Positions 1-64,000 are shown, counted from the stretch's first letter. The stretch: 64,000 nt of DNA from Antedon mediterranea (GCF_964355755.1 NC_092677.1:20234101-20298100), one strand, 5' to 3'. Made by a program: numbers and translations. The notes: generated from the sequence alone by a model not told the origin.

Positions 1-1456
<1,456 letters not shown>

Positions 1457-2874
1457 TCTTCACACAAAAACATCAATGTGCACAAAAGAGCTTAATATGG
1501 TATTTAATAGCTTAATATCGTATTTAAAAACGTTTTTAGACCATTTTGAGCATTTCGACAAACTTTTTCACAAAAAACATCAAAGTGTACAGAATAGCTT
1601 TAAATCGCATTTGGAGACGTTTTAGACCATTTTGTGGTTTTCGAAAAAACTTGTTAATACCAAAGAGTTAAGAATAGCTTCAAATCGCATTTGGAGACGT
1701 TTTAGACCCTTTTGTCCATTTCGATGAAACTTGGTTACATAAAAACATCAAAGTGCTTAAAATCACATTATAAACCCGTTTATACGATTTTTGAGCATTT
1801 CGTTAAAACTTTTCACACAAAAACATCAAAGTGCACAAAATAGCTTAATATCGTATTTAAAAACGTTTCATACCATTTTGAGCATTTCGACAAAAAATTT
1901 TCAGACAAAACATCATAGTGTACAAAATAGCTTCAAATCGCATTTGGAGACGTTTTAGAAAATTTTGTGATTTTCGAAAAAACTTGTTAACATAAAAACA
2001 CCAAAGTGCTAAGAATAGCTTCCAATCGCATTTGGAGACGTTTTAGACCATTTTGTGCATTTCGATGAAACTTGGTTACATAAAAACATCAAAGTGCTTA
2101 AAATCACATTATAAACCCTTTTATACGATTTTTGAGCATTTCGTTAAAACTTTTCACACAAAAACATCAAAGTGCACAAAATAGCTTAATATCGTATTTA
2201 ACAACTTTTCAGACCATTTTGAGCATTTCGACGAAAAAATTTCAGACAAAACATCATAGTGTACAAAATAGCTTCAAATCGCATTTGGAGACGTTTTAGA
2301 CAATTTTCTGATTTTCGAAAAAACTTGTTAACATAAAAATACCAAAGTGCTAAGAATAGCTTCCAATCGCATTTGGAGACGTTTTAGACCATTTTGTGAT
2401 TTTCGATGAAACTTTGTTACACAAAAACATCAAAGTGCTTAAAATCAAAATAGAAACTGTTTTAGACCATTTTGAGCATTTCGATAAAATTTTACACACA
2501 AAAACATCAAAGTGCACAAAATAGCTTAATATGGTATTTAAAAACGTTTTAGACCATTTTGAGCATTTCGAAAAAACTTTTTTACACAAACTTTAAATTG
2601 TACACAATAGCTTCAAATCGCATTAGAAACCGTTTTAGACCATTTTGAGAATTTCGATAAAACTTTTCACACAAAAACATCAATGTGCACAAAAGAGCTT
2701 AATATGGTATTGAAAAACGTTTTAGACCATTTTGAGCATTTCGACAAAACTTTTTCACACAAAACATCAAAGTGTACAGAATAGCTTCAAATCGCATTTG
2801 GAGACGTTTTAGACCATTTTGTGATTTTCGAAAAAACTTGTTAACATAAAAACACCAAAGTGCTAAGAATAGCT
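1457..2874 (+). repeat. ~87-bp satellite, short array
   Basis: Monomers such as AAAACATCAAAGTGTACAGAATAGCTTCAAATCGCATTTGGAGACGTTTTAGACCATTTTG...TTTCGAAAAAAC; same family and orientation as 33285-61689. Confidence 0.95.
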
Positions 2875-2877
2875 ACA

Positions 2878-5569
2878 GTGTTAACATCATCTTATAGAGC
2901 CATAGTCAAAAATAAAAAGGTATGTATGTGCATAAATGGCAATATTACAGCATAATTTTTTAATTTTAAAAAGTGGAAATTTTGGCAATTTTTCGAAAAA
3001 ATTCCTATGGTTCCAAACAGGAAAAATTTTCGCAAAAATGGCCAAATTTCAACCCTTTTATTTTTTGACATAACTAGTTACTATGGCTCTATATGATGAT
3101 GTTAACACAATATATGTGCATAAATGGCAATATTATAGTCTATTTATTGAATTTTAAAAGGTGGAAAATTTGGTCATTTTTCGAAAAAATTCCTTTGGTC
3201 CCCAACAGGAAAATTTTTCGAAAAATGGCCAAAATTTCGACCCTTTTATTTTTTTGACATAACTAGTTACTATGGCTCTATAAGATGATGTTAACACAAT
3301 ATATTTGCATAAATGGCAATATTATAGCATAATTATAGAATTTTAAAAATTAGAAATTTTGGCCCTTTTTCAAAAAAACTCCTATGGTCCTCCAGAGGGT
3401 AATTTTCGAAAATTGACAAAATTTTGACCCTTTTATTTTTTGACAAAACTAGTTACGATGGCTCTATAAGATTATGTTAACACAATATATGTCCATAAAT
3501 GGCAAAATTATAGCATAATTATAGAATTTTAAAAAGTGGAGATTTTGGCAATTTTTCGAAAACATACCTATGGTCCCCAGCAGGGAAATTTTCGAAAAAT
3601 GGCCAAATTTTGATCCTTTTATTTTTTGACATAACTAGTTACTATGGCTCTATAAGATGATGTTAGCACAATATATTTGCATAAATGGCAATATTATAGC
3701 ATAATTTTTGAATTTTAAAAATCGGAAATTTTTGCCATTTTTCGAAAACAATTCCTGTGGTCCCCAGCAGGGAAATTTTCCAAAAATGGCCAAATAATGA
3801 TCCTTTTATTTTTCACATAACTAGTTACTATGGCTCTATAAGATGATGTTAGCAGAATATATTTACATAAATGGCAATATTATAGCATAATTTTTTAATT
3901 TTAAACAATGGAAATTTTGACCATTTAAAAAAAAAAATCCTATGGTCCCCCGCAGGGAAATTTTTCGAAAAATTGCCAAATTTCGACCCTTTTATTTCTT
4001 GATATAACTAGTTACTATGGCTCTTATAAGATGATGGTAACACAATATATGCGCATAAATGGCAATATTATAGCCTAATTATAGAATTTTAAAAATTGGA
4101 AATTTTTGCCATTTTTCGAAAAAAAATTCTATGTTCCCCCGCAGAGAAATTTTCGCAAAAATGGCCAAACTTCAAACCTTTTATTAGTCGCGTGGACGCG
4201 ACTCTACAGTTCACTATGTCGGTCGGTCTGTCGGTCTGTCTGTCGGTCCAATATCACTTTGGGTTTTATCGCTTTTCTGTAATTTTTTAACTGTTTTGAT
4301 GTACAGAAAAGTTTTAAAGTACATTACTTTTTGAATGTTCATTTATTTCTGAGAGCACGCAACTTATTGTTGTTGGCCTTGTTTTTTGACATAAAGAGTT
4401 ACTATGGCTCTATAAGATGATGTTAACACAATATATGTGCATAAATGGCAATATTATAGCCTAATTATAGAATTTAAAAAGGTGGAAATTTTGGTCGTTT
4501 TCGAAAAAAATCGTATGGTCCCCCGCAGGGAAATTGTCGCAAAAATGGCGAAATTTCAAAACTTTTATTTTTTGACATCACTAGTTACTATGGCTCTATA
4601 AGTAGATATTTACACAACATATGTGTATAAATGGCAATAATATAGTCTAATTATTGAATTTTAAAAGGTGGAACTTCTGGTCATTTTGCGAAAAAATTCC
4701 TGTGGTCCCCCGTAGAAAAATTTTCGAAAAATAGCAAAATTTCGACCCGTTTATTTTTTGACATAACTAGTTACTCTGGCTGTATAAGATGATGTTAGCA
4801 CAATATATTTGCATAAATGGCAATATTATAGCATAATTTTTGAATTTTAAACAATGGAAATTTTTACCATTTTTCAAAAAAAAATCCTTTGGTCCCCCCA
4901 AATATCTGTATAAATGGCAATATTATAGCATAATTATTTAATTTTAAAAAGTGGAAAATGCTTCCACTTTTCGACCCTTTTATATGTTGACATAAGTAGT
5001 TGCTCTGGCTCTATAAGATGATGTTAGCACAATATATGTGCATAAATGGCAATACTATAGCCTAATTCTAGAATTTAAAAAATTTGAAATTTTGGCCCTA
5101 TTTCGAAAAAAAATCCTATGGTCCCCCAGAGGGAAATTTTAAAAAATTGGCAAAATTTTGATCCTTTTACTTTTTGACATAACTAGTTACGATGGCTCTA
5201 TAAGATGATGTTAACACAATATATGTCCATAAATGGCAATATTATAGCATAATTATTTAATTTAAAATATTGGAAAATTTTTGCCATTTTCGACCCTTTT
5301 ATATTTTGACATAAGTAGTTGCTATGGCTCTATAAGATGATGTTAGCACAATATATGTGCATAAATGGCAATAATACAGCATAATTTTTGAATTTTAAAA
5401 AGGGGAAATTTTTGTCATTTTTCGAAAAAATTCCTATGGTCCCCTCCCCCCCAAAGGAAATCTTCGCAAAAATGGCCAAATTTTAACCATTTTATTTTTT
5501 GACATAACTATTTACTGTGGCTCTATAAGATGATGTTAACATAATATATTTGCATAAATGCCAATATTA
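2878..5569 (+). repeat. ~186-bp AT-rich satellite
   Basis: Marker CTATGGCTCT at 3081, 3270, ~3456, 3642, 3828, 4015 (period 186-189). Contains the palindrome TAACTAGTTA. The first ~45 bp (2878-2920) are an inverted monomer fragment. Confidence 0.95.
4185..4383 (+). mobile_element. Non-autonomous Helentron-type element (HINE/DINE-1-like), family 2
   Basis: 5' hairpin AGTCGCGTGGACGCGACT, (GTCG/GTCT)n microsatellite, 3' subterminal inverted repeat (IR) CACGCAACT, end GGCCTTGTT. Sits in the T-run of a 186-bp monomer with no target-site duplication (TSD). Second copy at 31869-32056. Confidence 0.8.
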
Positions 5570-8500
5570 CTCTCTCTCGCTGATCTATCTCTCTCTCGCT
5601 GATCTATATCTCTCTCTCTCTCTCGCTGATCTATCTCTCTCTCGCTGATCTATCTCTCTCTCGGTGATCTATCTCTCTCTCGCTGATCTATCTCCCTCTC
5701 GCTGATCTATCTCTCTCTCGCTCATCTATCTCTCTATCGCTGATCTATCTCTCTCTCGCTGATCTATCTCTCTCTCGCTGATCTATCTCTCTCTCGCTGA
5801 TCTATCTCTCTCTCTCTCTCGCTGATCTATCTCTCTTTCGCTGATCTATCTCTCTCTCGCTGATCTATATCTCTCTCGCTGATCTATCTCTCTCGCTGAT
5901 CTATCTCTCTCGCTGATCTATCTCTCTCTCGCTGATCTATCTATCTCTCTCTCGCTGATTTATCTATCTCTCTCTCGCTGATATATCTCTCTCTCGCTGA
6001 TCTATCTCTCTCTCGCTGATCTATCTCTCTCTCGCTGAACTATCTCTCTCTCGCTGATCTATCTCTCTCTCGCTGATCTATCTCTCTCTCTCGCTGATCT
6101 ATCTCTCTCTCTCACTTATCTATCTCTCTCTCTCTCTTGCCGATCTATCTATCTCTTTCTCGCTGATCTATCTATCTCTCTCTCGCTGATCTATCTATCT
6201 CTCTCTCGCTGATCTATCTATCTCTCTCTCGCTGATCTATCTATCTCTCTCTCTCGCTCATCTATCTATCTCTCTCTCGCTTATCTATCTCTCTCGCTGA
6301 TCTATCTATCTCTCTCTCGCTGATCTATCTATCTCTCTCTCTCGCTGATCTATCTCTCTCTCGCTGATCTATCTCTCTCTCGTTGATCTATCTCTGTCTC
6401 GCTGATCTATCTCTCTCTCTCGCTGATCTATCTCTCTCTCGCTGATCTATCTCTCTCGCTGATCTATCTATCTCGCTGATCTATCTCTCTCTCGCTGATC
6501 TATCTCTCTCTCTCGCTGATCTATCTCTCTCTCTCTCTCGCTGATCTATCTCCCTCTCGCTGATCTATCTCTCTCTCGCTGATCTATCTCTCTCTCGGTG
6601 ATCTATCTCTCTCTCGCTGATCTATCTCTCTCTCTCGCTGATCTATCTCTCTCTCTCGCTGATCTATTTCTCTCTCTCTCTGATCTATCTCCCTTTCGCT
6701 GATCTATCTCTCTCTCGCTAATCTATCTCTCTCTCGCTGATCTATCTCTCTCTTGCTGATCTATCTCTCTCTTTCTCGCTTATCTATCTCTCTCTCTCGC
6801 TGATCTATCTCTCTCTCGCTGATCTATCTCTCTCTCGCTGATCTATATCTCTCTCGCTGAACTATCTCTCTCGCTGATCTATCTCTCTCTCGCTGATCTA
6901 TCTCTCTCTCGCTGATCTATCTCTCTCTCTCTCTCGCTTATCTGTCTCTCTCTCTCTCTCTCTCGCCGATCTATCTATCTCTCTGTCGCTGATCTATCTA
7001 TCTCTCTCTCGCTGATCTATCTATCTCTCTCTCGCTGATCTATCTATCTCTCTCTCGCTCATCTATCTCTCTCTCGCTCATCTATCTCTCTCTCGCTCAT
7101 CTATCTATCTCTCTCTCGCTAATCTATCTCTCTCTCGCTGATCTATCTATCTCTCTCTCGCTGATCTATCTCTCTCTCGCTGATCTATCTCTCTCTCGTT
7201 GATCTATCTCTCTCTCGCTGATCTATCTCTCTCTCTCGCTGATCTATCTCTCTCTCGCTGATCTATCTCTCTCGCTGATCTATCTCTCTCTCGCTGATCT
7301 ATCTCTCTCTCGCTGATCTATATCTCTCTCTCTCGCTGATCTATCTCTCTCTCGCTGATCTATCTCTCTCTCGCTGATCTCTCTCTCTCTCGCTGATCTA
7401 TCTCTCTCTCTCACTGATCTATCTCTCTCTCTCGCTGATCTATCTCTCTCTCTCGCTGATCTATCTCTCTCTCGCTGATCTATCTATCTCTCTCTCGCTG
7501 ATCTATCTCTCTCTCTCGCTGATCATTCTAGCTCTCTCTCTCTCTCGCTGATCTATCTATCTCTCTCTCGCTGATCTATCTCTCTCTCTCGCTGATCATT
7601 CTAGCTCTCTCTCTCTCTCGCTGATCTATCTATCTCTCTCTCGCTGATCTATCTATCTCTCTCTCTCGCTGATCTATCTATCTCTCTCTCCCTGATCTCT
7701 CTATCTCTCATTCATTGATCTATCTCTCTCTCTCTCGCTAATCTATATATCTCTCTCTCGCTGATCTATCTCTCTCTCGCTGATTTATCTATCTCTCTCT
7801 CGCTGATCTATCTCTATCTCTCTCTCGCTGAACTATCTATCTCTCTCTCGCTGATCTATCTCTCTCTCTCTCTCTCGCTGATCTATCTCTCTCTCTCGCT
7901 GATCTATCTCTCCCTCGCTGATCTATCTCTCTCTTGCTGATCTATCTCTCTCTCGCTGATCTATCTCTCTCTCTCTCTCTCTCGCTGATCTATCTCTCTC
8001 TCGCTGATCTATCTCTCTCTCGCTGATCTATCTCTCTCTCGGTGATCTATCTCTCTCTCGCTGATCTATCTCTCTCTCTCGCTGATCTATCTCTCTCTCT
8101 CGCTGATCTATCTCTCTCTCTCGCTGATCTATTTCTCTCTCTCTCTGATCTATCTCCCCTTCGCTGATCTATCTCTCTCTCGCTAATCTATCTCTCTCTC
8201 GCTGATCTATCTCTCTCTAGCTGATCTATCTCTCTCTCTCTCGCTTATCTATCTCTCTCTCTCGCTGATCTATCTCTCTCTCGCTGATCTATCTCTCTCT
8301 CGCTGATCTATATCTCTCTCGCTGAACTATCTCTCTCGCTGATCTATCTCTCTCTCGCTGATCTATCTCTCTCTCTCTCTCTCTTATCTGTCTCTCTCTC
8401 TCTCTCTCTCTCACCGATCTATCTATCTCTCTGTCGCTGATCTATCTATCTCTCTCTCGCTGATCTATCTATCTCTCTCTCGCTGATCTATCTATCTCTC

Positions 8501-11500
8501 TCTCGCTGATCTATCTATCTCTCTCTCGCTCATCTATCTCTCTCTCGCTCATCTATCTATCTCTCTCTCGCTAATCTATCTCTCTCTCGCTGATCTATCT
8601 ATCTCTCTCTCGCTGATCTATCTCTCTCTCGCTGATCTATCTCTCTCTCGTTGATCTATCTCTCTCTCGCTGATCTATCTCTCTCTCTCGCTGATCTATC
8701 TCTCTCTCGCTGATCTATCTCTCTCGCTGATCTATCTCTCTCTCGCTGATCTATCTCTCTCTCTCGCTGATCTATATCTCTCTCTCTCGCTGATCTATCT
8801 CTCTCTCGCTGATCTATCTCTCTCTCGCTGATCTATCTCTCTCTCGCTGATCTCTCTCTCTCTCGCTGATCTATCTCTCTCTCTCACTGATCTATCTCTC
8901 TCTCGCTGATCTATCTCTCTCTCTCTCGATTATCTGTCTCTCTCTATCTCTCTCTCTCGCCGATCTATCTATCTCTCTGTCGCTGATCTATCTATCTCTC
9001 TATCTCGCTGATCTATCTATCTCTCTCTCGCTGATCTATCTATCTCTCTCTCGCTGATCTATCTATCTCTCTCTCGCTCATCTATCTCTCTCTCTCGCTC
9101 ATCTATCTATCTCTCTCTCGCTAATCTATCTCTCTCTCGCTGATCTATCTATCTCTCTCTCGCTGATCTATCTCTCTCTCGCTGATCTATCTCTCTCTCG
9201 TTGATCTATCTCTCTCTCGCTGATCTATCTCTCTCTCTCGCTGATCTATCTCTCTCTCGCTGATCTATCTCTCTCGCTGATCTATCTCTCTCTCGCTGAT
9301 CTATCTCTCTCTCTCGCTGATCTATATCTCTCTCTCTCGCTGATCTATCTCTCTCTCGCTGATCTATCTCTCTCTCGCTGATCTATCTCTCTCTCGCTGA
9401 TCTCTCTCTCTCTCGCTGATCTATCTCTCTCTCTCACTGATCTATCTCTCTCTCTCGCTGATCTATCTCTCTCTCTCGCTGATCTATCTCTCTCTCGCTG
9501 ATCTATCTATCTCTCTCTCGCTGATCTATCTCTCTCTCTCGCTGATCTATCTAGCTCTCTCTCTCTCTCGCTGATCTATCTATCTCTCTCTCGCTGATCT
9601 ATCTATCTCTCTCTCTCGCTGATCTATCTATCTCTCTCTCCCTGATCTCTCTATCTCTCATTCATTGATCTATCTCTCTCTCTCGCTAATCTATATATCT
9701 CTCTCTCGCTGATCTATCTCTCTCTCGCTGATCTATCTATCTCTCTCTCGCTGATCTATCTCTATCTCTCTCTCGCTGATCTATCTATCTCTCTCTCGCT
9801 GATCTATCTCTCTCTCTCTCTCGCTTATCTATCTCTCTCTCTCTCGCCGATCTATCTATCTCGCTGTCGCTGATCTATCTATCTCTCTCTCGCTGATCTA
9901 TCTATCTCTCTCTCTCGCTGATCTATCTATCTCTCTCTCTCTCGCTGATCTATCTATCTCTCTCTCGCTGATCTATCTCTCTCTCGCTGATCTATCTCTC
10001 TCGCTGATCTATCTCTCTCTCGCTGATCTATCTCTCTCTCGCTGATCTATCTCTCTCGCTGATCTATCTCTCTCTCGCTGATCTATCTATCTCTCTCTCG
10101 CTGATCTATCTATCTTTCTCTCGCTGATCTATCTCTCTCTCGCTGAACTATCTCTCTCTCTCGCTGATCTATCTCTCTCTCTCGCTGATCTATCTCTCTC
10201 TCGGTGATCTATCTCTCTCTCGCTGATCTATCTATCTCTCTCTCGCTGATCTATCTCTCTCTCGCTGATCTATCTCTCTCTCGTTGATCTATCTCTCTCT
10301 CGCTGATCTATCTCTCTCTCTCGCTGATCTATCTCTCTCTCGCTGATCTATCTCTCTCGCTGATCTATCTCTCTCTCGCTGATCTATCTCTCTCTCTCGC
10401 TGATCTATATCTCTCTCGCTGATCTCTCTCTCTCTCGCTGATCTATCTCTCTCTCTCACTGATCTATCTCTCTCTCGCTGATCTATCTCTCTCTCTCTCG
10501 CTTATCTGTCTCTCTCTCTCTCTCTCTCGCCGATCTATCTATCTCTCTGTCGCTGATCTATCTATCTCTCTATCTCGCTGATCTATCTATCTCTCTCTCG
10601 CTGATCTATCTATCTCTCTCTCGCTGATCTATCTATCTCTCTCTCGCTCATCTATCTCTCTCTCGCTCATCTATCTATCTCTCTCTCGCTAATCTATCTC
10701 TCTCTCGCTGATCTATCTATCTCTCTCTCGCTGATCTATCTCTCTCTCGCTGATCTATCTCTCTCTCGTTGATCTATCTCTCTCTCGCTGATCTATCTCT
10801 CTCTCTCGCTGATCTATCTCTCTCTCGCTGATCTATCTCTCTCGCTGATCTATCTCTCTCTCGCTGATCTATCTCTCTCTCTCGCTGATCTATATCTCTC
10901 TCTCTCGCTGATCTATCTCTCTCTCGCTGATCTATTTCTCTCTCGCTGATCTATCTCTCTCTCGCTGATCTCTCTCTCTCTCGCTGATCTATCTCTCTCT
11001 CTCACTGATCTATCTCTCTCTCTCGCTGATCTATCTCTCTCTCTCGCTGATCTATCTCTCTCTCGCTGATCTATCTATCTCTCTCTCGCTGATCTATCTC
11101 TCTCTCTCGCTGATCTATCTAGCTCTCTCTCTCTCTCGCTGATCTATCTATCTCTCTCTCGCTGATCTATCTATCTCTCTCTCTCGCTGATCTATCTATC
11201 TCTCTCTCCCTGATCTCTCTATCTCTCATTCATTGATCTATCTCTCTCTCTCGCTAATCTATATATCTCTCTCTCGCTGATCTATCTCTCTCTCGCTGAT
11301 CTATCTATCTCTCTCTCGCTGATCTATCTCTATCTCTCTCTCGCTGATCTATCTATCTCTCTCTCGCTGATCTATCTCTCTCTCTCTCTCGCTTATCTAT
11401 CTCTCTCTCTCTCGCCGATCTATCTATCTCGCTGTCGCTGATCTATCTATCTCTCTCTCGCTGATCTATCTATCTCTCTCTCGCTGATCTATCTATCTCT

Positions 11501-12445
11501 CTCTCTCTCGCTGATCTATCTATCTCTCTCTCGCTGATCTATCTATCTCTCTCTCGCTGATCTATCTCTCTCTCGCTGATCTATCTCTCTCGCTGATCTA
11601 TCTCTCTCTGGCTGATCTATCTCTCTGTCGCTGATTTATCTCTCTCGCTGATCTATCTCTCTCTCGCTGATCTATCTATCTCTCTCTCGCTGATCTATCT
11701 ATCTTTCTCTCGCTGATCTATCTCTCTCTCGCTGAACTATCTCTCTCTCTCGCTGATCTATCTCTCTCTCTCGCTGATCTATCTCTCTCTCTCTCGCTTA
11801 TCTATCTCTCTCTCTCTCGCCGATCTATCTATCTCGCTGTCGCTGATCTATCTATCTCTCTCTCGCTGATCTATCTATCTCTCTCTCGCTGATCTATCTA
11901 TATCTCTCTCTCTCGCTGATCTATCTATCTCTCTCTCGCTGATCTATCTATCTCTCTCTCGCTAATCTATCTCTCTCTCGCTGATCTATCTATCTCTTTC
12001 TCGCTGATCTATCTCTCTCTCGCTGAACTATCTCTCTCTCGTTGATCTATCTCTCTCTCGCTGATCTATATCTCTCTCTCGCTGATCTATCTCTCTCTCG
12101 CTGATCTATCTCTCTCTCGCTGATCTATCTCTCTCGCTGATCTATCTCTCTCTCGCTGATCTATCTCTCTCTCTCGCTGATCTATCTCTCTCTCTCTCTC
12201 TCTCTCGCTGATCTATCTCTCTCTCGCTGATCTATCTCTCTCTCGCTGATCTATCTCTCTCTCGGTGATCTATCTCTCTCTCGCTGATCTATCTCTTTCT
12301 CGCTGATCTATCTCTCTCTTGCTGATCTATCTCTCTCTCTCGCTGATCTATATCTCTCTCTCTCTCTCGCTGATCTATCTCTCTCTCGCTGATCTATATC
12401 TCTCTCGCTGATCTATCTCTCTCGCTGATCTATCTCTCTCTCGCT

Positions 12446-12490
<45 letters not shown>

Positions 12491-14007
12491 TCTATCTCTC
12501 TCTCTCGCTGATCTATCTCTCTCTCGCTGATCTATCTCTCTCTCGCTGATCTATCTCTCTCGCTGATCTATCTCTCTCTCGCTGATCTATCTATCTCTCT
12601 CTCGCTGATCTATCCATCTCTCTCTCGCTGATCTATCTCTCTCTCGCTGAACTATATCTCTCTCTCGCTGATCTATCTCTCTCTCTCGCTGATCTATCTC
12701 TCTAACTCTCTCTCTCACGCCGATCTATCTATCTCGCTGTCGCTGATCTATCTATCTCTCTCTCGCTGATCTATCTATCTCTCTCTCGCTGATCTATCTA
12801 TCTCTCTCTCGCTGATCTATCTATCTCTCTCTCGCTGATCTATCTCTCTCTCGGTGATCTATCTCTCTCGCTGATCTATCTCTCTCTTGCTGATCTATCT
12901 CTATCTCGCTGATCTATCTCTCTTTGCTGATCTATCTATCTCTCTCTCGCTGATCTATCTATCTCTCTCTCTCGCTGATCTATCTATCTCTCTCTCGCTG
13001 ATCTATCTCTCTCTCGCTGAACTATCTCTCTTTCTCGCTGATCTATCTCTCTCTCTCGCTGATCTATCTCTCTCTCTCTCGCTTATCTATCTCTCTCTCT
13101 CTCGCCGATCTATCTATCTCGCTGTCGCTGATCTATCTATCTCTCTCTCGCTGATCTATCTATCTCTCTCTCGCTGATCTATCTATATCTCTCTCGCTGA
13201 TATATATCTCTCTCGCTGATCTATCTATCTCTCTTTCGCTGATCTATCTCTCTCTCGCTGATCTATCTCCCTCTCTCGCTGATCTATCTCTCTCTCGCTG
13301 ATCTATATCTCTCTCTCTCGCTGATCTATCTCTCTCTCGCTGATCTATCTCTCTCGGTGATCTATCTCTCTTTCGCTGATCTATCTCCCTCTCGCTGATC
13401 TATCTCTCTCTCGCTGATCTATCTCTCTCGCTGATCTATCTCTCTCTCGCTGATCTATCTCTCTCTCTCGCTGATCTATCTCTCTCTCTCTCGCTGATCT
13501 ATCTCTCTCTCGCTGATCTATCTCTCTCTCTCGCTGATCTATATCTCTCTCGCTGATCTATCTCTCTCTCGCTGATCTATCTCTCTCTCTCTCGCTGATC
13601 TATCTCTCTCTCGCTGATCTATCTCTCTCTCGCTGATCTATCTATCTCTCTTTCGCTGATCTATCTCTCTCTCGCTGATCTATCTCCCTCTCTCGCTGAT
13701 CTATCTCTCTCTCGCTGATCTATCTCTCTCTCTCTCGCTGATCTATCTCTCTCTCGCTGATCTATCTCTCTCGGTGATCTATCTCTCTTTCGCTGATCTA
13801 TCTCCCTCTCGCTGATCTATCTCTCTCTCGCTGATCTATCTCTCTCTCGCTGATCTATCTCTCTCTCTCTCTCTCTCGCTGATCTATCTCTCTCTCGCTG
13901 ATCTATCTCTCTCTCGCTGATCTATCTCTCTCTCGCTGATCTATCTCTCTCTCGCTGATCTATCTCTCTTGCTTATCTATCTCTCTCTCGCTGATCTATC
14001 TCTCTCT
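5570..14007 (+). repeat. (CT)n-CGCTGATCTAT minisatellite, block 2
   Basis: Continuous tandem units; rare variants recur at ~1.57 kb spacing (CTAGCTCTCT at 9551 and 11119). Confidence 0.97.
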
Positions 14008-14034
14008 CACATTCATTTAGACTAGACAAAAAGT
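14008..14034 (+). other. Left end: heptamer CACATTC + 11-bp spacer + nonamer ACAAAAAGT
   Basis: CACATTC ATTTAGACTAG ACAAAAAGT read directly. Confidence 0.7.
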
Positions 14035-16126
14035 AGTGAGCCCTCTAGCTGTCATTTGTGATTTCTGAGATTCATCGAAGCGCGACAACATCACCCGGAA
14101 ATGATGTGAATTTAAAATTTTAATAGGGTTAAACTCTTTTAACCAATTGAAAGCCTTAAATTATAGTTCCTTATGAATAATTCATGAGAATAATTAAAGC
14201 AAGGGTTGAAGAAGCACGTGACTTGGTTTTTGGAACAAGATAGCAGTTATGATCGTGTCAGGTAATCATTGAATTTGCCCTTCTTTTTGTTAGATTTTAT
14301 ACGGTTTTTATCAATAATAATATTGTACATTTTTTCGAGACCATAAAAAAATTCCTCAATTTTTGAGTAAACGAGTGACTAAATAAAAAGTTACTATGTA
14401 ATGTAAATATTCGTTTGACAAAAAATGGGCATGTTGATATTTTCAGGTATTTTTTAAATGGCGATTGAAATAGGTAAACAAATCACATGTATAACGGTGG
14501 TTTGTGCGAAGCTGGGCCTAGCCTTGATGGTCCAACGCGTACTGCGTGTTAATCAATGCGTATAAGATACACACGTAGTCGTTTAGGCCAATTTTTTTAC
14601 ATGTTTATTTATTAATATTAGGCCCCATTCTCATTTATTTTAATTAATGTACTGGATGTACCACACTTTACAACTCTATATAAATTAGATTTTGTACTTG
14701 TATTAAATTCAAACGTTTTATGGGATTTAAAACATTAAGCTAGGCCTTGTAGTAGGCCTAGGACCACATGCTAGGTTTTTCAGCCTAATTTATCATGCAG
14801 TATACCTCTAGCCCATCTTTCAAATACATATTTAAATTAACATACTTTTTATATTTCTATATTTTTTATAGGATCCGACTCCAGAAAACATTTGCATCAC
14901 TTGAAAGCGGCTATTTATGGACAGCATGTTGACATTCAAAAAAATTTGACCAGCTCTTATTAATTAAATGTCTTTTAAATTAAAGGTTTTCATTATAATG
15001 AAATGTACGGTGACAGAAATTTAAATGATTCTCATAATTGAGGTTTCTCATAGATTTAATATTAAAGGTAAATAAATAAAGCTGTTTGTTATTCTTGCCT
15101 TTAGAAATAAACTTGTTGTTAGTACTATATTATTAGGCCTAGGCCATTATACAAATTAAAACTAAAAAATACAGTAATCATATTTAAGGCCTACACAGCA
15201 GTACCTTACTTGATTTGATTTTTTCAAATATTTAATTGATGAAATAAATGAGTTTGACTTTTCAATTAGTTGCCATTTTATTAGTTTCTGTGTGTTTTTA
15301 TTTATATTCTTAAAATAATTGTATTGTATACAACAACTTTAAAGTATTGCGCAGAAGTGATCAAATTATAGTAGGCCTATTTTTATGTTATTTTCGCTTA
15401 AAATTATGCAGTTAAAGTATTGATTTTAGGGTGACAGAAACGGTTAGGCAAGAAAAGAAATAAATTTGGGAATTTTATTATGCGGTAAAAACAATTAAAC
15501 ATAATTTACCCCTAATGCATGTAAATGTAGAAAACATTGCTTATGTTAGCGCGACCGAAACTCGCTACTGGGAATAGAGCCTGCAAAAGCGACGCGTACA
15601 CACCCACTCGGGAACCGGCGGAGCGCGATCGATAGTAAATATACCCGATTTCAAATGATCATAAAATTCTTTTAAAAAATATCAACATTTTGATTTTTTG
15701 AGGATTAAAAGTAAAGATATTGAAATTTAACATAATATTTACAAATATGTATTTAAAAATTCGGAAACAATTTTAGCGTGATATTAAAACAAACTTTTTA
15801 GAGTTCAGCGATTTTCTACGCAGGATTTGTTTGTTTTCATTGTTAATGGGCGAATGTTACCTAAACTAGAATCGTTATAAATCTTTTAAATTTGTATTAT
15901 AAGTAATTTCTTTAGTATTCTTAGTAACATCGAATGTCTCTAATTAACTAGCAGTTATTTATACTAACTATTGTTCAATAATAAGCGTGTATGAAGTGAA
16001 AATCTATAGTAATAATGTTCTTAGTCAGTTCGTCTCGCTCGCGTGAAGTCTTCGGGTTTCTCAATACAATTCTCAGCGGTAAAGATAGGCTCGCGCTAAT
16101 GTTTAAATCAAAAGCGCTCTCAAAAC

Positions 16127-16163
16127 ACTTTTTGTCCAAAATTCGCAATATGACGTGAGTGTG
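16127..16163 (-). other. Right end: heptamer CACACTC + 21-bp spacer + nonamer ACAAAAAGT
   Basis: Reverse complement reads CACACTC ACGTCATATTGCGAATTTTGG ACAAAAAGT. Confidence 0.7.
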
Positions 16164-16242
16164 CTCTCTCGCTGATCTATCTCTCTCTCGCTGATCTATC
16201 TATCTCTCTTTCGCTGATCTATCTCTCCCTCTCGATGATCTA

Positions 16243-16299
<57 letters not shown>

Positions 16300-18434
16300 T
16301 CTATCTATCTCTCTCTCGCTGATCTATTTCTCTCTCTCTCGCTGATGATCTATCTCTCTCTCGCTGATCTATCTCCCTCTCTCGCTGATCTATCTCTCTC
16401 TCGCTGATCTATCTCTCTCTCTCGCTGATCTATCTCTCTCTCGCTGATCTATCTCTCTCTCTCGCTGATCTATCTCTCTCGCTGATCTATCTATATCTCT
16501 CTCGTTGATCTATCTATCTTTTTCTCGCTGATCTATCTATCTCTCTCTCGCTGATCTATGTCTCTCTCGCTGATCTATCTCTCTCTCGCTGATCTATCTC
16601 TCTCTCGCAGATCTATCTATCTCTCTCTCGCTCATCTATCTCTCTCTCGCTCATCTATCGATCTCTCTCTCGCTAATCTATCTCTCTCTCTCTCGCTGAT
16701 CTATCTATCTCTCTCTCGCTGATCTATCTCTCTCTCGCTGATCTCTCTCTCTCTCTCTCTCGTTGATCTATCTCTCTCTCGCTGATCTATCTCTCTCTCT
16801 CGCTGATCTATCTCCCTCTCGCTGATCTATCTCTGTCTCTCGCTGATCTATCTCTCTCTCGCTGATCTATCTCTCTCTCGCTGATCTATATCTCTCTCGC
16901 TGATCTATCTCTCTCGCTGATCTATCTCTCTCTCGCTGATCTATCTCTCTCTCTCTCTCGCTGATCTATCTCTCTCTCTCTCGCTTATCTATCTCTCTCT
17001 CGCTGATCTATCTCTCTCGCTGATCTATCTCTCTCTCTCTCGCTGACCTATCTCTCTCTCGCTGATCTATCTATCTCTCTCTCGCTGATCTATCTATCTC
17101 TCTCTCGCTGATCTTTCTCTCTCTCGCTGATCTATCTCTCTCTCGCTGATTTATCTATCTCTCTCTCGCTGATCTATCTCTCTCGCTGATCTATCTCTCT
17201 CTCGCTGATCTATCTCTATCTCGCTGATCTATCTCTCTCTCGCTGATCTATCTCTCTCTCTCTCACTTATCTATCTCTCTCTCTCTCGCCGATCTATCTA
17301 TCTCTTTCTCGCAGATCTATCTATCTCTCTCTCGCTGATCTATCTCTCTCTCTCTCGCTGATCTATCTATCTCTCTCTCTCGCTGATCTATCTATCTCTC
17401 TCTCTCTCTCGCTGATCTATCTATCTCTCTCTCGCTTATCTATCTCTCTCTCGCTGATCTATCTCTCTCTCTCTCTCTCGCTGATCTATCTCTCTCTCGC
17501 TGATCTATCTCTCTCTCGCTGATCTATCTATCTCTCTTTCGCTGATCTATCTCTCTCTCGCTGATATATCTATCTCTCTCTCGCTGATTTATCTATCTCT
17601 CTCTCGCTGATCTATCTCTCTCGCTGATGTATCTCTCTCTCTCGCTGATCTATCTCTCTCTCGCTGATCTATCTCTCTCTCGCTGATCTATCTCTCTCTC
17701 GCTGATCTATATATCTCTCTCTCTCGCTCATCTATCTCTCTCTCGCTCATCTATCTATCTCCCTCTCGCTAATCTATCTCTCTCTCGCTGATCTATCTAT
17801 CTCTCTCTCGCTGATCTATCTCTCTCTCGCTGATCTATCTCTCTCTCGTTGATCTATCTCTCTCTCGCTGATCTATCTCTCTCTCTCGCTGATCTATCTC
17901 TCTCTCTCGCTGATCTATCTCTCTCTCTCTCTCTCTCTCGCTGATCTATCTCTCTCTCGCTGATCTATCTCTCTCTCGCTGATCTATCTCTCTCTCTCGC
18001 TGATCTATCTATCTCTCTCGCTGATCTATCTATCTCTCTCTCGCTGATCTTTCTGTCTCTCGCTGATCTATCTCTCTCGCTGATCTATCTCCCTCTCTCG
18101 CTGATCTATCTCTCTCTCGCTGATCTATCTCTCTCTCTCGCTGATCTATCTCTCTCACTGATCTATCTATATCTCACTCGTTGATCTATCTATCTTTTTC
18201 TCGCTGATCTATCTATCTCTCTCTCGCTGATCTATCTATCTCTCTCTCGCTGATCTATGTCTCTCTCGCTGATCTATCTCTCTCTCGCTGATCTATCTCT
18301 CTCTCGCAGATCTATCTATCTCTCTCTCGCTCATCTATCTCTCTCTCGCTCATCTATCGATCTCTCTCTCGCTAATCTATCTCTCTCTCGCTGATCTATC
18401 TATCTCTCTCTCGCTGATCTATCTCTCTCTCGCT

Positions 18435-18471
<37 letters not shown>

Positions 18472-19988
18472 GATCTATCTCTCTCTCGCTGATCTATCTC
18501 TCTCTCTCGCTGATCTATCTCTCTCTCGCTGATCTATCTCTCTCTCTCGCTGATCTATCTCTCTCTCGCTGATCTATCTCTCTCTCGCTGATCTATATCT
18601 CTCTCGCTGATCTATCTCTCTCGCTGATCTATCTCTCTCTCGCTGATCTACCTCTCTCTCTCTGTCGCTGATCTATCTCTCTCTCTCGCTGATCTATCTC
18701 TCTCTCGCTGATCTATCTCTCTCGCTGATCTATCTCTCTCTCTCTCTCGCTGACCTATCTCTCTCTCTGATCTATCTATCTCTCTCTCGCTGATCTATCT
18801 ATCTCTCTCTCGCTGATCTTTCTCTCTCTCGCTGATCTATCTCTCTCTCGCTGATTTATCTATCTCTCTCTCGCTGATCTATCTCTCTCGCTGATCTATC
18901 TCTCTCTCGCTGATCTATCTCTATCTCGCTGATCTATCTCTCTCTCGCTGATCTATCTCTCTCTCTCTCGCTTATCTATCTCTCTCTCTCTCGCCGATCT
19001 ATCTATCTCTTTCTCGCTGATCTATCTATCTCTCTCTCGCTGATCTATCTATCTCTCTCTCGCTGATCTATCTATCTCTCTCTCTCGCTGATCTATCTAT
19101 CTCTCTCTCTCTCTCTCTCGCTGATCTATCTATCTCTCTCTCGCTTATCTATCTCTCTCTCGCTGATCTATCTCTCTCGCTGATGTATCTCTCTCTCTCG
19201 CTGATCTATCTCTCTCTCGCTGATCTATCTCTCTCTCGCTGATCTATCTCTCTCTCGCTGATCTATATATCTCTCTCTCTCGCTCATCTATCTCTCTCTC
19301 GCTCATCTATCTATCTCCCTCTCGCTAATCTATCTCTCTCTCGCTGATCTATCTATCTCTCTCTCGCTGATCTATCTCTCTCTCGCTGATCTATCTCTCT
19401 CTCGTTGATCTATCTCTCTCTCGCTGATCTATCTCTCTCTCTCGCTGATCTATCTCTCTCTCTCGCTGATCTATCTCTCTCTCTCTCTCTCTCGCTGATC
19501 TATCTCTCTCTCGCTGATCTATCTCTCTCTCGCTGATCTATCTCTCTCTCTCGCTGATCTATCTATCTCTCTCGCTGATCTATCTATCTCTCTCTCGCTG
19601 ATCTTTCTGTCTCTCGCTGATCTATCTCTCTCGCTGATCTATCTCCCTCTCTCGCTGATCTATCTCTCTCTCGCTGATCTATCTCTCTCTCTCGCTGATC
19701 TATCTCTCTCACTGATCTATCTATATCTCACTCGTTGATCTATCTATCTTTTTCTCGCTGATCTATCTATCTCTCTCTCGCTGATCTATCTATCTCTCTC
19801 TCGCTGATCTATGTCTCTCTCGCTGATCTATCTCTCTCTCGCTGATCTATCTCTCTCTCGCAGATCTATCTATCTCTCTCTCGCTCATCTATCTCTCTCT
19901 CGCTCATCTATCGATCTCTCTCTCGCTAATCTATCTCTCTCTCGCTGATCTATCTATCTCTCTCTCGCTGATCTATCTCTCTCTCGCT

Positions 19989-20027
<39 letters not shown>

Positions 20028-23000
20028 GATCTATCTCTCTCTCGCTGATCTATCTCTCTCTCTCGCTGATCTATCTCTCTCTCGCTGATCTATCTCTCTC
20101 TCTCGCTGATCTATCTCTCTCTCGCTGATCTATCTCTCTCTCGCTGATCTATATCTCTCTCGCTGATCTATCTCTCTCGCTGATCTATCTCTCTCTCGCT
20201 GATCTACCTCTCTCTCTCTCTCGCTGATCTATCTCTCTCTCTCGCTGATCTATCTCTCTCTCGCTGATCTATCTCTCTCGCTGATCTATCTCTCTCTCTC
20301 TCTCGCTGACCTATCTCTCTCTCTGATCTATCTATCTCTCTCTCGCTGATCTATCTATCTCTCTCTCGCTGATCTTTCTCTCTCTCGCTGATCTATCTCT
20401 CTCTCGCTGATTTATCTATCTCTCTCTCGCTGATCTATCTCTCTCGCTGATCTATCTCTCTCTCGCTGATCTATCTCTATCTCGCTGATCTATCTCTCTC
20501 TCGCTGATCTATCTCTCTCTCTCTCGCTTATCTATCTCTCTCTCTCTCGCCGATCTATCTATCTCTTTCTCGCTGATCTATCTATCTCTCTCTCGCTGAT
20601 CTATCTATCTCTCTCTCGCTGATCTATCTATCTCTCTCTCTCGCTGATCTATCTAATCTCTCTCTCTCTCTCTCTCGCTGATCTATCTATCTCTCTCTCG
20701 CTTATCTATCTCTCTCTCGCTGATCTATCTCTCTCTCTCTCTCGCTGATCTATCTCTCTCTCGCATATCTATCTCTCTCTCGCTGATCTCTCTATCTCTC
20801 TTTCGCTGATCTATCTCTCTCTCGCTGATCTATCTATCTCTCTCTCGCTGATTTATCTATCTCTCTCTCGCTGATCTATCTCTCTCGCTGATGTATCTCT
20901 CTCTCTCGCTGATCTATCTCTCTCTCGCTGATCTATCTCTCTCTCGCTGATCTATATATCTCTCTCTCGCTCATCTATCTCTCTCTCGCTGATCTATCTA
21001 TCTCCCTCTCGCTAATCTATCTCTCTCTCGCTGATCTATCTATCTCTCTCTCGCTGATCTATCTCTCTCTCGCTGATCTATCTCTCTCTCGTTGATCTAT
21101 CTCTCTCTCGCTGATCTATCTCTCTCTCTCGCTGATCTATCTCTCTCTCTCGCTGATCTATCTCTCTCTCTCTCTCTCTCTCGCTGATCTATCTCTCTCG
21201 CTGATCTATCTCTCTCTCGCTGATCTATCTCTCTCTCTCGCTGATCTATCTCTCTCTCGCTGATCTATCTCTCTCTCTCTCTCTCGCTGACCTATCTCTC
21301 TCTCGCTGATCTATCTATCTCTCTCGCTGATCTATCTATCTCTCTCTCGCTGATCTTTCTGTCTCTCGCTGATCTATCTCTCTCGCTGATCTATCTCCCT
21401 CTCTCGCTGATCTATCTCTTTCTCGCTGATCTATCTCTCTCTCTCGCTGATCTATCTCTCTCTCTGATCTATCTCTCTCTCTCGCTGATCTATCTCTCTC
21501 TCGCTGATCTATCTATCTCTCTCTCTCGTTGATCTATCTATCTCTCTCTCGCTGATCTATCTCTCTCTCGCTGATCTATCTCTCTCTCGCTGATCTATCT
21601 CTCTCTTGCTGAACTATCTCTCTCTCTCGCTGATCTATCTCTCTCTCGCTGATCTATCTCTCTCTCTCTCTCGCTTATCTATCTCTCTCTCTCTCGCCGA
21701 TCTATCTATCTCTTTCTCGCTGATCTATCTATCTCTCTCTCGCTGATCTATCTATCTCTCTCTCGCTGATCTATCTATCTCTCTCTCTCGCTGATCTATC
21801 TATCTCTCTCTCTCGCTGATCTATCTATCTCTCTCTCGCTGATCTATCTCTCTCTCTCGCTTATCTATCTCTCTCTCGCTGATCTATCTCTCTCTCGCTG
21901 ATCTATCTCTCTCTCGCTGATCTCTCTCTCTCTCTCTCTCGCTGATCTATCTCTCTCTCTCACTGATCTTTCTCTCTCTCTCGCTGATCTATCTATCTCT
22001 CTCTCGCTGAACTATCTATCTCTCTCTCTCTCGCTGATCTATCTATCTCTCTCTCCCTGATCTCTCTATCTCTCATTCGCTGATCTATCTCTCTCTCTCG
22101 CTAATCTATATATCTCTCTCTCGCTGATCTATCTCTCTCTCGCTGATCTATCTATCTCTCTCTCGCTGATCTATCTCTCTCTCGCTGATCTATCTATCTC
22201 TCTCGCTGATCTATCTCTCTCTCGCTGATCTATCTATCTCTCTCTCGCTGATCTATCTATCTCTCTCTCGCTGATCTTTCTCTCTCTCGCTGATCTATCT
22301 ATCTCTCTCTCGCTGATCTATCTCTCTCTCTCTCTCGCTGATCTATCTCTCTCTCTCTCTCTCGCTTATCTATCTATCTCTCTCTCGCTGATCTATCTCT
22401 CTCTCGCTGATCTATCTATCTCTCTTTCGCTGATCTATCTCTCCCTCTCGATGATCTATCTCTCTCTCTTTCTCTCTCTCTCTCTCGCTGATCTATCTCT
22501 CTCTCTCTCGCTGATTTATTTATCTCTCTCTCGCTGATCTATCTCTCTCGCTGATGTATCTCTCTCTCTCTCTCGCTGATCTATCTCTCTCTCGCTGATC
22601 TATCTCTCTCTCGCTGATCTATATATCTCTCTCTCGCTCATCTATCTCTCTCTCGCTCATCTATCTATCTCCCTCTCGCTAATCTATCTCTCTCTCGCTG
22701 ATCTATCTATCTCTCTCTCTCGCTGATCTATCTCTCTCTCGCTGATCTATCTCTCTCTCGTTGATCTATCTCTCTCTCGCTGATCTATCTCTCTCTCTCG
22801 CTGATCTATCTCTCTCTCTCGCTGATCTATCTCTCTCTCTCTCTCTCTCTCGCGGATCTATCTCTCTCTTTCTCTCGCTGATTTATCTCTCTCTCGCTGA
22901 TCTATCTCTCTCTCGCTGATCTATCTCTCTCTCGCTGATCTATCTCTCTCTCTCGCTGATCTATCTCTCTCTCTCGCTGATCTATCTCTCTCTCGCTGAT

Positions 23001-24277
23001 CTATCTCTCTCTCGCTGATCTATCTCTCTCTCGCTGATCTATCTCTCTCTCGCTGATCTATCTCTTTCTCTCTCGCTGATCTATTTCTCTCTCTCTCTCT
23101 CTCGCTGATCTATCTATCTCTCGCTGATATATCTCTCTCTCACTGATCTATCTCTCTCTCGCTGATCTATCTCTCTCTCTCGCTGATCTATCTCTCTCTC
23201 TCTCGCTGATCTATCTCTCTCTCGCTGATCTATCTCTCTCTCTCTCGCTGATCTATCTCTCTCTCTCGCTGATCTATCTCTCTCACTCGCTGATCTATCT
23301 CTCTCTCGCTGATCTATCTATCTCTCTCTCGCTGATCTATCTCTCTCTCTCGCTGATCTATCTCTCTCTCGCTGATCTATCTCTCTCGCTGATCTATATC
23401 TCTCTCACTGATCTATCTCTCTCGCTTATCTATCTCTCTCTCGCTGATCTATATCTCTCTCGCTGATCTATCTCTCTCGCTGATCTATCTCTCTCTCGCT
23501 GATCTATCTCTCTCTCGCTGATCTACCTCTCTCTCTCGCTGATCTATCTATCTCTCTCGTTGATCTATCTATCTCCCTCTCGCTAATCTATCTATCTCTC
23601 TCTCGCTGATCTATTTCTCTCTCGCTGATCTATCTCTCTCTCTCGCTGATCTATCTCTCTCTCTCGCTGATCTATCTCTCTATCGCTGATCTATCTCTCT
23701 CTCTCACTGATCTATCTCTCTCTCGCTGATCTATCTCTCTCTCGTTGATCTATCTCTCTCTCGCTGATCTATCTCTCTCGCTGATCTATCTCTCTCTCGC
23801 TGATCTATCTCTCTCTCGCTGATATATCTCTCTCTCGCTGATCTATCTCTCTCTCTCGCTGATCTGTCTTTCTCTCTCGCTGATCTATCTCTCTCTCTCG
23901 CTGATCTATCTCTCTCTCTCTCTCTCGCTGATTTATCTCTCTCTCGCTGATCTATCTCTCTCTCGCTGATCTATCTCTCTCTCGCTGATCTATCTCTCTA
24001 TCTCGCTGATCTATCCCTCTCTCGCTGATCTATCTCTCTCTCGCTGATCTATCTCTCTCTCGCTGATCTATCTCTCTCTCGCTGATCTATCTCTCTCTCG
24101 CTGATCTATCTCTCTCTCGCTGATCTATCCCTCTCTCGCTGATCTATCTCTCTCGCTGATCTATCTCTCTCTCGCTGATCTATCTCTCTCTCGCTGATCT
24201 ATCTCTCTCTCGCTGATCTATCTCTCTCTCGCTGATCTATCTGTCTCTCGCTGATCTATCTCTCTCTCGCTGATCTA
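16164..24277 (+). repeat. (CT)n-CGCTGATCTAT minisatellite, block 3
   Basis: Continuation of block 2 after the insertion; internal ~1554-bp duplication (ATCTCACTCGTTG at 18171 and 19725). Confidence 0.97.
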
Positions 24278-24735
24278 TAACTAGTTATGTCAAAAAAATA
24301 AAAGGGTCGAAATTTGGCCATTTTCCGAAATTTTTTTCAAAAAATAACCAAATTGTCTACCATTTAAAATTCAATAATTAGGCTATAATATATCCATTTA
24401 TGCACATATATTTTGTTAACATGATCTTATAGAGCCATAGTAAGTAGTTATGTCAAAAAATAAAAGGGTCGAAATTTGGCCATTTTTCGAAAATTTTCCT
24501 TTGGGGGACCACAGGATTTTTTCGAAAAATTGACAACATTTCCACTTTTTAAAATTCGAAAATTATGCTATAATATTGTAATTTATACAAATATATTGTG
24601 CTAACATCATCTTATAGAGAAATAGCAGCTAGTTATGTCAACAAAAAAAAAGGGTCGAAAGATGGCTAAAATTCCCACTTTTTAAAATTCAATAATTATG
24701 CTATAATATTGCTATTTATGCACATATATTGTGCT
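24278..24735 (-). repeat. ~186-bp satellite, inverted, ~2.5-3 units
   Basis: TAACTAGTTATGTCAAAAAAATAAAAGGGTCGAAA and CATCATCTTATAGAG are reverse complements of the 2878-5569 monomer. Confidence 0.93.
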
Positions 24736-24745
24736 AATCTATTTC

Positions 24746-25177
24746 AAATGTTCTATATTTGATCTATTTCACTCTCCATTACCCCCATACAAAAATCATC
24801 GGAGACAAATTATCTGTTTAAAACATGTTTATTCTGGGACGGTGTGGCCATACACACCAACTACCATCCATAAATGTTTATTCATAACATATTACAATAC
24901 AATATCTTGCATGAATCGGACATTTCACTACCAATGTAGCAACATTGATAAACAAAATCAAAATTCAACAGTGTGGCGTGTTGACCGTGAATTACTAACA
25001 ATACCATCTTTCCCAATACACCTGCAAAAACTCATTTGCATAATTACAAACAGCATACCAAACTACGGTGAGACATACATTCTCTTCTAAACACGTAACG
25101 AAGATAAATTAATTTCTTTTTACATTAAATTTAGGGCGCTAAACATAAAATTTACGAGATCAAATACATGTAGCGAA
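24746..25177 (+). repeat. Dispersed ~430-bp repeat 'X' of unknown class
   Basis: Near-identical reverse-complement copy at 61690-62122. Confidence 0.88.
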
Positions 25178-25193
25178 AGCCCAAAAAAAATTT

Positions 25194-25441
25194 AAAAATG
25201 TGCTCTCCCTACCTCAGCACTAAGGTCCTGTCACGACCTTTGGGTCGCTTCCACCACATCATCACCATATGCATTGCCAGTGCCTTCTCAAGATGTGTGC
25301 TGGAAAGGGGGACGTAAATTCTGTAAACCCCAAACACAGTTGCTCGCATACCTTTAACTCTATTCCACCGACCAGCGTGGGAATCGAACCCATGACATAC
25401 GTGTTGTCAACACGACGCTCAGTCGTCTGAGCTAACTGGCC
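25194..25441 (-). ncRNA. tRNA-headed Pol III unit (~245 nt): SINE-like element or ncRNA gene
   Basis: Head (25370-25441) GGCCAGTTAGCTCAGACGACTGAGCGTCGTGTTGACAACACGTATGTCATGGGTTCGATTCCCACGCTGGTC has A/B boxes and resembles tRNA-Ile. A GC-richer 175-nt body follows, and the first T5 run is at 25198-25194. Confidence 0.6.
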
Positions 25442-25502
25442 ATTTTGGTTTTAAAAAGGTTAATATGATATTTATGACGTAATGATGAATTACGTAATAC
25501 AC

Positions 25503-28010
25503 TTATAAATAGACTATTACAAACTGTTCTGTCATGTACTACATTATGACATAACGGGTAATGCTCAGATTTGAGTGGTCCCAGTAGTGGGTTCGAACCT
25601 GTAAGGATATTTTTTTTTATTTGAAAATAAATATTGTTTTTGAAAGTGAGATATTTTGAGGGTTGTAAATGTCAGGCATAAACAAGTGGACATTTTTTTC
25701 AATCAGAAACAAAGTTGCATGGCATTATTTTTCATTGATTGATCATTCATTTCATATAAATAGACTGTTATCAGCTCTTCTGTCATCTACTGGTTTGTGG
25801 CGTAACCGGTAGTGCTCATGTTTGAGTTCTCGCAGTAGTGGGTTCGAACCTCTACGAATATTTTTTTTCTTTTTTTTTTTTAATTGAAAATAAATATTGT
25901 TTTTGAAAATGAGATATTTTTTAGGGTTGTGAATGTCACGCCTAAACAAAAGGATCTTTTTTAAAATCAGAAACAAAGTTGCATGGCATTATTTTTCATT
26001 GATTGATCATCCATTTCATATAAATAGACTATTATCAGCTCTTCAGTCATATACTGGTTTGCGGCGTAACGGGTAATGCTCAGGTTTGAGTGATTTCAAT
26101 AGTGGGTTCGAACTTCTAGGGATATTTTTTTCTTTTTTTTTATTTGAAAATAAGTATTGTGTTTGAAAGTGAGATATTTTGAGGGTTGTAAATGTCAGGC
26201 CTAAACAAGTGAACCTTTTTTAAAATCAGAAACAAAGTTACATGGCATTATTTTTCATTGATTTATTATTCATTTCATATAAATAGAGTATTATCAGCTC
26301 TTCAGTCATCTACTGGTTTGTGGCGTAACGGATAATGCTCAGGTTTGAGTGCTCTCAATAGTGGGTTCGAACCTCTAGGGATTTTTTTTTTTTAAATTGA
26401 AAATAAATATTGTTTTTGAAAGTGAGATATTTTGAGGGTTGTAAATGTCAGGCCTAAACAAGTGAACCTTTTTTAAAATCAGAAACAAAGTTGCATGGCA
26501 TTATTTTTCATTGATTGATCATTCATTTCATATAAATAGACTATTATCAGCTCTTCAGTCACCTACTGGTTTGTGGCGTAACGGGTAATGCTCAGGTTTG
26601 AGTGCTCTGAGTAGTGAGTCGAACCTCTAGGGATATTTTTTTTCTTTTTTTTTAAATTGAAAATAAATATGGTTTTTGAAAGTGAGATATTTTGAGGGTT
26701 GTAAATGTCAGGCCTAAACAAGTGAACCTTTTTTAAAATCAGAAACAAAGTTACATGGCATTATTTTTCATTGATTTATTATTCATTTCATATAAATAGA
26801 GTATTATCAGCTCTTCAGTCATCTACTGGTTTGTGGCGTAACGGATAATGCTCAGGTTTGAGTGCTCTCAATAGTGGGTTCGAACCTCTAGGGATTTTTT
26901 TTTTTTAAATTGAAAATAAATATTGTTTTTGAAAGTGAGATATTTTGAGGGTTGTAAATGTCAGGCCTAAACAAGTGAACCTTTTTTAAAATCAGAAACA
27001 AAGTTGCATGGCATTATTTTTCATTGATTGATCATTCATTTCATATAAATAGACTATTATCAGCTCTTCAGTCACCTACTGGTTTGTGGCGTAACGGGTA
27101 ATGCTCAGGTTTGATTGCTCTGAGTAGTGGGTCGAACCTCTAGGGATATTTTTTTTCTTTTTTTTAAAATTGAAAATAAATATGGTTTTTGAAAGTGAGA
27201 TATTTTGAGGGTTGTAAATGTCAGGCCTAAACAAGTGGACCTTTTTTAAAATCAGAAACAAAGTTGCATGGCATTATTTTTCATTGATTGATCATTCATT
27301 ATATATATATAGACTATTATCAGCTCCTCAGTCATCTACTGGTTTGTGGCGTAACGGGTAATGCTCAGGTTTGAGTGCTCTCAGTGGTGGGTTCGAACCT
27401 ATACGGGTATTTTTTTTCTTTTTTTTAATTGAAAATAAATATTGTTTTTGAAAGTGAGATACTTTGAGGGTTGCAACTGTCAGGCCTAAACAAGTGGACC
27501 TTTTTAAAAATCAAAAACAAAGTTGCATGGCATTATTTTTCATTGATTTATTATTTATTTCATATAAATAGAGTATTATCAGCTCTTCAGTCATCTACTG
27601 GTTTGTGGCGTAACAGGTAATGCTCAAGTTTGAGTGCTCTCACTAGTGGGTTCGAATCTCTACGGATATTTTGTTTCTTTTTTTTTTAATTTAAAATCTG
27701 TTTTTGAAAGTGAGATATTTTGAGGGTTGTAAATGTCAGGCCTAAACAAGTGAACCTTTTTAAAAATCAGAAACAAAGTTGCATGGCATTATTTTTTATT
27801 GATTTATTATTAATTTCATATAAATAGAGTATTATCAGCTCTTCAGTCATCTACTGGTTTGAGGCGTAACGGGTAATGCTCAAGTTTGAGTGCTCGCAGT
27901 AGTGGGTTGGAACCTCTAGGGATATTTCTTTTCTTTTTTTTTTAATTGAAAATAAATATTTTTTTTTGAAAGTGAGATATTTTTAGGGTTGTAAATGTCA
28001 GGCCTAAACC
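25503..28010 (+). repeat. ~257-bp tandem array with a tRNA-derived Pol III cassette per unit (10 copies)
   Basis: Each unit: TATAAATA...TGGCGTAACGG (A-box)...GGTTCGAACC (B-box)...T-run. B-boxes at ~25590, 25842, 26105, 26364, 26618, 26877, 27130, 27390, 27649, 27905. Confidence 0.92.
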
Positions 28011-28029
28011 TTTCAGGCCTGAACCTTTT

Positions 28030-28358
28030 TACTCGGGGTACCCGAGTCTAGAACTCATTTTCTCCTCTTCTTCCATCTGGACACTATTGAGTAAAAAGTG
28101 CGATTTTTAAATTACTACTCCTCCCTTAATAGTTGTAGTATTGAGCTGGGATTTGGCATGAATATACTACAGGAACATGTCCTAAAATCTATCGAGCCGG
28201 ATTTTTAAATTTCAAACCGGATGCAGCCATATGACGTCTCGAAGATGGTACCATATAGCCGTATTTGGTAGGTTATTGATGTGTATGTGACGTCACATCC
28301 CGTCTTATGACGTCATTACAGCTTCATTTGCTGTACCCCGAGTATCGCACATTCGTGC
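28030..28358 (+). mobile_element. HINE/DINE-1-like Helentron derivative, family 1, full length
   Basis: 12-bp subterminal IR TACTCGGGGTAC/GTACCCCGAGTA, 5' palindrome ACTCGGG-GTA-CCCGAGT, 3' hairpin GCAC-ATTC-GTGC, T-run flanks. Confidence 0.82.
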
Positions 28359-28362
28359 TTTT

Positions 28363-28545
28363 TACTCGGGGTACCCGAGTCTAGGACTTACTCATTTTCT
28401 CCTCCTCCATCTGGACACTATTGAGTAAAAAGTGCGATTTTTAAAGTACTACTCCTCCATTATTAGTTGTAGTATTGAGCTGGGATTTGGCATGAATATA
28501 CTACAGGGACATGTCCTCAAAGCTATAGAGCCGGATTTTTAAATT
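28363..28545 (+). mobile_element. HINE family 1, 3'-truncated, in tandem with the previous copy
   Basis: Same 5' end and core; stops after GAGCCGGATTTTTAAAT. Confidence 0.75.
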
Positions 28546-28625
28546 TTTGTTAATTAATTTGTTTAATTAAGAAGCCAAAATGTGTGACACACACCACAGC
28601 GTTATGTAGTTATATGGTTATATGC

Positions 28626-28697
28626 GGCTTCTTGGCGTAGTGGTTATCACGTTTACTTAACACGCAGAAGGTACCTGGTTCGAGCCCGGACGAAACC
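28626..28697 (+). pseudogene. tRNA-Val(AAC)-derived copy, type A
   Basis: GGCTTCTTGGCGTAGTGGTTATCACGTTTACTTAACACGCAGAAGGTACCTGGTTCGAGCCCGGACGAAACC plus T-run; acceptor and anticodon stem mismatches. Confidence 0.8.
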
Positions 28698-28913
28698 TTT
28701 TTTTTTAAACTTTATGGTGAAAAGTACTGTATACGCAATATGATAATTATACACAGTATATCTTATTTTTATTATTTTTTTAAATACTTATTTTGTGTAA
28801 TCGGTAATTATCACTTTTACACATGTTTATTTTTCTTTGTGCTTATTACCATATTTATTTGTAATTTAAATGGATTAAAAAACTTTCTGTAACCCACATT
28901 TTTAGTGTAAGTG

Positions 28914-28984
28914 GGTTTCGTAGTGTAGTGATTGTCAAGTCTGCTTAACACGCAGAAGGTCCCGTTTAGAGCCCTGGCGAAACC
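28914..28984 (+). pseudogene. tRNA-Val(AAC)-derived copy, type B
   Basis: GGTTTCG/CGAAACC acceptor stem and TCTGC-TTAACAC-GCAGA arm intact; B-box damaged (GTTTAGA). Confidence 0.8.
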
Positions 28985-29135
28985 TATTTTTCTTTAACTT
29001 TAACTGTATACGTCTGTATACAGCTTCTTTCTCTGTACCCCGAGTATTGCACATTCGTGCTTTTTTGTTAATTAATTTGTTTAATTAGGAAGCCACAATG
29101 TGTGACACACACCACAGCGCTATGTAGTTATATGC

Positions 29136-29210
29136 GGCTTGTTGGCGTAGTGGTTATCACGTTTACTTAAAAACACGCAGAAGGTACCTGGTTCGAGCCC
29201 GGGCGAAACC
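29136..29210 (+). pseudogene. tRNA-Val-derived copy, type A, with anticodon-loop insertion
   Basis: As 28626 copy but loop reads TTAAAAACAC. Confidence 0.78.
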
Positions 29211-29245
29211 TTTTTTTTTTAACTTTATGGTGAAAAGTAGTGTAT

Positions 29246-29650
29246 AAGATAAGATAAGATAAGATAACTTTTATTGATCCTCAAAAAGGAAATTCATTGC
29301 TCATCATAATAACAAAGAACACACAATAAAAACAAATATAGCATAAAACCATTCTAATAAAAACATCTACAAAATTACAAGATAAAATTTTCTTCTTGAC
29401 TTCCTGTTGTACTAGATGATACCGGAGGGAATAAAGGATTTAGCAAATCGATTTGTTTTCACACTGAGGAGCCTCAATCTACCACTTGGATTAAGTTGGT
29501 CTATGATTACTTTGTGGAGAGGATGAGAGGCATCCGATTCAATGCGTTCGAAATATTTCTGGAGGTGTTCTAGGTGCACATCGGTAAAGGAAGGCAGTTC
29601 CAGACCAATCATTTTACCAGCCCGACGGATGAAAGTTTCAAGGCGTCCTT
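29246..29650 (-). mobile_element. 5'-truncated non-LTR retrotransposon 3' end, Rex1/Babar-like
   Basis: Peptide ...IESDASHPLH...LNPSGRLRLLSVKTNRFAKSFIPSGI fits the C-terminus of Rex1/Babar-type RT ORFs. 3' UTR ends GAATTTCCTTTTTGAGGATCAATAAAAG with a (TTATC)n tail. Interrupts the flank TGTA|TACGCAA seen intact elsewhere. Confidence 0.85.
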
Positions 29651-29727
29651 TACGCAATATGATAATTATACACAGTATATCTTATTTTTATTATTTTTTT
29701 AAATATTTATTTTGTGTAATCGGTAAA

Positions 29728-29972
29728 TACTCCTCCCTTTCGTTGTAGTATTGAGCTCGGATTTAGCATGAATATACTACAGGGACATGTCCTCAAAGCT
29801 ATAGAGCCGGATTTTTTAATTTCATACCGGATGCAGCCATATCACGTCTCGAAGATGGTACCGTATAGCCGTATTTGGTAGCGCGGTTATTGATGTGTAT
29901 GTTACGTTACATCCGGTCTTATGACGTCATTACAGCTTCTTTCGCTGTACCCCGAGTATTGCACATTCGTGC
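29728..29972 (+). mobile_element. HINE family 1, 5'-truncated
   Basis: Core plus 3' GTACCCCGAGTA and GCACATTCGTGC. Confidence 0.75.
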
Positions 29973-30048
29973 TTGTTTTGTTAAATAATTTGTTTAATTA
30001 AGAAGACACAATGTGTGACACACACCACAGCGTTATGTAGTTATATGC

Positions 30049-30120
30049 GGCTTCTTGGCGTAGTGGTTATCAAGTTTGCTTAACACGCAGAAGGTACCTG
30101 GTTCGAGCCCGGGCGAAACC
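30049..30120 (+). pseudogene. tRNA-Val(AAC)-derived copy, type A
   Basis: GGCTTCTTGGCGTAGTGG...TTAACAC...GGTTCGAGCCCGGGCGAAACC plus T10. Confidence 0.8.
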
Positions 30121-30202
30121 TTTTTTTTTTAAACTTTATGGTGAAAAGTACTGTATACGCAATATGATAATTATACACAGTATATCTTATTTTTATTATT
30201 TT

Positions 30203-30535
30203 TACTCGGGGTACCCGAGTCTAGGACTTACTCATTTTCTCCTCTTCTTCCATCTGGACACTATTGAGTAAAAAGTGCGATTTTTAAAGTACTACTCCTC
30301 CCTTATTAATTGTAGTATTGAGCTGGGATTTGGCATGAATATACTACAGGGACATGTCCTAAAATCTATAGAGCCGGATTTTTAAATTTCAAACCGGATG
30401 CAGCCATATGCCTTCTCGAAGATGTTACCATATAGCCGTATTTGGTAGGTTATTGATGTGTATGTGACGTCACATCCCGTCTTATGACGTCATTACAGCT
30501 TCATTTGCTGTACCCCGAGTATCGCACATTCGTGC
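30203..30535 (+). mobile_element. HINE family 1, full length
   Basis: Both subterminal IRs and 3' hairpin present; T-run flanks. Confidence 0.82.
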
Positions 30536-30614
30536 TTTTTTGTTTGTTAATTAATTTGTTTAATTAAGAAGCCACAATGTACGACACACACCACAGCGTT
30601 ATGTAGTTATATGC

Positions 30615-30686
30615 GGCTTCTTGGCGTAATGGTTATCACGTTTGCTTAACACGCAGAAGGTACCTGGTTCGAGCCCGGGCGAAACC
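30615..30686 (+). pseudogene. tRNA-Val(AAC)-derived copy, type A
   Basis: Same sequence type and flanks as other type A copies. Confidence 0.8.
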
Positions 30687-30901
30687 TTTTTTTTAAACTT
30701 TATGGTGAAAAGTACTGTATACGCAATATGATAATTATACACAGTATATCTTATTTTTATTATTTTTTAAAATACTTATTTTGTGTAATCGGTATAATTA
30801 TCACTTTTACACATGTTTATTTTGCTTTGTGCTTATACCATATTTATTTGTAAATTAAATGGATTAAAAAACTATCTGTAACCCACATTTTTAGTGTAAG
30901 A

Positions 30902-30972
30902 GGTTTCATAGTGTAGTGGTTGTCAAGTCTGCTTAACACGCAGAAGGTCCCGGTTCGAGCCCTGGCGAAACC
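30902..30972 (+). pseudogene. tRNA-Val(AAC)-derived copy, type B
   Basis: GGTTTCATAGTGTAGTGGTTGTCAAGTCTGCTTAACACGCAGAAGGTCCCGGTTCGAGCCCTGGCGAAACC. Confidence 0.8.
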
Positions 30973-31041
30973 TATTTTTCTTTAACTTTATGGTGAAATA
31001 TACTGTATACGTTATATGATATAGAGTATATCTCGTTGTAT

Positions 31042-31383
31042 TACTCGGGGTACCTGAGTCTAGGACTCTCTCCTCTTTTCCTCTTCTTCCATCCGGACAC
31101 TATTGAGCAAGAAGTGCGATTTATAAAGTACTACTCCTCCCTTATTCGTTGTAGTATTGAGCTCGGATTTAGCATGAATATACTACAGGGACATGTCCTC
31201 AAAGCTATAGAGCCGGATTTTTTAATTCCAAACCGGATGCAGCCATATCACGTCTCGAAGATTGTACCGTATAGCCGTATTTGGTAGCGCGGTTATTGAT
31301 GTGTATGTGACGTTACATCCGGTCTTATGACGTCATTACAGCTTCTTTCGCTGTACCCCGAGTATTGCACATTCGTGCTTGTT
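31042..31383 (+). mobile_element. HINE family 1, full length, variant subfamily
   Basis: TACTCGGGGTACCTGAGT ... GTACCCCGAGTATTGCACATTCGTGCTTGTT. Confidence 0.82.
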
Positions 31384-31453
31384 TGTTAATTAATTTGTTT
31401 AATTAAGAAGCCACAATGTGTGACACACCACACAGCGTAAGGTAGTTATATGC

Positions 31454-31525
31454 GGCTTCTTGGCGTAGTGGTTATCACGTTTGCTTAACACGCAGAAGGT
31501 ACCTGGTTCGAGCCCGGGCTAAACC
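31454..31525 (+). pseudogene. tRNA-Val(AAC)-derived copy, type A
   Basis: Type A sequence plus T-run. Confidence 0.78.
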
Positions 31526-31707
31526 TTTTTTTTTTTAATTTTATGGTGAAAAGTACTGTATACGCAATATGATAATTATACACAGTATATCTTATTTGTA
31601 TTATTTTTTTAAATAACTACTTTGTGTAATCGGTAATTATCACTTTTACACATGTTTCTTTTGCTTTGTGCTTATTACCATATTTATTCTGTAATGTAAA
31701 TGGATTA

Positions 31708-32239
31708 AACAAGCACGAATGTGCAATACTCGGGGTACAGCGAATGAAGCTGTAATGACGTCATAAGACCGGATGTAACGTCACATACACGTCAATAACC
31801 ACGCTACCAAATACGGCTATACGGTACCATCTTCGAGACGTGATATGGCTGCATCCGGTTTGAAATTAAACAAGGCCAACAGCCATAAGTCACGTGCTCT
31901 CAGAAAAAAATGAACTTTCAAAAAGTAATGTACTTTAAAACTTTTCTGTACATCAAAACAGTTCAAAAAGTACAGAAAAGCGATAAAACGCATAGTGATA
32001 CCGGACCGACAGACAGACCGACAGACCGACCGACCGACATAGTGAACTATAGACTAAATATCCGGCTTTATAGCTTTGAGGACATGTCCCTGTAGTTTAT
32101 TCATGCTAAATCCGAGCTAAATACTACAACGAATAAGGGAGGATTAGTACTTTATAAATCGCACTTTTTGCTCAATAGTGTCCGGATGGAAGAAGAAGAG
32201 GAAAAGATGAGAGAGTCCTAGACTCAGGTACCCCGAGTA
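31708..32239 (-). mobile_element. HINE family 1, inverted, interrupted by a family 2 element
   Basis: Reverse complement of the 31042-31383 type, split at its A-run by 31869-32056. Confidence 0.8.
31869..32056 (-). mobile_element. HINE family 2 nested in family 1
   Basis: Reverse complement of the 4185-4383 family including (GACC/GACA)n; 5' hairpin missing. Confidence 0.8.
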
Positions 32240-32308
32240 ATAAAACGAGATATACTCTATATCATATTACGTATACAGTATATTTCACCATAAAGTTAAA
32301 GAAAAATA

Positions 32309-32343
32309 GGTTTCGCCAGGGCTCGAACCGGGACCTTCTGCGT
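32309..32343 (-). pseudogene. tRNA-Val type B, 3' half only
   Basis: GGTTTCGCCAGGGCTCGAACCGGGACCTTCTGCGT on + strand; the rest is deleted. Confidence 0.7.
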
Positions 32344-32542
32344 TGATTACACAAAGTTTTTTAATCCATTTTAATTACAACTAAATATGGTAATAAGCAC
32401 AAAGCAAAATAAACATGTGTAAAAGTGATAATTACCGATTACACAAAATAAGTATTTAAAAAAATAATAAAAATAAGATATACTGTGTATAATTATCATA
32501 TTGCGTATACAGTACTTTTCACCATAAAGTTTAAAAAAAAAA

Positions 32543-32614
32543 GGTTTCGCACGGTCTCGAACCAGGTATCTTCTGCGTGTTAAGTAAACGTGATAACCAC
32601 TACGCCAAGAAGCC
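32543..32614 (-). pseudogene. tRNA-Val(AAC)-derived copy, type A
   Basis: Reverse complement of type A with extra substitutions. Confidence 0.78.
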
Positions 32615-32809
32615 GCATATAACTACATAACGCTGTGTGTGTCACATATTGTGTCTTCTTAATTAAACAAATTATTTAACAAATAAACATGTGTAAAAGT
32701 GATAATTACCGATTACACAAAATAAATATTTTTAAAAATAATAAAAATAAGATATACTGTATATCATATTACCTTATCAGTACTTTTTACCATAAAGTTG
32801 AAAAAAAAA

Positions 32810-32881
32810 GGTTTCGCCCGAGCTCGAACCGGGGACCTTCTGCGTGTTAAGCAGACGTGATAACCACTACGCCAAGAAGCC
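32810..32881 (-). tRNA. tRNA-Val(AAC)-like, best-preserved copy (function doubtful)
   Basis: GGCTTCTTGGCGTAGTGGTTATCACGTCTGCTTAACACGCAGAAGGTCCCCGGTTCGAGCTCGGGCGAAACC: perfect anticodon arm, paired T-stem and T9 terminator, but two acceptor-stem mismatches. Confidence 0.55.
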
Positions 32882-33034
32882 GCATATAACTACATAACGC
32901 TGTGGTGTGTGTCACACATTGTGGCTTCTTAATTAAACCAATTAATTAACAAACAAGCACGAATGTGCAATACTCGGGGTACAGCGAAAGAAGCTGTATA
33001 CAGACGTATACAGTTAGCAAGTTAAAGAAAAATA

Positions 33035-33105
33035 GGTTTCGCCAGGGCTCGAACCGGTTCCTTCTGCATGTTAAGCAGACTTGACAACCACTACACTCTG
33101 AAACC
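33035..33105 (-). pseudogene. tRNA-Val-derived copy, type B
   Basis: Reverse complement of type B with substitutions. Confidence 0.75.
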
Positions 33106-33284
33106 TCTTACATTAAAAATGTGGGTTACAGAAAGTTTTTTAATCCATTTAAATTACAAATAAATGGTAATAAGCACAAAGCAAAATAAACATGTGTAAA
33201 AGTGATAATTACCGATTACACAAAATAAGTATTTTAAAAAATAATAAAAATAAGATATACTCTGTATAATTATCATATTGCGTA

Positions 33285-36200
33285 AACTTTTCACACAAAA
33301 ACATCAAAGTCCACAAAATAGCTTAATATCGTATTTAAAAACGTTTTAGACCATTTTGAGCATTTCGAAAAAACTTTTTCACACAAAACATCAAAGTTTA
33401 CAAAATAGCTTCAAATGGCATTTGGAGACGTTTTAGACCATTTTGTGATTTTCGAAAAAACTTGTTAACATAAAAACACCAAAGTGCTCAGAATACCTTC
33501 AAATCGTATTTTGAGACGTTTTAGACCATTTTGTGATTTTCGAAAAAACTTGTTAACTTAAAAACACCAAAGTGCTTAGAAAAGCTTCAAATCGCATTTG
33601 GAGACGTTTTAGACCATTTTGTTCATTTCGATGAAACTTGGTTACACAAAAACATCAAAGAGCACAAAAGAGCTTAATATCGTATTTAAAAACGTTTTAG
33701 ACCATTTTGAGCATTTCGAAAAAACTTTTTCACACAAAACATCAAAGTTTACAAAATAGCTTCAAATCGCATTTGGAGACGTTTTAGACCATTTTGTGAT
33801 TTTCGAAAAAACTTGTTAACATAAAAACACCAAAGTGCTCAGAATACCTTCAAATCGTATTTTGAGACGTTTTAGACCATTTTGTGATTTTCGAAAAAAC
33901 TTGTTAACATAAAAACACCAAAGTGCTTAGAAAAGCTTCAAATCGCATTTGGAGACGTTTTAGACAATTTGTTCATTTCGATGAAACTTGGTTACACAAA
34001 AACATCAAAGAGCACAAAAGAGCTTAATATCGTATTTAAAAACGTTTTAGACCATTTTGAGAATTTCGACAAAACTTTTTCACACAAAACATCAAAGTGT
34101 ACAGAAAAGCTTTAAATCGCATTTGGAGACGTTTTAGACCATTTTGTAGTTTTCGAAAAAACTTGTTAACATAAAAACACAAAAGAGCTAAGAATAGCTT
34201 CAAATCGCATTTGGAGACGTTTTAGACCCTTTTGTGCATTTCGATGAAACTAGGTTACACAAAAACACCAAAGTGCTTAAAATCACATTAGAAACCGTTT
34301 TAGACCATTTTGAGCATTTCGTTAAAACTTTTCACACAAAAACATCAAAGTCCACAAAATAGCTTAATATCGTATTTAAAAACGTTTTAGACCATTTTGA
34401 GCATTTCGAAAAAACTTTTTCACACAAAACATCAAAGTTTACAAAATAGCTTCAAATCGCATTTGGAGACGTTTTAGACCATTTTGTGATTTTCTAAAAA
34501 ACTTGTTAACATAAAAACACCAAAGTGCTCAGAATACCTTCACATCGCATTTTGAGACGTTTTAGACCATTTTGTGATTTTCGAAAAAACTTGTTAACAT
34601 AAAAACACAAAAGTGCTTAGAAAAGCTTCAAATCGCATTTGGAGACGTTTTAGACCATTTTGTGCATTTCGATGAAACTTGGTTACACAAAAACATCAAA
34701 GTGCTTAAAATCACATTTTGACCATTTCGTTAAAACTTTTCACACAAAAACATCAAAGAGTAAAAAATAGCTTAATATCGTATTTAAAAACGTTTTAGAC
34801 CATTTTGAGCAATTCGACAAAACTTTTTCTCACAAAACATCAAAGTGTACAGAATAGCTTCAAATCGCATTTGGAGACGTTTTGGACCATTTTGTAGTTT
34901 TCGAAAAAACTTGTTAACATAAAAACACAAAAAAGCTTCAAATCGCATTTGGAGACGTTTTAGACCCTTTTGTGCATTTCGATGAAACTTGGTTACACAA
35001 AAACATCAAAGTGCTTAAAATCACATTAGAAACCGTTTTAGACCATTTTGAGCATTTCGTTAAAACTTTTCACACAAAAACATCAAAGTCCACAAAATAG
35101 CTTCATATCGTATTTAAAAACGTTTTAGACCATTTTGAGCATTTCGAAAAAACTTTTTCACACAAAACATCAAAGTTTACAAAATAGCTTCAAATCGCAT
35201 TTGGAGACGTTTTAGACCATTTTGTGATTTTCGAAAAAAATTGTTAACATAAAAACACCAAAGTGTTCAGAATACCTTCAAATCGTATTTTGAGACGTTT
35301 TAGACCATTTTCTGATTTTCGAAAAAACTTGTTAACATAAAAACACCAAAGTGCTTAGAAAAGCTTCAAATCGCATTTGGAGACGTTTTAGACCATTTTG
35401 TTCATTTCGATGAAACTTGGTTACACAAAAACATCAAAGAGCACAAAAGAGCTTAATATCGTATTTAAAAACGTTTTAGACCATTTTGAGCATTTCGAAA
35501 AAACTTTTTCACACAAAACATCAAAGTTTACAAAATGGCTTCAAATCGCATTTGGAGACGTTTTAGACCATTTTGTGATTTTCGAAAAAACTTGTTAACA
35601 TAAAAACACCAAAGTGCTTAGAAAAGCTTCAAATCGCATTTGGAGACGTTTTAGACCATTTTGTTCATTTCGATGAAACTTGCTTACAATAAAACATCAA
35701 AGAGCACAAAAGAGCTTAATATCGTATTTAAAAACGTTTTAGACCATTTTGAGCATTTCGACAAAACTTTTTCACACAAAACATCAAAGTGTACAGAATA
35801 GCTTTAAATCGCATTTGGAGACGTTTTAGACCATTTTGTAGTTTTCGAAAAAACTTGTTAACATAAAAACACAAAAGAGCTTCAAATCGCATTTGGAAAC
35901 GTTTTAGACCCTTTTGTGCATTTCGATGAAACTTGGTTACACAAAAACATCAAAGTGCTTAAAATCACATTAGAAACCGTTTTAGACCATTTTGAGCATT
36001 TCGTTAAAATTTTTCACAGAAAAACATCAAAGAGCAAAAAATAGCTTAATATCGTATTTTAAAACGTTTTAGACCATTTTGAGCATTTCGACAAAACTTT
36101 TTCACACAAAACATCAAAGTGTACAGAATAGCTTCAAATCGCATTTGGAGACGTTTTAAACCATTTTGAGCATTTCGATAAAATTTTACACACAAAAACA

Positions 36201-39200
36201 TCAAAGTGCACAATTAATATGGTATTTAAAAACGTTTTAGACCATTTTGAACATTTCAACAAAACTTTTTCTCACAAAACATCAAAGTGTACAGAATAGC
36301 TTCAAATCGCATTTGGAGACGTTTTAGACCATTTTGTGCATTTCGATGAAACTTGGTTACACAAAAACATCAAAGTGCTTAAAATCACATTTTGAGCATT
36401 TCGTTAAAACTTTTCACACAAAAACATCAAAGTCCACAAAATAGCTTAATATAGTATTTAAAAACGTTTTAGACCATTTTGTGATTTTCGAAAAAACTTG
36501 TTAACATAAAAACACCAAAGTGCTCAGAATACCTTCAAATCGCATTTTGAGACGTTTTAGACCATTTTGAGCATTTCGTTAAAACTTTTTCACACAAAAC
36601 ATCAAAGTTTACAAAATAGCTTCAAATCGCATTTGGAGACGTTTTAGACCATTTTGTGATTTTCGAAAAAACTTGTTAACATAAAAACACCAAAGTGCTC
36701 AGAATACCTTCAAATCGCATTTTGAGACGTTTTAGACCATTTTGTGATTTTCGAAAAAACTTGTTAACATAAAAACACCAAAGTGCTTAGAAAAGCTTCA
36801 AATCGCATTTGGAGACGTTTTAGACCATTTTGTTCATTTCGATGAAACTTGGTTACACAAAAACATCAAAGAGCACAAAAGAGCTTAATATCGTATTTAA
36901 AAACGTTTTAGACCATTTTGAGCATTTCGAAAAAACTTTTTCACACAAAACATCAAAGTTTACAAAATAGCTTCAAATCGCATTTGGAGACGTTTTAGAC
37001 CATTTTGTGATTTTCGAAAAAACTTGTTAAAATAAAAACACCAAAGTGCTTAGAAAAGCTTCAAATCGCATTTGGAGACGTTTTAGACCATTTTGTTCAT
37101 TTCGATGAAACTTGGTTACACAAAAACATCAAAGAGCACAAAAGAGCTTAATATCGTATTTAAAAACGTTTTAGACCATTTTGAGCATTTCGACAAAACT
37201 TTTTCACACAAAACATCAAAGTTTACAGAATAGCTTTAAATCGCATTTGGAGACGTTTTAGACCATTTTGTAGTTTTCGAAAAAACTTGTTAACATAAAA
37301 ACACAAAAGAGCTTCAAATCGCATTTGGAGAGGTTTTAGACCCTTTTGTGCATTTCGATGAAACTTGGTTACACAAAAACATCAAAGTGCTTAAAATCAC
37401 ATTAGAAACCGTTTTAGACCATTTTGAGCATTTCGACAAAACTTTTTCACACAAAACATCAAAGTGTACAGAATAGCTTCAAATCGCATTTGGAGACGTT
37501 TTAGACCATTTTGTGATTTTCGAAAAAAATTGTTAACATAAAAACACCAAAGTGCTCAGAATACCTTCAAATCGCATTTTGAGACGTTTTAGACCATTTT
37601 GTGATTTTCGAAAAAACTTGTTAACATAAAAACACCAAAGTGCTCAGAATACCTTCAAATCGTATTTTGAGACGTTTTAGACCATTTTGTGATTTTCGAA
37701 AAAACTTGTTAACATAAAAACACCAAAGTGCTTAGAAAAGCTTCAAATCGCATTTGGAGACGTTTTAGACCATTTTGTTCATTTCGATGAAACTTGGTTA
37801 CACAAAAACATCAAAGAGCACAAAAGAGCTTAATATCGTATTTAAAAACGTTTTAGACCATTTTGAGCATTTCGACAAAACTTTTTCACACAAAACATCA
37901 AAGTGTACAGAATAGCTTTAAATCGCATTTGGAGACGTTTTAGACCATTTTGTAGTTTTCGAAAAAACTTGTTAACATAAAAACACAAAAGAGCTTCAAA
38001 TCGCATTTGGAGACGTTTTAGACCCTTTTGTGCATTTCGATGAAACTTGGTTACACAAAAACATCAAAGTGCTTAAAATCACATTAGAAACCGTTTTAGA
38101 CCATTTTGAGCATTTCGTTAAAACTTTTCACACAAAAACATCAAAGTCCACAAAATAGCTTCATATCGTATTTAAAAACGTTTTAGACCATTTTGAGCAT
38201 TTCGAAAAAACTTTTTCACACAAAACATCAAAGTTTACAAAATAGCTTCAAATCGCATTTGGAGACGTTTTAGACCATTTTGTGATTTTCGAAAAAAATT
38301 GTTAACATAAAAACACCAAAGTGCTCAGAATACCTTCAAATCGCATTTTGAGACGTTTTAGACCATTTTGTGATTTTCGAAAAAACTTGTTAACATAAAA
38401 ACACCAAAGTGCTTAGAAAAGCTTCAAATCGCATTTGGAGACGTTTTATACCATTTTGTTCATTTCGATGAAACTTGGTTACACAAAAACATCAAAGAGC
38501 ACAAAAGAGCTTAATATCGTATTTAAAAACGTTTTAGACCATTTTGAGCATTTCAACAAAACTTTTTCACACAAAACATCAAAGTGTACAGAATAGCTTT
38601 AAATCGCATTTGGAGACGTTTTAGACCATTTTGTAGTTTTCGAAAAAACTTGTTAACATAAAAACACAAAAGAGCTTCAAATCGCATTTGGAGACGTTTT
38701 AGACCCTTTTGTGCATTTCGATGAAACTTGGTTACACAAAAACATCAAAGTGCTTAAAATCACATTAGAAACCGTTTTAGACCATTTTGAGCATTTCGTT
38801 AAAACTTTTCACACAAAAACATCAAAGTCCACAAAATAGCTTCATATCGTATTTAAAAAGGTTTTAGACCATTTTGAGCATTTCGAAAAAACTTTTTCAC
38901 ACAAAACATCAAAGTTTACAAAATAGCTTCAAATCGCATTTGGAGACGTTTTAGACCATTTTGTGATTTTCGAAAAAAATTGTTAACATAAAAACACCAA
39001 AGTGCTCAGAATACCTTCAAATCGCATTTTGAGACGTTTTAGACCATTTTGTGATTTTCGAAAAAACTTGTTAACATAAAAACACCAAAGTGCTTAGAAA
39101 AGCTTCAAATCGCATTTGGAGACGTTTTATACCATTTTGTTCATTTCGATGAAACTTGGTTACACAAAAACATCAAAGTGCTTAAAATCACATTTTGAGC

Positions 39201-42200
39201 ATTTCGTTAAAACTTTTCACACAAAAACATCAAAGAGTAAAAAATAGCTTAATATCGTATTTAAAAACGTTTTAGACCATTTTGAGCGTTTCGAAAAAAC
39301 TTTTTCACACAAAACATCAAAGTGTACAAAATAGCTTCAAATCGCATTTGGAGACGTTTTAGACAATTTTGTGATTTTCGAAAAAACTTGTTTACATAAA
39401 AACACCAAAGTGCTAAGAATAGCTTCCAATCGCATTTGGAGACGTTTTAGACCCTTTTGTGCATTTCGATGAAACTTGGTTACACAAAAACATCAAAGTG
39501 CTTAAAATCACATTAGAAACCGTTTTAGACCATTTTGAGCATTTCGTTAAAATTTTTCACAGAAAAACATCAAAGAGCAAAAAATAGCTTAATATCGTAT
39601 TTAAAAACGTTTTAGACCATTTTGAGCATTTCGACAAAACTTTTTCACACAAAACATCAAAGTGTACAGAATAGCTTCAAATCGCATTTGGAGACGTTTT
39701 AGACCATTTTGTGCATTTCGATGAAACTTGGTTACACAAAAACATCAAAGTGCTTAAAATCACATTTTTGAGCATTTCGTTAAAACTTTTCACACAAAAA
39801 CATCAAAGTCCACAAAATAGCTTAATATAGTATTTAAAAACGTTTTAGACCATTTTGAGTGTTTTGAAAAAACTTTTTCACACAAAACATCAAAGTTTAC
39901 AAAATAGCTTCAAATCGCATTTGGAGACGTTTTAGACCATTTTGTGATTTTCGAAAAAACTTGTTAACATAAAAACACCAAAGTGCTCAGAATACCTTCA
40001 AATCGCATTTTGAGACGTTTTAGACCATTTTGTGATTTTCGAAAAAACTTGTTAACATAAAAACACCAAAGTGCTTAGAAAAGCTTCAAATCGCATTTGG
40101 AGACGTTTTAGACCATTTTGAGCATTTCGATAAAATTTTACACACAAAAACATCAAAGATTTCGATGAAACTTGGTTACACAAAAACATCAAAGAGCACA
40201 AAAGAGCTTAATATCGTATTTAAAAACGTTTGAGACCATTTTGAGCATTTCGACAAAACTTTTTCACACAAAACATCAAAGTGTACAGAATAGCTTTAAA
40301 TCGCATTTGGAGACGTTTTAGACCATTTTGTAGTTTTCGAAAAAACTTGTTAACATAAAAACACAAAAGAGCTAAGAATAGCTTCAAATCGCATTTGTAG
40401 ACGTTTTAGACCCTTTTGTGCATTTCGATGAAACTTGGTTACACAAAAACATCAAAGTGCTTAAAATCACATTAGAAACCGTTTTAGACCATTTTGAGCA
40501 TTTCGAAAAAACTTTTTCACACAAAACATCAAAGTTTACAAAATAGCTTCAAATCACATTTGGAGACGTTCTAGACCATTTTGTGATTTTCAAAAAAACT
40601 TGTTAACATAAAAACACCAAAGTGCTCAGAATACCTTCAAATCGCATTTTGAGACGTTTTAGACCATTTTGTGATTTTCGAAAAAACTTGTTAACATAAA
40701 AACACCAAAGTGCTTAGAAAAGCTTCAAATCGCATTTGGAGACGTTTTAGACAATTTGTTCATTTCGATGAAACTTGGTTACACAAAAACATCAAAGAGC
40801 ACAAGAGAGCTTAATATCGTATTTAAAAACGTTTTAGACCATTTTGAGCATTTCGACAAAACTTTTTCACACAAAACATCAAAGTGTACAGAATAGCTTT
40901 AAATCGCATTTGGAGACGTTTTAGACCTTTTTGTAGTTTTCGAAAAAACTTGTTAACATAAAAACACAAAAGAGCTAAGAATAGCTTCAAATCGCATTTG
41001 GAGACGTTTTAGACCCTTTTGTGCATTTCGATGAAACTTGGTTACACAAAAACATCAAAGTGCTTAAAATCACATTAGAAACCGTTTTAGACCATTTTGA
41101 GCATTTCGTTAAAACTTTTCACACAAAAACATCAAAGTCCACGAAATAGCTTAATATCGTAATTAAAAACGTTTTAGACCATTTTGAGCATTTCGAAAAA
41201 ACTTTTTCACACAAAACATCAAAGTTTACAAAATAGCTTCAAATCGCATTTGGAGACGTTTTAGACCATTTTGTGATTTTCGAAAAAACTTGTTAACATA
41301 AAAACACCAAAGTGCTCAGAATACCTTCAAATCGCATTTTGAGACGTTTTAGACCATTTTGTGATTTTCGAAAAAACTTGTTATTAACATAAAAACACCA
41401 AAGTGCTTAGAAAAGCTTCAAATCGCATTTGGAGACGTTTTAGACCATTTTGTGCATTTCGATGAAACTTGGTTACACAAAAACATCAAAGTGCTTAAAA
41501 TCACATTTAGACCATTTCGTTAAAACTTTTCACACAAAAACATCAAAGAGTAAAAAATAGCTTAATATCGTATTTAAAAACGTTTTAGACCATTTTGAGC
41601 AATTCGACAAAACTTTTTCTCACAAAACATCAAAGTGTACAGAATAGCTTCAAATCGCATTTGGAGACGTTTTAGACCATTTTGTAGTTTTCGAAAAAAC
41701 TTGTTAACATAAAAACACAAAAGAGCTTCAAATCGCATTTGGAGACGTTTTAGACCCTTTTGTGAATTTCGATGAAACTTGGTTACACAAAAACATCAAA
41801 GTGCTTAAAATCACATTAGAAACCGTTTTAGACCATTTTGAGCATTTCGTTAAAACTTTTCACACAAAAACATCAAAGTCCACAAAATAGCTTCATATCG
41901 TATTTAAAAACGTTTTAGACCATTTTGAGCATTTCGAAAAAACTTTTTCACACAAAACATCAAAGTTTACAAAATAGCTTCAAATCGCATTTGGAGACGT
42001 TTTAGACCATTTTGTGATTTTCGAAAAAAATTGTTAACATAAAAACACCAAAGTGTTCAGAATACCTTCAAATCGTATTTTGAGACGTTTTAGACCATTT
42101 TCTGATTTTCGAAAAAACTTGTTAACATAAAAACACCAAAGTGCTTAGAAAAGCTTCAAATCGCATTTGGAGACGTTTTAGACCATTTTGTTCATTTCGA

Positions 42201-45200
42201 TGAAACTTGGTTACACAAAAACATCAAAGAGCACAAAAGAGCTTAATATCGTATTCAAAAACGTTTTAGACCATTTTGAGCATTTCGACAAAACTTTTTC
42301 ACACAAAACATCAAAGTGTACAGAATAGCTTTAAATCGCATTTGGATACGTTTTAGACCATTTTGTAGTTTTCGAAAAAACTTGTTAACATAAAAACACA
42401 AAAGAGCTAAGAATAGCTTCAAATCGCATTTGGAGACGTTTTAGACCCTTTTGTGCATTTCGATGAAAATTGGTAACACAAAAACATCAAAGTGCTTAAA
42501 ATCACATTAGAAACCGTTTTAGACCATTTTGAGCATTTCGTTAAAACTTTTCACACAAAAACATCAAAGTCCACAAAATAGCTGAATATTGTATTTAAAA
42601 ACGTTTTAGACCATTTTGAGCATTTCGAAAAAACTTTTTCACACAAAACATCAAAGTTTACAAAATAGCTTCAAATCGCATTTGGAGACGTTTTAGACCA
42701 TTTTGTGATTTTCGAAATAACTTGTTAACATAAAAACACCAAAGTGCTCAGAATACCTTCACATCGCATTTTTAGACCATTTTGCGCATTTCGATGAAAC
42801 TTGGTTACACAAAAACATCAAAGTGCTTAAAATCACATTTTGACCATTTCGTTAAAACTTTTCACACAAAAACATCAAAGAGTAAAAAATAGCTTAATAT
42901 CGTATTTAAAAACGTTTTAGACCATTTTGAGCAATTCGACAAAACTTTTTCTCACAAAACATCAAAGTGTACAGAATAGCTTCAAATCGCATTTGGAGAC
43001 GTTTTAGACCATTTTGTAGTTTTCGAAAAAACTTGTTAACATAAAAACACAAAAGAGCTTCAAATCGCATTTGGAGACGTTTTAGACCCTTTTGTGCATT
43101 TCGATGAAACTTGGTTACACAAAAACATCAAAGTGCTTAAAATCACATTAGAAACCGTTTTAGACCATTTTGAGCATTTCGTTAAAACTTTTTCAAACAA
43201 AACATCAAAGTTTACAAAATAGCTTCAAATCGCATTTGGAGACGTTTTAGACCATTTTGTGATTTTCGAAAAAAATTGTTAACATAAAAACACCAAAGTG
43301 CTCAGAATACCTTCAAATCGCATTTTGAGACGTTATAGACCATTTTGTTCATTTCGATGAAACTTGGTTACACAAAAACATCAAAGTGCTTAAAATCACA
43401 TTTTGAGCATTTCGTTAAAACTTTTCACACAAAAACATCAAAGAGTAAAAAATAGCTTAATATCGTATTTAAAAACGTTTTAGACCATTTTGAGCATTTC
43501 GACAAAACTTTTTCACACAAAACATCAAAGTGTACAGAATAGCTTCAAATCGCATTTGGAGACGTTTTAGACCATTTTGTGCATTTCGATAAAACTTTTT
43601 CACACAAAACATCAAAGTGTACAGAATAGCTTTAAATCGCATTTGGAGACGTTTTAGACCATTTTGTAGTTTTCGAAAAAACTTGTTAACATAAAAACAC
43701 AAAAGAGCTTCAAATCGCATTTGGAGACGTTTTAGACCCTTTTGTGCATTTCGATGAAACTTGGTTACACAAAAACATCAAAGTGCTTAAAATCACATTT
43801 TTGAGCATTTCGTTAAAACTTTTCACACAAAAACATCAAAGTCCACAAAATAGCTTAATATAGTATTTAAAAACGTTTTAGACCATTTTGAGTGTTTTGA
43901 AAAAACTTTTTCACACAAAACATCAAAGTTTACAAAATAGCTTCAAATCGCATTTGGAGACGTTTTAGACCATTTTGTGATTTTCGAAAAAACTTGTTAA
44001 CATAAAAACACCAAAGTGCTCAGAATACCTTCAAATCGCATTTTGAGACGTTTTAGACCATTTTGTGATTTTCGAAAAAACTTGTTAACATAAAAACACC
44101 AAAGTGCTTAGAAAAGCTTCAAATCGCATTTGGAGACGTTTTAGACCATTTTGTTCATTTCGATGAAACTTGGTTACACAAAAACATCAAAGAGCACAAA
44201 AGAGCTTAATATCGTATTTAAAAACGTTTTAGACCATTTTGAGCATTTCGAAAAAACTTTTTCTCACAAAACATCAAAGTGTACAGAATAGCTTCAAATC
44301 GCATTTGGAGACGTTTTAGACCATTTTGTAGTTTTCGAAAAAACTTGTTAACATAAAAACACAAAAGAGCTTCAAATCGCATTTGGAGACGTTTTAGACC
44401 CTTTTGTGCATTTCGATTAAACTTGGTTACACAAAAACATCAAAGTGCTTAAAATCACATTAGAAACCGTTTTAGACCATTTTGAGCATTTCGTTAAAAC
44501 TTTTTCAAACAAAACATCAAAGTTTACAAAATAGCTTCAAATCGCATTTGAAGACGTTTTAGACCATTTTGTGATTTTCGAAAAAAATTGTTAACATAAA
44601 AACACCAAAGTGCTCAGAATACCTTCAAATCGCATTTTGAGACGTTATAGACCATTTTGTTCATTTCGATGAAACTTGGTTACACAAAAACATCAAAGTG
44701 CTTAAAATCACATTTTGAGCATTTCGTTAAAACTTTTCACACAAAAACATCAAAGAGTAAAAAATAGCTTAATATCGTATTTAAAAACGTTTTAGACCAT
44801 TTTGAGCATTTCGACAAAACTTTTTCTCACAAAACATCAAAGTCTACAGAATAGCTTCAAATCGCATTTGGAGACGTTTTAGACCATTTTGTGCATTTCG
44901 ATAAAACTTTTTCACACAAAACATCAAAGTGTACAGAATAGCTTTAAATCGCATTTGGAGACGTTTTAGACCATTTTGTGATTTTCGAAAAAACTTGTTA
45001 ACATAAAAACACCAAAGTGCTTAGAAAAGTTTCAAATCGCATTTGGAGACGTTTTAGACCATTTTGTTCATTTCGATGAAACTTGGTTACACAAAAACAT
45101 CAAATTGCACAAAATGGCTTAATATGGTATGGGAAAACGTTTTAGACCATTTTGAACGTTTCGAGAAAACTTTTTCACACAAAACTTCAAAGTGTACAGA

Positions 45201-48200
45201 ATAGCTTCAAATCGCATTAGAAACCGTTTTAGACCATTTTGAGCATTTCGAAAAAACTTGGTTACACAAAAACATCAAAGTGCTTAAAATCACATTTTGA
45301 GCATTTCGTTAAAACTTTTCACACAAAAACATCAAAGAGTAAAAAATAGCTTAATATCGTATTTAAAAACGTTTTAGACCATTTTGAGCATTTCGAAAAA
45401 CTTTTTCTCACAAAACATCAAAGTCTACAGAATAGCTTCAAATCGCATTTGGAGACGTTTTAGACCATTTTGTGCATTTCGATAAAACTTTTTCACACAA
45501 AACATCAAAGTGTACAGAATAGCTTTAAATCGCATTTGGAGACGTTTTAGACCATTTTGTGATTTTCGAAAAAACTTGTTAACATAAAAACACCAAAGTG
45601 CTTAGAAAAGTTTCAAATGGCATTTGGAGACGTTTTAGACCATTTTGTTCATTTCGATGAAACTTGGTTACACAAAAACATCAAATTGCACAAAATGGCT
45701 TAATATGGTATGGGAAAACGTTTTAGACCATTTTGAACGTTTCGAGAAAACTTTTTCACACAAAACTTCAAAGTGTACAGAATAGCTTCAAATCGCATTA
45801 GAAACCGTTTTAGACCATTTTGAGCATTTCGAAAAAACTTTTTCACACAAAACATCAAAGTTTACAAAATAGCTTCAAATCGCATTTGGAGACGTTTTAG
45901 ACCATTTTGTGATTTTCGAAAAAACTTGTTAACATAAAAACACCAAAGTGCTTAGAAAAGCTTCAAATCGCATTTGGAGACGTTTTAGACCATTTTCTTC
46001 ATTTCGATGAAACTTGGTTACACAAAAACATCAAAGAGCACAAAAGAGCTTAATATCGTATTTAAAAACGTTTTAGACCATTTTGAGCATTTCGACAAAA
46101 CTTTTTCACACAAAACATCAAAGTGTACAGAATAGCTTTAAATCGCATTTGGAGACGTTTTAGACCATTTTGTAGTTTTCGAAAAAACTTGTTAACATAA
46201 AAACACAAAAGAGCTTCAAATCGCATTTGGAGACGTGTTAGACCCTTTTGTGCATTTCGATGAAACTTGGTTACACAAAAACATCAAAGTGCTTAAAATC
46301 ACATTAGAAACCGTTTTAGACCATTTTGAGCATTTCGTTAAAACTTTTCACACAAAAACATCAAAGTCCACAAAATAGCTTAATATCGTATTTAAAAACG
46401 TTTTAGACCATTTTGAGCATTTCGAAAAAACTTTTTCACACAAAACATCAAAGTTTACAAAATAGCTTCAAATCGCATTTGAAGACGTTTTAGACCATTT
46501 TGTGATTTTCGAAAAAACTTGTTAACATAAAAACACCAAATTGCTCAGAATACCTTCAAATCGCATTTTGAGACGTTTTAGACCATTTTGTGATTTTCGA
46601 AAAAACTTGTTAACATAAAAACACCAAAGTGCTCAGAATACCTTCAAATCGTATTTTGAGACGTTTTAGACCATTTTGTGATTTTCGAAAAAACTTGTTA
46701 ACATAAAAACACCAAAGTGCTTAGAAAAGCTTCAAATCGCATTTGGAAACGTTTTAGACCATTTTGTTCATTTCGATGAAACTTGGTTACACAAAAACAT
46801 CAAAGAGCACAAAAGAGCTTAATATCGTATTTAAAAACGTTTTAGACCATTTTGAGCATTTCGACAAAACTTTTTCACACAAAACATCAAAGTGTACAGA
46901 ATAGCTTTAAATCGCATTTGGAGACGTTTTAGACCATTTTGTAGTTTTCGAAAAAACTTGTTAACATAAAAACACAAAAGAGCTTCAAATCGCATTTGGA
47001 GACGTTTTAGACCCTTTTGTGCATTTCGATGAAACTTGGTTACACAAAAACATCAAAGTGCTTAAAATCACATTAGAAACCGTTTTAGACCATTTTGAGG
47101 ATTTCGTTAAAACTTTTCACACAAAAACATCAAAGTCCACAAAATAGCTTAATATCGTATTTAAAAACGTTTTAGACCATTTTGAGCATTTCGACAAAAC
47201 TTTTTCAAACAAAACATCAAAGTTTTAAATCGCATTTGTAGACGTTTTAGACCATTTTGTGATTTTCGAAAAAACATGTTAAAATAAAAACACCAAAGTG
47301 CTCAGAATACCTTCAAATCGCATTTTGAGACGTTTTAGACCATTTTGTGATTTTCGAAAAAACTTGTTAACATTAAAACACCAAAGTGCTTAGAAAGCTT
47401 CAAATCGCATTTGGAGACGTTTTAGACCATTTTGTGCATTTCGAAAAACTTTTTCTCACAAAACATCAAACTGTACAGAATAGCTTCAAATCGCATTTGG
47501 AGACGTTTTAGACCATTTTGTGCATTTCGATGAAACTTGGTTACACAAAAACATCAAAGTGCTTAAAATCACATTTTGAGCATTTCGTTAAAACTTTTCA
47601 CACAAAAACATCAAAGAGCAAAAAATAGCTTAATATCGTATTTAAAAACGTTTTAGACCATTTTGAGCATTTCGACAAAACTTTTTCACACAAAACATCA
47701 AAGTGTACAGAATAGCTTTAAATCGCATTTGGAGACGTTTTAGACCATTTTGTGATTTTCGTAAAAACTTGTTAACATAAAAACACAAAAGAGCTTCAAA
47801 TCGCATTTGGAGACGTTTTAGACCCTTTTGTGCATTTCGATGAAACTTGGTTACACAAAAACATCAAAGTGCTTAAAATCACATTAGAAACCGTTTTAGA
47901 CCATTTTGAGCATTTCGTTAAAACTTTTCACACAAAAACATCAAAGTCCACAAAATAGCTTAATATCGTATTTAAAAACGTTTTAGACCATTTTGAGCAT
48001 TTCGAAAAAACTTTTTCACACAAAACATCAAAGTTTACAAAATAGCTTCAAATCGCATTTGGAGACGTTTTAGACCATTTTGTGATTTTCGAAAAAACTT
48101 GTTAACATAAAAACACCAAAGTGCTCAGAATACCTTCAAATCGCATTTTGAGACGTTTTAGACCATTTTGTGATTTTCGAAAAAACTTGTTAACATAAAA

Positions 48201-51200
48201 ACACCAAAGTGCTCAGAATACCTTCAAATCGTATTTTGAGACGTTTTAGACAATTTTGTGATTTTCGAAAAAACTTGTTAACATAAAAACACCAAAGTGC
48301 TTAGAAAAGCTTCAAATCGCATTTGGAGACGTTTTAGACAATTTTGTTCATTTCGATGAAACTTGGTTACACAAAAACATCAAAGAGCACAAAAGAGCTT
48401 AATATCGTATTTAAAAACGTTTTAGACCATTTTGAGCATTTCGAAAAAACTTTTTCACACAAAACATCAAAGTTTACAAAATAGCTTCAAATCGCATTTG
48501 GAGACGTTTTAGACCATTTTGTGATTTTCGAAAAAACTTGTTAACATAAAAACACCAAAGTGCTCAGAATACCTTCAAATCGTATTTTGAGACGTTTTAG
48601 ACCATTTTGTGATTTTCAAAAAAACTTGTTAACATAAAAACACCAAAGTGCTTAGAAAAGCTTCAAATCGCATTTGGAGACGTTTTAGACCATTTTGTTC
48701 ATTTCGATGAAACTTGGTTACACAAAAACATCAAAGAGCACAAAAGAGCTTAATATCGTATTTAAAAACGTTTTAGACCATTTTGAGCATTTCGACAAAA
48801 CTTTTTCAAACAAAACATCAAAGTGTACAGAATAGCTTTAAATCGCATTTGGAGACGTTTTAGACCATTTTGTAGTTTTCGAAAAAACTTGTTAACATAA
48901 AAACACAAAAGAGCTTCAAATCGCATTTGGAGACGCTTTAGACCCTTTTGTGCATTTCGATGAAACTTGGTTACACAAAAACATCAAAGTGCTTAAAATC
49001 ACATTAGAAACCGTTTTAGACCATTTTGAGCATTTCGTTAAAACTTTTCACACAAAAACATCAAAGTCCACAGAATAGCTTAATATCGTATTTAAAAACG
49101 TTTTAGACCATTTTGAGCATTTCGAAAAACTTTTTCACACAAAACATCAAAGTTTACAAAATAGCTTCAAATCGCATTTGGAGACGTTTTAGACCATTTT
49201 GTGATTTTCGAAAAAACTTGTTAACATAAAAACACCAAAGTGCTCAGAATACCTTCATATCGTATTTTGAGACGTTTTAGACCATTTTGTGATTTTCGAA
49301 AAAACTTGTTAACATTAAAACACCAAAGTGCTTAGAAAAGCTTCAAATCGCATTTGGAGACGTTTTAGACCATTTTGTTCATTTCGATGAAACTTGGTTA
49401 CACAAAAACATCAAAGAGCACAAAAGATCTTAATATCGTATTTAAAAACGTTTTAGACCATTTTGAGCATTTCGAAAAAACTTTTTCACACAAAACATCA
49501 AAGTTTACAAAATAGCTTCAAATCGCATTTGGAGACGTTTTAGACAATTTTGTGATTTTTGAAAAAACTTGTTTACATAAAAACACCAAAGTGCTTAGAA
49601 AAGCTTCAAATCGCATTTGGAGACGTTTTTAGACCATTTTGTTCATTTCGATGAAACTTGGTTACACAAAAACATCAAAGAGCACAAAAGAGCTTAATAT
49701 CGTATTTAAAAACGTTTTAGACCATTTTTAGCATTCCGACAAAACTTTTTCACACCAAACATCAAAGTGTTCAGAATAGCTTTAAATCGCATTTGGAGAC
49801 GTTTTAGACCATTTTGTAGTTTTCGAAAAAACTTGTTAACATAAAAACACAAAAGAGCTTCAAATCGCATTTGGAGACGTTTTAGACCCTTTTGTGCATT
49901 TCGATGAAACTTGGTTACACAAAAACATCAAAGTGCTTAAAATCACATTAGAAACCGTTTTAGACCATTTTGAGCATTTCGTTAAAACTTTTCACACAAA
50001 AACATCAAAGTCCACAAAATAGCTTAATATCGTATATAAAAACGTTTTAGACCATTTTGAGCATTTCGAAAAAACTTTTTCACACAAAACATCAAAGTTT
50101 ACAAAATAGCTTCAAATCGCATTTGGAGACGTTTTAGACCATTTTGAGCATTTCGATAAAATTTTACACACAAAAACATCAAAGAGCACAAAAGAGCTTA
50201 ATATCGTATTTAAAAACGTTTGAGACCATTTTGAGCATTTCGACAAAACTTTTTCACACAAAACATCAAAGTGTACAGAATAGCTTTAAATCGCATTTGG
50301 AGACGTTTTAGACCATTTTGTAGTTTTCGAAAAAACTTGTTTACATAAAAACACCAAAGTGCTAAGAATAGCTTCCAATCGCATTTGGAGACGTTTTAGA
50401 CCCTTTTGTGCATTTCGATGAAACTTGGTTACACAAAAACATCAAAGAGCACAAAAGAGCTTAATATCGTATTTAAAAACGTTTTAGACCATTTTGAGCA
50501 TTTCGAAAAAACTTTTTCACACAAAACATCAAAGTTTACAAAATAGCTTCAAATCGCATTTGGAGACGTTTTAGACCATTTTGTGATTTTCGAAAAAACT
50601 TGTTAACATAAAAACACCAAAGTGCTTAGAAAAGCTTCAAATCGCATTTGGAGACGTTTTAGACCATTTTGTTCATTTCGATGAAACTTGGTTACACAAA
50701 AACATCAAAGTGCTTAAAATCACATTTTGAGCATTTCGTTAAAACTTTTCACACAAAAACATCAAAGAGTAAAAAATAGCTTAATATCGTATTTAAAAAC
50801 GTTTTAGACCATTTTGAGCATTTCGACAAAACTTTTTCTCACAAAACATCAAAGTGTACAGAATAGCTTCAAATCGCATTTGGAGACGTTTTAGACCATT
50901 TTGTGCATTTCGAGAAAACTTTTTCACACAAAACATCAAAGTGTACAGAATAGCTTTAAATCGCATTTGGAGACGTTTTAGACCATTTTGTTCATTTCGA
51001 TGAAACTTGGTTACACAAAAACATCAAAGAGCACAAAAGATCTTAATATCGTATTTAAAAACGTTTTAGACCATTTTGAGCATTTCGAAAAAACTTTTTC
51101 ACACAAAACATCAAAGTGTACAAAATAGCTTCAAATCGCATTTGGAGACGTTTTAGACAATTTTGTGATTTTCGAAAAAACTTGTTTACATAAAAACACC

Positions 51201-54200
51201 AAAGTGCTTAGAAAAGCTTCAAATCGCATTTGGAGACGTTTTAGACCATTTTGTTCATTTCGATGAAACTTGGTTACACAAAAACATCAAAGAGCACAAA
51301 AGAGCTTAATATCGTATTTAAAAACGTTTTAGACCATTTTTAGCATTCCGACAAAACTTTTTCACACCAAACATCAAAGTGTTCAGAATAGCTTTAAATC
51401 GCATTTGGAGACGTTTTAGACCATTTTGTAGTTTTCGAAAAAACTTGTTAACATAAAAACACAAAAGAGCTTCAAATCGCATTTGGAGACGTTTTAGACC
51501 CTTTTGTGCATTTCGATGAAACTTGGTTACACAAAAACATCAAAGTGCTTAAAATCACATTAGAAACCGTTTTAGACCATTTTGAGCATTTCGTTAAAAC
51601 TTTTCACACAAAAACATCAAAGTCCACAAAATAGCTTAATATCGTATATAAAAACGTTTTAGACCATTTTGAGCATTTCGAAAAAACTTTTTCACACAAA
51701 ACATCAAAGTTTACAAAATAGCTTCAAATCGCATTTGGAGACGTTTTAGACCATTTTGAGCATTTTGAGCATTTCGAAAAAACTTTTTCACACAAAACAT
51801 CAAAGTGTACAAAATAGCTTCAAATCGCATTTGGAGACGTTTTAGACAATTTTGTGATTTTCGAAAAAACTTGTTTACATAAAAACACCAAAGTGCTTAG
51901 AAAAGCTTCAAATCGCATTTGGAGACGTTTTAGACCATTTTGTTCATTTCGATGAAACTTGGTTACACAAAAACATCAAAGTGCTTAAAATCACATTAGA
52001 AACCGTTTTAGACCATTTTGAGCATTTCGTTAAAACTTTTCACACAAAAACATCAAAGTCCACAAAATAGCTTAATATCGTATATAAAAACGTTTTAGAC
52101 CATTTTGAGCATTTCGAAAAAACTTTTTCACACAAAACATCAAAGTTTACAAAATAGCTTCAAATCGCATTTGGAGACGTTTTAGACCATTTTGAGCATT
52201 TCGATAAAATTTTACACACAAAAACATCAAAGAGCACAAAAGAGCTTAATATCGTATTTAAAAACGTTTGAGACCATTTTGAGCATTTCGACAAAACTTT
52301 TTCACACAAAACATCAAAGTGTACAGAATAGCTTTAAATCGCATTTGGAGACGTTTTAGACCATTTTGTAGTTTTCGAAAAAACTTGTTTACATAAAAAC
52401 ACCAAAGTGCTAAGAATAGCTTCCAATCGCATTTGGAGACGTTTTAGACCCTTTTGTGCATTTCGATGAAACTTGGTTACACAAAAACATCAAAGAGCAC
52501 AAAAGAGCTTAATATCGTATTTAAAAACGTTTTAGACCATTTTGAGCATTTCGAAAAAACTTTTTCACACAAAACATCAAAGTTTACAAAATAGCTTCAA
52601 ATCGCATTTGGAGACGTTTTAGACCATTTTGTGATTTTCGAAAAAACTTGTTAACATAAAAACACCAAAGTGCTTAGAAAAGCTTCAAATCGCATTTGGA
52701 GACGTTTTAGACCATTTTGTTCATTTCGATGAAACTTGGTTACACAAAAACATCAAAGAGCACAAAAGAGCTTAATATCGTATTTAAAAACGTTTTAGAC
52801 CATTTTGAGCATTTCGACAAAACTTTTTCACACAAAACATCAAAGTGTACAGAATAGCTTTAAATCGCATTTGGAGACGTTTTAGACCATTTTGTAGTTT
52901 TCGAAAAAACTTGTTAACATAAAAACACAAAAGAGCTTCAAATCGCATTTGGAAACGTTTTAGACCCTTTTGTGCATTTCGATGAAACTTGGTTACACAA
53001 AAACATCAAAGTGCTTAAAATCACATTAGAAACCGTTTTAGACCATTTTGAGCATTTCGTTAAAATTTTTAACAGAAAAACATCAAAGAGCAAAAAATAG
53101 CTTAATATCGTATTTAAAAACGTTTTAGACCATTTTGAGCATTTCGACAAAACTTTTTCACACAAAACATCAAAGTGTACAGAATAGCTTCAAATCACAT
53201 TTGGAGACGTTTTAAACCATTTTGAGCATTTCGATAAAATTTTACACACAAAAACATCAAAGTGCACAATTAATATGGTATTTAAAAACGTTTTAGACCA
53301 TTTTGAGCATTTCAACAAAACTTTTTCTCACAAAACATCAAAGTGTACAGAATAGCTTCAAATCGCATTTGGAGACGTTTTAGACCATTTTGTGCATTTC
53401 GATGAAACTTGGTTACACAAAAACATCAAAGTGCTTAAAATCACATTTTGAGCATTTCGTTAAAACTTTTCACACAAAAACATCAAAGTCCACAAAATAG
53501 CTTAATATAGTATTTAAAAACGTTTTAGACCATTTTGTGATTTTCGAAAAAACTTGTTAACATAAAAACACCAAAGTGCTCAGAATACCTTCAAATCGCA
53601 TTTTGAGACGTTTTAGACCATTTTGAGCATTTCGTTAAAACTTTTTCACACAAAACATCAAAGTTTACAAAATAGCTTCAAATCGCATTTGGAGACGTTT
53701 TAGACCATTTTGTGATTTTCGAAAAAACTTGTTAACATAAAAACACCAAAGTGCTCAGAATACCTTCAAATCGCATTTTGAGACGTTTTAGACCATTTTG
53801 TGATTTTCGAAAAAACTTGTTAACATAAAAACACCAAAGTGCTTAGAAAAGCTTCAAATCGCATTTGGAGACGTTTTAGACCATTTTGTTCATTTCGATG
53901 AAACTTGGTTACACAAAAACATCAAAGAGCACAAAAGAGCTTAATATCGTATTTAAAAACGTTTTAGACCATTTTGAGCATTTCGAAAAAACTTTTTCAC
54001 ACAAAACATCAAAGTTTACAAAATAGCTTCAAATCGCATTTGGAGACGTTTTAGACCATTTTGTGATTTTCGAAAAAACTTGTTAACATAAAAACACCAA
54101 AGTGCTTAGAAAAGCTTCAAATCGCATTTGGAGACGTTTTAGACCATTTTGTTCATTTCGATGAAACTTGGTTACACAAAAACATCAAAGAGCACAAAAG

Positions 54201-57200
54201 AGCTTAATATCGTATTTAAAAACGTTTTAGACCATTTTGAGCATTTCGACAAAACTTTTTCACACAAAACATCAAAGTGTACAGAATAGCTTTAAATCGC
54301 ATTTGGAGACGTTTTAGACCATTTTGTAGTTTTCGAAAAAACTTGTTAACATAAAAACACAAAAGAGCTTCAAATCGCATTTGGAGAGGTTTTAGACCCT
54401 TTTGTGCATTTCGATGAAACTTGGTTACACAAAAACATCAAAGTGCTTAAAATCACATTAGAAACCGTTTTAGACCATTTTGAGCATTTCGACAAAACTT
54501 TTTCACACAAAACATCAAAGTGTACAGAATAGCTTCAAATCGCATTTGGAGACGTTTTAGACCATTTTGTGATTTTCGAAAAAAATTGTTAACATAAAAA
54601 CACCAAAGTGCTCAGAATACCTTCAAATCGCATTTTGAGACGTTTTAGACCATTTTGTGATTTTCGAAAAAACTTGTTAACATAAAAACACCAAAGTGCT
54701 CAGAATACCTTCAAATCGTATTTTGAGACGTTTTAGACCATTTTGTGATTTTCGAAAAAACTTGTTAACATAAAAACACCAAAGTGCTTAGAAAAGCTTC
54801 AAATCGCATTTGGAGACGTTTTAGACCATTTTGTTCATTTCGATGAAACTTGGTTACACAAAAACATCAAAGAGCACAAAAGAGCTTAATATCGTATTTA
54901 AAAACGTTTTAGACCATTTTGAGCATTTCGACAAAACTTTTTCACACAAAACATCAAAGTGTACAGAATAGCTTTAAATCGCATTTGGAGACGTTTTAGA
55001 CCATTTTGTAGTTTTCGAAAAAACTTGTTAACATAAAAACACAAAAGAGCTTCAAATCGCATTTGGAGACGTTTTAGACCCTTTTGTGCATTTCGATGAA
55101 ACTTGGTTACACAAAAACATCAAAGTGCTTAAAATCACATTAGAAACCGTTTTAGACCATTTTGAGCATTTCGTTAAAACTTTTCACACAAAAACATCAA
55201 AGTCCACAAAATAGCTTCATATCGTATTTAAAAACGTTTTAGACCATTTTGAGCATTTCGAAAAAACTTTTTCACACAAAACATCAAAGTTTACAAAATA
55301 GCTTCAAATCGCATTTGGAGACGTTTTAGACCATTTTGTGATTTTCGAAAAAAATTGTTAACATAAAAACACCAAAGTGCTCAGAATACCTTCAAATCGC
55401 ATTTTGAGACGTTTTAGACCATTTTGTGATTTTCGAAAAAACTTGTTAACATAAAAACACCAAAGTGCTTAGAAAAGCTTCAAATCGCATTTGGAGACGT
55501 TTTATACCATTTTGTTCATTTCGATGAAACTTGGTTACACAAAAACATCAAAGAGCACAAAAGAGCTTAATATCGTATTTAAAAACGTTTTAGACCATTT
55601 TGAGCATTTCGACAAAACTTTTTCACACAAAACATCAAAGTGTACAGAATAGCTTTAAATCGCATTTGGAGACGTTTTAGACCATTTTATAGTTTTCGAA
55701 AAAACTTGTTAACATAAAAACACAAAAGAGCTTCAAATCGCATTTGGAGACGTTTTAGACCCTTTTGTGCATTTCGATGAAACTTGGTTACACAAAAACA
55801 TCAAAGTGCTTAAAATCACATTAGAAACCGTTTTAGACCATTTTGAGCATTTCGTTAAAACTTTTCACACAAAAACATCAAAGTCCACAAAATAGCTTCA
55901 TATCGTATTTAAAAAGGTTTTAGACCATTTTGAGCATTTCGAAAAAACTTTTTCACACAAAACATCAAAGTTTACAAAATAGCTTCAAATCGCATTTGGA
56001 GACGTTTTAGACCATTTTGTGATTTTCGAAAAAACTTGTTAACATAAAAACACCAAAGTGCTTAGAAAAGCTTCAAATCGCATTTGGAGACGTTTTATAC
56101 CATTTTGTTCATTTCGATGAAACTTGGTTACACAAAAACATCAAAGTGCTTAAAATCACATTTTGAGCATTTCGTTAAAACTTTTCACACAAAAACATCA
56201 AAAAGTAAAAAATAGCTTAATATCGTATTTAAAAACGTTTTAGACCATTTTGAGCGTTTCGAAAAAACTTTTTCACACAAAACATCAAAGTGTACAAAAT
56301 AGCTTCAAATCGCATTTGGAGACGTTTTAGACAATTTTGTGATTTTCGAAAAAACTTGTTTACATAAAAACACCAAAGTGCTAAGAATAGCTTCCAATCG
56401 CATTTGGAGACGTTTTAGACCCTTTTGTGCATTTCGATGAAACTTGGTTACACAAAAACATCAAAGTGCTTAAAATCACATTTTTGAGCATTTCGTTAAA
56501 ACTTTTCACACAAAAACATCAAAGTCCACAAAATAGCTTAATATAGTATTTAAAAACGTTTTAGACCATTTTGAGTGTTTTGAAAAAACTTTTTCACACA
56601 AAACATCAAAGTTTACAAAATAGCTTCAAATAGCATTTGGAGACGTTTTAGACCATTTTGTGATTTTCGAAAAAACTTGTTAACATAAAAACACCAAGGT
56701 GCTCAGAATACCTTCAAATCGCATTTTGAGACGTTTTAGACCATTTTGTGATTTTCGAAAAAACTTGTTAACATAAAAACACCAAAGTGCTTAGAAAAGC
56801 TTCAAATCGCATTTGGAGACGTTTTAGACCATTTTGAGCATTTCGATAAAATTTTACACACAAAAACATCAAAGATTTCGATGAAACTTGGTTACACAAA
56901 AACATCAAAGAGCACAAAAGACCTTAATATCGTATTTAAAAACGTTTGAGACCATTTTGAGCATTTCGACAAAACTTTTTCACACAAAACATCAAAGTGT
57001 ACAGAATAGCTTTAAATCGCATTTGGAGACGTTTTAGACCATTTTGTAGTTTTCGAAAAAACTTGTTAACATAAAAACACAAAAGAGCTAAGAATAGCTT
57101 CAAATCGCATTTGTAGACGTTTTAGACCCTTTTGTGCATTTCGATGAAACTTGGTTACACAAAAACATCAAAGTGCTTAAAATCACATTAGAAACCGTTT

Positions 57201-60200
57201 TAGACCATTTTGAGCATTTCGAAAAAACTTTTTCACACAAAACATCAAAGTTTACAAAATAGCTTCAAATCACATTTGGAGACGTTCTAGACCATTTTGT
57301 GATTTTCAAAAAAACTTGTTAACATAAAAACACCAAAGTGCTCAGAATACCTTCAAATCGCATTTTGAGACGTTTTAGACCATTTTGTGATTTTCGAAAA
57401 AACTTGTTAACATAAAAACACCAAAGTGCTTAGAAAAGCTTCAAATCGCATTTGGAGACGTTTTAGACAATTTGTTCATTTCGATGAAACTTGGTTACAC
57501 AAAAACATCAAAGAGCACAAGAGAGCTTAATATCGTATTTAAAGACGTTTTAGACCATTTTGAGAATTTCGACAAAACTTTTTCACACAAAACATCAAAG
57601 TGTACAGAATAGCTTTAAATCGCATTTGGAGACGTTTTAGACCATTTTGTAGTTTTCGAAAAAACTTGTTAACATAAAAACACAAAAGAGCTAAGAATAG
57701 CTTCAAATCGCATTTGGAGACGTTTTAGACCCTTTTGTGCATTTCGATGAAACTTGGTTACACAAAAACATCAAAGTGCTTAAAATCACATTAGAAACCG
57801 TTTTAGACCATTTTGAGCATTTCGTTAAAACTTTTCACACAAAAACATCAAAGTCCACAAAATAGCTTAATATCGTATTTAAAAACGTTTTAGACCATTT
57901 TGAGCATTTCGAAAAAACTTTTTCACACAAAACATCAAAGTTTACAAAATAGCTTCAAATCGCATTTGAAGACGTTTTAGACCATTTTGTGATTTTCGAA
58001 AAAACTTGTTAACATAAAAACACCAAATTGCTCAGAATACCTTCAAATCGCATTTTGAGACGTTTTAGACCATTTTGTGATTTTCGAAAAAACTTGTTAT
58101 TAACATAAAAACACCAAAGTGCTTAGAAAAGCTTCAAATCGCATTTGGAGACGTTTTAGACCATTTTGTGCATTTCGATGAAACTTGGTTACACAAAAAC
58201 ATCAAAGTGCTTAAAATCACATTTAGACCATTTCGTTAAAACTTTTCACACAAAAACATCAAAGAGTAAAAAATAGCTTAATATCGTATTTAAAAACGTT
58301 TTAGACCATTTTGAGCAATTCGACAAAACTTTTTCTCACAAAACATCAAAGTGTACAGAATAGCTTCAAATCGCATTTGGAGACGTTTTAGACCATTTTG
58401 TAGTTTTCGAAAAAACTTGTTAACATAAAAACACAAAAGAGCTTCAAATCGCATTTGGAGACGTTTTAGACCCTTTTGTGCATTTCGATGAAACTTGGTT
58501 ACACAAAAACATCAAAGTGCTTAAAATCACATTAGAAACCGTTTTAGACCATTTTGAGCATTTCGTTAAAACTTTTCACACAAAAACATCAAAGTCCACA
58601 AAATAGCTTCATATCGTATTTAAAAACGTTTTAGACCATTTTGAGCATTTCGAAAAAACTTTTTCACACAAAACATCAAAGTTTACAAAATAGCTTCAAA
58701 TCGCATTTGGAGACGTTTTAGACCATTTTGTGATTTTCGAAAAAAATTGTTAACATAAAAACACCAAAGTGCTCAGAATACCTTCAAATCGCATTTGGAG
58801 ACGTTTTAGACCATTTTGTGATTTTCGAAAAAACTTGTTAACATAAAAACACCAAAGTGCTTAGAAAAGCTTCAAATCGCATTTGGAGACGTTTTAGACC
58901 ATTTTCTTCATTTCGATGAAACTTGGTTACACAAAAACATCAAAGTGCTTAAAATCACATTTAGACCATTTCGTTAAAACTTTTCACACAAAAACATCAA
59001 AGAGTAAAAAATAGCTTAATATCGTATTTAAAAACGTTTTAGACCATTTTGAGCAATTCGACAAAACTTTTTCTCACAAAACATCAAAGTGTACAGAATA
59101 GCTTCAAATCGCATTTGGAGACGTTTTAGACCATTTTGTAGTTTTCGAAAAAACTTGTTAACATAAAAACACAAAAGAGCTTCAAATCGCATTTGGAGAC
59201 GTTTTAGACCCTTTTGTGCATTTCGATGAAACTTGGTTACACAAAAACATCAAAGTGCTTAAAATCACATTAGAAACCGTTTTAGACCATTTTGAGCATT
59301 TCGTTAAAACTTTTCACACAAAAACATCAAAGTCCACAAAATAGCTTCATATCGTATTTAAAAACGTTTTAGACCATTTTGAGCATTTCGAAAAAACTTT
59401 TTCACACAAAACATCAAAGTTTACAAAATAGCTTCAAATCGCATTTGGAGACGTTTTAGACCATTTTGTGATTTTCGAAAAAACTTGTTAACATAAAAAC
59501 ACCAAAGTGCTCAGAATACCTTCAAATCGCATTTGGAGACGTTTTAGACCATTTTGTGATTTTCGAAAAAACTTGTTAACATAAAAACACCAAAGTGCTT
59601 AGAAAAGCTTCAAATCGCATTTGGAGACGTTTTAGACCATTTTCTTCATTTCGATGAAACTTGGTTACACAAAAACATCAAAGAGCACAAAAGAGCTTAA
59701 TATCGTATTTAAAAACGTTTTAGACCATTTTGAGCATTTCGACAAAACTTTTTCACACAAAACATCAAAGTGTACAGAATAGCTTTAAATCGCATTTGGA
59801 GACGTTTTAGACCATTTTGTAGTTTTCGAAAAAACTTGTTAACATAAAAACACAAAAGAGCTTCAAATCGCATTTGGAGACGTGTTAGACCCTTTTGTGC
59901 ATTTCGATGAAACTTGGTTACACAAAAACATCAAAGTGCTTAAAATCACATTAGAAACCGTTTTAGACCATTTTGAGCATTTCGTTAAAACTTTTCACAC
60001 AAAAACATCAAAGTCCACAAAATAGCTTAATATCGTATTTAAAAACGTTTTAGACCATTTTGAGCATTTCGAAAAAACTTTTTCACACAAAACATCAAAG
60101 TTTACAAAATAGCTTCAAATCGCATTTGAAGACGTTTTAGACCATTTTGTGATTTTCGAAAAAACTTGTTAACATAAAAACACCAAATTGCTCAGAATAC

Positions 60201-61689
60201 CTTCAAATCGCATTTTGAGACGTTTTAGACCATTTTGTGATTTTCGAAAAAACTTGTTAACATAAAAACACCAAAGTGCTCAGAATACCTTCAAATCGCA
60301 TTTGGAGACGTTTTAGACCATTTTGTGATTTTCGAAAAAACTTGTTAACATAAAAACACCAAAGTGCTTAGAAAAGCTTCAAATCGCATTTGGAGACGTT
60401 TTAGACCATTTTGTTCATTTCGATGAAACTTGGTTACACAAAAACATCAAAGAGCACAAAAGAGCTTAATATCGTATTTAAAAACGTTTTAGACCATTTT
60501 GAGCATTTCGACAAAACTTTTTCACATCAAAGTGTACAGAATAGCTTTAAATCGCATTTGGAGACGTTTTAGACCATTTTGTGATTTTCGAAAAAACTTG
60601 TTAACATAAAAACACCAAAGTGCTCAGAATACCTTCAAATCGCATTTTGAGACGTTTTAGACCATTTTGTGATTTTCGAAAAAACTTGTTAACATAAAAA
60701 CACCAAAGTGCTTAGAAAGCTTCAAATCGCATTTGGAGACGTTTTAGACCATTTTGAGCATTTCGATAAAATTTTACACACAAAAACATCAAAGTGCACA
60801 AAATAGCTTAATATGGTATTTAAAAACGTTTTAGACCATTTTGAGCATTTCGACAAAACTTTTTCTCACAAAACATCAAAGTTTACAGAATAGCTTCAAA
60901 TCGCATTTGGAGACGTTTTAGTCCACAAAATAGCTTAATATCATATTTAAAAAAGTTTTAGACCATTTTGAGCATTTCGAAAAAACTTTTTCACACAAAA
61001 CATCAAAGTGTACAAAATAGCTTTAAATCGCATTTGGAGACGTTTTAGACCATTTTGTGATTTTCGAAAAAACTTGTTTACATAAAAACACCAAAGTGCT
61101 AAGAATAGCTTCCAATCGTATTTGGAGACGTTTTAGACCCTTTTGTGCATTTCGATGAAACTTGGTTACACAAAAACATCAAAGTGCTTAAAATCACCTT
61201 AGAAACCGTTTTAGACCATTTTGAGCATTTCCTTAAAATTTTTCACAGAAAAACATCAAAGAGCAAAAAATAGCTTAATATCGTTTTTAAAAACGTTTTA
61301 GACCATTTTGTGATTTTCGTTAAAACTTTTCACACAAAAACATCAAAGTGCTTAGAAAAGCTTCAAATCGCATTTGGAGACGTTTTAGACCATTTTGTTC
61401 ATTTCGATGAAACTTGGTTACACAAAAACATCAAAGAGCACAAAATAGTTTAATATCGTATTTAAAAACGTTTTAGACCATTTTGAGCATTTCGACAAAA
61501 CCTTTTCACACAAAACATCAAAGTGTACAGAATAGCTTTAAATCGCATTTGGAGACGTTTTAAACCATTTTGTGATTTTCCAAAAAACTTGTTAACATAA
61601 AAACACTAAAGAGCTAAGAATCGCTTCAAATCGCATTTGGAGACGTTTTAGACCCTTTTGTGCATTTCGATGAAACTTGGTTACACAAA
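33285..61689 (+). repeat. 28-kb array of the ~87-bp satellite with ~681-bp 8-mer higher-order repeat (HOR)
   Basis: Monomer starts at 33301, 33388, 33476. Variant order GTCCAC-GTTTAC-GTGCTCAG-GTGCTTAG-GAGCAC-GTGTAC-short-short; one HOR spans 38146 to 38827. Confidence 0.97.
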
Positions 61690-62122
61690 ATTCGCTACAT
61701 GTATTTGATCTCGTAAATTTTATGTTAGCGCCCTCAATTTAATGTAAAAAGAAATTAATTTATCTTCGTTACGTGTTTAGAAGAGAATGTATGTCTCACC
61801 GTAGTTTGGTATGCCGTTTGTTATTATGCAAATGAGTTTTTGCAGGTGTAGTGGGAAAGATGGTATTGTTAGTAAGTCGAGGTCAACACGCCACACTGTT
61901 GAATTTTGATTTTGTTAATCAATGTTGCTACATTGGTAGCGAAATGTCCGATTCATGCAATATATTGTATTGTAATATGTTATGAATAAACATTTATGGA
62001 TGGTAGTTGGTGTGTATGGCCGCACCGTCCCAGAATAAACATGTTTTAAACAGATAATTTGTCTCCGATGATTTTTGTATGGGGTTAATGGAGAGTGAAA
62101 TAGATCAAATATAAAACATTTG
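61690..62122 (-). repeat. Dispersed repeat 'X', inverted copy
   Basis: Reverse complement of 24746-25177 with scattered substitutions. Confidence 0.88.
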
Positions 62123-62550
62123 CAAAGATGCCGATTTCCAGACTGATTTCGAAACTTAGATTAATTCCGCCGGGCTGGGCCTTAGGCATATACGAAGTCG
62201 AGTTTTTAAAGTAGAAAACTCTACCTAAACTTTTGAATTCGCATCTGGATAGTTGAATTTTTAACAAATATCATAAATATCATAGGTGATTATGTATGGT
62301 AATAAGTATAAGTATAAGTGCAATTCTGGGCTCTATATTCACTATTAGTTCTGCCCCAAACATGGTGGGCTAGTAGGCCTACTGGAGACCTAATATTTAA
62401 TTTCATATTTCAATGAATAGGTGCACTTTCCGGTGACAAGCTCTACTGTCCTTGTTAGTCTTATATATTTTGTTTCATATAATTTCAAATCATGTAAAGT
62501 ACCATTTTCAGGCGGGAGTCTGTGCAACTCTATTTTTTTTATTTTAAACA

Positions 62551-62665
62551 GTTTGGTATGCCGTCGTGGTTGTTATGCAAATGAGCTTGTGCACGTGTAT
62601 GGAAGATAATATGTAAATCATTCGCGGTCAACACGCCACACTGTTAAATTTTGATGCTGTTAATA
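62551..62665 (-). repeat. Diverged partial copy of X
   Basis: GTTTGGTATGCCGT...TTATGCAAATGAG...GGTCAACACGCCACACTGTT matches 61804-61920. Confidence 0.75.
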
Positions 62666-62686
62666 TTTACATTAGAATATTGCCTG

Positions 62687-64000
62687 GAGGTTCGAACCCA
62701 CTACTGCGAGCACTCAAACTTGAGCATTACCCGTTACGCCTCAAACCAGTAGATGATTGAAGAGCTGATAATACTCTATTTATATGAAATGAATAATAAA
62801 TCAATGAAAAATAATGCCATGCAACTTTGTTTCTGATTTTAAAAAAGGTTCACTTGTTTAGGCCTGACATTTACAACCCTCAAAATATCTCACTTTCAAA
62901 AACAATATTTATTTTCAATTTACAAAAAAAATAAAATATCCCTAGAAGTTCGACCCCACTATTGAAATCACTCAAACCTGAGCATTACCCGTTACGCCGC
63001 AAACCAGTATATGACTGAAGAGCTGATAATAGTCTATGTATATGAAATGGATGATCAATCAATGAAAAATAATGCCATGCAACTTTGTTTCTGATTTTAA
63101 AAAAGGTCCACTTGTTTAGGCCTGACATTTACAACCCTCAAAATATCTCACTTTCAAAAACAATATTTATTTTCAATTTAAAAAAAAAAAAAATCCCTAG
63201 AGGTTCGAACCCACTACAAAGAGCACTCAAACCGGAGCATTATCCGTTACGCCACAAACCAGTAGATGACTGAGGAGCTGATAATAGTCTATTTATATGA
63301 AATAAATGATCAATCAATGAAAAATAATGTCATGCAACTTTGTTTCTGATTTTAAAAAAGGTCCACTTGTTTAGGCCTGACATTTACAACCCTCAAAATA
63401 TCTCACTTTCAAAAACAATATTATTTTCAATTAAAAAAAAAAAAGAAAAAAAATATTCGTAGAGGTTCGAACCCACTACTGCGAGAACTCAAACCTGAGC
63501 ACTACCGGTTACGCCACAAACCAGTAGATGACTGAAGAGCTGATAACAGTCTATTTATATGAAATAAATGATCAATCAATGAAAAATAATGCCATGCAAC
63601 TTTGTTTCTGATTTTAAAAAAGGTCCACTTGTTTAGGCCTGACATTTACAACCCTCAAAATATCTCACTTTCAAAAACAATATTTATTTTCAATTTAAAA
63701 AAAAAAAAATCCCTAGAGGTTCGAACCCACTACTAAGAGCACTCAAACCTGAGCATTATCCGTTACGGCACAAACCAGTAGATGACTGAGGAGCTGATAA
63801 TAGTCTATTTATATGAAATAAATGATCAATCAATGAAAAATAATGTCATGCAACTTTGCTTCTGATTTTAAAAAAGGTCCACTTGTTGAGGCCTGACATT
63901 TACAACCCTCAAAATATCTCACTTTCAAAAACAATATTATTTTCAATAAAAAAAAAAAAAGAAAAACAATATTCGTAGAGGTTCGAACCCACTACTCCGA
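62687..64000 (-). repeat. ~257-bp Pol III-cassette array, inverted, runs off window end
   Basis: Reverse complement of the 25503-28010 unit; B-boxes at ~62689, 62947, 63202, 63464, 63718, 63980. Confidence 0.92.

Follow-up and report, generated by a model that had tools for sequence, protein, structure and literature searches.

Chapaev elements outside the Chapaev3 group make 4-bp TSDs. Their DDE transposases carry C(2)C and H(3-4)H motifs. Chapaev as a whole is recognized by CAC...GTG termini and 3-4-bp TSDs (PMC4079192), Chapaev3 is set apart by a 3-bp TWA duplication (PMC4079192, PMC3014272), and one source files Chapaev under EnSpm (PMC4455052). The CMCT lineages have CA..TG ends in common and TSDs of 2-5 bp, with no 6-bp TSD given for the clade in the available text (PMC12730594). 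According to two sources, the Chapa domain, an N-terminal zinc-finger domain, is found in Chapaev and RAG1L and is lacking in Transib (PMC4411706; bioRxiv 10.64898/2026.01.24.700457). Transib and RAGL elements are described with 5-bp, GC-rich TSDs (PMC1131882; PMC7204232; bioRxiv 10.1101/100735; PMC10629977), and a G adjoins the 5' tip in 46 of 46 TransibN1_AG and 11 of 11 Transib-N1_SP left flanks, as counted by eye (PMC1131882 Fig S4), while 12 of the 16 TSDs listed for non-autonomous RAGL elements end in G (PMC7204232 Fig S2b). In a 2026 preprint, Nozomi-related transposases of the Transib clade are described as making 2-3-bp TSDs, with a caution against letting a TSD outweigh transposase homology (10.64898/2026.08.26.747230).

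RSS-like ends that are short at the 5' side and long at the 3' side have been known since 2005 in Transib5, Transib2_AG and TransibN1-3_AG (Kapitonov and Jurka, PMC1131882), and such asymmetric Transib ends have since been discussed as a 'Transib seed' (PMC8355894). PflRAGL-A of Ptychodera flava has a 10-bp end asymmetry (Martin et al. 2023, PMC10462144/PMC10629977). The RAG enzyme copes with the spacer difference, and imposes 12/23 pairing, through a nonamer-binding dimer that pivots (PMC10462144), and ProtoRAG also prefers unlike ends (PMC8289069). Ends unequal by about 10 bp are therefore already published for five Transib families and PflRAGL-A, so the geometry of the element described here is not new, contrary to what a sequence-only reading of the locus had implied (PMC1131882, PMC10462144).

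A multi-copy, gene-less element in satellite DNA

The window, that is, the whole 64-kb stretch of DNA that was analysed, consists almost entirely of satellite DNA, and a (CT)n-rich array of 19-bp monomers within it is split by an AT-rich insert (Table 1). This insert belongs to a real, young, multi-copy, non-autonomous transposon family, as indicated by some 30-60 copy-equivalents, divergence of ~1%, a left boundary that stays at 14008, and flanking sequences of several unrelated kinds. No open reading frame of 80 aa or more was found in the 2,156-bp element, and no transposase was found within the 64-kb window.

Table 1. Coordinates of the element, its ends, its spliced RNA and its insertion site within the window
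Feature	Coordinates	Strand	Details and basis
Host 19-bp (CT)n-rich satellite array, insertion site of the element	5570..24278	.	Split by the AT-rich 2,156-bp insert
Non-autonomous DNA transposon copy	14008..16163	+	2,156 bp, 30.6% GC; multi-copy by contig depth and flanks
Candidate 4-bp TSD CTCT, left copy	14004..14007	+	2 or 6 bp also fit
Left heptamer CACATTC	14008..14014	+	True terminus at 14008, where the main contigs of X1, X2 and X5 stop
Short-end spacer, 11 bp	14015..14025	+	No indel listed in 3/3 runs, including the 82.5%-identical relative
Left nonamer ACAAAAAGT	14026..14034	+	7/9 to the RSS nonamer
GAGCCCT motif	14038..14044	+	3 bp behind the left nonamer
Exon 1 of the short spliced RNA	14239..14261	+	ATG at 14249; X7 contig with adaptor-like loose end; joint in X5
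Intron GT...AG, 610 bp	14262..14871	+	Joint seen at depth 282 in X5 and 7 in X7, not in X1 or X6
Exon 2	14872..15265	+	34-codon spliced frame with stop at 14961-14963; AATAAA at 15243; A tail behind 15265
GAGCGCT motif	16113..16119	-	7 bp behind the right nonamer
Right nonamer ACAAAAAGT	16127..16135	-	Same as the left nonamer
Long-end spacer, 21 bp	16136..16156	-	Read from the sequence; in diverged single contigs one lacks 10 bases and one lacks 1
Right heptamer CACACTC	16157..16163	-	Read from the sequence
Candidate 4-bp TSD CTCT, right copy	16164..16167	+	2 or 6 bp also fit

The two ends, at 14008-14034 and, reverse-complemented, 16163-16127, have a 10-bp word in common, GACAAAAAGT, and the nonamer contained in it occurs at only two places in the 64 kb when both strands are considered, namely at the two ends. 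Against the RSS consensus as printed in PMC8289069, each heptamer matches at 5/7 positions and the nonamer at 7/9. The best ungapped match between the 11-bp and 21-bp spacers is 6/11, a likeness no better than chance, so the spacers are not recent duplicates of one another. Among 20,000 draws of 45-bp internal segment pairs, with overlapping draws skipped, 299 had an inverted 9-mer in common and 38 had one at an offset of 9-11. The sequence-only reading is thus upheld in most of its description of the element, which it had given as non-autonomous with CAC...GTG ends and its transposase outside the window, as CACATTC-11-ACAAAAAGT on the left and CACACTC-21-ACAAAAAGT on the right, with identical nonamers, dissimilar spacers 10 bp apart in length, and RSS matches of 5/7 and 7/9; contig depth and unrelated flanks now show that the element is also multi-copy. 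The GAGC(C/G)CT motif that it had placed behind each nonamer is indeed present, but in different registers, since the distance to the nonamer differs between left and right.

Twelve public sequencing runs contained the stretch or part of it, and contigs from five of these (X1, X2, X5, X6 and X7) were compared. In the organism A runs X1 and X5, contigs covered all 30 bins of the element. Depth ratios gave about 30-59 (X1), 34 (X2) and 31-39 (X5) copy-equivalents, relative to diverged contigs taken as single-copy (depths of 27.7, 52.4 and 5-6, respectively), figures that are rough because contig depth does not translate directly into copies. Compared with the majority contigs, the window copy has at least 16 substitutions and at least 3 small indels in 2,156 bp (~1%), and divergence this low implies a recently active transposase that could be found and assayed. 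In all three runs in which the left tip was read (two samples), the main contigs end exactly at 14008 with unrelated sequence beyond, identifying CAC as the true left tip and placing copies at different sites. The left flanks seen, read with 14 bp of flank included, end in ...GAACT, ...AACAT, ...GTACA and ...TAGGC, in addition to the satellite, and are mutually unrelated. The right terminus is placed from the satellite junction and one diverged contig.

Two X1 contigs concern the satellite itself. One joins the (CT)n satellite directly to the element interior at 15496, which indicates that another copy in the satellite is probably truncated or rearranged. The other, of low depth (6.2) and covering 14001-14033, has one CT unit fewer before CAC (three, not four) with the CT|CAC phase kept, reflecting either slippage or a second satellite insertion. 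Within the AT-rich element, a CpG-rich block at 15540-15660 reaches an X1 depth of ~1,450-1,500 compared with 850-900, with a loose end at 15616; it may be a sequence that some other repeat also contains, or a further promoter-like relic. Outside organism A, the spliced, A-tailed form (14239-15265) was present in an organism C run at ~98.5% identity (4 substitutions and 2 gaps in ~400 nt), and three more organism C runs had a similar share of words; this could be due to a close relative, horizontal transfer or carry-over. Organism B was rejected as a second host, as it yielded part of the right half only, at depth 2-3, with longer matches being 22-43-bp AT-rich chance similarities.

An Rfam search of the element returned 0 matches. 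Pattern scans of metagenome contigs with the exact and the degenerate left end gave 0 stretches each, as did the degenerate left-end pattern in prokaryote genomes. Viral contigs gave four short-end matches and one long-end match, all five of which were dismissed as chance because they stood alone without a partner end and only one of the five had any further similarity to the element, over 20 bp. The family may already be catalogued in Repbase or Dfam.

Elsewhere in the window, a large 87-88-bp satellite with higher-order periods of 175, 253 and 341 bp occupies 1506-2874 and 33284-61690, with 186-bp and about 260-bp arrays nearby. Positions 28000-33280 hold tandem and inverted mixed units with tRNA-like segments (TGG...GGTTCGA boxes), SINE-like by eye, and with palindromic TACTCGGGGTACCCGAG words. 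An 89-aa open frame on the minus strand (29415-29681), resembling by eye the C terminus of the reverse-transcriptase ORF of a non-LTR retrotransposon, adjoins a short TAAGA repeat at ~29245-29265. Two related RSS12-like words, CAC-N4, 12 bp and ACAAAAATC, lie in opposite orientation at 24770 (+) and 62097 (-) in a duplicated block found at the margins of the 24-62 kb region, and are probably a chance occurrence within an inverted duplication.

Insertion footprint and transposon group

For this single insertion, which lies in a microsatellite, TSDs of 2, 4 and 6 bp are compatible with the flanks, and those of 3, 5 and 7-10 bp are incompatible. At 5 bp, the only insertion for which both flanks are available opposes TCTCT to CTCTC, and the flank comparison therefore bears out the earlier statement that a perfect 5-bp TSD is excluded while 4 bp (also 2 or 6) fits, with the proviso that a 5-bp TSD could be disguised by a 1-bp junction indel. 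The empty sites implied by TSDs of 6, 4 and 2 bp correspond to 186, 66 and 8 of the 314 satellite monomers, so that 4 bp beats 2 and 6 beats 4, and it is only prior knowledge of the clade that favours 4 bp. The right flank recurs, identical over 107 bp, at 22380-22486; this copy was considered as an empty-site paralogue and rejected, as the monomer order on its left side differs and it therefore gives no TSD. It includes rare monomer variants, pointing to a higher-order duplication within the satellite. No TSD was common to the diverged left end (...GTACA) and the diverged right end (ATTTA...), which consequently represent different insertions or have decayed. Target symmetry (A first, T last), judged by eye, was present in 3/6 flanks at 4 bp, 3/6 at 6 bp and 1/6 at 5 bp, differences too weak to discriminate.

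The base preceding CAC was T in at least 550/1632 of the junction depth in X1 (34%), 800/1798 in X2 (44%) and 107.5/188 in X5 (57%). No G was found before CAC among flanks with a visible last base, in a set of junction contigs that is incomplete and could hide a G in X1 and X2, one non-T flank in X2 being unread. None of the five left flanks read ended in TWA, and together with the incompatibility of a 3-bp TSD this separates the element from Chapaev3.

The CAC...GTG ends, which are those of Chapaev, point to the CMCT clade (PMC12730594). Within it, a TSD of 2, 4 or 6 rather than 5 bp, and T before CAC, a position mostly occupied by G in the targets of Transib and RAGL, favour Chapaev, towards which we lean as the mover; this class assignment rests on the ends and the footprint, since the transposase itself was not found. 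Of the two options raised by the sequence-only reading, a Chapaev/CMC family with RSS-like geometry thus appears to fit better than a RAG-like family with an unusual TSD.

A RAGL or Transib mover is possible, with considerably less weight. On this explanation, the element would be a non-autonomous RAGL or Transib with their known short-5'/long-3' ends, its lack of a 5-bp TSD reflecting an indel at the junction, a sporadic 4-bp event, or a target that has changed in its lineage. The heptamer-spacer-nonamer terminus of Transib is present in the element, and unequal RSS-like ends of the same polarity occur in five Transib families (PMC1131882) and in PflRAGL-A (PMC10462144, PMC10629977). RAG leaves TSDs of 3 or 4 bp in 8-31% of its events (PMC1131882), Nozomi-related Transibs have non-5-bp TSDs (10.64898/2026.08.26.747230), and non-autonomous RAGL elements with both TIRs measure 0.7-2.6 kb, many near 2.2 kb (PMC7204232). 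Set against this, no 5-bp TSD, GC-rich or otherwise, accompanies a copy that is only ~1% from the majority contigs, and T rather than G precedes CAC in the incomplete junction set, with no GC-rich target seen. The last heptamer base is C, compared with the G of the Transib consensus CACAATG (PMC1131882). RAGL elements carry beside the heptamer a conserved A-rich TR2 block of 9-10 bp at both ends (PMC10462144, PMC7204232), which was not found here, the two spacers in register sharing only their first base at the start and 4/11 bases overall, and the right half showed no splice joint or relic of the RAG2L gene that lies convergent to RAG1L in autonomous RAGL elements. We therefore consider this explanation rather doubtful.

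A mover from some other group is unlikely. The specific form that we considered, improbable in our judgement, assigns the element to another CAC-ended group, either EnSpm/Mirage/ESTA, if the TSD is 2 bp, or a lineage as yet undescribed, if it is 6 bp, the RSS likeness of its A-rich subterminal word having arisen by convergence. Both lengths fit the flanks, 6 bp restores the commonest monomer (186/314), A-tracts are common in an element of 70% AT, and CMCT lineages have CA..TG ends with 2-5-bp TSDs (PMC12730594). Yet a 2-bp TSD requires a rare monomer (8/314), the available text lists no 6-bp TSD for the clade (PMC12730594), and the flanks show neither the TA of ESTA nor the TWA of Chapaev3.

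A spliced RNA from the short-end side

The element gives a spliced, polyadenylated RNA running from the short end, which lies upstream of the transcript. A 460-nt contig from X7 (organism C) joins 14239-14259 to 14870-15265, the GT..AG boundaries being obtained when the cut is moved two places to the right, and carries 15 A behind 15265. The letters before 14239 in this contig we take to be a cDNA template-switch adaptor, and the RNA probably starts near 14237-14239; these limits are approximate, because contigs cannot prove start, strand or level. Regarding run kinds, X7 is labelled 'DNA?' and X5 (organism A) is RNA by guess, none of the runs being on record as RNA. Depth in X5 is roughly tenfold higher over the first half of exon 2 than over the rest.

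The spliced 34-codon ORF contains H-x3-L eleven residues from its start, followed by Y...VDIQK, and these are similar to two stretches that lie apart in the Chapa domain alignment (PMC4411706 additional file 5). The full ORF pattern was recovered in 0/20,000 shuffles, for a motif chosen after inspection of the sequence, and a VDIQK-like word alone in 62/20,000. The Chapa zinc ligands CRxCG and HP..C..C are absent from the 34-codon ORF, and protein searches with the exon-2 frame, one of them covering longer proteins only, found no relative. The spliced RNA is likely a relic of the 5' part of a transposase gene, a suggestion that we treat as a hint rather than a result. Since the Chapa domain also occurs in RAG1L, such a relic would be compatible with a RAGL element too (PMC4411706).

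End geometry and comparison with known systems

The short end is preserved in an 82.5%-identical relative, in which the 11-bp spacer is kept and the first 53 bp hold at most six differences, as against 19 in the 66 bp that follow (Fisher p 0.016, rising to 0.08 when CpG transitions are left out). The long end is not fixed among relatives, given diverged right ends with 11- and 20-bp spacers. The first of these, a single-copy contig (87% identical, depth 27.6), has the heptamer, a spacer of 11 bp and a nonamer missing one A; it continues behind 16132, where exactly 10 spacer bases are gone but GTGTG still forms the end. In the second right end, likewise diverged and single-copy, the spacer measures 20 bp and the nonamer carries two changes. 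Both contigs may be dead copies. Grounds for abandoning the 11/21 geometry had been named at the outset, among them spacer lengths varying freely between related families, and these are borne out in part by the one right end that is shorter by exactly 10 bases. This 11-bp right end counts against an obligatory 11/21 pair, and its exact 10-bp loss fits a need for helical phase without unlike ends, or even an older symmetric state.

These observations bear on a further explanation, by which a CMCT-clade element needs helical phase only and a tolerated 10-bp indel became fixed in one family, so that 11/21 would be a private feature and not a 12/23-like rule. In its favour, the diverged right end is missing exactly the 10 bases by which 21 exceeds 11, with GTGTG retained at its tip; just one multi-copy family was seen, and most Transib families have symmetric ends (PMC1131882, PMC8289069). 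The contig with the 11-bp right end is single-copy, however, has lost a nonamer A as well and could be a dead copy; the flanks of the diverged left end that was seen do not match those of the diverged right end. The two spacers are alike only at chance level (6/11), arguing against a recent mutual duplication, and the 5'-short polarity recurs in Transib and RAGL-A. On balance we hold this explanation to be somewhat unlikely.

Our preferred reading, to which we give a probability of about 0.5, is that of a young gene-less family with a short (7+11+9) and a long (7+21+9) end, likely derived by internal deletion from a Chapaev-type DDE element and served by a transposase in trans. A CMCT-clade transposase encoded elsewhere would move the element by cut-and-paste, leaving, if it is of Chapaev identity, a 4-bp TSD, and the RNA would be a remnant of the promoter, first exon, first intron and start of the transposase gene. 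The tip and the nonamer would lie on the same helix face at both ends, because the distances between them differ by one turn, and the nonamer is predicted to be a protein-binding site that keeps helical phase with the tip. By analogy with RAG, the transposase may grip each end twice, cutting at the CAC tip and holding the A-tract nonamer with a separate DNA-binding module. The weakest step in this scheme, also drawn by analogy, is that the short end would preferentially pair with the long end, as under the RAG 12/23 rule. That a Chapaev-type enzyme outside Transib/RAG, making 4-bp duplications and using a near-RSS nonamer, pairs an 11-bp end with a 21-bp end is put forward as a tentative possibility.

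Compared with Chapaev outside Chapaev3 (PMC4079192, PMC4411706, PMC12730594), the element has the same CAC...GTG termini, flanks that fit a 4-bp TSD (and 2 or 6 bp as well) and a possible Chapa relic. It differs in its bipartite heptamer/nonamer ends one turn apart, for which our literature search found no description in Chapaev, and as far as that search reached the unequal RSS-like geometry would be new on such an element.

Like the asymmetric Transibs, the element has a CAC heptamer, an A-rich nonamer, and short 5' and long 3' ends, with the short end upstream of the transcript, and their families also include non-autonomous members (PMC1131882). It departs from Transib in its footprint, as Transib makes 5-bp GC-rich TSDs ending in G, whereas 5 bp does not fit here and T is common before CAC. 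In TransibN1_AG and TransibN2_AG, moreover, the two spacers start with the same bases (PMC1131882), in contrast to the unrelated spacers of the element. With PflRAGL-A it has in common the heptamer, the 10-bp spacer asymmetry, an AT-rich nonamer-like word and a short end on the side of the transposase start; PflRAGL-A, however, has a TR2 block, 5-bp GC-rich TSDs and RAG1L and RAG2L genes, none of which the element has, and the nonamer of the element is closer to the RSS (7/9).

If the mover is a Transib or RAGL transposase, the family adds one more member with an unusually RSS-like nonamer, which would be of modest interest. If the mover is Chapaev, unequal heptamer/nonamer ends would be either ancestral to the wider clade or easily re-invented. 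Should the pairing of 11-bp and 21-bp ends by a Chapaev enzyme also prove true, the 12/23 design would be older than the divergence of Chapaev from Transib/RAG, and the present family, being young, would offer a live, RAG2-free test system.

The V(D)J 12RSS and 23RSS resemble the ends of the element in the heptamer (5/7), the nonamer (7/9) and unrelated spacers about one turn apart in length, a likeness to the 12/23 rule that concerns end sequence only. The spacers of the element, at 11 and 21 bp, are shorter than the 12 and 23 bp of the RSS, with 21 falling outside the 23 +/- 1 given in PMC1131882, and its signals bound a mobile element in a satellite rather than receptor gene segments. The origin of the V(D)J 12/23 asymmetry is disputed between a Transib seed (PMC8355894) and a RAGL-A transposon (PMC10629977), and a Chapaev mover, if confirmed, would mean that neither Transib nor RAGL-A ends are special evidence for that origin.
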